A stretch of 59,813 nt of DNA from a virus (taxonomy: Duplodnaviria; Caudoviricetes), in the IMG/VR virus record IMGVR_UViG_3300025113_000005, positions 1 to 59,813 of that record; one strand, given 5' to 3'. A program made the position numbers and the translations under genes. The notes under the pieces were generated by a model, which saw nothing but the letters and a program-made list of their open reading frames with translations, did not search any database and had not been told where the DNA came from. Shown in pieces: positions 1-59,813 of this stretch (positions are counted from its first letter, which is position 1; each line of letters begins with the position of its first letter).

Positions 1-70
1 GTCCTTCGCGTCCTTGAAACGTCGCTCAACGCCGTCCAGGGACTTGGCAACCCATCTGCCTTCAAGTAGT

Positions 71-475
71 TCAGTTGTCTTCATCGTCGTCAATCCATAT
101 GTCACGTTCAGCCATACCAACCCAGTTCCGAAGCGGGTCACGGCGGTGGGGGCCGTAGCCCGATCGCTTGTCCATGATGACCAGCTCAGCTGCTTTCCGC
201 GCTTCCTCGTCGCTCTCAGCGGTTCGCATCGCGATGACCTTCCGCTGCCCTGAGGTCGGCATCGGCCGCGACAGGACAAGAGAGACGGGGGCCTTAGACG
301 GGCCAGGGTAGTAGCTTGGAAAGCGGGCCGTTCCGACCAGGACCGTGCGCGCCGACCCATCATGCCCAACCGGTCGGACCATGAAGGTCCAGCCGTGCGT
401 GGTGGAGCGAACGGTGTCTCGCTCTGAGGCACTCAGCAGGCGCAGGCCTGAAGGGGAGATCTCAGTCAGCTGCAT
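71..475 (-). CDS. hypothetical protein
   Basis: ORF overlaps the upstream gene; N-terminus MQLTEI resembles the late-protein leader. Confidence 0.6.
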   Translation of the reverse strand: MQLTEISPSGLRLLSASERDTVRSTTHGWTFMVRPVGHDGSARTVLVGTARFPSYYPGPSKAPVSLVLSRPMPTSGQRKVIAMRTAESDEEARKAAELVIMDKRSGYGPHRRDPLRNWVGMAERDIWIDDDEDN

Positions 476-986
476 TTGTTGGGATCCCTAGCTTCTTGAG
501 GGCGGCGGCGGCAATGGCGCGCTTGAACCCGTCAGGGCTACCCTTCTCGGTGCTCTTGTTTGCCCAGCTCTTGATGCCGTTGATCAGCATCAGGATCTTC
601 TTCACGTTCTCGGCGCTGTAGCGAAGGCTGTCAGCATTGGATGCCATGAGCTGAAACGCATCCAGCATCGGCTGGAGATAGGGTAACGTGCCAAATGGCG
701 TGCTCTTCAGCCGCTCGAGGTGCTTGATGTGCTCAGCTGTCTCCTCGCCAGACAGGCCGCGCTGGCTGAGGATGCTGTCCATGGCGGTGTAGGAGCTGGC
801 CATGTCCTCGAGCCCCTGCCGGGCAATGCCGATGGCCAGCTCGGCGTCGTTCCAGACGTCGTGGTGGTCAGGGTCGCCCGGCTCGGTCAGCTGGAAGAGC
901 TTTGGGTCGGAGTAGCCCAGCTCCCGCGCTACCTTGCGCAGGAAGGAGGTGGTCTCGTAGGATTCGTGGAGCTGAGAAAGCTTCAT
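462..986 (-). CDS. hypothetical late protein (MKLSQLHE leader)
   Basis: TAAATA at 1008-1013; start re-called at ATG 986. Confidence 0.65.
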   Translation of the reverse strand: MKLSQLHESYETTSFLRKVARELGYSDPKLFQLTEPGDPDHHDVWNDAELAIGIARQGLEDMASSYTAMDSILSQRGLSGEETAEHIKHLERLKSTPFGTLPYLQPMLDAFQLMASNADSLRYSAENVKKILMLINGIKSWANKSTEKGSPDGFKRAIAAAALKKLGIPTNAAD

Positions 987-1026
987 ATCGGTGCGTAGCT
1001 GCACCGGTATTTATGAGAAGCCAGCT

Positions 1027-1617
1027 CTACTCGGCGCGGTAGGGGAGGCCTCCTGAGAGCTCGGCCCACCTCTGCTGGCGCTCGGTGTCCGTGAAAGCGC
1101 GCTCGGACAGGACCTCGGCGGCGTTCAAGGCGGCCACGAACTTGGCACGGTCGATGCGGCGCAGCAGCTCGTCAACCTTCTGTTTTTCAGCCGCGATCTC
1201 CTTCAGGTGCTCCACTGCCGCCCAGTAGCGCTTGGACTGGTTGAGCTTCTGGCCGTTCTCAGATAGAAACTTCCACACTTCAGGGTGAAGTTTCTGGTTG
1301 GTCTTGTTGGCGAGAAAGGTGTTGGCACACTTGACGACGATGGTGAACTTGTCATCGCTGTCTCTGATGCTGTTTGCATCGTAGTACCGACGATGATCAG
1401 CTTCAATAACGACGCCGCACACGATGATGGAGTAGTGCGTCTCGAACTTCGGCTCTGGGCGCTCGTAGTCCTCATCGACTGGGCCGAAGCCAAAACCACC
1501 ACCGACCTGTACCTGCCGAGAATGGAGACCTAGCAGCGTTTCATGCAAGGTGAACGGAGGAATGTAGCCGTCAATCGAGGGTAGGTCCTCGAACATCATT
1601 GAAAGTTGTTCAGCCAT
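1027..1617 (-). CDS. hypothetical protein
   Basis: AGGAGAG RBS and TATAAT upstream of ATG 1617. Confidence 0.7.
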   Translation of the reverse strand: MAEQLSMMFEDLPSIDGYIPPFTLHETLLGLHSRQVQVGGGFGFGPVDEDYERPEPKFETHYSIIVCGVVIEADHRRYYDANSIRDSDDKFTIVVKCANTFLANKTNQKLHPEVWKFLSENGQKLNQSKRYWAAVEHLKEIAAEKQKVDELLRRIDRAKFVAALNAAEVLSERAFTDTERQQRWAELSGGLPYRAE

Positions 1618-1676
1618 GGTCGCTCTCCTTGGGACCATTATATCACACCTGTCGCTGGATGCTTAGCTGTTACACC

Positions 1677-1985
1677 TCAGTAGTGCCAGATCTTGTACCA
1701 GAAGGGAGAGCACATCTCATTGACCTTCTGCATGGCGCGCTCCTCAGCCCACGCCGCGACCCGACCAGATGTAGGATCGCGCAGCACGAGGCTCTTTTCC
1801 TTCTTGTAGTTGCGAAGCAGCAGGGCCTTCGCGGTCGGCGTTTCCGCTTCGATCTTCCACTCGTACCTGAAGCTGTAGCGGCGACTGTCCAGGATGGTGA
1901 TCTTGAAACCGCGATACAGACGGGGTTTACCCATGATATGTGACCGGCGTCGCCGAAGATGGTATCTCATGTGTAGACCTTTCAA
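1677..1985 (-). CDS. hypothetical basic protein
   Basis: ORF tiles the minus-strand operon; start uncertain. Confidence 0.5.
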   Translation of the reverse strand: MKGLHMRYHLRRRRSHIMGKPRLYRGFKITILDSRRYSFRYEWKIEAETPTAKALLLRNYKKEKSLVLRDPTSGRVAAWAEERAMQKVNEMCSPFWYKIWHY

Positions 1986-2218
1986 ATCTGTCGATCTAGG
2001 AAGTAGCGAAGCAGCAGCTTTGCCTTCTCCCGTTCAGGAGCTGTTTGCCGCTCGTAGTTGTCCCAGTCCTTCAGGTTCTGCAGCTCTATCCGCACCTCGG
2101 TGAAGAATCGATCGTCGTGGATGCGACCCGCAAAGAAGTCCCAGGCTCCCTGCGCTGTACGCGCCATCCGTACTGGCGGGGTGATGGTGAGCGGGTTTGA
2201 CGGAAGATCTGGTGTCAT
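1982..2218 (-). CDS. hypothetical protein
   Basis: ATG 2218 overlaps the ligase stop (ATGA coupling). Confidence 0.5.
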   Translation of the reverse strand: MTPDLPSNPLTITPPVRMARTAQGAWDFFAGRIHDDRFFTEVRIELQNLKDWDNYERQTAPEREKAKLLLRYFLDRQI

Positions 2219-3252
2219 CTCTTGACAAGTCCGTTCGGAGTGAAGCGCTGCCCGGCGCGCCAGTGCTTGGTGGTCTGGACGTGGCCGGCACGCACGTACT
2301 TGGCGACGCTGCTCTTGAAGTCGGCATACCTGAAGGACCTGGCCTTGCGAACGACATAGCCCTCGCGGACGCCCCATTCGACGGTGGTCAGGTCACACTC
2401 CGCGCGGATGGCCTTCTCGTCCCAGGTGCCGCGCCAGATGACCGGCACCGGGGTGATGCCGAGCAGCTCGAAGTACTCCAGCGTCTCGTCCCATGCCAGG
2501 CACTCATTGTGTTCCGTCCAGATGCTGAAGCCGAGGAAGTAGGACGGCAGGTCCGCGTACGGAATGGAGTGTTCCGCCCACAGGTTCTCACCGCATACTC
2601 GCCAGCCGGTGGGGAGGTTGTAGCAGACGTTCTCCGACAGGAATCGCTTGACCCAGGCGCGGTCCTCGCCGCCCCGGCTGTCGATCGAGCGGGCATGCAC
2701 GTGGCCGTCGGCGTAGGCGGTGGTGTTTTCACCGTCCATCTTGACCGAGATCACGACCTCCTCACCTTCGAACTGAGCGCAGCTCTTCAGCGCCTTGTCG
2801 TCGTCATGGATGCCAGGTGACCAGGGCAGGTGGAAGGTGCGGCCGTATTTGACATACGGCACGTAGAGGCTGAGCTTGCCGCCCTTGGCTAGGATCTTCT
2901 GGACGCTCTCGTCATGGAAGAGCTCGCCGTGGGTGCGGCGTCCATCCTCGAGAATGTAGTCGCCCCACTTGGTGATCGGCTGCTCAGGATAGAACTGGTC
3001 GGGGACGTGGACCGTGTGGATGCCGGCGGCGAGGCGGACGTCCTCCACTGAGAGCTCGGTCGTCTCGCACTGTAGGTGATGCTCGGCGCAGACCGAGGCG
3101 CCGTTGTCAAGATAGTATCCGCCGTCCGGCCAGAGCCGGCGCTCAATGACATGGTGGGCATCTTGAGCAGGTTGACCGCAGAAGACGCAGCGGTGCCCGT
3201 CCCTGGAAAGAACGCCTTCCCGAAACTGGTCGCGGGTGAGAAGCTTGGCCAT
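2215..3252 (-). CDS. HNH domain fused to ATP-dependent RNA ligase-family domain
   Basis: N-terminal RDGHRCVFC..DAHHVIER..NGASVCAEHH; ligase motifs KMDGEN, GEN, YFLGF, EGYVVR, AKYVR. Confidence 0.85.
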   Translation of the reverse strand: MAKLLTRDQFREGVLSRDGHRCVFCGQPAQDAHHVIERRLWPDGGYYLDNGASVCAEHHLQCETTELSVEDVRLAAGIHTVHVPDQFYPEQPITKWGDYILEDGRRTHGELFHDESVQKILAKGGKLSLYVPYVKYGRTFHLPWSPGIHDDDKALKSCAQFEGEEVVISVKMDGENTTAYADGHVHARSIDSRGGEDRAWVKRFLSENVCYNLPTGWRVCGENLWAEHSIPYADLPSYFLGFSIWTEHNECLAWDETLEYFELLGITPVPVIWRGTWDEKAIRAECDLTTVEWGVREGYVVRKARSFRYADFKSSVAKYVRAGHVQTTKHWRAGQRFTPNGLVKR

Positions 3253-3304
3253 AGTGCATTGTATCACGGTTTTAACCATGATGCTGCCAAATATGTAACA
3301 AGGT

Positions 3305-3829
3305 CTAGGTTGTAACCTGCTTGAGTCGCTGCAGGACCTCATCGAACGTGGTCCTGCGCCAGCTTAGCTGAATGAATCGACGTGGCTTCATTGGTGGCTT
3401 GCGAACTACGCTGTGTATCTGAGATACATCAAGCAGGTACGTGTCACCGTCCGCCGCAGTAAAGGAGTCAATGAAGTCGAGGTCCTTTTCGTTCTTGTAT
3501 ATGTTGGACGTCGCCGCCCCTGGAAAGCGAATCGGAACGGCGCCTTCACGCACGTTCCAGAAGTTAGTGGTTGCGTCACCTGACTGGAAATAGCAGTTCA
3601 ACGCCGTGATGGTGGTGTGGTCGCGGTGCGGGGAAACCTGGTCGTTGCCAATGATCTCGACGTAGCGTATGGCATCAGGAAGCAGCACCCGCAGGTGCTC
3701 GAGAGGCGGTGGTTTGCCCAACACGCGGTAGTATGAGATCGCCCCGTAGGTCATGAAGTGCGCGCCCTTCCGCACCATGTTCACCAAAGAGATATCATAT
3801 GGGATCTTAGCAAACGGGGGTGACTGCAT
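3305..3829 (-). CDS. cupin/2OG-Fe(II) oxygenase-like protein
   Basis: PHRD...IHSV...R facial-triad pattern. Confidence 0.65.
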   Translation of the reverse strand: MQSPPFAKIPYDISLVNMVRKGAHFMTYGAISYYRVLGKPPPLEHLRVLLPDAIRYVEIIGNDQVSPHRDHTTITALNCYFQSGDATTNFWNVREGAVPIRFPGAATSNIYKNEKDLDFIDSFTAADGDTYLLDVSQIHSVVRKPPMKPRRFIQLSWRRTTFDEVLQRLKQVTT

Positions 3830-3863
3830 GAGGGCCGTAAATACTGCATCGACAGGGGTATTT

Positions 3864-4715
3864 ATGAGTCAGCAGATGGACATCGGTCGTGAACCTAAGA
3901 GATCCCAGATAGCAGGGCAGTGGTTCGTTGACCTGGATCAATACGTTGACACCGAGCGGTTCGAGAGGTTGCATGAGAGAATGTGCGAAGGTATCGCCCG
4001 CTCCTGGCACCTCTCAGAGCCGGTCGTCATCGGGTCTAAGGAGTCGCAGTATGATATGACCCTTAGCGAGGTGGAGTTTGCCAAAAGCGAGCACCCCGAG
4101 GATGAGACGCTGAAGAGGCTTCTCTCCTACCAACATCGCGAGGCGGCGTACCAGTATGTCAGGTTTCGCTACCCAACTATGGCGCTGGGGCGCAAGATTC
4201 TGCTGCGTACCTATGTGGACTACCACAACGGCTTCGCTCGCAAGCACCTGGCCAGGCTGAACCATGACATGCCCGCCTACTCCTACTTTCCCGAGCTGAA
4301 GCAGTTCATCAGCGACCTGCCTATCTTCAGTGAGGTTGGGCGCGTCATCATTTTTCTGACCGACGGCAACGCCAAGGCCGAGATCCACTGTGACTACGCC
4401 GACGGCAAGAGCCGTAAGGATCAGTTCCTCTGGCTGAACCCGCGTAGGGCCAAGCGGTTCTTCGTGCTTGACACCGAGTTCAATAAGCGCTATCTAACGG
4501 GGATAGCAAACACATTTGACAACGCCTCGTGGCACGGTGGGGACCCATCACCGTATGCCACGTTCACGGTGCGTATAGACGGTCGCTTCAGCCAGAAGTT
4601 CCTAGATGCCTCTAACCTGGCAGAACATTATGAGCGGCCTCGAAAGCAGGTGATCGAACCCGCTGAAGCAGGTCGCGACCTGGGTGTGCAGCTGGCCAGG
4701 CACAGCGCAGCGTGA
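3864..4715 (+). CDS. 2OG-Fe(II) oxygenase-like protein
   Basis: IHCD...WHGG...VRIDG; TAAATA at 3838-3843; GGGG RBS. Confidence 0.7.
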   Translation: MSQQMDIGREPKRSQIAGQWFVDLDQYVDTERFERLHERMCEGIARSWHLSEPVVIGSKESQYDMTLSEVEFAKSEHPEDETLKRLLSYQHREAAYQYVRFRYPTMALGRKILLRTYVDYHNGFARKHLARLNHDMPAYSYFPELKQFISDLPIFSEVGRVIIFLTDGNAKAEIHCDYADGKSRKDQFLWLNPRRAKRFFVLDTEFNKRYLTGIANTFDNASWHGGDPSPYATFTVRIDGRFSQKFLDASNLAEHYERPRKQVIEPAEAGRDLGVQLARHSAA

Positions 4716-5247
4716 CGTCATACGGCTTGGGGTGGTTACCAAAGACCGCTCGATCAAACTCACTTGTGGGCAGCTCACCTGCCTTCACCTCCCCAAATGG
4801 GTAGATCTCGAAGCGAGGCCAGATCGCAGAGGTCTTCTGAGTGCGGGACGTCGTGCGAGCCCAGGCAGTGGGTAGCGACCACAGGATATTCTGACAGTCG
4901 TAGTAGCGACCGAAGGAGATGGCGCGCAGCCACAGCGCGTCCATTCCGTTTCGCTGATAGTTCCATGGTGCCGGCACCATGGGATTGGTGACCAGAAATG
5001 ACATCAGCCAGTGGTTGGAACAACAGGCTGGAAACGTCTGAACGAGGTAGGCCACAAGCTGCTGCGCCTCATTGAACGCCATCCAGGTGACCGTGCGCTG
5101 GCTTTTCAGTGAGCCTCTTAGTGCCTCCAGCCCCCGCTCAAGTTCAGAGGAGCTGAGCTGCTGCTTACCTACCTGACGCTGTGCGGTAAAGATCTCAACG
5201 GCCAGCGGCAGCAGCTGAGAGGTCAGACGCTGGATCGTGAACTTCAT
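4612..5247 (-). CDS. putative GNAT-like acyltransferase
   Basis: LVAYLV..WLMSFLVTNP..YQRNGMDALW resembles GNAT motif A (weak). Confidence 0.45.
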   Translation of the reverse strand: MKFTIQRLTSQLLPLAVEIFTAQRQVGKQQLSSSELERGLEALRGSLKSQRTVTWMAFNEAQQLVAYLVQTFPACCSNHWLMSFLVTNPMVPAPWNYQRNGMDALWLRAISFGRYYDCQNILWSLPTAWARTTSRTQKTSAIWPRFEIYPFGEVKAGELPTSEFDRAVFGNHPKPYDVTLRCAWPAAHPGRDLLQRVRSPAFEAAHNVLPG

Positions 5248-5555
5248 TACGTGATTGAGACTGTACGGACGGTGTTGATGTCATTCCTGACATCATAGAT
5301 AGCGCGATCCGCAAAGAAGTTCGGAAGCACCTGAAACAGTTCATCCAAGAGAGTCGTAAGCTGATCCTCATCGACGTATTTGGCAACGGAGGTGTGCACC
5401 AAGCCATCCTCAGACAGGGTGAACACAGGTGGTTCAGCAAAGTTTGGTGTGTTGGAAACCAAAGAAATAAAGGTCGAGCGGACAAGCGGCACCGTGAAGA
5501 TGTAGAACGGGGTATCAGAACTTTGGCGCTGCTGGGTGGTTGTAACAGTAATCAT
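5247..5555 (-). CDS. small hypothetical protein
   Basis: overlapping start/stop with both neighbours. Confidence 0.65.
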   Translation of the reverse strand: MITVTTTQQRQSSDTPFYIFTVPLVRSTFISLVSNTPNFAEPPVFTLSEDGLVHTSVAKYVDEDQLTTLLDELFQVLPNFFADRAIYDVRNDINTVRTVSIT

Positions 5556-6361
5556 GTTGAGCTCCTACTAGGTGCGGTGGTCTTGACGGCCGTAGCCAAT
5601 CCAATCTTCTCGAGCAGCTGGATAACCAGGTAACTCACATCAAGCTCGCCGCTCCGCAGTCCAAAGCGAGCTGACCCAGGGTAGCGGTGGTGATTGTTGT
5701 GCCAGCCCTCACCAAAGACCAGGTAGCCCATGATCGGGTTGTTCTGGCTGTCATCACGCAGCGCGAAATTTCGGTAGCTTACGACGCTCTTCTTGTGGCC
5801 GAACCAGTTCAGTGCGTTGCTGACGGTGATGGAGACGAAGATCGGCAGCGCATACACGTACACAAAGGCGTTCAGACTTAGAAGAGCCAAGACCAGGCCG
5901 TAGGCTCCCAGAATGGCGAAGTAGTAGCGGTGCCACCAGGCGTAGTACCTGGTGCGAGCGATGTCACGGATGCCCTGCGTGGAGACGCGTGGGTACACGC
6001 CGAAGAACGTCTTCCACACTAAACCTGGTGGGTGCGGGTCTCCAGGTAGGTCAGCGAATCGGTGGTGCTGACGGTGGGTCATGACCCACATTATCGGAGA
6101 TCCAGTCCCAGCTAGGCAGGCGAAGGTGACGAACAGCTTCTCCACCCAGGGGTGGAACGTTACCGCCTTGTGCGTGAGGGCCCGATGATAGGTGGTGCTG
6201 ATGCCCAGACAGATCAAGCAGAAGTACGTAAACACCGACGCAGCCAACCATGGTAGTGAAAATGTGGCGTAGAGCGGCGATAGCAGAAGCGCCCCGAACA
6301 GCACCAGGTTGAAGCCCAGCAGCGTGAATGGGTTGTTTCCCTTGACGAGGTGCTTGATCAT
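5552..6361 (-). CDS. membrane fatty-acid (delta-9-like) desaturase
   Basis: His boxes HRALTH, HRQHH, GEGWHNNHH; DPH motif; transmembrane segments. Confidence 0.92.
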   Translation of the reverse strand: MIKHLVKGNNPFTLLGFNLVLFGALLLSPLYATFSLPWLAASVFTYFCLICLGISTTYHRALTHKAVTFHPWVEKLFVTFACLAGTGSPIMWVMTHRQHHRFADLPGDPHPPGLVWKTFFGVYPRVSTQGIRDIARTRYYAWWHRYYFAILGAYGLVLALLSLNAFVYVYALPIFVSITVSNALNWFGHKKSVVSYRNFALRDDSQNNPIMGYLVFGEGWHNNHHRYPGSARFGLRSGELDVSYLVIQLLEKIGLATAVKTTAPSRSST

Positions 6362-7071
6362 GCTGTATTTACGACCGACTCATAGTGCCGGCGCAGCCCG
6401 TCTTTTCCACCGTACCTGGTCTCGATGGCTGCCAGGTGCTCGTAGTAGCGATCAAAGGTGCCTGGTGCGATGTAGTTAGGGTTCTTCTTGAAGGTAGGGG
6501 CGTACTGAATGGTCCAGCGCCTATCGATTACATCTGAGATGATGTGCAGGCGGTCAGTTGTGCCAAGGTTGAAGGCCGCGTGCGGGGTGATGTTGTCAAA
6601 GTCATACAGCTGTCCAGCCTCCATCTTTACGACCTCGGCCTCGTGTGTCTCCTCGTCAAAGTACACGTGACCGCAGCGGTCGTTGGTGACCAACACGGCG
6701 TGTACCCGGTGCGAGAGCGCGTGATACAGCCGAGGGTCGATGTGCGGGTTCACCACCCGGTCAGGTACATTACGCACCACCTGGGATCGAAATACCACAT
6801 GGTTTGGGAAGTACCTGGTGGTCAGCAGGGCGTGGTACGGTGCCATGGCGGTGGCCAAGGCCTTGGACGGTAGCACCCCGCTGTAGTAGTTGTGCTGCTC
6901 GTTGAAGTAGCGGGTTTCCGCGTCGTAGCGGTTGCACGCGTCAAAGAAGGCCTCCTCCTTGGTCAGCGACTCAGGAGCCTCTAGATCCACGGCTCGAGTG
7001 ATTGTCCAAAGCTCCTCGAACAGCTGCGGTGATAGGGTGTCCAGCACCTGAATGTGAGGGCTGAGCTTCAT
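6358..7071 (-). CDS. Asp/Asn beta-hydroxylase-like 2OG-Fe(II) oxygenase
   Basis: PHID..HRVHAVLVTN..FDNITPHAAFNLGTTDRLHIISD. Confidence 0.8.
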   Translation of the reverse strand: MKLSPHIQVLDTLSPQLFEELWTITRAVDLEAPESLTKEEAFFDACNRYDAETRYFNEQHNYYSGVLPSKALATAMAPYHALLTTRYFPNHVVFRSQVVRNVPDRVVNPHIDPRLYHALSHRVHAVLVTNDRCGHVYFDEETHEAEVVKMEAGQLYDFDNITPHAAFNLGTTDRLHIISDVIDRRWTIQYAPTFKKNPNYIAPGTFDRYYEHLAAIETRYGGKDGLRRHYESVVNTA

Positions 7072-7718
7072 TTCCAGTAGTCGATCTCTGTCTGCTTGTT
7101 GCCTGCGTGGTACGTCGTGATGACGTTCACTCCCTGATCAAGTAGCGCGTATCCTTCTTCCTCAAGAAAATCGATGATGATATGTGAGCGCGGTGTAGGC
7201 CCGTTGTTGGTGGCGCGGTGCATAAACATGTTGTTGATCTCGTATGCCGTTCCTATCGCGAAGTGCTTAGAGCAGGCCCTCCGCCCAAGCATGTAGTTGT
7301 AGGTAGCGCCTGGATTGGTGATGATTGGGATGTGGACCTTATGCGAGAGGCTCTGGTAGATGTAGCTGTCGATGTGCCAGAGCAGGGTGGCCTGTGGTGG
7401 TAGGGTGGCCACCTGGACGAGTAGCGGGCAGGCGGTTGGATAGAAGCCACGCAGCCACTCCACCTGTGGCTCTACGATATCCAGCAGCTCCTGGGCTCGA
7501 TTGCCATAGGTGGCATTGTGGGTATCCACGCTGTACATCTTGATGCTCGGGTTCATGGCAATCAGCCGATGCGTTCCTATGAATACCTTCTCGCTCACGA
7601 GCGCCTGGGGTGAAAGCAGATCAAAGGCACCACGTACCGTGGAAGCCAGCTCCTCGACACCAGGTACACCGTCTAGCTGCCTAAATGGTACCTCGCGGTT
7701 CTGTTGGTACACCTTCAT
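7068..7718 (-). CDS. Asp/Asn beta-hydroxylase-like 2OG-Fe(II) oxygenase
   Basis: WHID..HKVHIPIITN..EINNMFMHRATNNGPTPRSHIIID. Confidence 0.8.
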   Translation of the reverse strand: MKVYQQNREVPFRQLDGVPGVEELASTVRGAFDLLSPQALVSEKVFIGTHRLIAMNPSIKMYSVDTHNATYGNRAQELLDIVEPQVEWLRGFYPTACPLLVQVATLPPQATLLWHIDSYIYQSLSHKVHIPIITNPGATYNYMLGRRACSKHFAIGTAYEINNMFMHRATNNGPTPRSHIIIDFLEEEGYALLDQGVNVITTYHAGNKQTEIDYWK

Positions 7719-8326
7719 CGATGCACCTTTGACACACCCTTGGTATCCTTGACGTCAACCACTAGGTGCGTACGAGCCGTATCACCGAGGTTGTCCACCA
7801 TATGGCGGTAGTTGACGTTGATCAGAAAGACGTTGTTCGCCGGCAGGTGGGTTGCCTTTTCTTCAGAGTGAAAGTGGGCCTGCTCATTTGTCTCAATGAC
7901 GATGTGCAGACGCAGAATGGTCTTGGCTGGTGACCCGTCGGTGTGCCAGTTGCTTGCCGCGCCTGGAACAAGCTGAATGAGGCGAGCGCGACAAGGCTGG
8001 AAACCAAGCTCCGTCGCCTGGCCGATAAGGCGCCGCAGCTCGTCGCTCGCTGCCTCGGTGAAGGTAAGGTGCTCAGAGCTACGGTGGTAGCCAGCTCTCG
8101 CTGCACCAAGGCTATCAAAGTAGACCTTCCCATTAGATAGTGTCTTCATGAACACGCTACCATCTACCCAGCCATCCCTGTAGCTACCTGACCGGCTCAT
8201 CACGCTCCACCCGTTGAACATCTCGCCACCAGCTTTAGGAAGCGTAGCCTCAAGCTGGCGAACATGGGCCCGCAGCGCGTCAAAGTCAGGAGCGAACAGC
8301 TCAGTGATGTTCTCGAATTGAATCAT
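7715..8326 (-). CDS. Asp/Asn beta-hydroxylase-like 2OG-Fe(II) oxygenase
   Basis: RARLIQLVPG..WHTD..RLHIVIETN..HMVDNLGDTARTHLVVD. Confidence 0.8.
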   Translation of the reverse strand: MIQFENITELFAPDFDALRAHVRQLEATLPKAGGEMFNGWSVMSRSGSYRDGWVDGSVFMKTLSNGKVYFDSLGAARAGYHRSSEHLTFTEAASDELRRLIGQATELGFQPCRARLIQLVPGAASNWHTDGSPAKTILRLHIVIETNEQAHFHSEEKATHLPANNVFLINVNYRHMVDNLGDTARTHLVVDVKDTKGVSKVHR

Positions 8327-8892
8327 ACCAGCAGCCTCCCCGGATCCGGTGTCAGGCGAAGCGTGAGCGTAATACGAAAGTCCCTGATCAGCGGGTTACA
8401 GAGCACCGAGTGAGGCTCACCGGTTCGAATGATGGTTGGACGGTCAATGCACACCCGTGTTTCTTCCTTGGCATCCAGTTTGTCCAGCCACCAGAAGGCG
8501 TGCCCGTTCTGGAGAAGCCGGCGCTGGATCTTGGTCTTCGGCGCTGAGAAGAAGTAGGTGAATGAGCCTTCGGTGTTGCGCACCGGAAGTTGAAGTCGAG
8601 CTGCTACCCCAAACATATCGTCGACATGGATGTTGTCTAGGTAGGACCCACCATGAGGACGCGCTAGAATGAAGGCTGAGTACTGGATCGTCCAGCCGTG
8701 CTTCAACAAGGCACGGGTAAGCTCAGGGACCTGCGCCTTCAGCGTCGCGATGGGATAGGTGTTCCAGAAGAAACCCGTGCCAAAGAAACCGGCACCGTCA
8801 ACTACCTCGTTCAGCTTTGGTTGAATGATGTCCCAGTTTTCAAGCTGGACGTACTTCCAGTAGAGCATGCTTGCAGGTTCAGTTGAAGCCAA
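8323..8892 (-). CDS. cupin/2OG-Fe(II) oxygenase-like protein
   Basis: IHVD..RLQLPV..PHSV..RITLTLR. Confidence 0.7.
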   Translation of the reverse strand: MASTEPASMLYWKYVQLENWDIIQPKLNEVVDGAGFFGTGFFWNTYPIATLKAQVPELTRALLKHGWTIQYSAFILARPHGGSYLDNIHVDDMFGVAARLQLPVRNTEGSFTYFFSAPKTKIQRRLLQNGHAFWWLDKLDAKEETRVCIDRPTIIRTGEPHSVLCNPLIRDFRITLTLRLTPDPGRLLV

Positions 8893-8920
8893 TGAGGTAT
8901 TTATGACGCGTAAATACCTA

Positions 8921-9919
8921 ATGCTTCCCTACACCTTGGATGACCACTTCACCTTCGGTTATGGCTCGGGGCTGTTCAACCCAGGTGAAAAATCAGTCGA
9001 TGCGCGGCTGTGGTGTGGGTATACCCGGAGCACTCGTGAACCAGGGTCATTCAAAGAGGAGTGCGTAAACACCGCTCGTTTGATCGGTGCCAGAGCAGCA
9101 GAGCTAAACCGACCTGTGTACGTCTGTCTATCTGGTGGTATGGACAGTGAGGTCGTCGTGAAGGCCTTTCTTGCTGCTGAGGTTCCATTCACGACCATTA
9201 CCTTTCGTTTCAACGGCGGCCTCAATTCCCATGAGCTACGTTTCGTAAACCGATTTGTTGCTCGTCACCAACTTAAGCATGTCTTCTTCGACATGTCCAT
9301 CCTTGATTGGATCAAATCCGATGAAGCAGCTGACATGTTTCATGGTGCGCAGGCCGCCGCCTTCAGCTTAATGCCGCACATGAAGATTCTCAGTCACGTA
9401 TGGTTCGAGCTGGGTGGTCTGCCCGTTCTTGGTAATGGGGACATCTACCTCGAGAATGGTGATGAGGGTTGGAAGTACGTCGAGCTGGAATACATGCTGA
9501 GCTGGTTTCGCCATGCCATCAGATTTCGTATTCTTGGCGCCATTGGCTTCTTTCAGTTTACGCCGGAGATAACGCTAGCCATGCTTCGTGACCCTCGTAT
9601 CGAGCGCCTTGGCCGTAACGTGGATTCATACGCCAACAAGATATACCAGACATCGAGATTTATCAAGTACAGCATCTATCGTACGCACTGGCCTGATCTT
9701 GCTATGCGCGCAAAGTACAGCGGCCAGGAGTTCGTGAAGGAAGAATACGAGGAACGAGCGGCTGAGCTACTTGCCCAGCGTTCTGATCAGTTCATCGATA
9801 AATTCCAGTTGGATTATGTCAGCTTTAGGGCCATGCTGGAACCTGACGAAACAGCTTACCTTGCAGGTGTCGCTCAACAACCTCTGCATAAGGTAGATCG
9901 AACGCCATTTGAAAGTTGA
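8921..9919 (+). CDS. PP-loop ATPase (asparagine-synthetase-like N-type ATP pyrophosphatase)
   Basis: LSGGMDSE motif; TAAATA at 8911-8916; start aligned with paralog at 10389. Confidence 0.75.
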   Translation: MLPYTLDDHFTFGYGSGLFNPGEKSVDARLWCGYTRSTREPGSFKEECVNTARLIGARAAELNRPVYVCLSGGMDSEVVVKAFLAAEVPFTTITFRFNGGLNSHELRFVNRFVARHQLKHVFFDMSILDWIKSDEAADMFHGAQAAAFSLMPHMKILSHVWFELGGLPVLGNGDIYLENGDEGWKYVELEYMLSWFRHAIRFRILGAIGFFQFTPEITLAMLRDPRIERLGRNVDSYANKIYQTSRFIKYSIYRTHWPDLAMRAKYSGQEFVKEEYEERAAELLAQRSDQFIDKFQLDYVSFRAMLEPDETAYLAGVAQQPLHKVDRTPFES

Positions 9920-10376
9920 ATCGAGGAACGCTAACTGAGTTGGTAACACCATGCAGCGCCTGAAGGTTGATGATCGCAGGCATTTCGTCCAGGTGCAGAG
10001 AAAAGCTAGGTTGCAGCTGGGCACGGGTATCCCAGAACAAAGTAGGGGCATAGCCTTCAACAGGAAATAGATGATCGATGATTGCCGTCTGTCTTGCACC
10101 GGTTGGACCATCAACATGACGCTCGAGCTCGGTATTGGGTTCGATGTACATAATGAATGGGATGAATGGCACCGTCACAATAAGTCGCAGGCGGCTGAGT
10201 TCCGGGGCCATGATGCCGAAGAACTCAGGGCGCATGCGTGACAGACCGTTGTAGTGCTTCTCAACAGATGAGATGTGCTGCTCAATGACATCATGGCGTC
10301 GAAGGAGGTAGTTCACTATTCTCTTCTTCGCAGGCTGCGGCAGCAGCGGGAAACCTAGTGACAGATATGGACGCAT
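9825..10376 (-). CDS. cupin/2OG-Fe(II) oxygenase-like protein
   Basis: RHVD..LHGVTN..RFNFQ. Confidence 0.7.
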   Translation of the reverse strand: MRPYLSLGFPLLPQPAKKRIVNYLLRRHDVIEQHISSVEKHYNGLSRMRPEFFGIMAPELSRLRLIVTVPFIPFIMYIEPNTELERHVDGPTGARQTAIIDHLFPVEGYAPTLFWDTRAQLQPSFSLHLDEMPAIINLQALHGVTNSVSVPRFNFQMAFDLPYAEVVERHLQGKLFRQVPAWP

Positions 10377-10388
10377 GAGGTATTTACT

Positions 10389-11324
10389 TTGACCACCTAC
10401 TCATACCAGAATCAACTGCAGTTCGGATACGGCCCGCAGGCGTTCAATCGTCGGGATCATGGGCTGGATCTGTGGTACAACTTCAATCGCGCTGAGCGAC
10501 AACCCATCTCATTTGTCGATGAGCTGAAGCGCACCGCTCAGGTGGTGTACGAGCAGGCACGTGCCATGGGTCGCCCCATTTACCTGCTGCTTTCTGGCGG
10601 GCTGGATAGCGCCGTTATGGTGAAGGGCTTCAAGGCCGCAGGGGTGCCTTTCAAAACTGCCACATACGTGTTCAACGATGGGCTAAACGAACATGAGATG
10701 CAGTACATACGTCCATTTGAGGCCGCTGAGAACCTCGATGCCGTTCATCTCAATATGGATATTCGAAAATGGATGCACGATGGTGAGGCGCTCGATCTCT
10801 TCCTACGTACCGATTCATGGGAAACAGGAACTCTGCCGCTGATGAAGCTCATGGGTCACGTGTGGAGCGAACTGGGTGGTCTGCCGGTGTTTGGTGGTGG
10901 TGACATCGATATAGTCCAAAAGGAGGGTGCATGGTACTACGGGCGGTATGAGAGCTTCCTTTCGCGTTACTGGTACTGTGACATCGCTGGCATCTCGGAT
11001 TTCGTGTCATTCTTCCAACATACCCCTGAGCTGACGCTTGCCATGCTTTCAGACCCGCTGATCGCGAGGGCTGCGACTGGACAGGATCAGCTGGCGAATC
11101 GAGTGCTGCGCAACCTAAAGATCGTGAAGTTCAAGGTGTATCATCGAGACTTTCCAGACCTGCAGCGACGCATCAAGTTTGGTGGCACTGAGCTCATTCA
11201 CAGCTGGCTTAGCCCACTTGAGGACAGCTGGCGCGCCAAGCGCCAGCTGAGCTATGGTGATCTTTGGATGATCCCATATGATGAGCTAATGGAGAAGCTC
11301 AGACCGCTTGGGTCAGTTTACTGA
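10389..11324 (+). CDS. PP-loop ATPase, paralog of 8921-9919
   Basis: LSGGLDSA; shares HVWxELGGLPV, FFQxTPExTLAMLxDP and KxxGxE blocks. Confidence 0.75.
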   Translation: MTTYSYQNQLQFGYGPQAFNRRDHGLDLWYNFNRAERQPISFVDELKRTAQVVYEQARAMGRPIYLLLSGGLDSAVMVKGFKAAGVPFKTATYVFNDGLNEHEMQYIRPFEAAENLDAVHLNMDIRKWMHDGEALDLFLRTDSWETGTLPLMKLMGHVWSELGGLPVFGGGDIDIVQKEGAWYYGRYESFLSRYWYCDIAGISDFVSFFQHTPELTLAMLSDPLIARAATGQDQLANRVLRNLKIVKFKVYHRDFPDLQRRIKFGGTELIHSWLSPLEDSWRAKRQLSYGDLWMIPYDELMEKLRPLGSVY

Positions 11325-11813
11325 CGACGTCGAAGGCGGATAGAGGCGCTGCTGCTGACGAGTGAGCCCCTCATTCAGCTCCTTCCACGTCTTAGGCTGC
11401 TCCATCGGTGGAGCAGATGCAGGTCGAGCTGGAGCTGTGATCACCTCGGCAGCTGGAGCTCCGCGACCGTGCGCGAGCGGCGGAGGTGGGGGCGGTGAAG
11501 CCATGGCTCTTGGAGATGGAGCTGCCAGCGGAACTGGGACTGGAATCGGCGCAGCGCCTGGTTCTAGCCCTGCGGCAACCTTGTTGCTAAGCAGAGCGAT
11601 CATCGCCTGCTGAAACCCCGCGTTCTGCGCAAGCTCGCGAGCGAGCGCCTCATTACGCGCCTCAAGCCGAGCGACGTGCTCCTTCAGCGCCGTTTCCTTG
11701 GCGTAGCGGCTGTCCAGCTGAAAGAAAAATGGAATGGCGACAACGAGAGCTGATACGACGGCAGCCGCCGTCATAGGCACACCCAACCGCTTCAGCTCAT
11801 CAAAGATGGCCAT
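11313..11813 (-). CDS. membrane-anchored coiled-coil/Pro-rich protein
   Basis: N-terminal TM helix, heptad region, polyproline tail. Confidence 0.6.
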   Translation of the reverse strand: MAIFDELKRLGVPMTAAAVVSALVVAIPFFFQLDSRYAKETALKEHVARLEARNEALARELAQNAGFQQAMIALLSNKVAAGLEPGAAPIPVPVPLAAPSPRAMASPPPPPPLAHGRGAPAAEVITAPARPASAPPMEQPKTWKELNEGLTRQQQRLYPPSTSSVN

Positions 11814-11834
11814 GACAGGTGCTCTGCGCTTAGT

Positions 11835-11933
11835 TTAGCGCTGGCAGTAGTTCTGCTTGTACGGGCACTTGTGCGCGCAGGCACCAAGAAGCAGAACGCT
11901 TACCACGGCTACGGTTGCTACGATGATTCTCAT
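11835..11933 (-). CDS. very small lipoprotein (32 aa)
   Basis: MRIIVATVAVVSVLLLGA-C lipobox; GGAGG RBS; TATAAATA at 11977-11984. Confidence 0.6.
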   Translation of the reverse strand: MRIIVATVAVVSVLLLGACAHKCPYKQNYCQR

Positions 11934-11998
11934 GGAGGCCTCCCTTTGAGCAGGCAGCACAATTGCTGCCTTGGGATATTTATACCTCGCTTCTCTGG

Positions 11999-12337
11999 TT
12001 AGACTGAGAAGCTGGAACCGCAGCCGCACTTTCCGACGGCATTCGGGTTGTTGATCACGAACTGGGCACCCATCAGCTCCTCGACGTAGTCGACAGATGT
12101 TCCTGCCAGGTACTGATGGCTCATCGAGTCAATCATCACCCTGACCCCGTCAGCGACCACAGCGACGTAGTCGTCCTCAGCGGCCGGTTCTGCGTCTAGG
12201 GTGAAGCCCTGCGTGAAGCCCGAGCAGCCACCTCCCTGCACGAAGACGCGCAGCGCCAGGTCTGGTTGTCCAGCTTCGATAAGAATCTGCTGGATCTTTG
12301 TGATGGCGTTGGGTGTGAAGGTGAGCTGCGGTTCCAT
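11999..12337 (-). CDS. erpA: A-type Fe-S cluster carrier (ErpA/IscA/HesB)
   Basis: [12 protein letters not shown]...[14 protein letters not shown]; AAGGAG RBS. Confidence 0.92.
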
Positions 12338-12347
12338 GGGGTTCTCC

Positions 12348-13277
12348 TTACAGAGGGAATAGGGCGGTGCCGCACTCGCGGCAGTGCTTGAAGCCCGAGC
12401 GGTTGGAGGTCCCACACGTCGGGCAGTCAATGCGGGTCTTGACAGTAACGGGCCTCGTGACCTTGTCCTCGCCCAGCTGACCAAGCAGCTTCAGTACCAT
12501 GACGTGCTTCTGCCCGTCGGTCGGGAACCACGCGCCGTGCTGGAACTGCTGGTTGCTCTCCGATCCCGGCACGGTGATGCCGGCGTCGCTGACCTGGTTG
12601 AAGTAGGCAGCCTGAGCGGCGTTCTGCGGAATGCCGGCAGTTCCTGAGGCAGCTGACAGCGAGGCTGAACCGAGAGACGTGCCTCTGCCCCGCGAGGCGC
12701 TTGACTTCAGCGTCGTCGATGCCGCGTTCGCGGTGGTGGTTTTGCTGTTAGATACGTCGCCAATCGAATCTGAGACACTGGTGTTGAACGAGTTAGCGGT
12801 TGAACCGAAAGCACAGTCAGTTGTCGAGCTGTACCACGGGCCTTCTCCCCAGTAGTACGGATACGGGCGGCGGCGCCAGTACTCGTCGACATACGTGCGC
12901 TTGATGGTCTCGATCTTCGCGGCCTGCTGCTCGAATTCAAACTCCACTCGGATCAGGCCATCCTCGGCCTGAATGCCGCGAGGGCCATTCTCGATGCGAG
13001 TGGTACGCTCGATGAACCGAAACCGGTTGCCGTTTGACAGGTTGCCGTTCTTGATGAACCGCTCCAGGTCGATCGACCCGTTGGCTGGCACGATCAGGCT
13101 GGTGCCCTCCGTGGCGTCCACGCCGTCAATTGAGACCCGTACAAGGGATCGCAGGGCGTTTAGGTTCTTGAAGTGGAGGGAGTACTCACTGCCAAAGGGG
13201 ATGAGGACAGTGTCGCCTTGCTCGCGTAGGACGCGGCCATTGTGCTTGACGGCGCAGACAAGCTTTTGCTGATACAT
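12348..13277 (-). CDS. hypothetical protein with C-terminal zinc ribbon
   Basis: CPTCG..CRECG; TATAAATA at 13369-13376. Confidence 0.7.
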
Positions 13278-13376
13278 CACGTATCTTCCTTTCCCAACAT
13301 CTTGAAACCGGTCACCCACTAAGACCGCGAAGTTAGCCAGTTACGGCAGTGGAGTTGCGTTGGTAGACTATTTATA

Positions 13377-13910
13377 TCACACTGCGCCAGCGAGATCAGG
13401 ATACTTGTCAGGTTGCTTCACCAAGAAGATCAGGTTTACCTTGACAGGCCGCCTCTCCAGATCAGATTGCTGGCGCCACCACTTCAGGTGGTTGTCCCAT
13501 CCGATAACTCCATCGACTACCTTGGTGTGCACCGCCTCAGCGCTGTCGCTCGGTTCAAACACCTCTTTGCGAAGCCCGTTGTCGCGAAGCGCGGTGACCT
13601 GGTGACCTGACTGTACCAGCCCATGAGCCCAGCGGCTGAGCGCCTTCAGCAACCCAGTCGCGCGTCGGTCAGTCGATAGAAGAGTGGAAGGCCCTGAGGC
13701 CCGCACGATGAGGTCGCCGCCGATGTGGGCCACGCCTGTGTTGTACTTGCTGAAGGTTTCTGGTTTGATGGTACCACCGAACTTGTTCACGATGCCGTTG
13801 AACTCCTTGCGCAGCTCCTTGCGCCAGTAGTCAGGCGCCTCCTTGTCCTTGGCTCGCTCCTCTGGCGAGCGGCGCACCTGCTTCTGTTCAATGAGCTCTG
13901 CTGTCTTCAC
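13377..13910 (-). CDS. paralog family A late protein
   Basis: MKTAELIE; RRATGLLKALSRW..GHQV. Confidence 0.65.
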   Translation of the reverse strand: MKTAELIEQKQVRRSPEERAKDKEAPDYWRKELRKEFNGIVNKFGGTIKPETFSKYNTGVAHIGGDLIVRASGPSTLLSTDRRATGLLKALSRWAHGLVQSGHQVTALRDNGLRKEVFEPSDSAEAVHTKVVDGVIGWDNHLKWWRQQSDLERRPVKVNLIFLVKQPDKYPDLAGAV

Positions 13911-14449
13911 TTCGACGCCTTCACGACGCGCAGCTGCCGTGGTTTCGGCGGCTCCTCAGCTGGCTTCTCTACCTTCGGCTCATCAAGGCCGTACTGGAAG
14001 ATGATGGTGTAGCCACCAGCGCTGCTGTTGTTGATGTAGAGCTTGTCACTGACACGGTTCTCGATGTAGGCCAGCGTGTCATCGGGGTAGATGGTCTTTG
14101 GGACGGCGTCCTGCAGCTGGTGGTACGCGCCCTTCCAGTAGCCACCAGGCGGAAACTGCCCTAGCCACCGAATGTCGTAGGTGACGACCTCGCGGCCCCG
14201 CTCCTTGTGGTCATGCAGGTGCTTAGCTACCGCCTTCTGCATGGCAGCCACCCGCTTCCCCAGCCGTAGCGCCAGCTCGCCCTTCTCGACGTCCTTCAGC
14301 TCCCCGCCGAAGGTCCAGCGGTCCTTCACCTGCACTGGCTTCTTGCGGTGGGCCAAGCCGTAGCGCTTGGCGAGCGCACGAAAGGCGTCGTCCTCCTCCT
14401 TCACCCAGTCAGGGAGGGCCTTGGCCTCAAGCAGCTCATGCGTTTTCAT
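13907..14449 (-). CDS. paralog family A late protein
   Basis: MKTHELLE; WTFGGEL..KRVAAMQKAVAKHL..GREV. Confidence 0.65.
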   Translation of the reverse strand: MKTHELLEAKALPDWVKEEDDAFRALAKRYGLAHRKKPVQVKDRWTFGGELKDVEKGELALRLGKRVAAMQKAVAKHLHDHKERGREVVTYDIRWLGQFPPGGYWKGAYHQLQDAVPKTIYPDDTLAYIENRVSDKLYINNSSAGGYTIIFQYGLDEPKVEKPAEEPPKPRQLRVVKASK

Positions 14450-15264
14450 GGCATCTGCACCCTAAGGATGATGTTGCCCTTCACCCCCTGCACCAGCTTT
14501 GTCAGCAGGTGGTCCTTGAATACCTGCTCAAAGGAGGCAGGATCCTCTATCTGCTGAACGGTGCCCTTGTTAGTAGCCAACGAGAGGACCATGCCTTGTC
14601 GAAAGAGGTCATCGAGCAGCTCACCCATCTGATGGGCGAAGCGGGTAACGCGGGCCTTCATAGGAGCTATCTGATCCTCTTCGTTCTTGGGTGGCATGAC
14701 CCGTAGCGACATCATCAAGGAGCGAGCGTCCTCATGCGGGACCTTCACCTGTGAAACCGGATCTAGATCGAGACCTAGCTGAGTCGCCAGCTCCTGTGCC
14801 TTCTCGAGGTGGGCATCCAGCACCTGGATGGGGGCCTGCTGCGCTTCCTCGAGCTGCTTTGGTCTAGAGGCGTGCAGCGCTACTGGGAGGATCCACTGTG
14901 CGATGCCGCGCTTGAGTCCCTTTGCCATCTCACGAGCCAGCTCAGTGGGGGTAGCTCCGCTGTGCAGCTGATGGGTGACAGCTCCACCGACCATGGCCGA
15001 GAAGTCGGCTCCCTTCAGCTCGCTGAAGAGGTAGGTGGCCAGCTGCCGGCAGGCAAGCTCAAACAGCTTCTGCGGCCCAAGCAGGTGCTCGTCAGCCGTT
15101 GCTCGTAAGGCCTTCAGCATGAAGGACATCAAGACCACCTCGCCGTTGGCCGTCTGCTGAACCGATGGTGAGCTGCTGTCCCATTCCAGCGTTAGGCCTG
15201 CCTTGCGCGCGATGTCCTGCAGGCGGTCCATCTGGTCGAAGCTGAAGGGCTGCTTAGATGGCAC
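14446..15264 (-). CDS. paralog family A protein, probably two domains
   Basis: internal KQLEEA; both halves have a IA/LA-xxxGLxL motif. Confidence 0.6.
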   Translation of the reverse strand: MPSKQPFSFDQMDRLQDIARKAGLTLEWDSSSPSVQQTANGEVVLMSFMLKALRATADEHLLGPQKLFELACRQLATYLFSELKGADFSAMVGGAVTHQLHSGATPTELAREMAKGLKRGIAQWILPVALHASRPKQLEEAQQAPIQVLDAHLEKAQELATQLGLDLDPVSQVKVPHEDARSLMMSLRVMPPKNEEDQIAPMKARVTRFAHQMGELLDDLFRQGMVLSLATNKGTVQQIEDPASFEQVFKDHLLTKLVQGVKGNIILRVQMP

Positions 15265-16099
15265 CGTGCTTCCTTAGGAAGGGCTCGATGGTGGTGAAGG
15301 GAATGACCTTGGTGCCCTTCGGCACGATGCGCGTCTTCTTGATCCCCATCCATGTGTTGGATAGATTAGGAATGTCAGCTCGCTTGGAGTCGCTTTCCAT
15401 GTGTCCCAGGTCGTGGTCAACTGCCCAGCCCAGCAGGTCTCGGACGAAGTCCGCGTAGCGCTTAGACAGGGTGGTGCCCTGTCCAGCGACGTACTTCTTC
15501 TCCTTCTGCAGCGTGTTGAGCCACTTGATGACCTGCTTGATCTGCTTCTCGTCCTCAGGAAGCGAGACCAGGAAGTTGGCGCGGGCACCGTCTTTGTACT
15601 CACGGTACGCCCCACCGCCAAAGCTCAGCAGGTCGGTGACCTTGACTGAAGGATCAGCGCCCACAAACCAGGCGATGGTCGGGATCTGCTCCTTGTAGCG
15701 CACGTTTCCAGGGGGCCAAGCGATGAGGGCGTGCTTCACGAGCTGCTCCTCCACCTGTCCTTGAACAGCGTCCTCCTGGTGCTTGCTGCGCTCGGCCTTG
15801 GCGGCGATCTTCACCGCGCGGCCGCTGGCCATGAGCTCCTCAAGCTTCTTGGCCAGCGCCTTGAGGAAGCCCTTGCGGCGAGCGGCAATGCCAAGCACCG
15901 ACTCCTCGTCGCTCTTACCGCGGTGAGAGCCAAGTCCGCCGCCGTACCACGCACCGTCCTTGGCGATCTGTGGCCAACCCATGCCCGCGACCAGCGTCAT
16001 GTCGAACTTCTTCGCGAGGTCCTTGAACTCGAGGTTGAGCTTCTTAGAGGACGAGAAGTGGGTTTCGTCCTCTTCATAGAGGAGCTGATGGACCTTCAT
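15254..16099 (-). CDS. paralog family A late protein
   Basis: MKVHQLLYEE; WYGGGL..ARRKGFLKALAKKL..GRAV. Confidence 0.65.
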   Translation of the reverse strand: MKVHQLLYEEDETHFSSSKKLNLEFKDLAKKFDMTLVAGMGWPQIAKDGAWYGGGLGSHRGKSDEESVLGIAARRKGFLKALAKKLEELMASGRAVKIAAKAERSKHQEDAVQGQVEEQLVKHALIAWPPGNVRYKEQIPTIAWFVGADPSVKVTDLLSFGGGAYREYKDGARANFLVSLPEDEKQIKQVIKWLNTLQKEKKYVAGQGTTLSKRYADFVRDLLGWAVDHDLGHMESDSKRADIPNLSNTWMGIKKTRIVPKGTKVIPFTTIEPFLRKHGAI

Positions 16100-16590
16100 T
16101 TGTTGGGTGCCTCCTTGACAGGTAGAGCGGTAACGTGCCAAAAGATGCGCTGGGCGGGGTGACCGATACGCAGGAGGTCCTCAGTCGTCACTCGACTCAG
16201 TAGGTCGTCGGCGATGCTACCTGGTGACGAGCGCTTTATCCGATCAAAGAGCAGCGGGCTGGATGCCAGCCCGAAGTCGCCGGTGACCCGTATCTCATGA
16301 CCCTGTTCACTCAGCTGCTCCAGCGATTTGCCGAGGGCCTTGAGAAAGCCCTTCGTTCTGGCTGAAAGGCTCACCAACCGGTCAGCTTCCTTCTTGAAAC
16401 CACCACGGGGAAGCAGCAGACCACCGTACCAGGTACCTGCCTTGCGGGTAAGGGGGAAGCCGCTTGAGGCGTTCTTTCCCGATCCGTCGATGGTCAGTTC
16501 GTAGGGAGAGGCAGCGAGGTCGCGCCACTTCGCCATCTGCTGCTTGACCTCATCTGGTGCCGGCGCTTCGAGGAGCTGGCGTATCTTCAT
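16096..16590 (-). CDS. paralog family A late protein
   Basis: MKIRQLLE; WYGGLL..ARTKGFLKALGKSL..GHEI; TAAATA at 16615-16620. Confidence 0.65.
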   Translation of the reverse strand: MKIRQLLEAPAPDEVKQQMAKWRDLAASPYELTIDGSGKNASSGFPLTRKAGTWYGGLLLPRGGFKKEADRLVSLSARTKGFLKALGKSLEQLSEQGHEIRVTGDFGLASSPLLFDRIKRSSPGSIADDLLSRVTTEDLLRIGHPAQRIFWHVTALPVKEAPNK

Positions 16591-16613
16591 GTGTAATAGC
16601 CCGTGTCAACAGG

Positions 16614-17051
16614 CTATTTACTGAGGATGGACTCAATGGTCTCCACAAACCGGACACGGACGCGCGGTGGGTTGGGTGAGGTCTCGTACTCCTCGACAAG
16701 CTGCTCCACGGTCAGAGGTGCTGGGTCGATGTGCAACCGCGGCAGGTTGTTCTTGGCCGCGTCTCTGTAGACCACGGTAACGCGGCGCCTGTGGGTCTCT
16801 GCGATCTGCTGCAGTCCTTTGGCAAGGCGCAGCAGAAAGCCGCGGGCTCGCAGCTTGAAGGGCAGCGGTGGATCCGGCGGGAAGGCGTCCTCAATCGTGA
16901 AGATGAGGTGCTCCTCCTTCAGGAAGGTGGTGTGGCTGAGCGTCGAGTCCGACTGGACCTTGACCTTCACGTCAAAGTAGATGCAGGCATCCGCCAGCGC
17001 CTGCTCTATCAAGGTAGGGCTGCTGAGGAAGGTGTCAGTTACGACAGCCAT
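16614..17051 (-). CDS. divergent family A-like protein
   Basis: LRARGFLLRLAKGL. Confidence 0.55.
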   Translation of the reverse strand: MAVVTDTFLSSPTLIEQALADACIYFDVKVKVQSDSTLSHTTFLKEEHLIFTIEDAFPPDPPLPFKLRARGFLLRLAKGLQQIAETHRRRVTVVYRDAAKNNLPRLHIDPAPLTVEQLVEEYETSPNPPRVRVRFVETIESILSK

Positions 17052-18004
17052 CAGTCGATCAGACCGGCCTGCTTCAGGTGCTTCTTGGAGGCGGTCTTCT
17101 TGGTGGCGTGGTAGAGGCCGTTGGAGCTCAGCTCGTTGGCGCGGCGGGGGTGCAGAAACCCCTTGCCGAGGTGGATCACCCCCTTCTGATCCCGATACAC
17201 TACCTCGTTGGTGAGCAGGTCGCGGGCAGTTCCACCGACGACCTTGGGGGTCCCGAGGCGCTCGCGCTCGGTCTGGTTCAGCTCGTCCCAGGTGCGGACC
17301 TTGCGGTGATCGGGGCTGTTGCCGTAGTGGTAGCCCACGCGGAACTCGTCCTTGTTGCCCGGCTTCATGTAGACGATCTTGGCCTCAGGCAGCGGCTTCA
17401 GCTCGAAGTGGTACCAGACACCGTCGATGAAGTGGAGGACCTCGCGGTCGTTGAGGGGGCGCTTGATGGCCAGCAGCTCCTTGCGCTTGTTGGCCTCCTG
17501 CTCCTTGACGACTGAGCGGCGCGGTGCCTTCTGGGTCTTCTTGAGCGTACCGTCCTTCGGGCAGATGTAGTAGTCCTTGCCGCAGCGACTGATGGGGACC
17601 GCGTCGCCGTGCATCGTCTCCCTGCCACCAGAGCTGTAGCCACGAAAGGCCATCACGGCGCCCTTCTCGCTCACGAAGGCGTGACGTTCCACGCTCTGCC
17701 AGAGGTGCTGCAGGATGTGGGCGTTGATGACGCCGCGCATGTCGAAGGTCTTGCACAGCTCGCTGTAGGACTTGTCCCACTTCTTGCCGACGATGGAGCG
17801 GAGCCAGCCGTAGAGCGGGTTCAGGTTCTCGTTGAAGTCCTTGGTGTCGTACCCGATCTTGTAGTGGTGCTTCATGCCCTCGCGGCCACCGACCTCGTCA
17901 TCCTTGAAGCCCGAGGGGCCCTTCATGTGACGGTAGTTGCAGTGCTTGTCCCACGAGCGGGGACGCTCACGTTCGACCAGCAGCTTGTTGAAGTCAGAGC
18001 GCAT
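17051..18004 (-). CDS. hypothetical basic protein (early)
   Basis: long ORF directly behind an early-type promoter. Confidence 0.7.
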   Translation of the reverse strand: MRSDFNKLLVERERPRSWDKHCNYRHMKGPSGFKDDEVGGREGMKHHYKIGYDTKDFNENLNPLYGWLRSIVGKKWDKSYSELCKTFDMRGVINAHILQHLWQSVERHAFVSEKGAVMAFRGYSSGGRETMHGDAVPISRCGKDYYICPKDGTLKKTQKAPRRSVVKEQEANKRKELLAIKRPLNDREVLHFIDGVWYHFELKPLPEAKIVYMKPGNKDEFRVGYHYGNSPDHRKVRTWDELNQTERERLGTPKVVGGTARDLLTNEVVYRDQKGVIHLGKGFLHPRRANELSSNGLYHATKKTASKKHLKQAGLID

Positions 18005-18009
18005 GTTGC

Positions 18010-18039
18010 ATTATACACCAGGGGGCGCGGTTGTACACC
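18010..18039 (-). promoter_or_regulatory. early sigma70-type promoter GGTGTACA-N16-TATAAT
   Basis: related motif recurs at 32208-32237, 37144-37173, 46584-46614 and 56211-56241. Confidence 0.7.
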
Positions 18040-18098
18040 GTGAGCCTGTATTTATTTGTTACGCGAAAGCCATCCCGGAGACACCGTGAGGACCAAGC

Positions 18099-18296
18099 TC
18101 ACAGGGCCTCGCTCAGCTCGCATTGGTGGATGTATACGCTGTCGTCACCTGGCCCACCGCGATCGTAGGCCGCGTGCAGCTTCTGCTCGGCCTCCTGCTC
18201 GGACTCAGCCCACACAAGGCGAATGCCGTCCTTATAGGTCGTGTCGCCCATGTAGCGGGTCTTGGACAGCGTGAACACAGCAAGGTAGAGCTTCAT
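18099..18296 (-). CDS. small hypothetical protein
   Basis: start re-called at MKLYLAVF. Confidence 0.5.
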   Translation of the reverse strand: MKLYLAVFTLSKTRYMGDTTYKDGIRLVWAESEQEAEQKLHAAYDRGGPGDDSVYIHQCELSEAL

Positions 18297-18417
18297 AGGA
18301 GAATGACCTTCCAGTGGAGACAGAAGCGGCTCAGCCGTCGGTCCAGCAGGCGGCCGGGCTTGGTGTTCTGCGCCCGCCGCCTGAGCAGGCGTACCCGGGT
18401 CTTCCAAACAGGGCACC

Positions 18418-18672
18418 TCATTCGCCGCTCCTGTAGGCCTCGACGGCTTCCCGCACGCTCTTGAAGCCGGCTACCGAGATGAGGATCTCGATGGCCAGCC
18501 GCTCGAGGATGGTGACCGACTCCCCATCGATGGCGGCCTTCCAGGCGGTGCGCTCGAGCGAGCGGCAGGCCTCAGCGGCGACGGCGCGATTGAAGTAGGA
18601 GCCACCGATGTTGAGGACCGGATGGGGTGGCAGGCACTCGGCCAGCCACTCACCGAAGGTAGGTTTCGTCAC
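18418..18672 (-). CDS. small hypothetical protein
   Basis: GGAGG RBS before GTG 18672. Confidence 0.5.
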   Translation of the reverse strand: MTKPTFGEWLAECLPPHPVLNIGGSYFNRAVAAEACRSLERTAWKAAIDGESVTILERLAIEILISVAGFKSVREAVEAYRSGE

Positions 18673-18685
18673 GTGGGCCTCCTGC

Positions 18686-19063
18686 TCAGCGCACGAACAC
18701 TCGGGTGTCCGGGGCAAAGATGTCCGTATGAGCGAAGCCGTCCTCATCGACGATGGACTGGCCGCCGATCGCGAACCGATGATCTCCCTGGCTCAGCTTT
18801 CGACTGAGCTCGGCAACATGGGTCTCGTGAGCTACCCGTGCCGTGCGAGCGTCCAGAACTCCTTCCACTGCCGCGACCTGGTTGCGCAGCGCGTTGATCT
18901 GCTGCCGCATGCCATCCTCGCGAAGGTGGCTGGCGGCAAGATGGGACTCCTGCTTTCGAACGAGGTCAGCAGCACCGCTGATGATGCGCTGCTGGCGCCA
19001 GGCAAAGAACGCGGCGCCGGCGGTCGTGGCAGACAGGGTAACGATGGCGATGGTGACGATCAC
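18686..19063 (-). CDS. membrane-anchored coiled-coil protein
   Basis: N-terminal hydrophobic helix; AAAGGA RBS. Confidence 0.55.
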   Translation of the reverse strand: MIVTIAIVTLSATTAGAAFFAWRQQRIISGAADLVRKQESHLAASHLREDGMRQQINALRNQVAAVEGVLDARTARVAHETHVAELSRKLSQGDHRFAIGGQSIVDEDGFAHTDIFAPDTRVFVR

Positions 19064-19076
19064 GGTGAGTTTCCTT

Positions 19077-19406
19077 TCAGGCGGTGTTGAGAGTAGCGCC
19101 GACGGTCTTGGTGACCTCGCGTTCACGTTGGTGGGCTTCAGCCTTGCCGCGGACCTTCTCGAGGACCTCGACCTTGAAGGCCTCCGCACCGAAGGTGCGG
19201 ATTGCCTGGCAGAGAGTCCATTCCTTGGCCTGCGTCAGGGCTCGCGTCACGTGCCGCTTCCATCGACCCTCGACCGCGCGCTTCGGCGAAACGCCGCCGC
19301 AGACGGTGAGACCGACGTAGCGCGCACCGGTCGGAAGACACGTCACCTGGTAGATGACGTGCATGCGGTCCGACCGCTTCTTTCGCTTGTTGACTTGCTG
19401 CTCCAT
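19077..19406 (-). CDS. small GIY-YIG nuclease-domain protein
   Basis: VIYQVT..YVGLT..RWKRH..E..LN. Confidence 0.7.
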   Translation of the reverse strand: MEQQVNKRKKRSDRMHVIYQVTCLPTGARYVGLTVCGGVSPKRAVEGRWKRHVTRALTQAKEWTLCQAIRTFGAEAFKVEVLEKVRGKAEAHQREREVTKTVGATLNTA

Positions 19407-19456
19407 AGGTGCATTATACACCAACTGGAGCAAAGATGTAGGTTAGATTGTAACGC

Positions 19457-20170
19457 TCAGTCGGCTGTTACAGGATCCGGGACGCTTGCGAACTTCTTGC
19501 CTGAGGCCTGGTAGGCCTTGAAGAGGTCGCGCGACATGTTCAGCAGGAAGTAGTGGATGCCGAGCGCTGCCTGGCGGCGCTGGGTCTCAGGGGTCTGATC
19601 GATGGCCTTCTTGATGTTGTTGGTCACAGTGGCGATGTCAAACGTGATCTCGTTGTCGTAGACCGCGATGAGCTTCTGCAGAAGCGCGGTGTGCTGAGTT
19701 AGAAACTGCGCCACCAACGTGCTGTTGGGAATCCCAACAGGTCCGCCCTGGTTGGCAAAGTGCGCCTTGAAGTTGGCACCTTCGTCCTTCGTGATGACCC
19801 CATCACGAACAAGCTGGTCAGTAACCAGGGTGTTCACCTCGCTCAAGCTGCTGCTCAGCGCGAGGAAGGTCGAGGCCACGAACGCCGCCTCGTTCTTGTC
19901 CTGTACCGTGACGGTGTCTAGGTCCACCGTGTTGTCAGGGTTGTTGAAGAGGTGGCGTACCAGCCCAGTGAAGGTCGTCTTCAACCGCTGCTGCTGAGCA
20001 GGGGTCAGCTTGCGCCACAGGGTCTTCTGCTCCTTCTTGATGCTGCTGAAGTTCGATGACCAACCCGATCGAATGGCGCTGATCAGCTTGCGCAGGCCGG
20101 AGATGATGTCCTCGTCGTCAGCCTCAGCTAGAAACTCTTGAAGGCGTGGAAACTCACGCGGTTGTGACAC
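19457..20170 (-). CDS. hypothetical late protein
   Basis: LQEFLAEA leader; coupled to upstream gene. Confidence 0.6.
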   Translation of the reverse strand: MSQPREFPRLQEFLAEADDEDIISGLRKLISAIRSGWSSNFSSIKKEQKTLWRKLTPAQQQRLKTTFTGLVRHLFNNPDNTVDLDTVTVQDKNEAAFVASTFLALSSSLSEVNTLVTDQLVRDGVITKDEGANFKAHFANQGGPVGIPNSTLVAQFLTQHTALLQKLIAVYDNEITFDIATVTNNIKKAIDQTPETQRRQAALGIHYFLLNMSRDLFKAYQASGKKFASVPDPVTAD

Positions 20171-20978
20171 TGGTGGTCTCCTCAGCTGGGGAGGCCTCAG
20201 CTGGTTCTTCAGCGGCAGGCGGGGCGTTGAGCTTGTCGAACTCCGCTTCCAACGTGTTAAACGCCGCTGAGAGGGCGTCGGTTGCCTCCACTACATCATG
20301 GCCGGCTTCCTCGCAGTTCGTATCGAAGTTGTGGTCGGTGATCTTCATCCAGCCCATCCAGCGCGGTGACTTCACCACCGACTTGATGTCATTGACCTTC
20401 TGGTGCAGGCCGTAGAACTCCTCGGTGAAGTCGGCGCTGTCACCGTAGACCTTGCCTTCTCCAAGCATGGAAGACAGGCGAGGCAGCTTGTGTTCTTCTT
20501 CCTCTGTCTGCTTTCCTGCAAGACCGAGCTGGTAGCCCCTGATGAAGTACCTGTCGTACTTCTTCATCTCGTCATCAGTCAGCGGCGCATGCTTCTTGTT
20601 ATGCACATCTAGGCCAAACCGCCATCCATTGAGCTTGCTGCTCTCGGGGTCGGTGCCTTCAGCGACCTGCGTGACCATGGCCTCGGCCTCGATCATCAGC
20701 TTCTCGACGGCCTTCTTGTACTCCTTGGTGAGCTTGTCCAGCTTCTTGAAGACGGTCAGCCCGTCCTTGTCCTTGACGGTGTCCAGCTTGGTGGCGCCGG
20801 TGTCGTCAGCTAGATCGACCAGCTGCTCGACCTTCTCGCTCAGGTCATTTAGGCAGTCATCGATGACCGACGAGATGCCTTGAAAGTCGGCGGTGGCTGA
20901 GCGCTTGGCGCTGGCTTCAACGAGGGGCTCGTCCAGCTCCAGAAGACCAGTCAGGTCGGATAGGTGGGTAAACTGCAT
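20154..20978 (-). CDS. acidic late protein with multiple (L/V)xE sites (putative head/core protein)
   Basis: LVEA, VAEG, LGEG; TAAATA at 21006-21011. Confidence 0.6.
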   Translation of the reverse strand: MQFTHLSDLTGLLELDEPLVEASAKRSATADFQGISSVIDDCLNDLSEKVEQLVDLADDTGATKLDTVKDKDGLTVFKKLDKLTKEYKKAVEKLMIEAEAMVTQVAEGTDPESSKLNGWRFGLDVHNKKHAPLTDDEMKKYDRYFIRGYQLGLAGKQTEEEEHKLPRLSSMLGEGKVYGDSADFTEEFYGLHQKVNDIKSVVKSPRWMGWMKITDHNFDTNCEEAGHDVVEATDALSAAFNTLEAEFDKLNAPPAAEEPAEASPAEETTSVTTA

Positions 20979-21023
20979 GGGGTGGCTCCGTGTGGCATTG
21001 CTGGCTATTTATGGGAGCGGGCA

Positions 21024-21051
21024 ACAGAAAGGGCCCTCGTTGAGGGCCCTT
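21024..21051 (-). terminator. intrinsic terminator
   Basis: AAGGGCCCTC-AAC-GAGGGCCCTT hairpin followed by T-rich run. Confidence 0.7.
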
Positions 21052-21078
21052 GGTGCGCGCGCTATCTATGCGCTAATG

Positions 21079-21771
21079 CTATAAACCGCGCGGCGCGTGC
21101 AGTGTAAGCTCCTCGTAGTAGCCGAGAAACTCCTCATAGACCACGATCGGCTCCTTGGGCTGGGTGAAGATCTGCAGCTCAGACATGCCCAGTGGGAGCA
21201 GCCGGGTCCAGTTTGCCCCTCGGCTTCGGATGAGGTGGTAGGCCTCGATGGTCAGCGCCACCTGGTCAGCCCAGCGCAGGAAGAGCTCATGCACCGGGGA
21301 CAGCGTTTGCATCCCGAAGGCCTCTCGGATGGCGGTCATCATGACGGCCTCCAGGTGCAGGTAGACCTGCTTGAAGCCGTCGGCCTGCTTGAGCGGGGTC
21401 GGGACATCGACGATGTAGGCCTCAGACGCGTCGTGCATGAGGCACTCCAGCAGCAGCGTCGGCGACGCCAGCTTCTTCAGCAGCTCATAGGCGGCGTCGC
21501 GCAGTTGATCAGCTGACTTTTCGTCGATGAAGGTAAAGAGCGACTGGCGTAGGCCGTGTGGGGCGTCCTTGGCAAAGACCCGCTGCACCAGCTCGGCGAC
21601 GTAGATCGAGTGCTGACCGATCGTGTAGGGGATCGCTGAGACGGTGTGGCCAACGTAGCGCGGCATTCGACTGATTGCCCAGGCGATGTCGCTGATGACG
21701 ATGGTGCTGGGATCGGGGTTGACGAGGTCAACGAAGCGCCCGCTAACGGTCTCGATGGAGGTGGGAGTCAA
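21079..21771 (-). CDS. HD-domain phosphohydrolase (YfbR-like 5'-deoxynucleotidase family)
   Basis: DIAWAISRMPRYVGH, YTIGQHS, LMHDASEAY, DVPTPLK. Confidence 0.85.
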   Translation of the reverse strand: MTPTSIETVSGRFVDLVNPDPSTIVISDIAWAISRMPRYVGHTVSAIPYTIGQHSIYVAELVQRVFAKDAPHGLRQSLFTFIDEKSADQLRDAAYELLKKLASPTLLLECLMHDASEAYIVDVPTPLKQADGFKQVYLHLEAVMMTAIREAFGMQTLSPVHELFLRWADQVALTIEAYHLIRSRGANWTRLLPLGMSELQIFTQPKEPIVVYEEFLGYYEELTLHAPRGL

Positions 21772-22316
21772 GAGCGGTCCTTTCGAAGGGCGAGCAGGCG
21801 AACGTCAGTTCGCCTTGGGTGGTGACGCTTGGGCTCCTGGTAGATCTCGAGATCGCACAGCAGCTCATCAGCGTCGGTGTCTATCTCAACGAGCGAGGTT
21901 CGATCCAGGTGCTTGAAGTCCTGCGCCCAGATGGTGAAGGTGCCTGCGCGGATGAACTTGCGCCAGAGCGCCTGCGAGTACTGCGTGTGCAGGTTACCCG
22001 ATGCCAGCAGCAGGCCGTCGGTGTTGACCGCTGATCGATAGAGCAGCGATGCCAGCCCTCGCCCGCGCTGCTCAGGAAATGTCCAGACAGAGGTGACCTC
22101 CCATGCCTTCCAGCCGGGGCGCTGCCACAGCCATATCCAGGAAGTTGGCCAACCGGCTCGATCAACTGTGTAGTAGAGCTTCAGGTGGGCACCGCTGTCG
22201 ATGCGCCAGACCCCGTCGCGCACGCGCTGACTCTCGATTCGAGCCATGCGGTTGCAGAGATATTCCAGGCCCTGTGACCAGTGAACTCGATTAACGGCGT
22301 TGCGCAGCACGAGCAT
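21768..22316 (-). CDS. GNAT-fold protein
   Basis: VWTFPEQRGRGLASLLY. Confidence 0.7.
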   Translation of the reverse strand: MLVLRNAVNRVHWSQGLEYLCNRMARIESQRVRDGVWRIDSGAHLKLYYTVDRAGWPTSWIWLWQRPGWKAWEVTSVWTFPEQRGRGLASLLYRSAVNTDGLLLASGNLHTQYSQALWRKFIRAGTFTIWAQDFKHLDRTSLVEIDTDADELLCDLEIYQEPKRHHPRRTDVRLLALRKDRS

Positions 22317-22319
22317 AGG

Positions 22320-22529
22320 TCACCACTTGTTTAAGGGACAGGTTGATTGGAGCAGCTTGACCTTTACATCCATGAAGCAGCTGCAGCGAGCGCACTGACG
22401 CGTCAGCTTTCGAAACTCGGGGCAGCTCTCACAGACCTGTAGCCGAGCAGCGGCAAACTCGTCAAGCGCCAGCCTAGGCAGCCGGCCCTGTAGCATACCT
22501 TGGGCGATCTCACGCAGGGACAGGCTCAA
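22320..22529 (-). CDS. small Cys-rich protein
   Basis: RLQVCESCPEF..CARCSCF..CPLNKW. Confidence 0.7.
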   Translation of the reverse strand: MSLSLREIAQGMLQGRLPRLALDEFAAARLQVCESCPEFRKLTRQCARCSCFMDVKVKLLQSTCPLNKW

Positions 22530-22925
22530 TCAGTTTCTCCGTCGGGTCGCACCAGTCATGATGTCCTTCATCAGCTCATCGGTAATCAGCACATCTCCAC
22601 CCTTGTTGTAGGCAGGGGCGGTCGTGAATTTTCGCTCGCGGGCCTTAAGCTCCCGTGCTAGCAGCTCAGGGTTGTCGCGGTACAGCAGCTCAGGGCGCGA
22701 AACCGGCTTGGTGGCACCTCCAACCGTGTACCGGGCAGCACGGGCGCCGACCTCCTGGGGAGTCGTGACTGGCACCTTTCGGACGAAGGTCAGCGTTCTC
22801 GGCTTGATACCGCTTGGCATCGTACACACCCCTTTCAACCAGGCCTCGTACTCTACCTGCTTCTGCTGCCAGCCCGGCTTTCGCTTCGGCTTGGCACACC
22901 TCTCGTGAATGCGAATGATACCCAT
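22530..22925 (-). CDS. basic phage hypothetical protein
   Basis: APAYNKGG motif; TATAAT just upstream. Confidence 0.65.
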   Translation of the reverse strand: MGIIRIHERCAKPKRKPGWQQKQVEYEAWLKGVCTMPSGIKPRTLTFVRKVPVTTPQEVGARAARYTVGGATKPVSRPELLYRDNPELLARELKARERKFTTAPAYNKGGDVLITDELMKDIMTGATRRRN

Positions 22926-22982
22926 TCAACCATTATACCACCCCCATCTGGTAGGTGTGACTAGAGGTTGGTTAGATGGGCG

Positions 22983-23579
22983 TCAGCTAAAGCACAGGTA
23001 CACCAAGATTGACACAACTGCCACCACGACGGTGATCAGCGCCACAAGCGCGCCACCGCTGGGCAGCTCAATCTCTTCAACCTCGTCTTCATCAGGCTGG
23101 TCCCAGAAGACCAGGAACGCCTCACGGCGACGGGTCAGCCCTGCCTCGACGTTCGACCCGGGCGAGCACCACTTGGGATACTCGGCGCGGGCGCCGTCGT
23201 AGTCGCCCTCATTGAGCTTCCGCAGCAGGGTGCTGGGGCTCCCGTCCTTCAGGCGGATGATGCCGTCCTTGCTTGACGAGCCAGGACCGACGTTGTAGAC
23301 GATGTCGACCATCGCGTCGTAGATGCCCTGGGTGATAGGCACCTTCACCTCTTGGCGAATGACGTCCTCGAACCAGAGAACGTCTTCATCGAACCAGTCG
23401 GCGGCCTGGTCCTGCGTACAGGAGTCACCGGCGCACACCCCGCTGGTGTGGCCGTAGCCAATCGTGTAGGGCTCGCCGCCGCTCTTCGGGTCGGGGTAGG
23501 CCTCTAGCTCGCAGCCCTCAAATTCCTGCGTGGTGCCCCTCGCCTCGAGGGACATGCTGAAGGAAGCAGCTGGCTTCAT
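22983..23579 (-). CDS. GH24 lysozyme with C-terminal acidic linker and TM helix
   Basis: FEGCELEAYPD..YTIGYGHT, YNVG, STLLRKLN, GLTRRR. Confidence 0.88.
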   Translation of the reverse strand: MKPAASFSMSLEARGTTQEFEGCELEAYPDPKSGGEPYTIGYGHTSGVCAGDSCTQDQAADWFDEDVLWFEDVIRQEVKVPITQGIYDAMVDIVYNVGPGSSSKDGIIRLKDGSPSTLLRKLNEGDYDGARAEYPKWCSPGSNVEAGLTRRREAFLVFWDQPDEDEVEEIELPSGGALVALITVVVAVVSILVYLCFS

Positions 23580-24391
23580 GGCAGCGGCGTGTAGGCGAAC
23601 CGCTTGACCCATAGGTAGCGCGGGGTCCCGACGGTGGCCGTGCCACCCCAGTTCGTGTTGTTCGTGCCCCAGTGGTTGATGAAGGCGGGGCAGGCGGTGG
23701 TTGGAACGACGGTCGTGTGGTGGGCGACCTCCTCGTCATCCACGAAGAAGGTGATGTCAGTAGGCGTCCAGACGTACTTGTAGTTGTAGAAGCGGGTGTG
23801 CGGCGCCTCGTTCGGGGTGAACTCGTTGTGCTCGTTCGGGTTCGTGTCCCCCTTCCAGCTGGTGAGCTGAATAAGGCGGTTGCGGGAACCACCTTCCACC
23901 TCGATATCAACCTCAGTGAGGGAGCGGGTCGCGTAGTTGAAGAGCCCCGTGATGGAGCCGCTCACTGGCTGGCCGACGGCGTTAGGGGTGGCGGCGGTGG
24001 AGGACGCGCGGGCCGTGAACTCGTAGGTACCGAAACCGAAGCTCTGCTTGGTGGCGATTTCACCACCAATCGAAAGGAAGTCACCACGGTCAACACCTGA
24101 GGTGACCTTCTCCTGCGTCAGCTTCAGGCAGAGCATGCCGTCTTTGATGAAGGCATGGTCGGCTGACCAGGTGCCCTTGTGGGTCTCGTTGCCGCCTGGG
24201 GCAGTCCAGGTTGAAACCGTCCACTTGGTGGTGTCCAGCGTCGAGAAGTCATCGACAAAGGTTGGTTCAGGCTCAGGCTCAGGCTCAGTCACAGGCGGTG
24301 GAGAGGTGATAAGCCCAAGGCGCACGTAGAGCCCAGCGATAAGCGCTACCAGGATAAGCCAAAGGAGGATAAGCAGGGCAGTGGGTGTCAT
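23576..24391 (-). CDS. membrane-anchored GH16 glycoside hydrolase
   Basis: catalytic EVDIE motif, FGFGTYE, WTPTDITFFVD; N-terminal TM. Confidence 0.85.
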   Translation of the reverse strand: MTPTALLILLWLILVALIAGLYVRLGLITSPPPVTEPEPEPEPTFVDDFSTLDTTKWTVSTWTAPGGNETHKGTWSADHAFIKDGMLCLKLTQEKVTSGVDRGDFLSIGGEIATKQSFGFGTYEFTARASSTAATPNAVGQPVSGSITGLFNYATRSLTEVDIEVEGGSRNRLIQLTSWKGDTNPNEHNEFTPNEAPHTRFYNYKYVWTPTDITFFVDDEEVAHHTTVVPTTACPAFINHWGTNNTNWGGTATVGTPRYLWVKRFAYTPLP

Positions 24392-24432
24392 GGAGTCTCC
24401 TGACAGTTGCTAACAGTCGCTATTTAGGATCT

Positions 24433-24777
24433 CTAGCGGATCTGCAGGGGTTCGTTGAGACAGCAGGAAACGAGCCTGTCGTAGACCTCGGGGGCCACGT
24501 TGACGCAGCCATTGGTGATGCCGACGCGGTCAGCTGGGTTTGGTGAGGCAAGGCGCTCGAGGCGTCGCTGCTTGGGGCTGAGCGTCCACACGCGATGGAT
24601 GGCGAAGACGAGGGTGTCGTTTTCAGCAAACTTCACTACGTCACCGCCGTACCCTGGATCGGCGGTAATTCTGAGCCGCATACCAAAATCGCCCTTCGGT
24701 GTCGTCGGCCCGACTAGGACCGGATAACACTGAAGGGCGAAGCAGATTGTGGCAGCTGCTAGGTCTACTACGACCGT
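24433..24777 (-). CDS. L,D-transpeptidase-like protein lacking a canonical start
   Basis: FAIHR..ITNGCVNV; in-frame VVVDLAAATICF..CYPVLVG upstream of the annotated ATG matches paralog 27723-28073. Confidence 0.6.
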   Translation of the reverse strand, partial: TVVVDLAAATICFALQCYPVLVGPTTPKGDFGMRLRITADPGYGGDVVKFAENDTLVFAIHRVWTLSPKQRRLERLASPNPADRVGITNGCVNVAPEVYDRLVSCCLNEPLQIR

Positions 24778-24778
24778 T

Positions 24779-25198
24779 TTACTGCCCCTTCTTCTTGACT
24801 TCTACTTCCTTGATGACTTCCTTGATCACCACCACCGGCTTCTCCACCGTGACCACCTTCTCCGTGACGACCGGTGCAGCGGCTACCCGCTGCGATGGTA
24901 CAACGAAGAGGTATTCACCGCGGCCGTACTTCGGTGACCAGCGGTAGCCGTCACACGTAGTTCCGGCGCAGTCCACCGAGATAGCCCGCGGCCAGATGGT
25001 CGCGGCGGTCGGGTAGCCAGGCATGTACTGCGGGGCGTGGTAGTAGTCAGAACCTGGTCCCACCGATGAGGCGGTCTCAGTTCCTGTCGTTCCCGGCGTT
25101 CCGCTACCTAGCTGCTTGCGACCGAGCTGGATGTCATCAGCGAAAGCAGGAGAGGCGACGACTGCGGCTGCAGCGAGAGCAAGCGCGTAGATCTTCAT
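24779..25198 (-). CDS. secreted protein
   Basis: signal peptide ending AFA; AGGAG RBS. Confidence 0.7.
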   Translation of the reverse strand: MKIYALALAAAAVVASPAFADDIQLGRKQLGSGTPGTTGTETASSVGPGSDYYHAPQYMPGYPTAATIWPRAISVDCAGTTCDGYRWSPKYGRGEYLFVVPSQRVAAAPVVTEKVVTVEKPVVVIKEVIKEVEVKKKGQ

Positions 25199-25220
25199 TT
25201 ACCTTCTCCTTCCGTTCTGG

Positions 25221-25898
25221 TTACTTGAGCGCTGGCAGGCCGAGGCGAGCACGCACGATTGGGTCAGTTCCCTGGTAGCCACCAGCGTCTGTCGTCTTCG
25301 CGCAGTTCACGCAGCTTGAGCCGCCGCCAGTCGGGTTCACCACCGGTGGCGGTGTCGCTGACGGGCAGGTGTAGCCAGTCATCTGCAGCGCAGCGCGGTT
25401 GAGCGGGTCCATGCACATCAGCGCCATCGAGGCCGCCTTCATGCCCATGTTCCACAGCTCACGGCTGTTCTTCAGCAGCTTGCAGTTGTCGTCCGTCCAG
25501 GTGGTACCGATGCCGAGACCGAAGCCAGCTGCGTTGACCGACGCGGAGGTCGAGCCCATGCAGGTGTCGTTTGAGGTCACGAGCGGGGGCCCGTTGACTG
25601 ACGGCACGTTCTTGATCTTCTGGTCGCCCGAGAAGTGGTGATTGACCGTGGAGGTCGTATCGGCTGGCGCGGTGAAGACGTTCGTGCTGTTACCGCCGGT
25701 GTTGCCGACAGAAGCAGCGTTTGATCCGGAGATTGATCCCGATGTAGAACCAGCATCGACTTCTACCCGCGTGCGGTTAGAAGAGTCGTTGGCCGAATTC
25801 GATCCCGAGACTGACGTCGAGCTTGAATTCGCGTTCTGAGCGTAGGCCCCCGTCGTCAGGGCGATGAGACAGCCAATTACGGCGAGGTGCTTCATCAT
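25221..25898 (-). CDS. secreted Ser/Asn-rich, Cys-containing protein
   Basis: signal peptide AYA; DTCMGS..DDNCK..LMC. Confidence 0.7.
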   Translation of the reverse strand: MMKHLAVIGCLIALTTGAYAQNANSSSTSVSGSNSANDSSNRTRVEVDAGSTSGSISGSNAASVGNTGGNSTNVFTAPADTTSTVNHHFSGDQKIKNVPSVNGPPLVTSNDTCMGSTSASVNAAGFGLGIGTTWTDDNCKLLKNSRELWNMGMKAASMALMCMDPLNRAALQMTGYTCPSATPPPVVNPTGGGSSCVNCAKTTDAGGYQGTDPIVRARLGLPALK

Positions 25899-25923
25899 TT
25901 GTTGGGTCCTTTCGTGTGAATTG

Positions 25924-25950
25924 AAAAAGGGGGTGGGAGTTCCACCCCCT
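25924..25950 (-). terminator. intrinsic terminator
   Basis: GGGGTGG/CCACCCC hairpin followed by TTTTT. Confidence 0.65.
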
Positions 25951-25974
25951 CGGGTCTAACTGGTCAGCCGTGAA

Positions 25975-26670
25975 TTACGGGCCGACGGCAACCACACCAC
26001 CTGACAGAGCCACACCAGCCGAGCCAGCGTTGCCGAAGTTGGTGTTCACCAGAACCGCGGCGTTGCCGACTGCACCAGCAGTGTTGAAGCTGTTGGAGCT
26101 GTTGGTGGTCGTGACCGACGCGATGTTCGTGACCGACACCGGGGCCAGCGTCACGAGGCGTGCGGAAGTAGCAACAACTGCGGTTTGGCTGTCGTTGCCA
26201 GAGAGAACAGCGGCGCCGCCGTTCGTGCCAGAGGCAACGAGCTGCGTGTTCTGCGAGGTCGAACCAGCGATTGCACCACCAGTCGGGGCAAGGCCACCAC
26301 CAGTGTCATAGGCGCCGATGCCGAGCGTACTGGCGCTTGACGTGCCACCCGCGACACCGAAGCCAGCGCCTGAACCCGTCGATGAGTTAGCAGCGTAGCT
26401 GAGACCAGTGGTCGTCGACTGACCAGCGAGAGCCACACCACCAGCGGCGGAAGGACCAGCGGTGACGGCGAAGTCACCAGCAGCAACGGTTGCGCTGGAC
26501 ACCTGGGTGGCGCCGGCGACCGAGGTCGAGGTGCCGTTGCCGCTCGAGGTGGCAAACGAACCTGCACCGGTGGCCGACGTTGCGGTACCGACGTTGACGG
26601 CGAACGACTGTGCGAACGCACCACCGGAGAAGGCGGCGAGAACGGCGAGGGAGAGAAGGGTCTTCTTCAT
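25975..26670 (-). CDS. secreted low-complexity Gly/Ala/Ser/Thr protein
   Basis: MKKTLL..AFA signal; mature part almost uncharged; TATAAATA at 26803-26810. Confidence 0.75.
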   Translation of the reverse strand: MKKTLLSLAVLAAFSGGAFAQSFAVNVGTATSATGAGSFATSSGNGTSTSVAGATQVSSATVAAGDFAVTAGPSAAGGVALAGQSTTTGLSYAANSSTGSGAGFGVAGGTSSASTLGIGAYDTGGGLAPTGGAIAGSTSQNTQLVASGTNGGAAVLSGNDSQTAVVATSARLVTLAPVSVTNIASVTTTNSSNSFNTAGAVGNAAVLVNTNFGNAGSAGVALSGGVVAVGP

Positions 26671-26949
26671 GGGGTTTTCCTTTCAAAGGAAGCCATTGGG
26701 ATGTTGGAGCTTACCTGATTATGGCTATCACCAGGGTCGGCAGAGAGTGTGAGAACGAGAGCTACGAGCGCCTTGCGGAGCACCTGCTCTCTTGGCGCAG
26801 CGTATTTATAGAGACGGGTGTTTGTTTCTTCATCCTGTAGTTAGCTGTGGTACATGATCCTCCTCTATCAATTCAGGTTGAAGGCGAGAGATGATCGCTA
26901 ACGTAGGTGTTATTTATCATCTCCTGGCTATTGTAGTCCTTTTTCAGCC

Positions 26950-27726
26950 CTACTTGCACGACTTGTAGGTTGATAGCAGCACCATCTCCCGCAGGTCGGC
27001 TGCGGTGCATAGTCCGCTGACGTTCAACCGCTGCAGGTCAAAGACATTCGTGCCCCGTCCGTTCAACGTCAGCGAGTGAACCCCGGCCACCGAGGTGTAG
27101 CCTAGCTTCGCGAAGGCAGGCAGCAGCGCTGGAAGCGAGTGGCCAAACGGCCAGGCAAATGACACAACTTCCCGGCGTGTGAGATCCTGCAGCGTAAACT
27201 TCGAGAGCAGTGCCTCGCTGATGGCGTCGTTGGGGCTGGGTGGAACGAGGTTGCCGGCAGCGTCCATGAAGTGCGAGTGCGAGTGCGAGCCGATCTCCAT
27301 GCCAGGTATACGTGCTAGGAGCTGCAGCTCCCCTATTGAGAGGTAGCGCGGGTCACTGAAGAACCCAGTCAGCACGTAGAACGTGGCGGTAAGGCTGCGC
27401 TTCTCGAGATCCTGAGCTACCTCGAGGTGCTCCTTCCACCCGTCGTCGAAGGTCAGTACGACCGTTCTTGGTGGAATGGGGCGGTGGTTGACAATGAGGG
27501 CCTGCAGCGCCGCGATGGTGATTGTCGAGTAGCCTTCCTGCTTGAGAACGTCAAGGTGCTCACGCAGGCGGGTCGGCGAGATGACGGTATCGCCAGGCGG
27601 CTTGGAGTCGGTGACCTGGTGGTAGATCAGGACGGGCACCGTGCTTTCCGATGGTGGCCTCTGACTGTAACCTTGAGCCAGAACTGGGAGCGCCAGAAGA
27701 GAGAACAGCAACGCGACGAGCTTCAC
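26950..27726 (-). CDS. secreted polysaccharide deacetylase (NodB/CE4, PgaB/IcaB-like)
   Basis: PVLIYH, LTFDDG, GSHSHSH, FAWPFG, LQRLNV. Confidence 0.9.
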   Translation of the reverse strand: MKLVALLFSLLALPVLAQGYSQRPPSESTVPVLIYHQVTDSKPPGDTVISPTRLREHLDVLKQEGYSTITIAALQALIVNHRPIPPRTVVLTFDDGWKEHLEVAQDLEKRSLTATFYVLTGFFSDPRYLSIGELQLLARIPGMEIGSHSHSHFMDAAGNLVPPSPNDAISEALLSKFTLQDLTRREVVSFAWPFGHSLPALLPAFAKLGYTSVAGVHSLTLNGRGTNVFDLQRLNVSGLCTAADLREMVLLSTYKSCK

Positions 27727-28073
27727 TTGATGAGTACCTCAGCGTCAGAGCAGCAGTCGATGAGCAGGTCCATGACATCAGGCTGGATGTTCACGCAGCC
27801 CGCGGTGACCTTGATTCGTGAATCGGCGCTTGGTGAGAGCAGCCGAGTTGGGCGGTTTTGCCCAGGAACATCGATGACTGGGTGAATGCCCCAGAGCTCA
27901 GTGGCCGTCTCCTGAAAGACCAGGATGTTGCCGCCATAGCCAGGAGTGGTGGTGGAGTAGTGCGTCAGGCGAAAGTTGCCACGCGGCGTTGCCTCACCGA
28001 CCAGTGCAGGGTAGCACTGGCCAGCGAAGCAGATGAGCGCCGCCGCGAGGTCAATGAACACGTGCGCAAACAC
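27723..28073 (-). CDS. L,D-transpeptidase-like protein
   Basis: TPRG..GIH..VTAGCVNI. Confidence 0.65.
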   Translation of the reverse strand: MFAHVFIDLAAALICFAGQCYPALVGEATPRGNFRLTHYSTTTPGYGGNILVFQETATELWGIHPVIDVPGQNRPTRLLSPSADSRIKVTAGCVNIQPDVMDLLIDCCSDAEVLIK

Positions 28074-28081
28074 GCTTCACC

Positions 28082-28342
28082 TTAGCCCTTCTTCTTTTTC
28101 TTGGGTGGTTCAGGAAGTGGAGCAGGTCTCGGCACCGAAGCCGCTGGTGCCGGAGCGGCAAGCGCCTTCGGTACAGCGGCCGGCGGAGGTGCTGGGGCGA
28201 CCTGTACCACTGCTGGTGGGGGTGGGGGTGGAGGCTCGTAGCTGACAGCAGCAAGTCCTGCTCCGAAGAGCCCCGCACCGACAACGGGCCAGCGCATCGC
28301 AAAGTTCACGATCAGCGCGTTACCGGTAACTGGCATCGTCAT
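28082..28342 (-). CDS. small membrane, Pro-rich protein
   Basis: TM helix, PPPPPPP run, KKKKG tail; AAGGAG RBS. Confidence 0.6.
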   Translation of the reverse strand: MTMPVTGNALIVNFAMRWPVVGAGLFGAGLAAVSYEPPPPPPPAVVQVAPAPPPAAVPKALAAPAPAASVPRPAPLPEPPKKKKKG

Positions 28343-28354
28343 GGCGATGGCTCC

Positions 28355-28798
28355 TTATTTTCTGGCACCGTCCCAGCCGAACCAGTAGCTGGCATAGACC
28401 TGGACGATGGTGCCGTCGGCGTTGCTGCCCTTGAAGTACTTCTGGTAGACGCCCTGGACACCGAGGTCCACGGTGCCGTTGTCGAAGTACCGCGTCATCT
28501 TCACACCGATGGCAGGGGTGACGTAGTTGTTGTAGACCAACCCTTCGCTGTCAACAGTGTAGCTGGCAGCAATGTAGGTGTTGAGAGCCCACTCCTTGCG
28601 CTCACCGAAGCGAGCCCAGATGGCGCCCTGTTCGATGCGTCCTTGGTAGAGCAGGTTCTCGCGGTCAGCGCCCTGCGTACCTGACGGGTACGAGAGCACG
28701 CCCCAGGTGGAGCCCGGCAGCGCCAGTGGCTTGAGGCCCTCGGCGAGGGCAGAGGTGGAGGCCATCACGATGGCCGAAGCAAGCAGCAGCTTCTTCAT
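28355..28798 (-). CDS. putative outer-membrane beta-strand protein
   Basis: signal peptide; alternating aromatic strands; C-terminal YASYWFGW. Confidence 0.6.
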   Translation of the reverse strand: MKKLLLASAIVMASTSALAEGLKPLALPGSTWGVLSYPSGTQGADRENLLYQGRIEQGAIWARFGERKEWALNTYIAASYTVDSEGLVYNNYVTPAIGVKMTRYFDNGTVDLGVQGVYQKYFKGSNADGTIVQVYASYWFGWDGARK

Positions 28799-28824
28799 TT
28801 CAAATTTCCTTTAGGAGTTGAGGG

Positions 28825-29874
28825 TTAGGAAAAGTTATACCGCTTGACCTTGTTCCAGACAAGCAGTTCTTTCTTGAAGATGGTTATCTCAAGGAAAGAC
28901 CGGAAAAACGTGTAGGGATTGATGAAGTACGCAACCCAGAAGTAAGCTGGAAACTTGATGATCACATCCCACCGACGGGTACGACGAGCGGTGTACATCA
29001 CCAGGAGGAAGGTGATGGCAACATGGAGTGCCAAACCACCCAGCACGAATGGAGGAAAGAAGATCCCAATAACAAGCGCCCACAGCAGCGGGTTGAAAAG
29101 AAGCGCGTCAAGGGACATGACGATCATGTAGAGGTCCACTGCCTGTTTCTTGGTTCGGAGAGAGAATACGCGGTGCTTTCGGACAACCTGCCAGAAACCG
29201 CGGTACCAGCGCAGCATCTGCTTGGTATAGTCCCGAACGGTGAGCGGGTCCTGTGTCCAAACAAATGCTTCAGGAGTATATTTTACCTTACCACCAGCGC
29301 GGTGCACCTGCATGGTCAGGTCCATGTCCTCTGCGAGGGTGGTGCTGTCAATCTCCAGGGTCTTGAGCACAGCGGTGCGATACATGGACGCGCAACCAGG
29401 GGCGACGAAGACGCAGCCCCAGTTGTCCTGCCCCACCTTCGCGACGTCCTGCCCGTAGGTGTAGTCGAAAGCACGCATCGCAGAGACGAGGTGATCACCT
29501 CGATCGGACTTCACCTGTCCCAGGAAGAGCGCGACGTCCGGATCATTTCTCGCCGCCGCGTAGAGAGCATTGTAGAAGTAGATGTCGACCTTGGTGTCGC
29601 CGTCCATGAAGATGACGTAGTCGTAGCGATCGAGCAGCTTGAAGTGCTCTAGCGCGGCGCGCTGCGCCGCCGCCTTGCCGCCGTTCTTCTCAACCGTCAG
29701 CACGTTGACCCTCATTGCCAGTGCCAGCTCCGCGGTACGGTCAGTCGAGCGGTCGTCCACTACGTAGATGTCCTCGCGTCGCACGTCAGCAGCTACCAGC
29801 GCGGCGATGGTGCCCTGGATAACGGGCTCCTCGTTGTAGGCGGGAACCAGTACGGCGATGGTTAGATCAGTCAT
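28825..29874 (-). CDS. processive GT2 polysaccharide synthase (PgaC/IcaA/cellulose-synthase-like)
   Basis: PAYNEE, VDDRSTD, GGKA, DGD, AED, QMLRW; C-terminal TMs. Confidence 0.9.
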   Translation of the reverse strand: MTDLTIAVLVPAYNEEPVIQGTIAALVAADVRREDIYVVDDRSTDRTAELALAMRVNVLTVEKNGGKAAAQRAALEHFKLLDRYDYVIFMDGDTKVDIYFYNALYAAARNDPDVALFLGQVKSDRGDHLVSAMRAFDYTYGQDVAKVGQDNWGCVFVAPGCASMYRTAVLKTLEIDSTTLAEDMDLTMQVHRAGGKVKYTPEAFVWTQDPLTVRDYTKQMLRWYRGFWQVVRKHRVFSLRTKKQAVDLYMIVMSLDALLFNPLLWALVIGIFFPPFVLGGLALHVAITFLLVMYTARRTRRWDVIIKFPAYFWVAYFINPYTFFRSFLEITIFKKELLVWNKVKRYNFS

Positions 29875-29878
29875 TGGT

Positions 29879-30196
29879 TCAGCGAAGATCAGCAGTTGGT
29901 TGAAGAACAGGTCGTCGGATGCGAACGAAGCCGTGGATGACCAACCACGAGCGGTCAACCTCCTTCACTCCAAGTGGAACCAAGAAGGACCGCCCTGTCT
30001 TGTTCTTCAAGACCTTGCGGGCATCGCAGTCATACACCCAGACCGCCGCGAGGCTCAGTTTTGTCGGCACATGTATCAAGCCGTTGTTGTCCAGCCAGCA
30101 CGGGACGAGAGCCTCCTCACCATTTTCCAGCTTGACGTGGACCTGGTGGGTTTCAGGTGCCTGCACCTGCCTGACGATGATGTCACTGGCTGTCAC
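29879..30196 (-). CDS. hypothetical protein
   Basis: tiles the operon. Confidence 0.5.
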   Translation of the reverse strand: MTASDIIVRQVQAPETHQVHVKLENGEEALVPCWLDNNGLIHVPTKLSLAAVWVYDCDARKVLKNKTGRSFLVPLGVKEVDRSWLVIHGFVRIRRPVLQPTADLR

Positions 30197-30392
30197 TGGC
30201 TTCCTCTGGCCGCCGGCCTTTCTTGCCGCCCTTGATGAAGGCGCTGTAGGTGCCGCTGCCGCTCTGCCACCAGGCCTTTACCTTGCCGTGCTTCGAGCCG
30301 GTGCGGCTGGGACCCTTCTCACCTTTCAGGTGGAGGGCGGTGATCTCGCGGGCCTTGGCCATCACGCGGGCATTCTTGCTGTTACGGGACAC
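30183..30392 (-). CDS. small basic protein
   Basis: AAGGAG RBS. Confidence 0.55.
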   Translation of the reverse strand: MSRNSKNARVMAKAREITALHLKGEKGPSRTGSKHGKVKAWWQSGSGTYSAFIKGGKKGRRPEEASDSQ

Positions 30393-30408
30393 TTTATCTC
30401 CTTGTGGT

Positions 30409-31506
30409 TCAGTCGTTCAAAAAGCTCAGGGCGTTCAGGCGCTCCGAGCGGATAGCGGCGCCAATGGCTGGGCCGCTTCGGCCATCAGCGACCAGCTTGG
30501 CACCCAGGTCGTTGAGCGGCGTTGTCACCGCCTCGGCCTGTACCAGCTCGCTGAAGCTCACCGCTGTGGGGCGACCGAGGCTCGATGCCAGCCGCACACC
30601 ATGGAGCACCGTATTGAAGACGGGGTTGTTGTTCCAGGCTCCTGACCGACGCAGCACCTCGAGCACCACCAGGTCGCGGCGCATGTTCAGCGGTAGGGGC
30701 TCCAGCAGGTCAAAGACCTGACGGGCATCACGTGCCAGAGCACCACCGACCTGCTCGCAGAAGTCAAGGGTGTGACCAGCCAGCAGCGCGAAGTAGGTAG
30801 GGCGCATCGACTCAACGACCTCAGAGCGGACCGCTGACGCCACCAGCGCCGCGCGGATCGGGCTAAAGCCCCTGAAGAAGTCGACGTGCACATGCACATC
30901 CAGCTGCTGCAGGATGGAGAAGAAGGCCACAGCGCCATCGGGGGTGCAGGTGCTCAGGACCTTGTTGATCTCCGCCGCGAAGCGCTCGGGCGGCAGCTGG
31001 TTGAGGTCGCCGCGGCTGACCATCAGCTTCGCCAGCGCGAAGGTCTCGGGGGCAGCAGTGAGACCAGGCAGCCGCGCGAGGAAGCGTGCCAGGCGGATGA
31101 CGCGCAGCGGGTCCTCGCTGAAGGCGACGCTCGTGTGACGCAGCACCTTCGCGGCGAGGTCGCCGCGACCGTTGAACGGGTCGATGTACAGCTCCGTCTC
31201 GGGGTCGTAGGCGATGGAGTTGATGGTGAAGTCGCGGCGTGCCAGGTCGTCGACCAGCGTAACCGACGGGTCGAAGACGGTCTCGAAGCCGTGGTAACCC
31301 GGGCCGACCTTGCGCTCCGTGCGGGCGAGGGCGTGCTCCTCACGCGTCGTCGGGTGCAGGAAGACAGGGAAGGACGCGCCGACCTGCTCGAAGCCCTGGT
31401 TCAGCAGGTCCTGCGGTGTGGCGCCGACCACGACCCAGTCGCGGTCCTGAGCGACGCCGCCCAGCAGCTGGTCACGAACGGCGCCTCCAACGAGATAGGT
31501 CTTCAC
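30409..31506 (-). CDS. cca: tRNA nucleotidyltransferase (CCA-adding enzyme)
   Basis: [50 protein letters not shown]. Confidence 0.93.
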
Positions 31507-31670
31507 TTTGATTTTTCCTCGGTCTTGTGGCTACCGCAGCGGCTGCAGCGGTAGACGGTTGACCAGTGATCGTAGCCGCCACGTAGGCTCTGTTCGTGAA
31601 CGTCCTGCACAAAGATCCAGGTATGACGGCACCAGAGGTACCGCTCAAACCACTCTCTCAGTTTTACCAC
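31503..31670 (-). CDS. 55-aa zinc-binding protein (not in ORF track)
   Basis: own translation: [34 protein letters not shown]; overlaps both neighbours. Confidence 0.55.
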
Positions 31671-32059
31671 GCCAGTAGCTTGTTGGCGTTGATGGCCAGG
31701 CAGATGAAGGTCTCTCCCTGGTAGTCAAGACGCGCCCATGTGAGGGCGTCCCGATCGATCTGCTCTCTATCAAGCAACCGATCCAGTGAGATGCGCAGGT
31801 TCTGATCGGTGATGGCGTGACCATGAGTTGAGGCGATATAGCCGTTCAGAAAGATCCGTACGTAGGCCTCGATCTCGGCGGTGTCGTCCGAGCAGCCAAC
31901 AACGTCAATGTCGAAGCACCGCACCGATGCGGTCACCGGGTAGGTAGCTTGACCGTACAGGCCATTGCCGTCTTCACCGAAGAAGGTGAGGTCCTGGGCG
32001 TGAAACACCCGGTCCAGCAGCACGGTCATCTCCTGCTTGACAATGTCAGAGGCTGTCAT
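31664..32059 (-). CDS. hypothetical protein
   Basis: GGAGG RBS. Confidence 0.6.
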   Translation of the reverse strand: MTASDIVKQEMTVLLDRVFHAQDLTFFGEDGNGLYGQATYPVTASVRCFDIDVVGCSDDTAEIEAYVRIFLNGYIASTHGHAITDQNLRISLDRLLDREQIDRDALTWARLDYQGETFICLAINANKLLAW

Positions 32060-32198
32060 TCAGGGCCCTCCGAGCTTCACTGATCAGAGCGCGCTGCAGC
32101 CGATCACGCCTGGTGCTGTGGGCACCAGCCTTCCGAAACCGAGCGACCGCGACAAACGGGTTCCTCGGCTTGAGGAGAGGGACAGTGAGCTTCTGCAT
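32046..32198 (-). CDS. 50-aa basic protein (not in ORF track)
   Basis: own translation: MQKLTVPLLKPRNPFVAVARFRKAGAHSTRRDR..; directly behind early promoter 32208-32237. Confidence 0.55.
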   Translation of the reverse strand: MQKLTVPLLKPRNPFVAVARFRKAGAHSTRRDRLQRALISEARRALNDSL

Positions 32199-32238
32199 GA
32201 TAGGGCCATTTTATCACAGGCGGTGGGGTTGTACACCC

Positions 32239-32860
32239 TTAATTTGTAACAGTTACAAGCTGCAGGTTCCAGCGTACGTTCTCAAGATCGATCTCAGCGG
32301 CGGCGATTTGATGGCCTGGATGGCGTCGCTCGACCAGGCGAACAAGCCGTTCACGCTCACCTGGTGCCACGTAGAGCTGCGCTTGGTTCAGCAGGTGCTC
32401 CGCGATGAGCTCCTCCTGCTCCATCGAGCACCCGACTGAGACGTTCACTTCGCCTTGAGCAGCAGGCGCTGTAGGTCCTCGGCCCCGTGGCGCAGTGCCA
32501 TCCGCTGCGTTTGCACCAGGTGGTGCATGGACCCTGGGGCCTGCATCTGGTCGATGATGCCATCTAGCTTGGAGACAGCGTCCTGGATCTTCTTCATCTG
32601 GACGTTGAAGGCGTCATCCAGCGCCGCCTCTTGAATCAGCTTGCTCATTTCTTCACCCGTGCTGCTTCCATCTTGTTGTAGATGTCGCCGATCTTTTCAC
32701 TAGCAAGCCACACGCTCTTCAGCTGATCGCTGCTAGGCACCGCGCCGCGCAGCAGGTGATCAATGGTGTCCAGCGTTCGATCCAGGTTCTTCACCGTGGT
32801 GGCCAGTCGATCTAGCTCTTCCAGCTCTGTCAGGTCAATCAGTTCCTTTAGTGTCTTCAT
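32239..32860 (-). CDS. three small hypothetical genes (32239-32448, 32445-32648, 32645-32860)
   Basis: coupled ORFs; leaders MKTLKELIDLTE and MSKLIQE; TAAATA at 32883-32888. Confidence 0.55.
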
Positions 32861-33789
32861 GTGCCCGCCTTTGTTTGTAGGCTATTTACAACGAGTGGCT
32901 CCGCTGTCCTAAACTCCGTTTCAGTGGCCTGGTAGAAGATCCAGCTACCGAGGTCCACCGCAGTCAAGCACTTCCAGCTGGCTGCGTCGCTTTTATAGGA
33001 CCCGAAGGCACAGGTGTCGATGTTCGTCTGTCCAAAGATCGTCGTCGGTCGCTGCAGGATGGTGTGCCCGCTGATGATGTGGCTTAGAGCGGGGTTGTAG
33101 ATGCCAGTGCCCTTCTTGAAGTGATAGTCGACGATTCGCTGGGCCTTGCTCTCATTGACCTGTAGGTTGTAGAACTGGTAGTAGATGTGCCGGCCCCAGC
33201 AGAGGAAGTCGCCGTCACGCGTCTGAACTGTCGCCAGTCGCAGCACCTCCTCAGGGTTGGTCAGCAGCTCGTCGGTGATGGGCCCCCTGTCTGGTGGAAA
33301 CTCCGCGTGAATGACGTGAAATCGCCGCCCATCTGGTCGAAGCACCGTCAGCAGGTAGGGCAGCTCACGCACGTAATCAAGCAGGTCCCAGAGTCGCAGG
33401 CTCTCGTGCTTTGGTGGCGGCGGACGATCAAGCTCGTTGATGATCAGCTTCTTGGAGGCCCGCCATTCTTCCAGCGCGTTGAAGCCCCACAGCCCGCCGT
33501 TTTGAGCCCAAAACGCACCGAGGTAGCCACCATCGAAGGCCTCAATCATCAGCTGCTCGTGGTTGGCCAGCACGCAGTGAAACCACGGTTCCTTCAGCAG
33601 GGCAAGACATTCCAGGCTGTCAGGCCCGCGGTCAACGAGATCACCCACGCTGAACATGCGGTCAACTGCCTTGTTGAAGTTGATGCCGCTTAGCAGCCGC
33701 TCAAACGCCGTAAGAGACCCATGTAGGTCTCCCACGACGAAATCACGGCCGTTCAGGTTCGGTTCGAAGGTCTTAATCGGGTTCTTCAT
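32857..33789 (-). CDS. metallophosphoesterase (Ser/Thr protein phosphatase-like)
   Basis: GDLHG, GDLVDRGPDS, NHE, HA, GHT, NIDT. Confidence 0.9.
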   Translation of the reverse strand: MKNPIKTFEPNLNGRDFVVGDLHGSLTAFERLLSGINFNKAVDRMFSVGDLVDRGPDSLECLALLKEPWFHCVLANHEQLMIEAFDGGYLGAFWAQNGGLWGFNALEEWRASKKLIINELDRPPPPKHESLRLWDLLDYVRELPYLLTVLRPDGRRFHVIHAEFPPDRGPITDELLTNPEEVLRLATVQTRDGDFLCWGRHIYYQFYNLQVNESKAQRIVDYHFKKGTGIYNPALSHIISGHTILQRPTTIFGQTNIDTCAFGSYKSDAASWKCLTAVDLGSWIFYQATETEFRTAEPLVVNSLQTKAGT

Positions 33790-34018
33790 GACGTGGAATA
33801 CAGTCGGCTCCATAGACGGCCCGTATCATTTCTCGGTGAGCTGCTAGGCATGCGTCCTGAACTACCCAAGGGTTTGAGTCTAGGTAGCCGCGCAGGATAT
33901 CCAGCGCAACTGGTGTGATGTCACCGACACCTCCATCAGCGCCAAGGTCCTTTGCGGCCTGCTCGAGAGCCTGCATGATTTCACGCGTGGTGACTGGGTA
34001 CTCGAGCAGGTTACGCAT
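33773..34018 (-). CDS. hypothetical protein
   Basis: tiles the operon. Confidence 0.5.
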   Translation of the reverse strand: MRNLLEYPVTTREIMQALEQAAKDLGADGGVGDITPVALDILRGYLDSNPWVVQDACLAAHREMIRAVYGADCIPRHEEPD

Positions 34019-34021
34019 GGC

Positions 34022-34876
34022 TTAGACCTTGAAGACGCCAGCGAAGCTGAAGCGCACGAAGCGGCCGCCCATCTTGGCAAACAGGTCGCCGAGCATGCGG
34101 AAGATCTCAACCAGAAAGTCGCCAATCAGGAGGCTGACGGCGTACGCCGGCCACAGGAACGTCCAGGCGCCGATGAAGCCAGCCAGGCGCTTCCGGTTGA
34201 TGACAGGCTGCACCTGGTGGGTCTCATCGTTCAGCTCGACCTGGATGAAGTCCTTCTTGAGGTCGGACATGATGTACTCTTCGCTGCGCAGGTACTCGGT
34301 GACAAGCTGCGCGGCCACGTCGATGTCCTTGGGAGTGGCTGCCTCGGACTGGGCGGCACGGAGGGCATCGCGGTAGTTGAGCTCGGTCCGCGTGGCTTCC
34401 TTCTTGTCGTTCTTGTTGCCGTCGTTGTTGCTGTTGTCGTCTTTACGCCAAATGGTGCGGTTCGAGGCATTGACGAAGTACTTTCCGTCGCGTTCCTTGA
34501 CCCATTGGGGATCAACGGCCTCGCCGTCTACAGAGAAGGTGACCTTCACTGTCTTGATGAACTTGGCCCAGCTTTCAGCGTGGACGCGGGCCATCTTGCG
34601 CACCGAGAGAACGAACTCGAGCACCGAGTAGGCAAGGCCCGCCGCCAGGTAGATGGCCGCCGGCTTCCAAAACGACCACGACTGAACGGTCTCCCAGACG
34701 CCCGTGAAGGACAGGTCCTGCCAGAACCACGCCGCTGCGATGGCAAGGCCGAGACCGAGAATGTACCACTTGGGGCTCTCGTTGTAGCGGCGGTCAAGGG
34801 CGGTGCCGATGACCATCAGGATGAAGAAGAAGCCAAAAGCGAGAAGTTCGATTAGGCCCAGTCCAAGTTCTATCAT
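34022..34876 (-). CDS. multi-pass membrane protein
   Basis: three N-terminal TMs and one C-terminal TM; GAGG RBS. Confidence 0.7.
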   Translation of the reverse strand: MIELGLGLIELLAFGFFFILMVIGTALDRRYNESPKWYILGLGLAIAAAWFWQDLSFTGVWETVQSWSFWKPAAIYLAAGLAYSVLEFVLSVRKMARVHAESWAKFIKTVKVTFSVDGEAVDPQWVKERDGKYFVNASNRTIWRKDDNSNNDGNKNDKKEATRTELNYRDALRAAQSEAATPKDIDVAAQLVTEYLRSEEYIMSDLKKDFIQVELNDETHQVQPVINRKRLAGFIGAWTFLWPAYAVSLLIGDFLVEIFRMLGDLFAKMGGRFVRFSFAGVFKV

Positions 34877-34970
34877 GATTTACCTCAAATTGCGGTTGCG
34901 GAAGTTCATTCTATACTGCTTCGGGGAGAGCAACGGTCATAAATACCAGGATAGAAAGCTGGAGACACCG

Positions 34971-35642
34971 ATGCTCACCATTCAAGGTACCAAGGAATCA
35001 GTTCACGCCGTCGCAACGGTAAACCTGAACGCCGTTTACGACAATGGAGATCAGCCCGATCCGACACTCGGATGGCCATCGACCCTGACCGCGACCGCCA
35101 ACGGGGTGCTCGTGGTGGATGGATACGCTCCAGCTATCACCAACCGGGTGTTGGTAACCGCCCAGACCAACCCAGCGCACAACGGAATCTATCGCGTGAT
35201 CGATGCAGGATCCTCTACGACGCCGTGGTTTCTCAAGCGCTACTCCGATGCCAACAACTCTGATGAAGGTCTTGCCGCCAAGATGGTTACTGGGCTGCTT
35301 GCCTTCGTTCGCTACGGGACCGTAAACGGGACCAGCACGTGGCTCTCTACCACTACGGTGGATGTCGTTGGAACCGATCCGAACGTTTGGGTCCGGGCCC
35401 ACACCGCCCTCTACGCCTTCGCTCCGAGCGCCAAGGTGTGGGTCGTCAAGGCCGATACCTTTGGCGTCGGCAAGGGCACCGTCAACGCCGTCGCTGTGGC
35501 GTCCACCACGACCGCACCGACCACCATCTCCTACGCGATCATCTACGACAACACGACGCGGCCAACCGCCAGCGTCGACAGCAGTCTCGTCTTTGGTGAC
35601 GTCGACTCGGCGCTCGCCTTCTACAAGCCGCTGATCACCTGA
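34971..35642 (+). CDS. putative virion structural protein
   Basis: RVLVTAQTNPAHNGIY motif seen in phage fibre/decoration proteins; TAAATA at 34940-34945; GGAG RBS. Confidence 0.65.
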   Translation: MLTIQGTKESVHAVATVNLNAVYDNGDQPDPTLGWPSTLTATANGVLVVDGYAPAITNRVLVTAQTNPAHNGIYRVIDAGSSTTPWFLKRYSDANNSDEGLAAKMVTGLLAFVRYGTVNGTSTWLSTTTVDVVGTDPNVWVRAHTALYAFAPSAKVWVVKADTFGVGKGTVNAVAVASTTTAPTTISYAIIYDNTTRPTASVDSSLVFGDVDSALAFYKPLIT

Positions 35643-35645
35643 GCG

Positions 35646-36338
35646 TCAGTCGTCACCGAACCCGGTGAAAGCCAGCAGCAGCTGCAGCAGGCTGGAGAAA
35701 ATGTTGAGCAGGTCCAGGTAGATGCCCACCGTGGCCAGCACGTAGTTGTCTTGGCCACCGTTGACGACCTGCTGAACGTCGTAGATCAGGAACACCGTAA
35801 AGACGACCAGCGCCACCGCGGCGAGCAGGACCACCAGCCACGAGAGCTGCAGCAGGATGTTCAGGACCCCGACGACAACGATCGCCAGCACCGCCCCGAG
35901 CAGGAAACCACCCATCCCAGAGAAGTCCCGCTTCGTCGTAGCGGCGTAGGCGGAGCAGCCCACCAGCGCCGCACAGGTTCCAGCGAAGGCCAGCGCAATG
36001 AGCCCTGCCCCGTTGGTGACGCCAAGCGCGAGTGAGATCAACCCAGACATGCCACCGCCCATCACGAAGGTGAAGAGCAGCGTCAGCGGAATGGCCACTG
36101 CATGGTTGGCCGTGAGATGGATGCCAAAGAGGAAGCTGAAGGCCAGCAGCAGGAAGCCGCCCAGCGACAGCCAGGGGGACTCGCGCATCAGCTCCGGCAC
36201 GCCGAGGTCGATGCCGAGATAGACCCCCAGGATCGTTGGTAGCAGCGTCAGGGCGAGCAGCAGGAAGGTGTTGCGCAGCACCTTGTTGGTGGCAGCGGTG
36301 CCACGAAACGCGGATTCGCGAAGCATGCTTGTGTACAT
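35646..36338 (-). CDS. Bax inhibitor-1/YccA family membrane protein
   Basis: NKVLRNTFLLLA, TKRDFS, YD..NGG..NY..YLDLLNIF; about 7 TMs. Confidence 0.9.
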   Translation of the reverse strand: MYTSMLRESAFRGTAATNKVLRNTFLLLALTLLPTILGVYLGIDLGVPELMRESPWLSLGGFLLLAFSFLFGIHLTANHAVAIPLTLLFTFVMGGGMSGLISLALGVTNGAGLIALAFAGTCAALVGCSAYAATTKRDFSGMGGFLLGAVLAIVVVGVLNILLQLSWLVVLLAAVALVVFTVFLIYDVQQVVNGGQDNYVLATVGIYLDLLNIFSSLLQLLLAFTGFGDD

Positions 36339-36376
36339 GGACTCTCCTGTCATCAGGTTGAAAGGTAGCTCGGTAT

Positions 36377-36868
36377 TTACTTCGCCCCGAACTTAGGCGG
36401 GTCACGGAACTGCCTGAAGGCACCGCCACATAGCGCTGGAACATGGGCAGACAGCACGTTGTCAAGATGGTTCTGTGCGTGCTGGGTGCGCAGAAAGAAC
36501 CCTCGAAGCACGTAGTGCAGGCCAGCCTGCGGCACCACCGCAGGTAACAGGCTGAACGAGGCATGGTAGATAGCCACGTGCTCCTGTTCGTGCCTGTAGA
36601 CCTCGTTCTGCATGCAGCCACCATCCAGCACCTCGGTGGCTAGGTAGACGGTGACGTTGCGGTAGCCGACCTGCATCGAGCACTCGCCCGGATTGAGGTA
36701 CATCTCAGCCTCGGTGAGCCCAAGGTACGGCTCACCCTTCTGGTCCCGGAGCTGCTCACGAGTAAGCGTGAAGTTCTCGGAGTAGAAGAACGTTTGGGGG
36801 TCGAGGCGCACCTCCTCGCAGTTCGCCAGTGAGGCGGTAACGGCAATAATGAGGGCGCCAAGCGTCAA
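36377..36868 (-). CDS. secreted protein with HExxH motif
   Basis: signal-like N-terminus; HEQEH. Confidence 0.5.
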   Translation of the reverse strand: MTLGALIIAVTASLANCEEVRLDPQTFFYSENFTLTREQLRDQKGEPYLGLTEAEMYLNPGECSMQVGYRNVTVYLATEVLDGGCMQNEVYRHEQEHVAIYHASFSLLPAVVPQAGLHYVLRGFFLRTQHAQNHLDNVLSAHVPALCGGAFRQFRDPPKFGAK

Positions 36869-37116
36869 CGCAGGACCTTCAGCTTCGGGTCGAGGTGGGC
36901 GAGCGCGAAGTTGCCCATGCCAAGGCAGAGCTGGCGGATGGAGTGAGCGCTGCGGACCATGGCGCGGGCCTTGGCCACGTTGTCCGGGTGCGCGCCTTCA
37001 GCCGCATCGATGCGATCGAAGCAGGCACCCTGCGCGATGACAAGGTTGGCCTTCTTTTCGATTTCCCCGATGAAGGCGAAGTCGAAGAACCCGGTACCGC
37101 GCTGCTTGGCTGCCAT
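36865..37116 (-). CDS. hypothetical early protein
   Basis: AAAGGA RBS; early promoter at 37144-37173. Confidence 0.6.
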   Translation of the reverse strand: MAAKQRGTGFFDFAFIGEIEKKANLVIAQGACFDRIDAAEGAHPDNVAKARAMVRSAHSIRQLCLGMGNFALAHLDPKLKVLR

Positions 37117-37144
37117 GTGTGTTCCTTTTGAGGTTGATAGGCTA

Positions 37145-37654
37145 TTATACACCTTCGGTCATCGCAGGTACACTGGCTGTCTGTAACTTGTAACCAGCTG
37201 GGAAGCCAAGCTCGGCGTAGGCCTCATAGAAGTCCAGCTTGAGGTCCAAGCCAAAGCTTACCGCCAGGGCCTGCATCTTCGTGTTGTACCGCAGGCAGGA
37301 CATGCAGAGCTTCTGCAGCTTCAGCTCCCGCCCACGGCGAATCACGGCGCGCATGAGCTCGCGTGCCAGCCCGGTGCCTCGCTCATTGGCGTCGATCGAG
37401 AAGGCCGCCTCGGCGCTGGTGGAGGTGGCCTTTGCCAGGCACGCCATGCCGATGAGGTCCTTGCCACGAAAGGCCCCAAAGACGGTCGTTGTTTTGAAGT
37501 CGAGGATGGTGCTGGCGTAGTGCCTAACGCCGTCATCTGAGATGGTGCAGAAGAACCGCAGGCGGCGGTCATCTGAGCTGAGCCGCAGCAGGTGGGCTTG
37601 AATGGCTGGTCGGTCAACCTCAGTGAGGATGACGATAGGTGGGGTGGAGGACAT
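37145..37654 (-). CDS. GNAT acetyltransferase
   Basis: DRRLRFF, AEAAFSI..RGTGLAREL, NTKMQALA. Confidence 0.8.
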   Translation of the reverse strand: MSSTPPIVILTEVDRPAIQAHLLRLSSDDRRLRFFCTISDDGVRHYASTILDFKTTTVFGAFRGKDLIGMACLAKATSTSAEAAFSIDANERGTGLARELMRAVIRRGRELKLQKLCMSCLRYNTKMQALAVSFGLDLKLDFYEAYAELGFPAGYKLQTASVPAMTEGV

Positions 37655-37698
37655 GAAGGCTCCCTGTGGTGTGTGTAGCCTTCCAGTTGAAGGCAGGG

Positions 37699-38463
37699 CT
37701 ATTTATGCCGGCGCTTCTTAGCTGCTGGCTTTACAACCTTCACCGGTACGTAGAAGTCGGTATCTCCAAGCCGCCGTCGCAGCTCAATGAGGTCAGCCCA
37801 CCGCTGCCGTGTGTTGGCAGCACCGAGAATCACAACGGTGAGGAGCTCGCTCTTCACTCTCAGCACCACCGTCAGGCAGCCGCCGCTGGAGTTGATGAAC
37901 CCCGTCTTAGAGAGCAGGAAGTACCAGCCGTCCTTTTCAAGAAGGGGGTTCGTGCTGTGACGAGCACCGATCTCAGCGGTGAGCTCAATCGATCGAGGCC
38001 CTACCTCGGTCAGGTAGAGCTCGCGCGCCGCCTCAGCCAGCTGCCGAGCGGTGGAGCGGTTGGCGGGATCCAGCCCTGAGCCCTCGACCAGCGTGGCGTA
38101 GCGCGTGTCTGGTGGAGCGGTGCGAGCGAGGGTGAGGGCGGCGACGTTGTCAGAGGAGATGAGCGCGAGCTCGATGAGCTGGCGTCGCTTGTAGCTGTGT
38201 CCGACCCGCAACGGAGTGGAGCGCATCCGCCCGGTGTGGTAGTCTCCCTTGGTGACCGTGAGCAGCTCATCTTGGTCCAGCTTGACTGCCTGCTCAGCCA
38301 CGAAGAGCTTCGTGATGCTGGCGATTGGACGCTCTCGGTCTGGGTTGTGCTCAAGGAGCACCTCCCCGTTGAGGTTGGTAACGATGTACGCCTCAGCGGT
38401 GATAGGAGTAGACGCCCAGCTCCACAGCGGGCAGAGCACCAGCAGAAGCGCGAGCGGCTTCAT
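37699..38463 (-). CDS. D-Ala-D-Ala peptidase (peptidase S11, PBP7-like)
   Basis: ASITK (SxxK), SDN, KTG; signal peptide. Confidence 0.88.
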   Translation of the reverse strand: MKPLALLLVLCPLWSWASTPITAEAYIVTNLNGEVLLEHNPDRERPIASITKLFVAEQAVKLDQDELLTVTKGDYHTGRMRSTPLRVGHSYKRRQLIELALISSDNVAALTLARTAPPDTRYATLVEGSGLDPANRSTARQLAEAARELYLTEVGPRSIELTAEIGARHSTNPLLEKDGWYFLLSKTGFINSSGGCLTVVLRVKSELLTVVILGAANTRQRWADLIELRRRLGDTDFYVPVKVVKPAAKKRRHK

Positions 38464-38693
38464 CGTCGCTTCAAATTCCAGAAGGCGTGATCGATACGGA
38501 CCTGCTGCTCCTTCTCGGAGAGCTCGCCGTTGCCCGAGCGGTGGGCGTAGCTCCAGCCGCAGATCTTGCCAACGAGAGCGCGCACGGCGTCGGGCCGCAT
38601 CGTCACCTCGGCGTGTAGCTGGATGTCGTGCAGCAGCTGCTCGTAGACCTCTACCTTCTCGCGCAGAGTGGGGTGCTTTGGTTTTTGGATCAT
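38460..38693 (-). CDS. hypothetical protein
   Basis: coupled ORF. Confidence 0.55.
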   Translation of the reverse strand: MIQKPKHPTLREKVEVYEQLLHDIQLHAEVTMRPDAVRALVGKICGWSYAHRSGNGELSEKEQQVRIDHAFWNLKRR

Positions 38694-39019
38694 ACGATGG
38701 CCCAGGTGTCTCCAAACTTGCGTAGCTTCATGCTCTCGAAGGTCTCAATCGGGATGCGGGTGTCGGCCTTCTCATCAGGGCCAAGCGGTCCGTCGATGGT
38801 GCCACGCAGCATCACGTCTTGCCTGACGCGCGTGATAACCTTCTGGACACCGTTGTAGGTAACAACGTCTTCCGTTTCCACGTCAGTTTCAATCGTGAAG
38901 TCAGTCACAGCTAGATTGTAGCCGTTGTCGTGCAGCGACATGAAGCGCGTCACGGTCTCGCCCTTCTCGATGAGCTTCCGCAGCAGCGTGAAGATGAGAG
39001 GGTTGTCAGAGGAGGACAA
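38690..39019 (-). CDS. family B single-domain protein
   Basis: NPLIFTLLRKLIEKGETV..MKLRKFGDTW. Confidence 0.6.
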   Translation of the reverse strand: MSSSDNPLIFTLLRKLIEKGETVTRFMSLHDNGYNLAVTDFTIETDVETEDVVTYNGVQKVITRVRQDVMLRGTIDGPLGPDEKADTRIPIETFESMKLRKFGDTWAIV

Positions 39020-39611
39020 GACCTGGCTCCTTAAGACAGAGCAGTCGACACGCCTCAGCGTAGTTGCTGAAGGTAAGGCCGTGCTCGGCGTTAACGAGCA
39101 CGAGCGGCTGCCCTAGCAGCATGTCGTTGCTGTCATCGAGGATGACGTAGGTCGGATCGAAGGCGTTGAAGTCCTCCGTCCAGCGGTCGATGAACGCGTG
39201 GATCTCCTCACCTCGAGGGCGGTGAAGAACGGGCGTCACGCCGAAGTGAGAAGGTACCTCGAGCCCCATGGCGGTGAGGTACAGCTTCAGCCGGCGCAGG
39301 TGCTCAGGCGAGGCGTAGGGTACCTTGCTGTGGCAGAAGAACTTGCGGTGCGTGGAGCTAAGGATGAGCCCCATCTCGGGGTCGGCTTCGAGCAGCTTGT
39401 TCACCAGCGCGACGCAGACAGGATCCACCGTCTGCAACCCGAAGCGGGCACCGTACTCCAGGCCGTCCTCGTCCACCATGTCGAAGTCCTCCTCGTCCAG
39501 GCGGCACAGCTGCCGCACCAGCTCTGAGGTCACCGGCGTGGGGCCTATCTTCACGACCACCGAGCGGCTGCTGTTGAGCACCCCGTCGATGTCGAGAAAG
39601 AGAAGCTTCAT
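39006..39611 (-). CDS. HAD-family phosphatase (RNA-repair-type HAD)
   Basis: LFLDIDGVLN, LSST, RGEEI, YVILDD, GLT. Confidence 0.8.
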   Translation of the reverse strand: MKLLFLDIDGVLNSSRSVVVKIGPTPVTSELVRQLCRLDEEDFDMVDEDGLEYGARFGLQTVDPVCVALVNKLLEADPEMGLILSSTHRKFFCHSKVPYASPEHLRRLKLYLTAMGLEVPSHFGVTPVLHRPRGEEIHAFIDRWTEDFNAFDPTYVILDDSNDMLLGQPLVLVNAEHGLTFSNYAEACRLLCLKEPGLVLL

Positions 39612-40051
39612 TGGATCTTCCACGAGCCATCTGCCTGCCGGCAGGCAGTGCCAACGAGTTCCTCGCGCTTGCCGCCGATGTAGCCGACCTGGGTGAATTC
39701 ACGGCAGACGGTGCCCTGGTGCGGGCGAGCAGGGCGCGGCGTCACCTCGTAGCGGGTGTTGGTATCCGGGTTGTTCCACTGAGTCGTGCGACCGGATGGT
39801 GAGGTCTCGAGGGCGTAGGCAACCTTGCGGCGGTCGGCCTCGTCCATGCGGCGGCCGATATTGCTACCGACTGCCACACCAATGAGGGTACCTACGACGG
39901 TTGCAACGATCTTTCCTGTGCCACCGCCAACCTGGTTACCGACGATGCCGCCGGCGGCCCCACCGATGATGGCGCCTTGCTGCTCATTGGTCAGAGTGCC
40001 GCAGGCGGAGAGAGCGAGCGCCGCTGAAAGCGCAAGAACAGTTAGCTTCAC
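39608..40051 (-). CDS. glycine-zipper lipoprotein (17-kDa surface-antigen-like)
   Basis: LSAC lipobox; GAIIGGAAGGIVG; WNNPDT; CREF..GTACRQADGSW. Confidence 0.85.
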   Translation of the reverse strand: MKLTVLALSAALALSACGTLTNEQQGAIIGGAAGGIVGNQVGGGTGKIVATVVGTLIGVAVGSNIGRRMDEADRRKVAYALETSPSGRTTQWNNPDTNTRYEVTPRPARPHQGTVCREFTQVGYIGGKREELVGTACRQADGSWKIQ

Positions 40052-40061
40052 AGAAATCCCC

Positions 40062-40334
40062 TTAGGAGATGCAGGTGTCGGGAGCGTCGGTGACGGGCGC
40101 ATGCCGGCGCTCGTATCCCAGGTTGCGAATGGTGGCGCTGCCCACCTCGGGATCGATGGTCCAGACGAGGTCGTCGCCGACCCGCCAGTCAGCGGCCTCG
40201 ATCCAGGCGGCGCTCAGCGTCATGAGCCCCGAGCCGTCAGGCAAATCGTGAAACTGGATGTCAGGCCCTTCAGGATCGTGCGATGGGTCGCCTGGCAGCT
40301 TGTCGTCTGAAACGGAGAGGTTGAAGGTAGTCAT
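40062..40334 (-). CDS. AbrB/MazE-like small protein
   Basis: WRVGDDLVW pattern. Confidence 0.45.
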   Translation of the reverse strand: MTTFNLSVSDDKLPGDPSHDPEGPDIQFHDLPDGSGLMTLSAAWIEAADWRVGDDLVWTIDPEVGSATIRNLGYERRHAPVTDAPDTCIS

Positions 40335-40374
40335 AGCAGCATTCTATATCAACTGTGCCGAAAAAGATACTGGC

Positions 40375-40518
40375 TCAAGCAGGTTGATCGTCCTTAGGCG
40401 GGTCATCTTTTGGTTGATCAGGTGGCTTAGGTACAGGTGGCTGGTGTACAGGAGGGACGGGGCTTGTCCCCTTCTTGACTGGTGGGTGTCGTTTTGGCAG
40501 GTGCTTGAACCAGCTCAT
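40375..40518 (-). CDS. 47-aa Pro-rich peptide (not in ORF track)
   Basis: own translation: MSWFKHLPKRHPPVKKGTSPVPPVHQPPVPKPPDQPKDDPPKDDQPA. Confidence 0.4.
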   Translation of the reverse strand: MSWFKHLPKRHPPVKKGTSPVPPVHQPPVPKPPDQPKDDPPKDDQPA

Positions 40519-40520
40519 AC

Positions 40521-41231
40521 TTACTGGTCGGTTCGATTCAACCACTCAGGCTTGTCGACCCAGGAGTTGGAAATAAGTGCCCAGTGCCCATCGCTTTTCT
40601 TTAGATTCAGCGCGTCGAAGTGATGGGGACGAATATATGTTATGACCCTATCTGCGTCCCTCTTGTAGGTAACGGCGAGGGATCCACTTGACTGCTGCAT
40701 CTCGATCTTTTCAATGCGGCCTTGAAGCTCCTGCACAAATGGTTTGCCGGGGCGCGCCACCAGATAGGACGTGGCGGCGTAGTCAACAGGTACCCCCTTG
40801 TCAAGGAGCTTCTTCGTCAGCTTGGCCGCCAGCGGCAGGCCCGCCTCATCGTCCAGCGCCTCCTCAACTGATTTTGTCTTGTCTCGATTGACGATGACAA
40901 GCCCACCTTTGCCGTCTGGCTTTAGCGTCAGGTGCTCGTCGCTGTCAGGCGGCAGCAGGTGCCTACGGGTCTTGACAGTTGGATCACGAGTAAGCGACCC
41001 GTTGAAGACCAGTCGAAGATGGACCGTGTAGGGCCTATCCAGCGGGGCATCCATGAAGTGGACGGTTGACTGCTTCGTGACCTTGACCGGTTCCGCCATG
41101 GTGACCTCACCGTCGGCGCCGCGTGAGCGAATGTAGACCTTCGTGCCCTTCTTGAGGGCGTTCATGATGAGCGTCCAGAAAAGCGGGCTCTCCTTCTCGT
41201 CTCTAATCTCAAGCAGCTGGCGGACCTTCAT
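40521..41231 (-). CDS. family B repeat protein (2 domains)
   Basis: MKVRQLLE; SPLFWTL..; VEEALDDE GLPLAAKL..; TAAATA at 41237-41242. Confidence 0.7.
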   Translation of the reverse strand: MKVRQLLEIRDEKESPLFWTLIMNALKKGTKVYIRSRGADGEVTMAEPVKVTKQSTVHFMDAPLDRPYTVHLRLVFNGSLTRDPTVKTRRHLLPPDSDEHLTLKPDGKGGLVIVNRDKTKSVEEALDDEAGLPLAAKLTKKLLDKGVPVDYAATSYLVARPGKPFVQELQGRIEKIEMQQSSGSLAVTYKRDADRVITYIRPHHFDALNLKKSDGHWALISNSWVDKPEWLNRTDQ

Positions 41232-41239
41232 GCTGGTAT

Positions 41240-41815
41240 TTAGACCTCAACGGTGACAAACCACCTGTCACCGCTCTTTTTCAGCTTTAGGTTGCGGTGA
41301 TGCACGTAGCTACCTGGGTAGACCACGTCACGGAATCCATGGGAACCGCCCTTCACGTTCAATGCCAGCGCGTCATCTCTCCACGTGTAGCCGCGCACCA
41401 GCATCGGCTCATCTCCAAACTCGGAGTCCACCAGGTAGACCGCAGGCCCGCCCTTCTTGAAATGCGCCGCAAGCAGCTTTGCCAGCATGGACGCGAAGAT
41501 TGGTCGATCTTTCTCCTCAGTCAGATCCTCTTCGTCGGAGTACCTGTGTTGAACAACCTGCCTGTCCCCTTCTTTGCGGATGGTGTAGACCTCGTCCATG
41601 CCGTTGAACTTCAGGAAGCGGGTGAGCTGCCCGCCTTCAGGGTCGTGGAGATGCAGGGATGCCAGGTGTCTTCCCACTGCATCGACTACACGTGAAACCT
41701 GAAGCACCTCCCTGCGCACGGCGTCGCTGTCGGCGTAGTAGAGTGTTCCACTGTCGACCAGCCTGCGCATCATCGTCATCAGCAGAGGCTCCTGGTGGAG
41801 TTCGAGCAGCTTCAT
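41240..41815 (-). CDS. family B repeat protein (2 domains)
   Basis: MKLLELHQEPLLMTM; DLTEEKDRPIFASM. Confidence 0.7.
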   Translation of the reverse strand: MKLLELHQEPLLMTMMRRLVDSGTLYYADSDAVRREVLQVSRVVDAVGRHLASLHLHDPEGGQLTRFLKFNGMDEVYTIRKEGDRQVVQHRYSDEEDLTEEKDRPIFASMLAKLLAAHFKKGGPAVYLVDSEFGDEPMLVRGYTWRDDALALNVKGGSHGFRDVVYPGSYVHHRNLKLKKSGDRWFVTVEV

Positions 41816-42972
41816 CTGTCGTGTCCCTTTACCCACCACTCATCACCGCTCTTTGACTTCTCAAGACCGAGGTTCTTGATCTTGTCGCTGCCGAGCACCC
41901 TCTTTACATCTGAGATGGCGGCATCGTTGGTGTGAAAGATGTCCACGAATGGGGGATTATACCGCGGAGGGATTCCAGTTTCTACGTCGTAGACCTGGCG
42001 CACCTTCGGCCCAATTCGAATGTTGATCGTCTTGCCCGTTTTCAGCAGCTTCTTTAACAGCGTCATGAACAACGGGTCTTTTCCATCATCAAGATCTTCA
42101 CTTACCTGGCCCTTCTTTCCAAGCACCCACTTACCGTCCATTGGGCGCCTCTTCAGCGTGAGGTCCTCACCTTCCTCAAATGTGTAGCCGAAGGTATCGT
42201 TCTGGATGTGAACACCGTCATAGAACTCCACCTCGAGATCAATGGTGCCGAAGTGATGATTCACGAGCATACCGTTGATCTTGCAGGCGGTTGCACCGTT
42301 GCCGTCACCGAAGTCGTGGTACAGCACGACGGTCTCCTTCGCCTTCAGGAGGCGGTCGATCATGCCAGCGATGATTGGCTCCTTATGGCCGGCCTCTTCT
42401 TTGAGGTCTACCTGGTCAGGGCCATCCAGCAGAAAGCCATCCTTGGTCTTGACCAGCTTCCAGTCGCGTAGCTCCTCAGGATAGATCTCAAAGGCAGCTA
42501 CCTTGGAGTCATGTCGGCCCATGTAGACGACCTCTATCTCCAGCTTTCCATCTGGGTGCATGAGCAGGTTGTCAATCTCACCATAGACCTGGTCGTCATC
42601 GATGCGCAGCCAGGTATGCAGCTTTCCAGCGCGCGAGTGCTTCTTCAACAGGTCGTAGAAGACCTGGCTGGCCAGCGGGGCCTCAGACCCTTCCTCCACC
42701 TTGTCGCGCTGGGTCAGCTCAAAGCTGCCATCGGGTTGGCGCTTCAGCTGCCAGATGGCGTCGCTGTCGTCATGAAAGCGACGAAACGTTCCTGTGCCGC
42801 TCGGTTTGACGCTGAAGAACGCCTTGACGTGGGCGTCGTTGTTGACCTGGTCGCCATCTGGAAGGTCCTCAATCCTCTGAAGTCGGTAACGCAGGCTACC
42901 AATCGGCAGGTAGACCTCTGTGCCTTCCTTGTGGAACTTGCGAAGGAGCCGCACGATGAGCGGGTCAGTCAT
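41812..42972 (-). CDS. family B repeat protein (4 domains)
   Basis: DPLIVRL / KVEEGSEAPL / DLKEEAGHKEPI / QVSEDLDDGKDPLFMTL. Confidence 0.7.
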   Translation of the reverse strand: MTDPLIVRLLRKFHKEGTEVYLPIGSLRYRLQRIEDLPDGDQVNNDAHVKAFFSVKPSGTGTFRRFHDDSDAIWQLKRQPDGSFELTQRDKVEEGSEAPLASQVFYDLLKKHSRAGKLHTWLRIDDDQVYGEIDNLLMHPDGKLEIEVVYMGRHDSKVAAFEIYPEELRDWKLVKTKDGFLLDGPDQVDLKEEAGHKEPIIAGMIDRLLKAKETVVLYHDFGDGNGATACKINGMLVNHHFGTIDLEVEFYDGVHIQNDTFGYTFEEGEDLTLKRRPMDGKWVLGKKGQVSEDLDDGKDPLFMTLLKKLLKTGKTINIRIGPKVRQVYDVETGIPPRYNPPFVDIFHTNDAAISDVKRVLGSDKIKNLGLEKSKSGDEWWVKGHDR

Positions 42973-43318
42973 CGTCGTTCTCCCTCTCGCGCCGCATGAA
43001 GGTCAGCACTCCGTTTCGTTTCCTTAAGGTGAAAGCGGCGTCAAACATCGCAGGTGTCGGGGCGCGCCAGCGCCAGTCCTTGCTTACAGTATCTCCATCA
43101 GCATCGGTGGTGTGATAGCCGATGTTGAAGATATCCTCAGCAGACCAGTAGTCAATGGTGCTGATCAACCCGAAGTGGCGGGTATCAGCCTTCTTGCCAA
43201 GTAGCTCAGGTGTAGTGATGTCGATGAAGATCGGCTCACCTTTTTGTCTGGCCTTGTCCATCATTGTTATGACCAAACTTTCTCGAGCCTTCGGTGTTAT
43301 GATTTCAACTAGCTTCAT
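42965..43318 (-). CDS. family B protein (1 domain)
   Basis: MKLVEI; SLVITMMDKA..FTLRKRNG. Confidence 0.65.
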   Translation of the reverse strand: MKLVEIITPKARESLVITMMDKARQKGEPIFIDITTPELLGKKADTRHFGLISTIDYWSAEDIFNIGYHTTDADGDTVSKDWRWRAPTPAMFDAAFTLRKRNGVLTFMRRERENDDD

Positions 43319-43667
43319 CGTCAGACCCAGGTTTGCGGTTGCCGAAGAACCACCTGCCTTCGTGCTTGTAGAGCTGCATGCGGTCGAACTTCAGGCGGTT
43401 CACACGAACGTTCTCCTTCCTGAAGCTGGCTGGCTTGTCCAGCGTCGCAGCGAGCGGTACCTTGTACCAGATGAGAAAGGTCTCTGGAAAGTTGGAGCCT
43501 GCTGGGGACGCCGTGTGAATGATGTCATCGAGGTAGCCGCTGTGCCAGCGCGTGTAGTCGTTGTGGTACTCCATCCAGTCGAAGGTGACCTGCTCTCCCT
43601 TTTGAAGTAGCTTCTGCAGCAGCGTGAACTGCAGCGGCGTCTCACCAAGGACCTCACGCAGCTTCAC
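43305..43667 (-). CDS. family B protein (1 domain)
   Basis: MKLREVLGETPLQFTLLQKLLQKGEQV. Confidence 0.65.
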   Translation of the reverse strand: MKLREVLGETPLQFTLLQKLLQKGEQVTFDWMEYHNDYTRWHSGYLDDIIHTASPAGSNFPETFLIWYKVPLAATLDKPASFRKENVRVNRLKFDRMQLYKHEGRWFFGNRKPGSDDEAS

Positions 43668-44616
43668 GGTTGGTGACCTCGATGACGGGGTTGTTATTCA
43701 TGTCCTTCTTGTTTCGGAGCGTGTAGGCGCTGTCGGCGTCCGCACCGAAGTAGAAGACTGAGACGCCACCACGGGGTCCCTTGACAAGCGCCTTGTACTG
43801 GTTCGGTCCACCTTGGGCAAAAGCCAAGGCCGGGACCGGTTCCAGCGGCTTGATTATCCAGCCCGTCAGCCTACCAGCCGACAGTTTTTTGAGGTTTACC
43901 CTGACCGCTCCCTGCTTCTCGAGGCGGCGGTTCATAAGGGTGACGATAAGAGGTTCCTCCTTCCCCTCAGCGATATCCACGCTGCGTGGTACGCTGACCA
44001 TTCGAAGGGCGTGGCCATCTTTGAACTTGACCAGCTTCCAGCTGTCGTAGATCTCACTGGCGATGGTGTAGGTCTGCTTCTTGCCGGTCTTTCCGTTCTC
44101 TAGCTGTAGCTTGACGAAGTCGTGACCGAAGCCGCCTGGCTTGTAGGAGTGGTCCAGCCGCATGATCTCGTTGCCACCGGCGGCGAAGTAGAACCTGCGG
44201 TCCTTTCCAAGTCCGTCGAAGATGATGCTGGCCCAGAGCGGGGCTTGCCCTTCAGCATGCAGCCCCTCCTTTACCTTCTCGGTACGGTTGACCAACTTGA
44301 TGTAGCTGCCTCCATCGGCGGTCGGAAACTTCTTCAGCGTCAGGGTGTCCCAGATGGCAGCGTCTATGGTGGCATAGATGGGGCTATCATGCGGGGCCTT
44401 GTGTCGCCTAACAGCAACTCGCCAGGCAGGCTTGCCATCACCGCCCACCTTTAGCGGTTTCTCAGGTGGTTGCTCAACCCATCCGTTCTTTCGGCCGCTG
44501 GAGACGTAGAAGTCAGCCTGAATCCGACCGTGCTTGCTGAGGGCGCGCCGCAGCATGGAGACGGTGAGGGGCTCATCTTCAGCTTCACGCAGCAGGCAAA
44601 GTTCAGCAAGGCGCAT
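43654..44616 (-). CDS. family B repeat protein (3 domains)
   Basis: LREAEDEPL / KVKEGLHAEGQAPL / DIAEGKEEPL; TAAATA at 44621-44626. Confidence 0.7.
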   Translation of the reverse strand: MRLAELCLLREAEDEPLTVSMLRRALSKHGRIQADFYVSSGRKNGWVEQPPEKPLKVGGDGKPAWRVAVRRHKAPHDSPIYATIDAAIWDTLTLKKFPTADGGSYIKLVNRTEKVKEGLHAEGQAPLWASIIFDGLGKDRRFYFAAGGNEIMRLDHSYKPGGFGHDFVKLQLENGKTGKKQTYTIASEIYDSWKLVKFKDGHALRMVSVPRSVDIAEGKEEPLIVTLMNRRLEKQGAVRVNLKKLSAGRLTGWIIKPLEPVPALAFAQGGPNQYKALVKGPRGGVSVFYFGADADSAYTLRNKKDMNNNPVIEVTNREAA

Positions 44617-44632
44617 CTGCTATTTACGGAGC

Positions 44633-44663
44633 AAAAGAAAGGGGCTCCCAGCTGGGAGCCCCT
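44633..44663 (-). terminator. intrinsic terminator
   Basis: GGGGCTCCCA/TGGGAGCCCC hairpin followed by TTTCTTTT. Confidence 0.75.
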
Positions 44664-44689
44664 GAAACCACAAGGAGATATGGGTATGG

Positions 44690-45438
44690 CTATAGAGCTG
44701 GGTAGATCATGTTGAGCCAGATGTTGGTGATGCGCTTCACCATGCGTTTCTCGTACGAGGCGGCAGCGTGCTCAGGTGTAAACCGTCGCAGCTTCTTGCC
44801 ATCGGGACCCCACTTACCAAGGACCTCGCTTTCGACCTCACAGACGACCTGCTGTTTGAGGTTCTTGGAGTAGTACGACTTGTACTCGCGGTACCCGAGG
44901 TAGGTGCCGAGGTAGGTGTTGATGCCACCGCTGTAGCCCTTGGTCACGACCACCACCTTCTGACCGGGCTGGATGACCTGGTTGAAGTTGTTGGTGAAGG
45001 GCTCCGCGAGGTAGGGCTTCACTTGACCTCTCCCAGGGTCACGGTCACGGGCACCGCCTCCCAGCGCTCGCGCCAGTCGTGCTTGATGGCGCGCTTGTTC
45101 TTGCGACCTACCACCGAGTTGGCGGAACCACGGGTGTACAGCTTCGGCACCGCGTAGGCACCGTAGCCCGATTCGTAGGCGTGCGATCCCACTGCGCGGA
45201 TCACAAAGAGCGGCTGGTCAAAGGTGCTCATTCACTTCTCCACGATTCGAAGGGTGATGCCCTGCTCGGTCAGCTCAAGCTGGCCAAAGTGCTCATTGGC
45301 ACGAAGATGGCCGACCCCAGCCGCCCGTAGCACCTCAGCGAGCTTTGACCACGATACCGAGGAGGACATCCCGCTGCCAGTTACGTCAGACGTCCCGACC
45401 ACCTCGTGGTGGCGGTCCAGCTGGATAACTGGCTTCAT
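44690..45438 (-). CDS. three small hypothetical genes (44690-45022, 45019-45231, 45232-45438)
   Basis: tightly coupled ORFs. Confidence 0.5.
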
Positions 45439-46496
45439 GCCGACTTTCCTTCGGTGAACGCCTTTCCGACGCCGGGCCAGTAGAGGAGCGTCGTGCCGGC
45501 GACCACCTTGCGGTTGACGCTGGTCGACTGGATGAAGACGTTCCACTCGCCGAGGTCGGCAGGAGCGACGCGGCAGTCACCGTACTGCGGCAGCCCGGCC
45601 ATCTGGCGAGCAGCGGGACCGGCGTAGACCGCGCCGGTCTGCTTGTTCTGCACAGCGATCAGCTTGTAGTCCTGGACCTTCGGCTCGGTCTTGGTGAGCT
45701 GGTAGAACGCGGCGCCCTTCAGCATCTTGCCGCCGATGCGACCTTCCACGAAGTCACGGATCTGCACGTCGTGGTCCTTCTGGGCGACCGGCAGCAGCTG
45801 GACCTCGGCGCCGATGTCCTTGCAGACCAGCTTGACGTCCTCGAGCTTGACGTCGGCCATGTTCGCGTAGAACTTGGTCGTGCTCTTGACGCCGCGCGAG
45901 CGGTCGGTCATGTAGGCAGTGAAGGCCTGGGTCGTCGCCTGGCTGGCGGCCTCAACACCGCGCTGCGACTGGTCCCATTCGAGGATGTTGCCCTCGGGGA
46001 TGCCGTGGCGGGCCAGGGTGCGTGCATCGCCGCGCGGCACGCGGAAGACGAAGGTCCAGCGGTCGGTGTTCTGCAGGCGCTTGATCTCGGCAACGAGAGA
46101 GGAGGCGGTCCAGCGGCGGCTGGAGTTCTCCTGGCCGTCGGTCGTGACCATCACGAGGAAAGCGACGTCTGGGTCATCGAAGTCGGGGAGGGCCTTGAAG
46201 TCGTCGATGACGGCGCCAACGGCGTCCCAGAGCGGGGTGCCGCGGCCGCGAGCCGAGTACTGGCTTTCGACGATGGGCTGGAGGGCGTTGACGGAGGAGT
46301 TGCGGACAACGTGGCGCACCTGGTCGGTGCCTTCGTAGCCGAGCTCGACTACTGAGACGACGGTGTCCTGTCCGGTGGCGTGGGACGCCTCACGAACGGA
46401 GGCGATGGTGGCGTTGTAGTCGCGGGCGGCGTGACGAGCGATGCTGCTCATGGAGCCGGAGTGGTCGCGGGCGAAGCCGATGTAGCTCTTGGTCAT
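45435..46496 (-). CDS. vWA-domain protein
   Basis: MIDAS motif DHSGSM, GTPLWDA, TDGQEN. Confidence 0.8.
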   Translation of the reverse strand: MTKSYIGFARDHSGSMSSIARHAARDYNATIASVREASHATGQDTVVSVVELGYEGTDQVRHVVRNSSVNALQPIVESQYSARGRGTPLWDAVGAVIDDFKALPDFDDPDVAFLVMVTTDGQENSSRRWTASSLVAEIKRLQNTDRWTFVFRVPRGDARTLARHGIPEGNILEWDQSQRGVEAASQATTQAFTAYMTDRSRGVKSTTKFYANMADVKLEDVKLVCKDIGAEVQLLPVAQKDHDVQIRDFVEGRIGGKMLKGAAFYQLTKTEPKVQDYKLIAVQNKQTGAVYAGPAARQMAGLPQYGDCRVAPADLGEWNVFIQSTSVNRKVVAGTTLLYWPGVGKAFTEGKSA

Positions 46497-46629
46497 TTGT
46501 AAACCTTTCAAAGTTGGGTCAAACTGAAACGAGTGGAAAACTGCCGGCTACCTTGCCGACTGGGTATTTATACTGGCTGGGCCATAATATCACGGATCGC
46601 TGAGGTTGTACACCTTCAACCTGCATGTC

Positions 46630-47016
46630 CTATCCCCTGGCTGAGGTCTGCACGTTGACCATCCATACGTTCTCATACAGCTTCTTGAGGAGAAGCGAAC
46701 CAGATACGACACGAACTGGAATGTTGAACAGGACGGGTTTGCGGGTGAACTTGAACTTGGTGGGGTCGGTGACCTTACCAGGGTCCTTCGGTCGAGGAGC
46801 GTAGGTTAGCTGCACGCAGGGCTCCATCTGCTGATCAGTCGATCGGCAGTCTTGGTAGGTAGCTGCCGGAAGGGCTGAGTCAAGGTGTTCGATTGAGACC
46901 AGCTTGCCACGAAGGTTGCCAGCCGAGAACACGAAGACCCGCTCTTCGCGCTCCAGGCGGGTGCGAATGAGCCTCAACGCGAACAGCTCGAGGTCGGTGC
47001 TATCATCTTTGATCAT
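46630..47016 (-). CDS. divergent family B-like protein
   Basis: LFALRLIRTRLEREERV..LLLKKLYENVWMV. Confidence 0.5.
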   Translation of the reverse strand: MIKDDSTDLELFALRLIRTRLEREERVFVFSAGNLRGKLVSIEHLDSALPAATYQDCRSTDQQMEPCVQLTYAPRPKDPGKVTDPTKFKFTRKPVLFNIPVRVVSGSLLLKKLYENVWMVNVQTSARG

Positions 47017-47073
47017 GGTGCATTGTATCACAGCTGCGCGAGCTGAGATGTAACAAATCCACCTGTTACAGTT

Positions 47074-47871
47074 TCACCTGATGGAACAGGTGCGCGCCTT
47101 CAGGCTGGCCGCCGAGGCTGTCAAGGGCCAGACCTGCTCAGCGAGGGTGGCTCCCGACGGTACCGGCAGAGTGTACCCGGCGCGGCGCTGCACCTCATAG
47201 AGGCTCGTGCGGAAGGCCTCAGGAGGCGCCTGTGAGGCCTGGTGCGGGTAGATGAAGGCCACTACCTCCTTTGTCTGGGTGTCAACCAGGACCTTCCAGA
47301 AGGCGGTGGGCACGGCCACTTGGTTACGACCGATGGTCGTGGCCCCCTTGGTGGGGGAGATGGTCCCGACGTAGATGAGAAGCGGGCTAGAGCGACCAAC
47401 GGCCCAGGAGCGGGTGCGGTTCTCAAGCGCCTTCCACGCGCCGCGGTTCAGCCCGCGCAGCTGTGGAGCGGCGTTGCTCAGCACGTTGACGTCGATCGAC
47501 GCCTGGGCTGACCAGCGAAAGTCGGCGCTGCTGGCGAGGTGTCCTATCTCATGACCGCTCTTAGAGTAGTCCTTGAGCTCCGCGCGGCCACCGCGCTTAA
47601 GAGCAGGGTCAGGCACGAAGCCGGTGTCGCGTGAGGCGCAGCCAACGGCCCGCTCGGGGGTCAGAACGTAGGCGACCCACAGGGCCGTCTTGCCGACGTT
47701 GTCGTGCTCAAGCGCGTAGCCTGGTCGGCAGATCAGCGTCGTGTTTGAACGCGCGCTCTTCGGTTGCCCAAAGGGCAGGTGCTGAGCGCACTGCTCTATC
47801 GGAAGAGGTGGGCTAGGCGCCGCTGTAGCAAGCAGCGGAAGCAGCGCTAGAAACGTGGTTAGCAGCTTCAA
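47074..47871 (-). CDS. secreted DNA/RNA non-specific endonuclease (NucA/EndoG family)
   Basis: EIGHL (DRGH-like), SNAAPQ..LNRGAWKALE, VPTAFWK; signal peptide. Confidence 0.88.
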   Translation of the reverse strand: MKLLTTFLALLPLLATAAPSPPLPIEQCAQHLPFGQPKSARSNTTLICRPGYALEHDNVGKTALWVAYVLTPERAVGCASRDTGFVPDPALKRGGRAELKDYSKSGHEIGHLASSADFRWSAQASIDVNVLSNAAPQLRGLNRGAWKALENRTRSWAVGRSSPLLIYVGTISPTKGATTIGRNQVAVPTAFWKVLVDTQTKEVVAFIYPHQASQAPPEAFRTSLYEVQRRAGYTLPVPSGATLAEQVWPLTASAASLKARTCSIR

Positions 47872-48593
47872 CGCAGCTTGTGCTTGTGCTTGTCGATGAG
47901 GTCGATCAGCCATTCCTCAGGCTGTCCACCATTCGTCACGTCCTTGGGCAGGCTGACTACGTAGACTTCTGAGCCTTCGCCCTGAGCCATGGCTCTCATC
48001 TTCATCATGTTGCCCATTTGATGGGCATGGGCGTCGTATGGGTCAACCTTGACCAGGTTCTCAATCTCAAGCGACTTGCGGAAGTTGCCCGACCCCTCAG
48101 GCGTCTCCTTGAAGGAGGGTCGGGCAATGAAGATGAAGCGGTCGTTCTCGTCGTCGAAGTCCTCGTCGTCCTTGGTGCGCGCCGCCTTCTTGAGGGCCAG
48201 CTGCAGCTTGATCGCGGTCTCACGGTTGACGTGCGTCTTCAGGGTGTTCAGCGGAACCTTGTCGAGCAGCTGGTGAAGGGCAGCTGGACCAAGCTCAAGA
48301 GCTCCTTCAGCCATGGCTCCGAGCATGACGCCGGCCTGCTGGTGCAGCGTGCCGTCCCAGTTTCCTCGGTTGTCAGGATGAGCAGCGGCCTTCAGGATGG
48401 AGGGCAGGAAGCTGAACAGCTTCGTGGGGTCGAATGCCGCGTGTTTATGGATGCTCTTGTCGAGGATGTCGCCGAGCATCTCCTCGTTGCCGCCGAGCTT
48501 CTGCAGCAGCTTTACCATGCCGCCGGCAGTGTCAGACTGCCAGAACTTGGTTAGGCGGTTAGGAGCTGATTCGCGAAGTTGATGAAGTAGCAT
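47868..48593 (-). CDS. hypothetical late protein
   Basis: MLLHQLRES; TAAATA at 48598-48603. Confidence 0.65.
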   Translation of the reverse strand: MLLHQLRESAPNRLTKFWQSDTAGGMVKLLQKLGGNEEMLGDILDKSIHKHAAFDPTKLFSFLPSILKAAAHPDNRGNWDGTLHQQAGVMLGAMAEGALELGPAALHQLLDKVPLNTLKTHVNRETAIKLQLALKKAARTKDDEDFDDENDRFIFIARPSFKETPEGSGNFRKSLEIENLVKVDPYDAHAHQMGNMMKMRAMAQGEGSEVYVVSLPKDVTNGGQPEEWLIDLIDKHKHKLR

Positions 48594-48631
48594 CTCGTAT
48601 TTATGCTCTAACAACCTGGGACACTGCCACT

Positions 48632-48771
48632 GAAGCCACGAACAAGGACTGCGATCGGCCGTTAGACCGAGGATTCGAACCTCCCCTCCTGATCTTCCGA
48701 TCAGGCGTGCAACCAATACACCTGGCCCCCGAATGGTGGAGGATAACCAATCAGCTTCGGTTCACGACTTC
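48632..48771 (-). ncRNA. Y RNA-like ncRNA enclosing a tRNA-like domain
   Basis: GTCGTGAAC-CGAA-GCTGATTGG-TTATC ... D arm, long stem, GGTTCGAATCC ... CCGATCGC-AGTCCTT-GTTCGTGGC. Confidence 0.6.
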
Positions 48772-48925
48772 TCCAAGGAGCCAGGCTGGCGACAGCTCTC
48801 GCTGCAGGCTTGGCGTCACACTAAGCACCCTACCTTTTCAGGGGTATCATGCAGCTTTGAACGCTGACCTTAAGGTTCGCGAACCGTTGGTCAGTCAGAT
48901 CAGGGCGCCGGCCCCTTGGAGAAGC
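48768..48925 (-). ncRNA. unknown structured ncRNA
   Basis: terminal CTTCTCCAAGGGGCC/GGCTCCTTGGAGAAG helix enclosing several hairpins. Confidence 0.55.
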
Positions 48926-48928
48926 GGT

Positions 48929-48996
48929 GAGGACAGCAAAGGAGGCGCAAGACGGAGTTCAGAATGATTGATAACCGTCTTGCTACGGCTGTCGTC
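48929..48996 (-). ncRNA. short Y RNA-like ncRNA
   Basis: GACAGC-CGTA-GCAAGACGG-TTATC..CCGTCTTGC-GCCTCCTTT-GCTGTC; TAAATA at 49001-49006. Confidence 0.6.
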
Positions 48997-49003
48997 GTTC
49001 TAT

Positions 49004-49273
49004 TTATTTCAGAGCTACGGCCTCCTCAGCCAGTACCTCAGAACGGTCAGCGGCCGCAAACAGATCGCTTGCAAACCCTGGACACTTCTTTGAGATTGAG
49101 TAGGCGTACGCTCGTACATCCGCGACGGACATGCTGTCCTCGGGTCGTACAGGGTCATCGCGAACAATTGACACAGCGGCATCACCGATAGCACGAAGCT
49201 TGTCAGCGAGCCAAACGAAGGCGCTGGCGGCCCAAGCGGCCCCACGCGGGATCTTTAGTTCCTCGTAGTCCAT
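49004..49273 (-). CDS. hypothetical protein
   Basis: AGGA RBS. Confidence 0.5.
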   Translation of the reverse strand: MDYEELKIPRGAAWAASAFVWLADKLRAIGDAAVSIVRDDPVRPEDSMSVADVRAYAYSISKKCPGFASDLFAAADRSEVLAEEAVALK

Positions 49274-49275
49274 GA

Positions 49276-49539
49276 TCAGTCCTTCTTGAGGACGAAGGCA
49301 TAGAGCTCTCCGGCTTTCTTGGTGACCTCATCGATCGTGTAGGCCTTCGGTACCAGGCGCTGCCATTCCTCGAGGGTGGCCTTGTTCGACGCGACAAGGG
49401 CGTCGAACGCGCGGGCGGCGAAGTCCTGCTGGGTGTGGTAGAGGGTCTCGAGGTGCTCCTTGGCCATCTGAAGCAGCTCAAGGCGGATCTCGTAGGGGGT
49501 CTTGCCCGAATAGGGCTTGATAGGTTGGGGGTGTGCCAT
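49276..49539 (-). CDS. conserved-type phage hypothetical protein
   Basis: TPYEIRLELLQMAK; GGAGG RBS; TAAATA at 49591-49596. Confidence 0.7.
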   Translation of the reverse strand: MAHPQPIKPYSGKTPYEIRLELLQMAKEHLETLYHTQQDFAARAFDALVASNKATLEEWQRLVPKAYTIDEVTKKAGELYAFVLKKD

Positions 49540-49593
49540 GTTGGCCTCCTGTGTGTGTTTCGGTGATCAAGGCTCACCGTGTGCCTGAAGTAT

Positions 49594-50028
49594 TTATGTC
49601 CCGACCAGGACAACCACGAACGTGTCACGGTCCAGCTGGTTATCAGCCCACATTCGGGACAGCAGCGCGTAGAATTTGTTCTGTGTTTCAGTTAGAAGAT
49701 CAAGGCCTTCATCTACGAGGGCCAGCGTGATTGGTGTCTTCACGATGACGCTCTGGATAAGCCGATTGTCGAGCGCTGTCAGCTCGATAACCTCTAGCGC
49801 GTGTATGCGCTCAATTTGTCGAGCTAGCGGCGAGGTAGGAGCAAAGAAGATCGCGGGCTCAGAGCGCGCGAGGGCTACAAGTGCGGTGGTCTTGCCAAGC
49901 TGCCGTGGTATCCCGAGACGCACTGTACGAAACTCACGAATGAAGGTGCCAGGGTCCATCACCGACGGTGCGGTGTCGGGACGGCGTGCCAGCTTAATGA
50001 GCTGCTTCAGCAGGATGTCAACGACCAT
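49594..50028 (-). CDS. small P-loop NTPase-like protein
   Basis: PRQLGKTT and LVDE; AAAGGA RBS. Confidence 0.6.
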   Translation of the reverse strand: MVVDILLKQLIKLARRPDTAPSVMDPGTFIREFRTVRLGIPRQLGKTTALVALARSEPAIFFAPTSPLARQIERIHALEVIELTALDNRLIQSVIVKTPITLALVDEGLDLLTETQNKFYALLSRMWADNQLDRDTFVVVLVGT

Positions 50029-50038
50029 GGGTGTCCTT

Positions 50039-50130
50039 TGGTGGTAGCGGTGGGATTCGAACCCACGGGCCCCTTTCGGGACCTTCACCTTTCCAGGGTG
50101 AAACGATAAGCCGGACTCTGACACGCTACC
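50039..50130 (-). tRNA. tRNA-Ser(GGA)
   Basis: cloverleaf, loop CTGGAAA, long variable arm, CCA. Confidence 0.9.
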
Positions 50131-50181
50131 AATGGTTCATTCTAACACGCTGGATGGGCAGCGCGTCAGTGAAAGAAGATT

Positions 50182-50531
50182 CAAGGCCCCGTAGCCGGGT
50201 TTCTGTTCTATCCCATCATCCATCTACGGCCGAAGCCGTCCTCGCCAGGTTTCAACCTGGGTCATAGGTGCCACAACCCGTTCTCTCGGCGAGCAGCGTC
50301 AACGAGAACTGTTTGTGTTGCTGCGGAATCGTTGTCGTACGAGCGAGAAGGCCGGGTGATAGGACCGGTCGTCGTATTCAGCTGGACGGTGGGTCTTGCG
50401 ACCTGGTCAGGCTACCGTGTCAGCCTATTCACCCCTTGCGGGCTTCTCTCCGACAGAGCGATGAGCCCTGCTCTGTGCAGTCCCGAACTTCCTCGAACCG
50501 AACTAGGTTCGTACCACACGGACGGGCTTCA
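50182..50531 (-). ncRNA. rnpB: RNase P RNA
   Basis: GAGGAAGTTCGGGACTGCACAG near 5' end; AGATGGATGAT and ACAGAAACCCGGCTAC near 3' end; P4 (with bulged U) and P1 can pair; about 350 nt. Confidence 0.82.
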
Positions 50532-50613
50532 GCGACTTGTGGTCTCTGCCCGAGGCTCAGTACGATTATCGTTGACACCTAGCCGGCCCGCGATGGGTCG
50601 GACCTTGAATTCG

Positions 50614-50790
50614 TTAGATGTTGAGGTACGACATCAAACCAAACGCCTTGAGCAGCCACACTATGACAGCGATGACTACCACGATGTTCAGGATGTTCTT
50701 GATCTTGGCGTCCATCGGGATGTACGCGTTGACAGCCCAAAGAATGACGCCGACCACAACGAGCGTGATGATGAGGGAAATGAGGGACAT
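50614..50790 (-). CDS. 58-aa two-TM membrane protein (not in ORF track)
   Basis: MSLISLIITLVVVGVILWAVNAYIPMDAKIKNILNIVVVIAVIVWLLKAFGL; AGGAG RBS. Confidence 0.75.
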   Translation of the reverse strand: MSLISLIITLVVVGVILWAVNAYIPMDAKIKNILNIVVVIAVIVWLLKAFGLMSYLNI

Positions 50791-50834
50791 GGTGTTCTCC
50801 TGTTAGGTTGATACCCGGTCGATGTTCGACCAAA

Positions 50835-50920
50835 GGAGGAGGTAATGGGTTGGAACCCATGGACCCGTCTTTCAACAGGTCTCCGGCTTAGCAAACCGGC
50901 ACCAACAGCCTCTCTTGCTT
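50835..50920 (-). pseudogene. degenerate tRNA-Ser(GCT)
   Basis: anticodon arm CCGGT-TTGCTAA-GCCGG plus variable and T arms; acceptor stem does not pair. Confidence 0.55.
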
Positions 50921-50931
50921 TTCTATTTAGC

Positions 50932-51008
50932 TGGTACCCCCGGAAGGATTCGGACCTTCAACCACTCCCTTTTGAGAAGAGCCGCACTGCCAATTAGCGT
51001 ACGGGGGC
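50932..51008 (-). tRNA. tRNA-Leu(CAA), short variable loop
   Basis: loop CTCAAAA; CCA. Confidence 0.85.
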
Positions 51009-51017
51009 CTAGATTTG

Positions 51018-51107
51018 TGGAGGAAGGTAAGGGAATCGAACTCTCCCCGATTCATCACCGAGGGCCCAGCTTTCGAAACTGGTTACGCGCCATGCGTGCT
51101 ACCTTCC
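51018..51107 (-). tRNA. tRNA-Ser(CGA), probable 8/4 fold
   Basis: GGAAGGTA/TACCTTCC 8-bp acceptor; loop TTCGAAA. Confidence 0.8.
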
Positions 51108-51237
51108 AGAATTCTTGAGCTGCTCCACCCTTCCTAGGGGCTTTGCTACGGTGGCTCACACCGGTCCATTGATTACAGTGTGGATAGGACTGAACCAGCA
51201 CAGGGGTTCTTCACTGAGCCCTGCCCTCCGACTTGCT

Positions 51238-51687
51238 TTAACGAGATAAGCTGCTCGAGGATCGTAGTTCGTTGCGCACCTGCATTAAGATCTTGCCGAG
51301 GTGGTTGTCGCCAACTCCGTTGCAGACTCCCCAGTAGATGTCGTTCCACGAGTTTGTTTCTTCTAGGTAGAGGTCCTTAGTTTCAAGGAGCCACTGCCTG
51401 AGTGGATCAGCCGCGAACTTCTGTCGGGTGAGGTCCAGCATGACCTCAAACTTGCGTCCTTCATGCCAGCCGGGTGGAGCTTGCAGCTCGTGAGAGAGCC
51501 TCTTGGCCTCTCGACCGGTCTTGAGGCTGGCAAAGAGGCGTCGAATGCTGAGGTCATCGGTCTTCGCGGCCTGGTAGGCGGCCTCAGTTGTGTGGTACTT
51601 GAGACCATCTAGCACCACCTCAACAAGGTGGAAGTTACTGAGGAAGCGAAAGGGGCCAAAGAACCCGTAGATGCCGGGCGGCTTCAC
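51238..51687 (-). CDS. NADAR (YbiA-like) family protein
   Basis: FLSNF, EAAYQAAK, KF, L.E..WND.YWG..G.NHLGKILM.VR. Confidence 0.9.
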   Translation of the reverse strand: MKPPGIYGFFGPFRFLSNFHLVEVVLDGLKYHTTEAAYQAAKTDDLSIRRLFASLKTGREAKRLSHELQAPPGWHEGRKFEVMLDLTRQKFAADPLRQWLLETKDLYLEETNSWNDIYWGVCNGVGDNHLGKILMQVRNELRSSSSLSR

Positions 51688-51875
51688 GGGCAGGAAGCAC
51701 CGTAGCGAAGGGCGTTGAGCACCTGCTGCGGTGTCTGTTGAATCTTGAGAAGCTCCTCCTCAGTCAGCGTCGGAACCTCAGCTGGTTTCACGGGTGCGAC
51801 GATCCTTTTCTGGAGAATCGTTGAGATCTCGCTGTAGCGAAGAGGTTCGCGGGCAGTGGTGGAGTTGTTGCGCAT
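51684..51875 (-). CDS. small hypothetical protein
   Basis: overlaps the NADAR start. Confidence 0.45.
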   Translation of the reverse strand: MRNNSTTAREPLRYSEISTILQKRIVAPVKPAEVPTLTEEELLKIQQTPQQVLNALRYGASCP

Positions 51876-51891
51876 GGCACTCTTTCAAAGG

Positions 51892-51967
51892 TGGCTCCCC
51901 AGGCTGGGCTCGAACCAACGACCTACGGATTAACAGTCCGACGCTCTACCGACTGAGCTACTGGGGA
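51892..51967 (-). tRNA. tRNA-Asn(GTT)
   Basis: canonical cloverleaf, CCA. Confidence 0.92.
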
Positions 51968-51972
51968 AGGGA

Positions 51973-52194
51973 TCAGGTACGGGCTTCAATTACATCGGTA
52001 AGGACCTTCAGCCACTGAGTGGCGTGCATGTCGATCAGGTAGCTAAGCTCCTCAACGTCATCGCCGGTCCGCTCATGGGCCAGGGTACGCAGCATTGAGC
52101 GTACCAGCTCTGGCTTCGGGTGGGCGTAGACCATCGCCTTCACGACCATGTGAAGGACAGCGTACTGTGCTGCGAAGTCTTTCTGGTTATCCAT
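51973..52194 (-). CDS. small hypothetical protein
   Basis: ORF fills the gap between two tRNAs. Confidence 0.5.
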   Translation of the reverse strand: MDNQKDFAAQYAVLHMVVKAMVYAHPKPELVRSMLRTLAHERTGDDVEELSYLIDMHATQWLKVLTDVIEART

Positions 52195-52197
52195 ATG

Positions 52198-52282
52198 TGG
52201 TGCGCCCGGTCGGATTCGAACCGACACGCCTTTCGGCACTGGCTTCTAAGGCCAGCGTGACTGCCAATTCCACCACGGGCGC
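52198..52282 (-). tRNA. tRNA-Leu(TAG)
   Basis: loop CTTAGAA (A37); long variable arm. Confidence 0.9.
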
Positions 52283-52287
52283 GTTGT

Positions 52288-52923
52288 CTATTGTACCTGT
52301 GTCACACATCTCAGGTTGGACCTGCCGATGTCATTGACGTTTCCTAACCAGTTGATGTTCACGTTCACGTTGTCAGTTCGAAACCCAGGATTGCCGATGA
52401 ACGGCACATCCACTGTTCCCATCCATTTGATGGCGCCGTTCACTCTGACCACCAGCAGAGGGTCGTCGTATGTTGCTTCGAACCAGTAGCGCGCGCCGTT
52501 TACCAGCGGCGCGACAGTTCGTGAGAGCGTGGGGGTCTGCTTGATGTAGCCTTTTGCACCGCACTGCTTGCTGGTCATCAGCAGCGGGTTGCTCTTGACG
52601 CTGACGCCGAGTTCACCACCGACCGAGGGCCACATGATGTACATCGCGTTGCAGTCATCTCGAACGTGAAGGCGAAGACCGAGCTGTCGAAGAATGGCTC
52701 CTGAGGCGGCTGGCACCTCACCTGAGTTTCCTTGAAAGGTGAAGATCACCCCAGCGTAGTCACCTCGTTCGTCCTGCCACACCAGACGCGTGATAGGATC
52801 ATTGATCTTGATGAGGGGGTACTCTGAAATTGGCGAGCCTGATGTAACACAGGCAGCGGTTGCAGCAGCTCCACCTAGCGCTGTTGCCAGCGCAGCTAGA
52901 ACCTTCTTGATACGAAGCTTCAT
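52288..52923 (-). CDS. secreted beta-rich hypothetical protein
   Basis: MKLRIKKVLAALATALGG signal. Confidence 0.6.
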   Translation of the reverse strand: MKLRIKKVLAALATALGGAAATAACVTSGSPISEYPLIKINDPITRLVWQDERGDYAGVIFTFQGNSGEVPAASGAILRQLGLRLHVRDDCNAMYIMWPSVGGELGVSVKSNPLLMTSKQCGAKGYIKQTPTLSRTVAPLVNGARYWFEATYDDPLLVVRVNGAIKWMGTVDVPFIGNPGFRTDNVNVNINWLGNVNDIGRSNLRCVTQVQ

Positions 52924-52949
52924 TTTGTCTAACGTTTGTTGTACCTGGC

Positions 52950-53089
52950 ACTTTCCACAGAGGCCGACAAGGGGCGGCGTCGGGCATTTGCCCACCTTAG
53001 CCATAAGGGCTGGACGAATCGAACGTCCTCGGTTCAGTTTCAAAGGTTGAAGATAACCAACATCCAGTCGGTCAGCTTCTGTGGAAAGT
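52950..53089 (-). ncRNA. Y RNA (YrlA)-like ncRNA
   Basis: CTTTCCACAGA/TCTGTGGAAAG outer helix, AC-CGAC, GGTTATC, T arm GGACG-TTCGATT-CGTCC. Confidence 0.65.
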
Positions 53090-53146
53090 ATCAGAGATCA
53101 TTGTAACATCGAGTAGCGACGCAGTCGTTACTTTAGTGAGGTTGGA

Positions 53147-53222
53147 TGGGTGTCTTCGGCGGGTGCTGGACTCCGCATCCCACCCCTACAATGGAGTGAC
53201 TCTACCCTTAAGCTACGAAGAC
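53147..53222 (-). pseudogene. degenerate tRNA-like gene, anticodon ambiguous
   Basis: GTCTTCG/CGAAGAC acceptor and D arm present; aberrant anticodon and T loops. Confidence 0.5.
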
Positions 53223-53232
53223 CATCGAAACT

Positions 53233-53317
53233 TGGAGCTGGTGGCAGGATTCGAACCTGCGTGGGGTTGCCCCGGCTGCTTACAAAACAGCTGCAATCGC
53301 CGCTATGCGACACCAGC
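53233..53317 (-). tRNA. tRNA-Thr(TGT) with long variable arm
   Basis: loop TTTGTAA; GGGG-CAA-CCCC variable stem. Confidence 0.85.
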
Positions 53318-53322
53318 ATGGT

Positions 53323-53397
53323 TGGCCCCCGCTGTCGGATTCGAACCGACGACCCGACGTTTTAGAGGCATCCGCTCTACCACTGAGCTAAGCAGGG
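53323..53397 (-). tRNA. amber suppressor tRNA(CTA)
   Basis: canonical D and T arms; loop CTCTAAA; G73-CCA. Confidence 0.8.
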
Positions 53398-53405
53398 AAA
53401 TTCAA

Positions 53406-53477
53406 TGGAGCCCCCGGCAGGACTCGAACCTGCAGTAGGTCGCTTAGAAGGCGTCCGTCCGCTCCTTCGGCGGGGGC
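53406..53477 (-). tRNA. tRNA-Arg(TCT), aberrant D arm
   Basis: loop CTTCTAA; good acceptor and T arms. Confidence 0.7.
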
Positions 53478-53482
53478 GTGTT

Positions 53483-53559
53483 TGGTAGGCCGGGTGGGAC
53501 TCGAACCCACTGTCGACGGCTTATGAGGCCGCTGCCTATACCTGTTATGCTTCCGGCCC
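53483..53559 (-). tRNA. tRNA(CAT), likely Ile2
   Basis: loop CTCATAA; GGGCC acceptor; A73. Confidence 0.8.
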
Positions 53560-53565
53560 GGGATG

Positions 53566-53654
53566 TAGGACCGCAGGGATTCGAACCCTGATCGTGCGCT
53601 AATCTGGCGCTCATGGCTTATAAGGCCACCGCTCTACCGTTGAGCTACAGTCCC
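53566..53654 (-). tRNA. tRNA-Ile(TAT) with long variable arm, no encoded CCA
   Basis: loop CTTATAA; GCGC..GCGC variable stem. Confidence 0.8.
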
Positions 53655-53683
53655 GTGGACTGAGCTCGATATTCGAGATGTAT

Positions 53684-54343
53684 TCATGTCAGTTTCCTTC
53701 CTAGTTTCCACCCATTTTCAAAATAGGTGGTCATTTGTTGTATCAAAACGGGTTTGGATACAATTCCGTTTGTCATCCATCTTTTCCCGTTCATTGAATT
53801 TTTGACGCCTTGCTGATGGCCAATCCTAGCAAATGTGTTCTTTCGTCTGGCAATGCTGTCAACTGAACGGGCGGTTGCAACACCCAATTTTCTACCGCAG
53901 TCCAGATTGCGCTTGGTTGCTTGCAGGGCTACTGATGGGTTCAACCACTGTCGCTTCCGCATTGCAGACAGGTTGTCACGCATTTTTTCAAGTGCTGCAG
54001 CCTGTCCTTTACGATGAAAGTCATTGACCTTGTTTTTCTCTGCTAGAAAACCTCCGCCATCACCGCCGTATTTCAGGTTGATGTTGAGCGGATCAGCAAG
54101 CAACTGTTCATTGACTATCTCTGTTTCACGGAGCTTCAACGCTTCACGTGTCGGCAGCAACTCAAGTATCTCGCGTTTGTGGTTCTCATCACCATGCTTT
54201 CGGCGCGAGTAACCAAGAATCTTTCCACTCCCGAGATAACCGTCATCAAGGTCATCAGTTGAATGCATTCCTACGTAGAACTTGCCGGTCACTAGACAGG
54301 TAGTTCGGTAGATGTAGTGGTAAAGCTTCTGTCGTCTTGGCAT
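53684..54343 (-). mobile_element. GIY-YIG (Seg-like) homing endonuclease
   Basis: YIYRTT..FYVGMHST..DDGYLGSG..E..N; visibly AT-richer than flanks. Confidence 0.85.
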
Positions 54344-54391
54344 ACTGTTCTCTTCTGTCTATTTACAGGCTTCAGGAACAATACAACCTCA

Positions 54392-54469
54392 TGTTGCGGA
54401 ACCGAGGAATCGCACCTCGCTTCATCGTGGCTTATGAGACCTCGCCCGACAACTAGCCGGCCGCCCGCG
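54392..54469 (-). tRNA. degenerate initiator-like tRNA(CAT)
   Basis: C1/A72 mismatch; loop CTCATAA; imperfect stems. Confidence 0.55.
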
Positions 54470-54484
54470 TCTGTTACGTATTTA

Positions 54485-54569
54485 TGGTGCCCGAGGTGGG
54501 ACTCGAACCCACACTCCCGAAGGAAGGAGGGTTTAAGCCTCCTGCGACTACCTCTTCCGCCACCCGGGC
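54485..54569 (-). tRNA. tRNA-Leu(TAA)
   Basis: loop CTTAAAC; long variable arm. Confidence 0.9.
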
Positions 54570-54576
54570 AGGGTGT

Positions 54577-54651
<75 letters not shown>

Positions 54652-54655
54652 GTGA

Positions 54656-54889
54656 TTACTTCACGAAGTGCGGTTGCCCGTTCTTCGCCTTCCACTTCAG
54701 GTGAAGCCAGCCCTTTGGAATGTAGTGGCTGACGCCCTCCGCGTCGAACAGACGGTGACCGCCTGTGCTTATGGATAGCTGAAGTGGGCCGTCGATCTTC
54801 ACCTCGTCTCCACCTGGAAACCGGTAGACCCGGAATTCCTCACTGGAGATATCGATGAACTTGTTGGTTGAGTCATTTACAAACTGCAT
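54656..54889 (-). CDS. small hypothetical protein
   Basis: MQFVNDSTNKF..; AGGGG RBS. Confidence 0.65.
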   Translation of the reverse strand: MQFVNDSTNKFIDISSEEFRVYRFPGGDEVKIDGPLQLSISTGGHRLFDAEGVSHYIPKGWLHLKWKAKNGQPHFVK

Positions 54890-54970
54890 GGGATTTTCCC
54901 CTACATCGTTGTGCCCACATTGCCTCTTGCTGGAGGACCGGGGCTCGCGGCAAGATTGCCAGCGAAATTT

Positions 54971-55045
54971 TGGTGGAGGCCGGGGGAGTTGGACCCCTCT
55001 AGTCATGATCGCTGCCAGCGATCACCGCAGCCCGCTGCTGCCCCC
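54971..55045 (-). tRNA. non-canonical tRNA-Ala(GGC)-like RNA
   Basis: G3:U70 and A73-CCA; loop CTGGCAG; minimal D loop; T loop TCCAACT. Confidence 0.6.
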
Positions 55046-55051
55046 ATGTCT

Positions 55052-55127
55052 TGGTGGAAGTGATGGGACTCGAACCCACTACCTCAACAATGCCATTGTT
55101 GCGCTCTCCCAGCTGAGCTACACCCCC
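55052..55127 (-). tRNA. tRNA-Ala(GGC)
   Basis: canonical, G3:U70. Confidence 0.92.
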
Positions 55128-55132
55128 ATGAA

Positions 55133-55207
55133 TGGTCAGGGTACCTGGAGTTGAACCAGGACTGCTAGTCTCCCGAACTAACCGGCTGCCACACGCCTCC
55201 TACCCTG
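55133..55207 (-). tRNA. non-canonical tRNA-Pro(GGG)
   Basis: loop TCGGGAG (C33, A37); no U8. Confidence 0.75.
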
Positions 55208-55308
55208 TTGTGTTCTTAGACCGTCACGGCTTTCAGGTCCATCGCTTCCTTCATCACCCTGCAGTTTGGGTGCCGTCCGTACGACTTGCGGTCGTAGAAG
55301 CTAACGTT

Positions 55309-55393
55309 TGGTGCGCATGGTCGGAGTCGAACCGACACGCCTTTCGGCACTGAGCTCTCGACCCAGCAAGACTACCAATTCCATCACACGCGC
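55309..55393 (-). tRNA. tRNA-Leu(GAG), C33/A37 variant
   Basis: loop TCGAGAG. Confidence 0.85.
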
Positions 55394-55398
55394 AAAGC

Positions 55399-55483
55399 TG
55401 GTGCGGATAGTCGGAGTCGAACCGACACGCCTCGCGGCGCCGCCTTCTGAAGACGGTGGGTCTACCAATTCCCCCATACCCGC
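55399..55483 (-). tRNA. tRNA-Leu(CAG)
   Basis: loop TTCAGAA (A37). Confidence 0.9.
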
Positions 55484-55495
55484 ATGAAAACTAAG

Positions 55496-55579
55496 TCGAT
55501 CGGCTGGGATTCGAACCCGACGCAACGGCATCAGCTGCGCCATAACCAAACCCAGGTGCCCTAGGGACTGGCCGATCGA
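55496..55579 (-). ncRNA. tRNA-like ncRNA without a clear anticodon arm
   Basis: TCGATCGGC/GCCGATCGA helix, GGGTTCGAATCCC, long hairpin. Confidence 0.5.
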
Positions 55580-55588
55580 AGAAAATCA

Positions 55589-55730
55589 AAGCAACAAAGG
55601 AGCGACAACGGAGATGCCTTGCGGCTATACCAGTGCGTTTACCATTCCGCCACAACTAGGTTTCCCCAGAAGGTAGGACTCGAACCTACAGCGTGCCGGT
55701 TCCATGATAACCATCATCTATCGGTTGCTT
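55589..55730 (-). ncRNA. Y RNA (YrlA)-like ncRNA with permuted tRNA module
   Basis: AAGCAAC-CGA..GGTTATC; T arm, closed acceptor-like stem, D arm (GAATGGTAAA); CTCCTTT-GTTGCTT. Confidence 0.75.
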
Positions 55731-55736
55731 GTGTCT

Positions 55737-55815
55737 TGGTAGCGGGGGCAGGATTCGCACCTGCGATCTCCGGCTTATGAGGCCGGCGGGAACGACTGGG
55801 CTTCCCTACCCCGCA
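55737..55815 (-). tRNA. initiator-like tRNA-Met(CAT)
   Basis: 1:72 mismatch; loop CTCATAA; CCA. Confidence 0.8.
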
Positions 55816-55820
55816 TCAGA

Positions 55821-56045
55821 TTATTTGAAGAGGTCGAGCAGCTCAGCTGGTATCGTGTCCAGCTCAGCTACATCGCAGCCTTGTTTCAGATCGAAAGCGG
55901 ACTCCTGTAGGGAGCCTCTGCGCTCATGGCGAACTTCCTTCGCAGCACCGGTAAACGGGTGGTAGTCACTCGTTGGCGCGGAGTCGAAGCTGGTATCTAC
56001 CCAATCTCGAACGCTGGCTCGATCACCAGCAGCGCGTGCGTTCAT
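55821..56045 (-). CDS. small hypothetical protein
   Basis: AAGGAG RBS. Confidence 0.5.
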   Translation of the reverse strand: MNARAAGDRASVRDWVDTSFDSAPTSDYHPFTGAAKEVRHERRGSLQESAFDLKQGCDVAELDTIPAELLDLFK

Positions 56046-56258
56046 CAGGATCTCCTTACTACTTCAAAAAGGCAGTGCGGCAGGCTACAGTGATTGCTTC
56101 GCCATCTAGATCCCCGAAGAGAATTGAAGGGGTTAGGAGAGCAGGCTCTCCATAAGACGTGCTTCCGCCGCCTCCTATAGGTAACCAGCGGTCAACTTGA
56201 CCACTATTCAATTCTACTTCATTTTGAGCTGTTTGTACACCGTTAGTTGCAGGTTACA

Positions 56259-56834
56259 CTAGCGAACTATCGTTGCCCACCCTGAGATGATGTACTTTTC
56301 TTGGGTAGAAGATGGAACTCCGCGGTGGGTAAACATCCAGTCTGCACCCCAGATAAGCGTAAGCCCCTTCTCAGGTTGTATCTTTAGGTTCTGATGGAAG
56401 AACTCGGTCTGTCCGCCATCAGTTACATCGTTAAGGTAGGTCATGAACACCAGCAGCCGCCCGATGTTTCCGCTTCGAACTGACGTTCGCTCAGTGTGCC
56501 AGGCGTAGTAGCCATCAGTTGGGCGGTATTTCGAGACCTTCATCGGTTCGACTATTCCCCAGGTGCTGAACTTGGCGCAGTAGGGGTACTTCTGCTTGTA
56601 GAGCTCGAAGCACTGAAGAAGAGTGGGGGTGTAGGCCATGAAGGCCTCTGACCTAGGGTCAAGAGTGGTGTCAACGCTCTTCTTCACCTGTTCATTCACG
56701 ACGCCGTTAGCGATGTAACCAGGGTAGGTGGCTGCCTTAGAGTGGTACTCGATGATGTGATCGCACACGCTGAGATCGTCCATATACCAGCCAGCAACGA
56801 AGTTGTCTAGCTGATTGATGTCGTGTTCGCGCAT
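56259..56834 (-). CDS. 2OG-Fe(II) oxygenase (prolyl-hydroxylase-like)
   Basis: WHTE, FMTYLNDV..GG.TEF, THRG, KYIISGW; GGAGG RBS. Confidence 0.88.
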   Translation of the reverse strand: MREHDINQLDNFVAGWYMDDLSVCDHIIEYHSKAATYPGYIANGVVNEQVKKSVDTTLDPRSEAFMAYTPTLLQCFELYKQKYPYCAKFSTWGIVEPMKVSKYRPTDGYYAWHTERTSVRSGNIGRLLVFMTYLNDVTDGGQTEFFHQNLKIQPEKGLTLIWGADWMFTHRGVPSSTQEKYIISGWATIVR

Positions 56835-56850
56835 GCAACCTCCTGTAATT

Positions 56851-56936
56851 TGGAGCGGGAGAAGGGAATCGAACCCTCATGCGACTTGCGTCTGCCGGTT
56901 TGGAAGACCGGTGCCCTGCCAATGGACCACTCCCGC
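56851..56936 (-). tRNA. tRNA-Gly(TCC) with long variable arm
   Basis: loop CTTCCAA; GAC-GCAA-GTC variable stem; U73. Confidence 0.85.
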
Positions 56937-57089
56937 GAGGTCCCGGAGTATCTTCACCTTCACGGAGGACCGGGCTCCACGTGAGGCTAAGATCCTCCCT
57001 GACTTCCATGCCGTCATCGTGCAACGTGAGGATCAGACGCTGCACGCACTTCGGCGACATGGAAGCGTGAAGCTTGCGCCTCACTGAAC

Positions 57090-57163
57090 TGGAGCGGAAG
57101 ACCGGAATCGAACCGGCGCATGAACCTTGGCAAGGTCCTAGGCTACCATTACATCACATCCGC
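57090..57163 (-). tRNA. tRNA-Gly(GCC)
   Basis: loop TTGCCAA. Confidence 0.9.
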
Positions 57164-57171
57164 ATGAAACT

Positions 57172-57245
57172 TGGAGCGGGTACCCAGTATCGAACTGGGG
57201 ACTAAACCTTGGCAAGGTTTCGAGTTACCACTACACCATACCCGC
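57172..57245 (-). tRNA. tRNA-Gly(GCC), second copy
   Basis: loop TTGCCAA. Confidence 0.9.
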
Positions 57246-57828
57246 GTATAAACCTTCTCACCTGTGTATGTGAGACATTCCACAACTGAGACAATCTCTT
57301 TGTGCTTCCTCTTTTCGGATAGTCTGAGTGAATTACATCAAGCTGTCGCTTTTCGACTTCTTCGGTCGACAGCGTCATTGCACTGTTGGCACTGATTTTT
57401 GATTTTGCTTCATTGGTATGCTTGAAAGATTTTCCTAGTGTACCACCTAACGGTGGCTTCCAGATTCCGAGCAATGCTCTGCGTTTCATTTCGATGGAGT
57501 GAGCTTCTCGCTTTTCGTTATTCCACCTAGCTCCCGATTTGTTGATGTAATCCCAACCACCTTCTCCACCTACTTTCAAATTGTAGGTGTCTGGTCTAGC
57601 TACCCAATCCATGGTTACTAACTGTGATTCAGCGAAGAACATATCTTCAATTGAAGCACAATCTAGCAAAATGATTCGTTGAAAGTTGCTAGCGCCATAC
57701 TTAGCAATTGCCTTCTTGAGAAGCTTGCCACTTCCTAGATATCCATCATCGAGTGTTTCACACACGTGAACACCACGGTATTTCTTACCGTTGATGAGGT
57801 TGGCAGTTTCATAGACAATGAATTTCAT
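57202..57828 (-). mobile_element. GIY-YIG (Seg-like) homing endonuclease
   Basis: IVYETANLINGKKYRGVH..DDGYLGSG..YNLKVGG; AT-rich. Confidence 0.85.
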
Positions 57829-57848
57829 TTATTCATTGTAACACAAGT

Positions 57849-57934
57849 TGGTCTCGGTGGCAGGATTCGAACCTGCGATGCGTTTCCGCGCTAGCTCCCA
57901 AAGCTAGTGACATACCTGGCTTGCCGACACCGAG
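57849..57934 (-). tRNA. tRNA-Pro(TGG) with long variable arm
   Basis: loop TTTGGGA (G37); GCG-GAAA-CGC variable stem. Confidence 0.85.
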
Positions 57935-57940
57935 GAATTG

Positions 57941-58052
57941 GGCAAACGAAAATGAAGAAGGAGTGCCTCCCGAACGAGGCTGACCTTGGGTTTCCCCTCG
58001 GTCTGGAGTCGAACCAGATCATCGTATGATAACCTTCTGTCAGCGGTTTGCT
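57941..58052 (-). ncRNA. Y RNA (YrlA)-like ncRNA with permuted tRNA module
   Basis: GCAAAC-CGC-TGACAGAAGG-TTATC; TCTGG-TTCGACT-CCAGA; GGG-GAAA-CCC; GCCTC/GAGGC; CCTTCTTCA-TTTTC-GTTTGC. Confidence 0.78.
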
Positions 58053-58057
58053 GTTCT

Positions 58058-58132
58058 TGGTCAGGGTACCTGGAGTTGAACCAGGACTGAAGCCTTCCAA
58101 AGGCAACTGGCTACCACACGCCTCCCACCCTG
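58058..58132 (-). tRNA. non-canonical tRNA-Pro(TGG)
   Basis: loop TTTGGAA (A37); paralog of 55133-55207. Confidence 0.75.
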
Positions 58133-58139
58133 TAGATCG

Positions 58140-58214
58140 TGGTCAGGGTACTCAGAGTCGAACTGAGACTACTCGGCTCCGGACCGAATCGGCTGCCACA
58201 CGCCTCCTACCCTG
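58140..58214 (-). tRNA. non-canonical tRNA-Pro(CGG)
   Basis: loop TCCGGAG (C33, A37). Confidence 0.75.
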
Positions 58215-58224
58215 TTGAATGAAA

Positions 58225-58278
58225 GAGAACGAAGGTCGTCAAGGGGTTTTTTCCAGATAACCCTTAACAGCGGTTCTC
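58225..58278 (-). ncRNA. minimal Y RNA-like ncRNA
   Basis: GAGAAC-CGC-TGTTAAGGG-TTATC..CCCTTGAC-GACCTTC-GTTCTC. Confidence 0.6.
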
Positions 58279-58326
58279 GTATTTGGAGCCGGCACATGGA
58301 TTCACATGTGGTTCGCCCGGCGTAGA

Positions 58327-58707
58327 TTATGTTGTGCGATGGAAGATGACCAGCATCATCACCGCTGCCGAAAGAAGAAGAGCGGCGCCGATCAGCAGTC
58401 CTGGAACCAGGACTAGAGGCCAGGCTTTACCGCTGAGCATGAAGAATAGACACACCGTGAAGAACACGGTTCCAACTCGATGCGTTCCGAGCTGAGCTCG
58501 AGCGAGCATTGTTGGCGGTCCATCGGGGACCCACAGCCGAAACACGGAGGCGTAGAGCAGCGAGAGCACCATTCCAACGAGGTTGATGTGGGCGTGCACT
58601 CCACCGTATGCGTGGTTTCCCGTGATACCCATGTAGATTCCGAGGCACATACCGATGAGGAGCAGGACAAGCCCGAAGTAGGTATGACGCCTGGCGATAT
58701 CTCTCAT
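58327..58707 (-). CDS. 4-TM membrane protein with HAHINL motif
   Basis: GIYMG..HAHINLVG, resembling heme-copper-oxidase-subunit-like small proteins. Confidence 0.65.
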   Translation of the reverse strand: MRDIARRHTYFGLVLLLIGMCLGIYMGITGNHAYGGVHAHINLVGMVLSLLYASVFRLWVPDGPPTMLARAQLGTHRVGTVFFTVCLFFMLSGKAWPLVLVPGLLIGAALLLSAAVMMLVIFHRTT

Positions 58708-58736
58708 GTTGTTCTCCAACGCTGTTGGAGTATTTA

Positions 58737-58821
58737 TGGTGCACCCGAGAGGACTCGAACCTCCACCCCTTGCGGGACAGCCACCTCAAAGCTGCGCGGC
58801 TACCAATTACGCCACGGGTGC
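58737..58821 (-). tRNA. tRNA-Leu(GAG), canonical G37
   Basis: loop TTGAGGT. Confidence 0.92.
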
Positions 58822-58895
58822 AGAAACTCTCGAGGACGGTTGCAGCGTCCTCTTCCCAGCGCCGGCTGATTGCAACTACCGTCGCTGGAGTACCT

Positions 58896-58971
58896 TGGTG
58901 GACCTGAGGGGGATCGAACCCCTGGCCTCAGCGTTGCGAACGCTGCGCTCTCCCAGCTGAGCTACAAGCCC
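58896..58971 (-). tRNA. tRNA-Ala(CGC)
   Basis: canonical, G3:U70. Confidence 0.92.
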
Positions 58972-58979
58972 AAGAAACC

Positions 58980-59071
58980 TGGCGGTGATGGTGGGATTCG
59001 AACCCACGGACCCCCTTTCGAGGATCTCCGGTTTAGCAAACCGGTGCGATAGGCCTCTCTGCCACATCACC
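58980..59071 (-). tRNA. tRNA-Ser(GCT)
   Basis: loop TTGCTAA; long variable arm; G73. Confidence 0.92.
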
Positions 59072-59078
59072 TTGTGTC

Positions 59079-59168
59079 TGGCGGCGTCGGTAGGATTCGA
59101 ACCCACGGGCCCCTTGCGGAACCTTCTGCTTTCAAGGCAGCTGCCATAGACCACTCGACCACGACGCC
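59079..59168 (-). tRNA. tRNA-Ser(TGA)
   Basis: loop CTTGAAA; long variable arm; G73. Confidence 0.92.
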
Positions 59169-59210
59169 ATATTCTAGAGGACGGTGGGTTGTCAAGCCCA
59201 ACATGTTTCA

Positions 59211-59381
59211 ATCACAGTGCGTTGTTATGCGATAAGACTCAACGTGCTAGCTAGGCTCGTATCAGCGTCAGAGGGCGTCTAACCCATGGACTCGTTCGTG
59301 TGACCGTTTTGTCCATCCAACTGCCTCCTTCGTTCGCTGCAATCAACACAACGAGATCGGCATGCACTACACTCCTGTGAC
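59211..59381 (-). ncRNA. candidate rod-shaped ncRNA
   Basis: nested short helices in an ORF-free gap. Confidence 0.35.
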
Positions 59382-59603
59382 CTAATCAGCCTGAGCTATT
59401 GCCTGCCCAGCACCTTTTCCCCCACGACGAGGGCCTTATCAGTCACGTCCTCAAAAACTTGTTCGGCCGAGGCTTGCACTCGGATCACCGTCTTCACGGC
59501 TTCGGCTGGGGTCCATCGAGCAGCGGCGTGGCGCACCTCGAGTTCCATACCGTTCAGGAGCGACCACACGCAGAGCCACGATGCCGGGTGGAAGCTGAAG
59601 GAC

Positions 59604-59678
59604 TGGAGTGCACTGAGGGAATCGAACCCCCGATCACTTCGTTTGCAGCGAAGGCTGTTACCATTCCAGCAAGTGCAC
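59604..59678 (-). tRNA. tRNA-Cys(GCA)
   Basis: loop CTGCAAA; U73. Confidence 0.9.
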
Positions 59679-59686
59679 ACGAATTC

Positions 59687-59767
59687 TGGTGGGGTGTAGT
59701 GGGGTCGAACCACTGCGGTTGTTGCAGCCGAAGCCACTCACCATGCCGGACCCGATCCGGACACTCC
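59687..59767 (-). ncRNA. tRNA-like RNA with CCA end but no anticodon stem
   Basis: GGAGTGT/ACACCCC-ACCA, CCGGA/TCCGG, AGTGG-TTCGACC-CCACT. Confidence 0.55.
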
Positions 59768-59772
59768 AATCT

Positions 59773-59813
59773 TGGTGGACCCGAAGGGAGTTGAACCCTC
59801 CACACAATGCTTG
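59773..59813 (-). tRNA. partial tRNA, probably Ala (truncated by window edge)
   Basis: T arm and GGGTCC-ACCA 3' end. Confidence 0.7.

Follow-up and report, generated by a model that had tools for sequence, protein, structure and literature searches.

A tight block of iron-dependent hydroxylase, desaturase and predicted amide-synthetase genes in an uncultured groundwater giant phage

Within the 59,813 nucleotides analysed here (the window), this phage has iron-dependent hydroxylases, two enzymes of predicted amide-forming type and a desaturase encoded in one tight block of 12 genes. Since the enzyme families travel together in many other uncultured phages, it is probably one amide-linked small molecule or lipid that they make or alter. 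We give an even chance to the explanation that large uncultured phages share a conserved enzyme module, constantly reshuffled, of which this region is one copy; inside the infected cell the module would make or edit an amide-linked, hydroxylated, amino-acid-derived compound, which may quite possibly be fatty-acylated, as lipoamino acids and aminolipids are. A search of the literature yielded no printed account of this combination of enzymes.

All 12 open reading frames lie where an earlier, sequence-only reading had put them (Table 1) and have coding-type codon usage, with scores of 0.24–0.51 against at most 0.03 for 10 alternative or overlapping frames. Seven of them, in the order I-H-G-F-E-D-C, are translationally coupled, their junctions overlapping as ATGA five times and as TAATG once, and A, B, J, K and L are single units outside that chain. 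The J frame opens at 8867, and its likely start, 8921, is the one indicated by alignment A1 and TAAATAcctaATG. What stands ahead of these units? The window has 29 copies of TAAATA where 3.37 ± 1.75 are expected, the maximum in 100 shuffles being 8, and the boxes earlier noticed at 3838, 3859, 6366, 8898, 8911 and 10381 are all exact. A, B, J and K each have a TAAATA motif of their own ahead of them (29 nt upstream of the gene start for A, 20 nt for B), the TTG start of I has one 5 nt ahead, and L lacks a same-strand box. The remainder of the window holds mixed accessory enzymes. An ErpA-like gene for an A-type Fe-S carrier is indeed present nearby, as had been pointed out, at 11999-12484 (PF01521, 6.7e-17); of 29 loci just one has this gene as a syntenic neighbour, and its functional link with the cluster is for that reason weak.

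Table 1. Genes and TAAATA boxes of the block, with the basis of each assignment
Feature	Coordinates	Strand	Description	Basis
A	3305..3829	-	174 aa, predicted Fe(II)/2OG-type DSBH oxygenase, own transcription unit	AF2 model and structure matches
Inverted TAAATA pair	3838..3864	.	A/B intergenic	
B	3864..4715	+	283 aa, probable Asp/Asn/Pro-hydroxylase-like oxygenase, divergent from A	ESM Atlas features
C	4612..5247	-	211 aa, possibly GNAT-like acyltransferase, last of seven-gene chain	weak hhalign
D	5247..5555	-	102 aa, soluble, without assigned family	coding score 0.27
E	5552..6361	-	269 aa, membrane di-iron desaturase, stearoyl-CoA/DesC (delta-9) type	PF00487
F	6358..7071	-	237 aa, PF05118 Fe(II)/2OG hydroxylase	Pfam 4.3e-7, 30.4 bits
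TAAATA box	6366..6371	-	within 3' end of F; 4 nt ahead of E ATG	
G	7068..7718	-	216 aa, PF05118-like hydroxylase, paralog of F	BLASTP
H	7715..8326	-	203 aa, PF05118 Fe(II)/2OG hydroxylase	Pfam 1.3e-9, 38.6 bits
I	8323..8892	-	189 aa, divergent cupin-type oxygenase (probable), heads chain I-H-G-F-E-D-C	hhalign
Inverted TAAATA pair	8898..8916	.	I/J intergenic	
J	8921..9919	+	predicted PP-loop adenylating enzyme, AsnB synthetase-domain type	SGGMDS; PF00733
K	9825..10376	-	183 aa, probable cupin-type oxygenase, divergent from L	HVD...H...R in register
TAAATA box	10381..10386	-	4 nt ahead of K start codon	
L	10389..11324	+	311 aa, predicted PP-loop adenylating enzyme, AsnB synthetase-domain type	AF2, VIA

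Seven proteins with an HxD...H motif had been taken for oxygenases. That holds for F, G and H as PF05118-family proteins and for A by its modelled fold; B, I and K are less firm and are probable oxygenases. The Pfam cut-off for PF05118, 22.6 bits, is passed by F and H, while G, at 19.9 bits, falls under it and is found by BLASTP to match F at 3e-11 and H at 4.5e-8. In the aligned PF05118-type family the H-x-D, the distal H and an R ten residues past it are invariant, and F, G and H each have the complete HxD...H...R site for 2OG and Fe, that of F in register with the alignment. The AF2 model of A (pLDDT 90.9) has as its best VIA matches only 2OG oxygenases, at Z 9.7–10.2 (AspH 10.0, Cpz10 9.8, proline 3-hydroxylase 9.7), and 12 sequences share H68, D70, H139 and R150 without exception, which is consistent with a Fe(II)/2OG-type DSBH fold. 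B had no match in the Pfam scan; by ESM Atlas features it scores 0.96–0.97 against clusters that bear the name Asp/Asn/Pro hydroxylase (PF05118 makes up 81% of one), and at two loci (L003, L004) its homologs adjoin PP-loop and desaturase genes. I aligns with f3, a neighbour family of cupin-like proteins, at an hhalign probability of 90% (E 1.4e-6), and with an AspH-like profile at E 0.0014, motifs in register. K, with a coding score of 0.25 and, in 5.8 billion proteins, a single homolog at 75% identity, gives in-register alignments at E 0.13, 0.011 and 0.08, none counted significant, among them those that place its HVD...H...R over the motifs of the A and AspH-like families (E 0.08–0.13).

On what might such hydroxylases act? 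Compared with solved structures, the F/G/H family profile matches Cpz10 of the caprazamycin pathway (7v4f) at 1.8e-19 and L-proline cis-4-hydroxylase (4p7w) at 1.6e-15, sharing their HxD...H, and human AspH at only 0.026–0.089. By profile comparison the nearest solved relatives are enzymes that hydroxylate free or nucleoside-bound amino acids, with protein Asp/Asn hydroxylation more distant. The identity to Cpz10 and the proline hydroxylase is low, their N-terminal, substrate-binding halves vary and show no relationship, and there are no nucleoside-antibiotic pathway genes near F, G and H. The family keeps an Arg equivalent to Cpz10 R170, and the Cpz10 substrate for hydroxylation is an aminoacyl-glycyluridine (PMC9814697).

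Could the substrate nevertheless be a protein? Were that so, the oxygenases would hydroxylate side chains and the AsnB-like enzymes would use Asp/Glu carboxylates for amidation or, in the way of lasso-peptide cyclases, for ring closure, in virion or tail-fibre proteins, in host proteins or in a ribosomally made peptide. We regard this as unlikely, notwithstanding that PF05118 is named after protein Asp/Asn hydroxylase, that J has a weak match (0.055) to the NCBIfam macrolactam-cyclase family, and that the top Foldseek matches of the A model are the ribosomal-protein hydroxylases NO66, MINA53 and YcfD, which fit a protein substrate and were counted against the small-molecule explanation. Mtd_N tail-fibre-like genes, also so counted, adjoin the module at several other loci (f5 representatives), but this virion link is seen only as neighbourhood in other phages and not within the window. 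Iyer et al. 2010 (PMC2938197) argue that peptides, in secondary metabolism, are what the dioxygenase arrays of bacteria and phages act on. Weighing on the other side are the small-molecule matches of F, G and H over AspH, the membrane acyl desaturase inside the same coupled chain, the ACP of one related island, and a Pfam scan of the 12 ORFs in which no transglutaminase-like protease, PqqD/RRE or precursor-like family was found.

The two SGGxDS enzymes are paralogs, as had been proposed: J (SGGMDS) and L (SGGLDS) are 36.7% identical over 313 aa (E 4e-71). J scores 23.5 bits to PF00733 (cut-off 21). The AF2 model of L (pLDDT 90.5) reaches VIA Z 15.3–16.2 to human ASNS (9b6c) and E. coli AsnB (1ct9) over 259–262 residues, 13.4–14.1 to beta-lactam synthetase, 12.2–12.9 to carbapenam synthetase and 11.3 to TsnB9, and is weaker to TilS (8.8) and NAD synthetase/LarE (about 10); S69, G70, G71, D73, S74 and G169-D172 are invariant. 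L shares with class-II asparagine synthetases the SGGxDS and the whole synthetase domain (242–262 residues aligned), and differs from AsnB/ASNS in lacking the N-terminal Ntn glutaminase domain (311 aa vs about 500) and, as from their repurposed relatives, in a sequence identity of only 10–17%. A profile search of PDB by sequence with L did not find AsnB/ASNS or the beta-lactam, carbapenam and TsnB9 relatives. On the modelled fold, J and L would be AsnB-type amide synthetases without a glutaminase domain, and of the amide or thio transfer suggested earlier for PP-loop enzymes it is the amide chemistry that survives, the fit of the L model to AsnB/ASNS speaking against thio transfer. By analogy with the AsnB-type relatives, L is expected to adenylate a carboxylate and then to form an amide or lactam. 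Its family is small, E 0.001 or better being reached by 1186 representatives out of 1.84 billion, and the best viral structural matches of the family are all uncharacterised proteins from uncultured phages.

The PP-loop superfamily includes many base-modifying enzymes, and the PP-loop enzymes and oxygenases could be modifiers of DNA bases or of the phage's tRNAs, comparable to TilS, QueC, ThiI or TET/AlkB. J has weak QueC/MnmA matches (1e-4 to 1e-3), the best PDB sequence match of the L profile is TilS (E 0.19), and the window encodes 29 tRNA genes, an RNA ligase, a CCA/poly(A)-polymerase-type enzyme and an RNA-repair HAD domain; the Cpz10 substrate, too, contains uridine (PMC9814697). However, nucleic-acid modification is very unlikely: the QueC and TilS similarity is confined to 60–70 residues round the PP-loop while the AsnB/ASNS fit of the L model spans some 260, chemistry on nucleic acids has no use for a membrane desaturase or an ACP, and no tRNA-guanine transglycosylase (DpdA-type) family turned up when the window was scanned with Pfam.

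The predicted His-box desaturase proved to be one. E matches PF00487 at 9.2e-18 (65.4 bits; cut-off 29.7) and the SCD1 structures 4ymk/4zyo at 5.5e-7, with the three boxes HRxxxH, HRxHH and HNxHH aligned and hydrophobic segments at 11–57, 76–94 and 146–184. C, with a coding score of 0.24, is possibly GNAT-like: it aligns with the GNAT family of related islands at hhalign E 0.0034 and a probability of 9.5%, has the WSLP motif in common, and its poor ESM Atlas model (pLDDT 0.38) has TM 0.40–0.44 to GNATs. It had no Pfam match even at E 5, and an HMM of the island-associated GNAT family found nothing in the window. D aligns weakly (hhalign E 0.003) with a small-protein family, f10, of loci L003, L008, L014 and L018; as an ACP it was ruled out by PF00550, and no ACP was found within the window.

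Ornithine-lipid-type aminolipids involve an OlsB-type GNAT-fold N-acyltransferase and OlsC/LpxO-type hydroxylases, and aminolipid enzymes act on an N-acylated amino acid. By class the block is like such tailoring, with an acyltransferase fold (C being a putative GNAT), PF05118 hydroxylases and a membrane di-iron enzyme; the likeness to OlsB, OlsA and OlsE is seen at the level of enzyme class, and we know of no aminolipid pathway with an AsnB-type amide synthetase. LpxO and OlsC being themselves PF05118 members, and the window encoding a GT2 glycosyltransferase, a polysaccharide deacetylase and a DD-carboxypeptidase, is lipid A or LPS remodelled by such hydroxylases together with the desaturase? 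That is most improbable, for hydrophobic segments are absent from F, G and H, their closest solved relatives use soluble amino-acid-type substrates, and no lipid A or Kdo families were found in the cluster (Pfam, NCBIfam). With F, G and H near small-molecule hydroxylases and J and L AsnB-type, virion proteins and lipid A, both suggested earlier, become the less favoured substrates, and an amino-acid-derived small molecule or an aminolipid the favoured ones.

Far from being scattered without co-occurrence, homologs keep company elsewhere. By phmmer, 19 of 22 viral loci have a desaturase or AspH-like gene within 10 kb of the PP-loop gene (AspH-like in 14, desaturase in 9), compared with 0 of 7 control loci with only an unrelated PP-loop (a 43-residue stretch in common), though these loci are not independent events because many come from related phage lineages. 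Clustering of neighbours gives AspH-like genes in 12 of 15 sources and desaturases in 10 of 15. In whole viral records of 178–382 kb the PP-loop and hydroxylase genes are 0.7–3.6 kb apart: one genome (G001; 382 kb, 100% complete) has a single AspH-like and a single PP-loop gene 1.8 kb apart, in another (G002; 330 kb) the distance is 1.7 kb, and a third (178 kb) has two such pairs, at 3.6 and 0.7 kb, with a desaturase 1 kb from the second. Seven desaturases, two AspH-like genes and a PP-loop gene lie inside 17 kb of a further record, with an ACP at 16782-16976. A Pseudobdellovibrionaceae MAG contig (10.7 kb, 33% GC) has a PP-loop gene, three desaturases, an acetyltransferase and an AspH-like gene whose product matches H at 3.6e-30. 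Homologs of A are on contigs of 25,938 and 40,535, the same sizes as contigs with L homologs. Among 16 longer PP-loop relatives, picked from the 150 best of the 1186 representatives, a GNAT domain is fused to the PP-loop in three above the Pfam cut-off and in three more below it; the same GNAT family is free-standing beside PP-loop genes at three loci (L008, L010, L015).

Might there be no common pathway at all, the block being a hyperplastic accessory island of unrelated oxygen-dependent auxiliary metabolic genes, each acting alone, with, e.g., the desaturase controlling membrane fluidity as proposed for cyanophage desaturases? Gene content and copy number differ from locus to locus, the five single-gene units could have independent functions (four have their own TAAATA box), and the window is otherwise one of mixed accessory enzymes. 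The desaturase is not always linked (G001 has none, and in G002 it is about 45 kb off at best) and an ACP is in only 1 of 10 other records; both were counted against the preferred explanation. Phage desaturases are reported as stand-alone AMGs (PMC5776448), whereas E, likewise a phage-borne membrane fatty-acid desaturase, is coupled to hydroxylase genes and the small protein D. Such an assembly of loners is rather improbable given the seven genes joined by overlapping stop and start codons, PP-loop/AspH pairs that occur twice in one record and lie 1.7–1.8 kb apart in genomes of 330–382 kb, GNAT and PP-loop in a single polypeptide, and the same four families on contigs spanning 33% to 59% GC. 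The coupling and the co-occurrence bear out a dedicated multi-enzyme pathway, not chance assembly, as the sequence-only reading had it; its substrate guesses fare unequally.

The closest known arrays are those of cyanomyophages, where several distinct Fe(II)/2OG-type DSBH families likewise occupy a few kb of phage DNA: Synechococcus phage Syn9 has ten tandem dioxygenases, for which a role in secondary-metabolite or peptide tailoring was proposed (Iyer, Abhiman, de Souza, Aravind 2010, PMC2938197). The Syn9 array comes with tryptophan halogenases (same source), whereas a Pfam scan found no halogenase in the present cluster, which joins instead two predicted AsnB-type amide synthetases, a membrane desaturase and a possible GNAT. 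The text of PMC2938197 has no occurrence of either PP-loop or asparagine-synthetase-type enzymes.

If the amide-linked, amino-acid-derived compound is the product, J and L would each turn a carboxylate into an acyl-adenylate (ATP to AMP and PPi at SGGxDS), to be resolved by free ammonia, another amine or an intramolecular amine to an amide or lactam; the cupin oxygenases would hydroxylate unactivated carbons of the amino-acid-like scaffold, like Cpz10 and proline hydroxylases; C, if a GNAT, would N-acylate an amine, and E would put a double bond into an acyl chain. That each family has expanded in copy number, in one phage or another, suggests a single chemistry varied over a range of substrates.

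The block is a real module and not a chance assembly. Its twelve ORFs, lettered A to L, all have codon scores of 0.24-0.51, against at most 0.03 for ten alternative or overlapping ORFs, under a codon model for which 18 confident genes from the window served as training set. On the minus strand five ATGA stop/start overlaps join I, H, G, F, E and D, and TAATG joins D to C, so that I-H-G-F-E-D-C forms a single chain with coupled translation. Three pairs diverge (A/B, I/J and K/L), and the B/C and J/K pairs converge, each with an overlap of about 100 nt. It is this coupled chain, together with AspH-like and PP-loop genes lying 0.7-3.6 kb apart in three other viral records (G001-G003), that bears out the multi-enzyme, biosynthetic-like cluster proposed by a sequence-only reading of this DNA.

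What kind of phage carries it? The CheckV completeness of the 59,813-base record is 26%, which implies a genome of roughly 230 kb, and the GC content is about 59%. The sole sequencing run that contains the stretch is one of DNA, from a groundwater metagenome which may be its source, no RNA run with the stretch being listed, and among 50,697 GenBank phage records there was no match either by megablast of the whole region or by tblastn of L or H. A gene that joins an HNH endonuclease motif to a following RNA ligase domain (PF09414, phrog_24030) shares about 54-55% identity with genes of jumbo phages, namely Salicola phage SCTP-2, the Caulobacter CcrBL9 group and Ralstonia RsoM2USA. Accessory enzymes elsewhere in the window, besides those tabulated, are NADAR and a non-specific endonuclease.

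Coordinates of features discussed in the text, in the window and in viral record G005 (the record behind locus L003)
Feature	Source	Coordinates	Strand	Remarks
HNH-RNA-ligase gene	window	2215-3342	-
A-type Fe-S carrier ORF (ErpA-like, PF01521)	window	11999-12484	-	likely start of gene about 12337
Run of envelope enzymes	window	22983-39623		lysozyme, GH16, polysaccharide deacetylase, GT2 glycosyltransferase, GNAT, DD-carboxypeptidase; also a CCA/poly(A)-polymerase-type enzyme and an RNA-repair HAD domain
True GNAT	window	37145-37654		outside cluster
tRNA genes	window	50039-59678	-	29 genes, including three tRNA-Met(CAT) and one tRNA-Ile(TAT)
tRNA with anticodon CTA	window	53323-53397	-	possible amber suppressor; tRNA-Pyl per ARAGORN
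2OG-Fe(II) oxygenase (PF13640, 9.7e-12)	window	56259-56834	-	among tRNA genes, outside cluster
TAAATA, examples	window	1008, 6366, 8898, 8911, 10381, 41237, 44621, 48598		many end just 3-5 nt 5′ of a start codon
Seven tandem PF00487 genes, then acyl carrier protein gene, then AspH-like gene	G005	8125-17547		all within 13 kb of PP-loop gene
Acyl carrier protein gene	G005	16782-16976

TAAATA occurs 29 times in the window, where 3.37 ± 1.75 copies are expected and 100 shuffles gave a maximum of 8, i.e., it is about 9-fold enriched, and 26 of the copies are on the minus strand, the main coding strand, nearly all directly 5′ of start codons. The six boxes that the sequence-only reading had listed in and around the cluster are all there. 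From the end of the motif to the ATG there are 4 nt for E, K and J (J starting at 8921), and for I 5 nt to a TTG, with gaps of 20 nt for B and 29 nt for A. The motif looks like the phage's own promoter element, and transcripts may lack a leader at those genes where it lies right against the start codon. Copies are often within caTAAATAcc and are strand-matched to genes. The late box of phage T4 is TATAAATA.

The PP-loop paralogs J and L are 36.7% identical to each other and carry the motifs SGGMDS and SGGLDS, with S69, G70, G71, D73 and S74 invariant in the family. PF00733 matches J at 23.5 bits (cut-off 21) over residues 81-144 only, and a Pfam scan gives no match for L. Human ASNS and E. coli AsnB match the AF2 model of L (pLDDT 90.5) best, their synthetase domain aligning over 259-262 residues with a Z of 15.3-16.2; beta-lactam synthetase (13.4-14.1), carbapenam synthetase (12.2-12.9) and TsnB9 (11.3) rank lower, and NAD synthetase and LarE (about 10) and TilS (8.8) are more distant, a ranking of folds on which a TilS or QueC identity for J and L was rejected. 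By sequence, the L-family profile searched against the PDB found none of AsnB/ASNS, beta-lactam synthetase, carbapenam synthetase and TsnB9. The model's alignment begins at AsnB residue 73 or later, about 35 residues preceding the synthetase domain, and an Ntn glutaminase domain with its catalytic Cys is missing from both proteins (about 332 and 311 aa), so they are classed as like the synthetase half of AsnB and not as AsnB. Given an AsnB-type fold with a PP-loop and without the glutaminase, J and L would be expected to adenylate a carboxylate, and the amide or lactam that follows should draw its nucleophile from a source other than glutamine.

Among viral structures those most like L belong to uncharacterised proteins of uncultured phages, with a top TM of 0.85. 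A word-indexed search with L gave a small family of 18 proteins, L itself included, whose close relatives are 48-66% identical to it and are on contigs up to 383 kb, and an exhaustive search of 1.84 billion sequences with the L profile gave 1186 representatives at E<=0.001, 675 at 1e-10 and 116 at 1e-30, most of them about 300 aa long. Sixteen longer-than-usual relatives, picked from the 150 best representatives of the J/L family, were surveyed for fusions. A GNAT domain, at the N- or the C-terminus, is fused in three of the 16 above the Pfam cut-off (P0080, P0116, P0163) and in a further three below it; also among the 16, one has a methyltransferase domain and two consist of PP-loop domains duplicated in tandem. 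P0156, P0075 and P0096 are further proteins of this set.

PF05118 (Asp_Arg_Hydrox; gathering cut-off 22.6 bits) takes in F at 30.4 and H at 38.6 bits, and G, at 19.9 below the cut-off, is a paralog of F (3e-11) and of H (4.5e-8). When the three were aligned with ten relatives from other viral loci, H128, D130, H175 and R185 (H numbering) were invariant in all 13 sequences, few residues being kept beyond the metal-binding H-x-D and distal H and the 2OG-binding R ten residues on; in Cpz10 the position of this Arg is the one changed in the R170A mutant (7v4o). Among solved structures the F/G/H profile finds Cpz10 (7v4f, 1.8e-19), L-proline cis-4-hydroxylase (4p7w, 1.6e-15) and proline 3-hydroxylase (1e5r, 1.3e-3), with AspH chains later, at E 0.026-0.44 (human AspH 0.026-0.089); on closeness, the AspH values set against that of Cpz10, an identity as AspH proper is ruled out. 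Since Cpz10 and the proline hydroxylases come ahead of human AspH, the description 'Asp/Asn-hydroxylase-like' given earlier stands as the name of a family and misleads as to the substrate. What then does Cpz10 act on? In caprazamycin synthesis it hydroxylates an aminoacyl-glycyluridine, and free methionine is also oxygenated (PMC9814697). That the substrate of the phage enzymes is a protein or peptide is unlikely; of the families that mark lasso-peptide and other RiPP systems (a transglutaminase-like leader protease, a PqqD-like RRE, a precursor), a Pfam scan of the twelve ORFs found none.

The other four candidate oxygenases, A, B, I and K, were not recovered by an iterated F/G/H HMM at E up to 10, and are of graded firmness. 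A, which has 11 relatives, gives an AF2 model (pLDDT 90.9) with VIA Z of 10.2-9.7 to the 2OG oxygenases 6n1f, AspH, Cpz10, ALKBH6 and proline 3-hydroxylase and with NO66, MINA53 and YcfD as best Foldseek matches; as modelled, it appears to have the DSBH fold of an Fe(II)/2OG oxygenase. B is placed from ESM Atlas features alone, at 0.96-0.97 to Asp/Asn/Pro hydroxylase clusters; loci L003 and L004 contain homologs of it. For I, hhalign gives a probability of 90% and E 1.4e-6 against f3, a cupin-like neighbour family, and E 0.0014 against the AspH-like profile with the motifs in register. Set against A and B that profile is uninformative (E 0.036 and 0.11), alignment A3 against alignment A2 has an E of 0.036, and between alignment A5 and K there is no match. 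The alignments of K are in register yet non-significant, a single homolog of it is found among 5.8 billion proteins, and of the seven candidates it has the weakest case.

E scores 65.4 bits with PF00487 (cut-off 29.7), and its His boxes HRALTH, HRQHH and HNNHH align with HRLWSH, HRAHH and HNYHH of mouse and human SCD1 (5.5e-7). Its hydrophobic segments are at residues 11-57, 76-94 and 146-184, and no other of the twelve proteins has any. The Pfam score, three His boxes and membrane segments together make it a membrane desaturase of the SCD/DesC type; against the NCBIfam DesA equivalog it scores 93.4, the cut-off being 400, and orthology is not claimed. Remodelling of lipid A by the module is very improbable.

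For C the label GNAT, suggested from the sequence, is possible but unproven. Pfam gives it no family at E up to 5; hhalign with the GNAT family found in the islands of other phages has an E of 0.0034 and a probability of 9.5% over 70 columns with a WSLP motif in common, and when the window was searched with that family's HMM no match came up to E 1. The Atlas structure has TM 0.40-0.44 to GNATs, on a poor model (pLDDT 0.38). D, soluble and of 102 aa, is weakly linked (E 0.003) to a family of small proteins from four other islands. An identity as acyl carrier protein was rejected, PF00550 having no match in the window up to E 1, and a role as electron donor for E was dropped on account of its lack of Cys and its single His.

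Do the same genes keep company elsewhere? With the L-family alignment 29 viral loci were fetched, 22 having a substantial relative (23-36% identity) and seven, which share just a 43-residue PP-loop stretch, serving as rough controls; viral-contig searches with L alone, K or C as query yielded no usable relatives, the alignment query alone giving loci, and a scan of metagenome contigs gave three distant loci (L037-L039). In phmmer searches with the twelve window proteins a desaturase is present in 9/22 loci, an F/G/H relative in 14/22 and one or the other in 19/22, with relatives of A in one, B in two and I in one, against 0/7 controls with a desaturase, F/G/H, A, B or I relative. When ORFs from 14 loci and from the first 16 kb of the window are clustered, 12 of the 15 sources have AspH-like genes and ten have desaturases. 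Because a small number of lineages supplies many of the loci, neither set of counts is made up of independent cases, and gene position in whole records is a stronger test of linkage. In G001 (382 kb, complete) the sole AspH-like and the sole PP-loop gene are 1.8 kb apart, and in G002 (330 kb) the distance is 1.7 kb; G003 (178 kb) has two separate pairs, at 3.6 and 0.7 kb, with a desaturase 1 kb from the second. In G005 a PP-loop, two AspH-like and seven desaturase genes are inside 17 kb. A Pseudobdellovibrionaceae MAG contig (10.7 kb, 33% GC), be it cellular or viral, combines a PP-loop gene and an acetyltransferase with three desaturases and an AspH-like gene that matches H at 3.6e-30. On the other side, G001 is without a desaturase, that of G002 is far off, and G004, whose four AspH-like genes are 9-38 kb from its PP-loop gene, counts against linkage. 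That the block is a loose island whose genes serve no common pathway is quite unlikely.

The module varies in its other members. The island GNAT family is free-standing near PP-loop genes in loci L008, L010 and L015 and single-copy in G003 and G004, where 0.9 and 5.6 kb separate it from the PP-loop gene; G001, G002 and G005 lack it. A further SGGxDS family, f4 (about 400 aa, motif invariant, no Pfam match), is by its motif a second PP-loop family and is found in L005-L008, L014, L018 and L022, and f9 (invariant HxD...H, no Pfam match), in L002 and L004-L006, is by the same kind of evidence another oxygenase-like family. Other neighbours are B12-type and other radical SAM enzymes, AdoMet decarboxylase, a saccharopine-dehydrogenase-like enzyme, TctC-type binding proteins and Mtd_N tail-fibre-like proteins. 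In L019-L023, L008 and L022 the PP-loop gene in some cases overlaps the saccharopine-dehydrogenase-like gene, AdoMet decarboxylase and TctC-type proteins being present; these three kinds of neighbour are hints of polyamine or tricarboxylate substrates. Flanking families f30-f32 are common to the window, L002 and L004, and the island appears to be at one genomic position with contents that differ among related phages.

The ErpA-like Fe-S carrier gene, to whose closeness attention had been drawn, is present near the cluster and recurs in just 1/29 loci (L002, a syntenic relative that has radical SAM genes too), and so is left out of the module. Its ORF has an N-terminal extension of 49 residues rich in Arg, Ala, Ser and Pro, and the conserved part begins at an internal Met, with which the overlap with the next gene is gone.

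Individual parts have precedents. Cyanophages were reported to have dioxygenases in tandem arrays in 2010 (PMC2938197) and phages to have desaturases in 2017 (PMC5776448), and in pelagimyophages AspH-type genes are core, with stearoyl-CoA desaturase and radical SAM genes also carried (PMC7029224). A literature search found no paper on the combination of AsnB-like enzyme, GNAT, desaturase and hydroxylase, and in PMC2938197 the terms PP-loop and asparagine synthetase do not occur. The present cluster resembles the Syn9-type phage dioxygenase array in being tandem, with seven candidates of at least three sequence families in 8 kb. However, the Syn9-type array pairs with tryptophan halogenases and Pfam scans found no halogenase in the cluster, the proteins being likened by description.

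How might the parts work together? J and L would activate a carboxylate and form an amide, the hydroxylases would act on C-H bonds, E would desaturate an acyl chain, and N-acylation is probably a further step. The closest characterised kin of the hydroxylases use amino-acid-type small molecules. Nucleic-acid modification is very improbable. The simplest product using all the steps is an N-acylated, hydroxylated amino acid amide, and that the pathway makes a compound within this family of readings, be it a lipoamino acid, an aminolipid or a related small amide, has in our estimate about an even chance. A more far-reaching proposal, which we regard as doubtful, is of a virus-specific pathway in large water and groundwater phages in which acyl desaturases, amino-acid hydroxylases and a GNAT acyltransferase join a glutaminase-less AsnB-like synthetase of amides or lactams. 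During infection they would make a product of a new class, either a hydroxylated lipoamino acid with an amide cap or a lactam-type antimetabolite, that would remodel the host membrane or hit competing cells or phages.

If that were true it would be a genuine phage natural-product pathway rather than a borrowed host gene, and phage auxiliary genes are mostly seen as lone enzymes borrowed from hosts. That the module is nearly confined to phages, is kept as a set across contigs of 33%-59% GC and has been repeatedly expanded and reshuffled points to phage-specific chemistry. The identity of the product would reveal what a number of large 'hypothetical protein' families in phages do, would help with a puzzle dating from 2010, the abundance of dioxygenases in aquatic phages, and could uncover new lipids or antimetabolites and new amide-forming biocatalysts.

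Follow-up and report, generated by a model that had tools for sequence, protein, structure and literature searches.

A putative RNase P RNA gene of type A descent in the tRNA region of an uncultured large phage

The stretch of DNA discussed here, hereafter the window, comprises all 59,813 bases of an IMG/VR virus record. It lacks end repeats, has an estimated completeness of 26% and carries 29 tRNA genes as called by ARAGORN, all on the minus strand from 50039 to 59678, 23 of which pass the Rfam tRNA threshold. On the same strand, between the first of these genes and the other 28, lies an RNA that resembles the RNA subunit of RNase P and is the subject of this article. The window also encodes an RNA ligase (2215-3342, minus strand; phrog_24030, E 4e-128) whose N-terminal segment is HNH-like, a CCA-adding tRNA nucleotidyltransferase (30409-31506, minus strand), a NADAR protein and a non-specific nuclease; the ligase, the CCA-adding enzyme, the tRNAs and the RNase P RNA would together amount to a toolkit for tRNA repair and maturation. 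There are PHROG-family proteins in the window with best relatives in Caulobacter phage Cr30, which is also the best isolate relative for one window protein (53% identity). The features of the locus are as follows, where A3 denotes the alignment of 31 related RNAs described further below.

50614-50790, minus strand: small, hydrophobic ORF of 58 aa with no Pfam match; its stop codon (50616-50614) is separated from P1 by 3 nt
50179-50610, minus strand: whole RNase P-like RNA, 432 nt, bounded by P1 as the best terminal helix; Rfam covers 50178-50539 only
50600-50610, minus strand: P1 5' strand (AUUCAAGGUCC), pairing with 50179-50189 (11 of 11); 10 of 11 pairs compensatory in A3
50592-50597, minus strand: P2 5' strand (CCCAUC), pairing with GAUGGG at 50212-50217 (6 of 6)
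50494-50590, minus strand: expanded P3, with basal helices 50590-50577/50508-50494 (14 of 14 pairs) and a structured insertion at 50576-50509
50482-50494, minus strand: J3/4 and P4 5' strand (GAGGAAGUUCGGG) with bulged U50487; columns invariant in 31 of 31 relatives
50477-50480, minus strand: P5 5' strand (CUGC), pairing with GCAG at 50321-50324 (4 of 4); invariant in A3
50470-50473, minus strand: 5' strand of the P6 pseudoknot (GAGC, in J5/7), pairing with GCUC at 50291-50294 in the P17 loop
50325-50468, minus strand: remodelled specificity domain, closed by P7 (50468-50466/50327-50325)
50462-50459/50331-50328, 50455-50451/50337-50333 and 50448-50443/50350-50345, minus strand: three rod helices, covarying
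50442-50433, 50426-50409 and 50403-50392, minus strand: distal hairpins of the specificity domain
50390-50387/50367-50364, minus strand: distal helix of the specificity domain, covarying with the relative L051 (by eye)
50272-50320, minus strand: J5/15 (CAA) through the P15-P17 arm, with P15 at 50317-50315/50274-50272
50309-50304/50285-50280 and 50301-50296/50290-50287, minus strand: P16 and P17
50279-50275, minus strand: internal loop carrying GGGUU, the GGU loop; invariant in A3
50245-50260, minus strand: extra hairpin A (CCAGG-UUGAAA-CCUGG) with a conserved loop, in a stretch that Rfam leaves unaligned; 4 of 4 pairs covary
50226-50239, minus strand: P18-like hairpin (ACGGC-UUCG-GCCGU), of variable length in the family; 4 of 5 pairs covary
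50192-50225, minus strand: J18/2 (AGAUGGAUG), P2 3' strand, J2/4 (ACAGAA) and P4 3' strand (CCCGGCU)
50039-50130, minus strand: tRNA-Ser(GGA), starting 48 nt past the 3' end of the RNA, the first downstream gene of the co-oriented tRNA region
50932-59678, minus strand: the other 28 tRNA genes, all on this same strand

Searched at its gathering threshold, Rfam returns 23 matches in the window, every one of them tRNA and none from an RNase P family; the default threshold yields nothing at this locus because the model of bacterial type A RNase P RNA (RF00010) scores 36.5 bits here, short of its gathering score of 100. In the covariance-model check that the initial annotation had called for, the score stays under the cut-off, which I count against the RNase P reading; the match is more than chance would give (E 1.2e-9 in a 1-kb search, 1.8e-11 in a search of the whole record) and the alignment runs from end to end, covering model positions 1-367 of 367 at 50539-50178 on the minus strand. 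The alignment retains the P15-P17 arm as well as the blocks conserved at the 5' and 3' sides, and it passes over the specificity domain through local ends, in agreement with the earlier impression that the middle of the molecule looks atypical. The low score follows from the true 5' strands of P1 and P2 lying upstream of the match, with the model forcing both helices onto wrong segments, from a conserved insertion in P3 and from a rod-shaped specificity domain that does not align. Within the RNase P clan RF00010 gives the best match here, with three weaker overlapping matches from the same clan. The arm formed by P15, P16 and P17, together with the P6 pseudoknot between the P17 loop and J5/7, is what separates type A from type B, and the presence of P6, P16 and P17 in this RNA counts against type B (RF00011).

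The conserved blocks that had been pointed out by eye are indeed in place on the minus strand (GAGGAAGUUCGGG at 50494-50482, ACAGAAACCCGGCUA at 50206-50192 and AGAUGGAUGAU at 50225-50215), and P4 forms as had been proposed, its strands pairing as AG/CU and UCGGG/CCCGG to give seven pairs around the bulged U50487. The deviation noticed in its 5' strand is also real, since GAAGUUC stands where the Rfam consensus has GAAAGUC; this variant makes a U-G pair in place of the consensus C-G, which I count against the RNase P reading. The extent of the RNA had to be revised. The initial annotation had let the two ends of 50182-50531 pair as P1 in a molecule of about 350 nt, but those termini form just a weak CAAG/CUUG; the relatives L051, L085 and L020 revealed the true 5' strands of P1 and P2 some 70 nt upstream of the Rfam match, and with P1 formed by 50610-50600 and 50189-50179 the RNA is 432 nt long. 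A first reading of P1, P2 and P3 within 50182-50531 (CCCGUC/GAUGGG and CGAACC/GGUUCG) was dropped once these upstream strands were seen. P1, P2 and P3 are all present in the revised layout, P2 crosses P4 as a pseudoknot, and all helices of the hand-drawn structure are fully paired in the window, with the sole exception of an A50481/A50200 mismatch adjoining P4, which I likewise count against the reading. There is good support for regarding the RNA as a homologue of RNase P RNA that lies on a phage contig.

Whether this structure has been under selection can be judged from A3, a MAFFT alignment of 31 related RNAs, all from the group I defined below, trimmed from P1 to P1, to which a manual structure with P4 and P6 as pseudoknots was applied. 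Across its 80 pairs, 97.3% of 2354 cells are paired, as against 83.5% in shuffled alignments and 34-45% when partners are slid by 1-3 columns; compensatory changes affect 48 of the 80 pairs (shuffle mean 30.1, slid 8-20) and the covariation score is 0.375 (shuffled 0.139, slid 0.035-0.076). None of 500 shuffles attains the observed value on any of five measures, a control that overstates significance because the sequences are kin, and the slid control, which is fairer, is equally clear. Compensatory pairs are spread over P1 (10 of 11), P2 (5 of 7), P3 (3 of 5), P15 (2 of 3), P16/P17 (6 of 10, with 99.7% of cells paired), hairpin A (4 of 4), the P18-like hairpin (4 of 5) and the three rod helices of the specificity domain (2 of 4, 1 of 5 and 3 of 5), and the P6 pseudoknot, which is specific to type A, has 100% of its cells paired and shows covariation in all 4 of its pairs. 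MAFFT splits the 3' strand of P2 in the subgroup to which the window belongs, and a separate count there gave 11 of 11 sequences complementary with seven distinct helix sequences. The P3 insertion is common to the window, L020 and L085, which share 79-83% overall identity, and RNAalifold on these three draws 33 pairs in it, 26 of them kept in all and 13 compensatory. P4 and P5 are invariant and therefore uninformative on covariation either way, apart from the innermost pair of P4: seven of the eight P4 pairs do not change in 31 sequences, and the innermost is GC in 24, AU in one and unpaired in six, the window included. The strands of P4, J3/4, J18/2, J2/4, J5/15 and the GGU loop likewise vary little or not at all across the 31 relatives. 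Two other foldings were set aside: RNAalifold on an earlier alignment (A1) paired the 5' strand of P4 with the 3' region of P5/P7, an error that arises because pseudoknots cannot be drawn by RNAalifold and that the manual structure replaced, and a hairpin drawn by eye (ACAGAGC/GCUCUGU) would exclude both P6 (100% paired) and the rod helix Sb (98.1% paired), each of which covaries.

The specificity domain of this RNA departs from the type A model. It has no P8 or P9 hairpins, and a P7-P10 junction with P11-P14 was not found in it; in their place, a P7 of 2-3 bp is followed by a stack of three helices, whose internal loops are conserved, and by a variable tip. In the window this tip consists of the fourth helix listed above and of three hairpins, which may be the counterparts of P12-P14; GCAA loops close two of these hairpins. 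Shuffled sequences fold as stably as the domain does at minimum free energy (z = -0.03), and the lack of a recognisable P8/P9 in a domain that stays unaligned to the model is again counted against the RNase P reading.

The relatives that make these comparisons possible were sought with a scan for 19 bases from the P4/P5 5' block of the window, run through viral, metagenome and genome collections. In the viral collection it matched 17 contigs, of which 16 hold complete units and the 17th (L021) an interrupted one; in the metagenome collection it matched 60 contigs (40 complete units, 10 cut by the contig end and 10 without a detected 3' strand); and in the genome collection it matched 16, close to the roughly 17 expected by chance (an estimate from 2 x 596e9 positions / 4^18), with three complete units, that is with a 3' P4 strand, which lie in MAG bins. 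The exact two-block pattern with both P4 strands of the window was found in no viral contig. After deduplication there are 47 distinct units on viral, metagenome and MAG contigs, 32 of which, the window included, form group I, and the remaining 15 either look like classical type A RNAs or are minis whose cores measure 188-203 nt. Twenty-one members were scored against RF00010, the window among them, and with the same P4 variant throughout they form a continuum from 183.5 bits down to the 36.5 bits of the window RNA, the lowest of all. Eight exceed the Rfam cut-off (L061 183.5, L060 173.9, L033 170.2, L017 165.2, L080 164.8, L064 163.9, L084 151.5 and L068 106.1 bits), and among those below it are L063 (85.5), L018 (66.7), L027 (65.5), L014 (63.3), L015 (63.1), L028 (59.1), L025 (53.6), L023 (48.7) and L022 (42.7). 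The classical phage members retain P7, P8, P9 and P12, and for that reason group I looks like a derived form.

Several members deserve mention for their own sake. On L022 (205-681, minus strand), and likewise on L026, L053 and L100, a group-I copy ends inside the 3' strand of P16, and directly after the truncated copy comes a complete mini unit, some 200 nt long, that has a P1, a P2 and a P4 to itself (on L022 at 211-412, 42.7 bits), an arrangement that looks like gene replacement or nested insertion. L021 (about 9400-10650, minus strand) carries a mini-type 5' fragment from P1 to P5, then an ORF of 298 aa (9603-10499) with two LAGLIDADG-like motifs, and then a stretch with a different P4-like strand pair in which Rfam finds nothing; this may be a homing endonuclease inserted in an RNase P RNA gene. 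Among the minis, L015, L019, L024 and L097 have a core of 188 nt and L063 one of 203 nt; the specificity domains of L015 (63.1 bits) and L063 (85.5 bits) measure just 44 and 74 nt, and L015 appears by eye to be without the P16/P17 arm. Such minis could be RNase P RNAs of the bacterial type at a very small size.

Relatives of the window RNA sit on T4-like jumbo-phage contigs, among them G006, a T4-like genome of 350,089 bp with terminal repeats and 100% completeness that encodes the Gp23 capsid protein (E 6.6e-98) and carries a group-I unit, and G004 (183 kb), which encodes the T4-type major capsid protein Gp23 (E 6.6e-97). The latter was met by way of a relative of the window protein at 45435-46511, which led to nine viral loci; five of these records were searched and one unit was found, that of G004, with a full-length RF00010 match of 59.1 bits. 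Presence in one of five related viral records, all five of them incomplete, is counted against the reading as a phage gene. Among deposited genomes, the five phage genomes nearest by one protein all lack the RNA, and blastn of the window RNA and of the group-I RNA of L078 against 50,697 deposited phage records gives no match. A blastn match obtained with the L017 RNA was discarded, as it covers merely a bacterial flank (coaD, fdx, tRNA-Met) beside a prophage integrase on an 'Acinetobacter phage' contig. The earlier remark that such an RNA is uncommon in viruses needs a qualification, for in uncultured phage contigs the family is sizeable. The initial claim that a phage contig encodes an RNase P RNA fares well, given the type A catalytic domain, the compensatory changes over 31 relatives, the tRNA array and the T4-like kin. 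As to the immediate surroundings, a promoter and terminator scan of 49800-51300 found no promoters, with models that exclude phage types, and two terminator-like sites where 1.2 are expected. On L011 an ORF with a start similar to that of the small ORF beside the window RNA (MSLINLILN...) lies just downstream of the RNA, and on L085 another ORF ends just upstream.

The family is linked to tRNA genes. A tRNA lies within 1 kb of 27 of the 47 distinct units, 32 of the 47 loci hold tRNAs, and all 322 tRNAs in these loci are on the same strand as the RNase P-like RNA. For eight of the 31 group-I units a tRNA gene begins 2-9 nt beyond P1, so that cutting its 5' end would release the 3' end of the RNA. 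In the window 27 of the 29 tRNAs encode CCA and 15 have U at -1, features that fit the GGU loop and the J5/15 sequence CAA, both of which are kept: the GGU in the P15/P16 internal loop pairs with the 3' RCCA of the substrate, as stated in PMC11143913, and that paper and PMC6582537 treat the roles of the GGU/RCCA pairing and of the '248 position'. The initial annotation had spoken of many non-canonical tRNAs, which is borne out in part, in that four are unusually long and six of the 29 ARAGORN calls miss the Rfam tRNA threshold. The four, Thr(UGU) at 53233-53317, Ile(UAU) at 53565-53654, Gly(UCC) at 56851-56936 and Pro(UGG) at 57849-57934, all on the minus strand, measure 85-90 nt, as if they carried long variable arms. 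A further tRNA at 53323-53397 (minus strand) has the anticodon CUA and an encoded CCA, is labelled 'Pyl' by ARAGORN and is of the amber-suppressor type, and TAG could thus be read through or recoded by the phage. Other RNAs also share this neighbourhood: on L023 a GOLLD RNA (4882-5334, minus strand; 203.1 bits, cut-off 150) and the RNase P RNA (7183-7543) lie about 2 kb apart, and the contigs L084 and L031, which bear RNase P-like RNAs and dense tRNA arrays, hold a tmRNA (L084:5847-6196, minus strand, 94.8 bits) and a permuted tmRNA (L031:1996-2307, minus strand, 62.9 bits), respectively.

The comparisons above show that the RNA is homologous to RNase P RNA, shares its architecture, has had its structure kept by selection, and belongs with phage DNA and tRNA genes. 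I consider it likely that the window carries a phage gene for an RNase P RNA subunit of type A descent, selected in large T4-like phages; its expression, catalysis, partner and benefit I infer. The RNA would be transcribed together with the co-oriented tRNA array and would fold into a type A catalytic domain, its GGU loop would pair with the genome-encoded 3' CCA of phage pre-tRNAs, and their 5' leaders would be cut off. It would most likely work with the RnpA protein of the host, since no phage rnpA is detectable: Ribonuclease_P (PF00825) has no match in the window and none above cut-off in five relatives, including the complete 350-kb G006, where the sole match is an 11.6-bit stretch broken by stop codons, and Pfam on nine ORFs from 47074 to 53043 and on the CCA-adding enzyme gives nothing RnpA-like. 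The absence of PF00825 from both the window and a complete relative is consistent with the borrowing of host RnpA that had been suggested at the outset, and as the window represents only about 26% of the genome, a phage rnpA could lie elsewhere in this phage.

Other explanations can be set against this reading. It seems very remote that the record is cellular DNA misfiled as viral and that the RNA is the cell's own rnpB, or that the resemblance is fortuitous. No capsid gene was found in the window and three complete units fall within MAG bins, yet in the MAGs G010 and G011 the cellular rnpB (277.6 and 253.4 bits) sits on other contigs than the phage-type units (170.2 and 62.7 bits), and one bin (G012) is archaeal; the 29 one-strand tRNAs, the RNA ligase fused to an HNH segment and the PHROG proteins closest to Caulobacter phage Cr30 also speak for a phage, as do the T4-type capsid genes and terminal repeats of relatives, and chance is excluded by E-values of 1e-9 to 1e-11 together with the covariation. 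It is also quite improbable that the window copy is the decaying relic of a phage gene that was once functional, for which one could cite its place at the bottom of the score range, the P3 insertion, the A/A mismatch in P4 and the truncated or interrupted copies elsewhere in the family (L022, L021). Every helix is intact in the window, however, all invariant core positions are retained, and the insertion recurs in L020 and L085 with its pairs largely kept and many of them compensatory.

In a further alternative the RNA is a look-alike that has ceased to cleave tRNA precursors and acts as a sponge or competitor of host RnpA or pre-tRNAs and so redirects or stops tRNA maturation in the host. The rebuilt specificity domain, the extra P3 insertion and a P4 5' strand that departs from the Rfam consensus would suit such a role, and with no phage rnpA found, any protein bound would be the host's. 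I nevertheless hold it to be unlikely, as the parts conserved most strictly across the 31 relatives are precisely the catalytic ones (both P4 strands, J3/4, J18/2, J2/4, J5/15 and the GGU loop), acting as nothing more than a protein sponge would call for neither a P6 pseudoknot nor a GGU loop, and close kin with the same P4 variant reach 183.5 bits as ordinary type A RNAs. Returning to the reading as a phage-encoded RNase P RNA subunit, one may go further and ask, tentatively and with doubt prevailing, whether group I is a new, phage-specific type of RNase P RNA in which the rod and, in the window, the P3 insertion bring a different substrate preference or a phage-encoded partner. If so, the phage could mature its own tRNAs, including the odd ones with long arms, without relying on the host enzyme, for instance once the host is shut off or under host defences that target tRNAs.

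RNase P is a textbook ribozyme, and an RNA subunit encoded by a virus would lengthen the list of functions connected with translation that large phages contribute themselves. Within the family a natural series runs from canonical type A RNAs through forms with a rod domain to cores of about 190 nt, all with one shared P4 variant, and on this series it can be tested directly what purpose P3 and the specificity domain serve and what minimum size still allows an RNase P RNA of the bacterial type to work. Default Rfam thresholds miss such genes in viral contigs. Searches of openly available full texts turned up no report of a phage-encoded RNase P RNA, though an earlier notice may exist, and term look-ups in papers on jumbo and huge phages, on tRNA arrays and on mycobacterial ncRNAs, and in a 2024 review of RNase P, gave none; a phage family of RNase P RNAs with a rebuilt substrate-binding half therefore appears, on present sequence evidence, to be previously undescribed.

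One of the closest known systems is RF00010, the bacterial RNase P RNA of type A exemplified by M1 RNA from E. coli, with which the window RNA shares the order and pairing of P1-P5 and P15-P18, the P2/P4 pseudoknot, the P6 pseudoknot with P16/P17, the junction sequences and the GGU loop. It differs in being phage-encoded, in its score of 36.5 bits, in a P4 5' strand that reads GAAGUUC rather than GAAAGUC, in an extra hairpin between P15 and P18, in a P3 expanded by about 85 nt and in a specificity domain that is a rod without P8 or P9. Naturally reduced RNase P RNAs, which include organellar ones and archaeal forms without most of the specificity domain, resemble the family in keeping the catalytic domain alongside a specificity domain that is reduced or rebuilt, and the minis of the family have cores of 188-203 nt; lineage and setting differ, and the window RNA is enlarged overall, at 432 nt. 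GOLLD RNA and phage tmRNA occupy the same tRNA-array neighbourhood but are unrelated to the RNase P-like RNA in sequence and fold, GOLLD RNA having been linked to phage-derived tRNA clusters in PMC6582537. A last comparison is with phage T4, whose tRNA precursors are described in PMC11143913 as among the founding substrates of RNase P, cut by the host enzyme. Like the phage lineage of the window, T4 has clustered tRNA genes, with multimeric precursors that require 5' trimming, but T4 depends wholly on host RNase P, whereas the lineage described here would supply an RNA subunit of its own.
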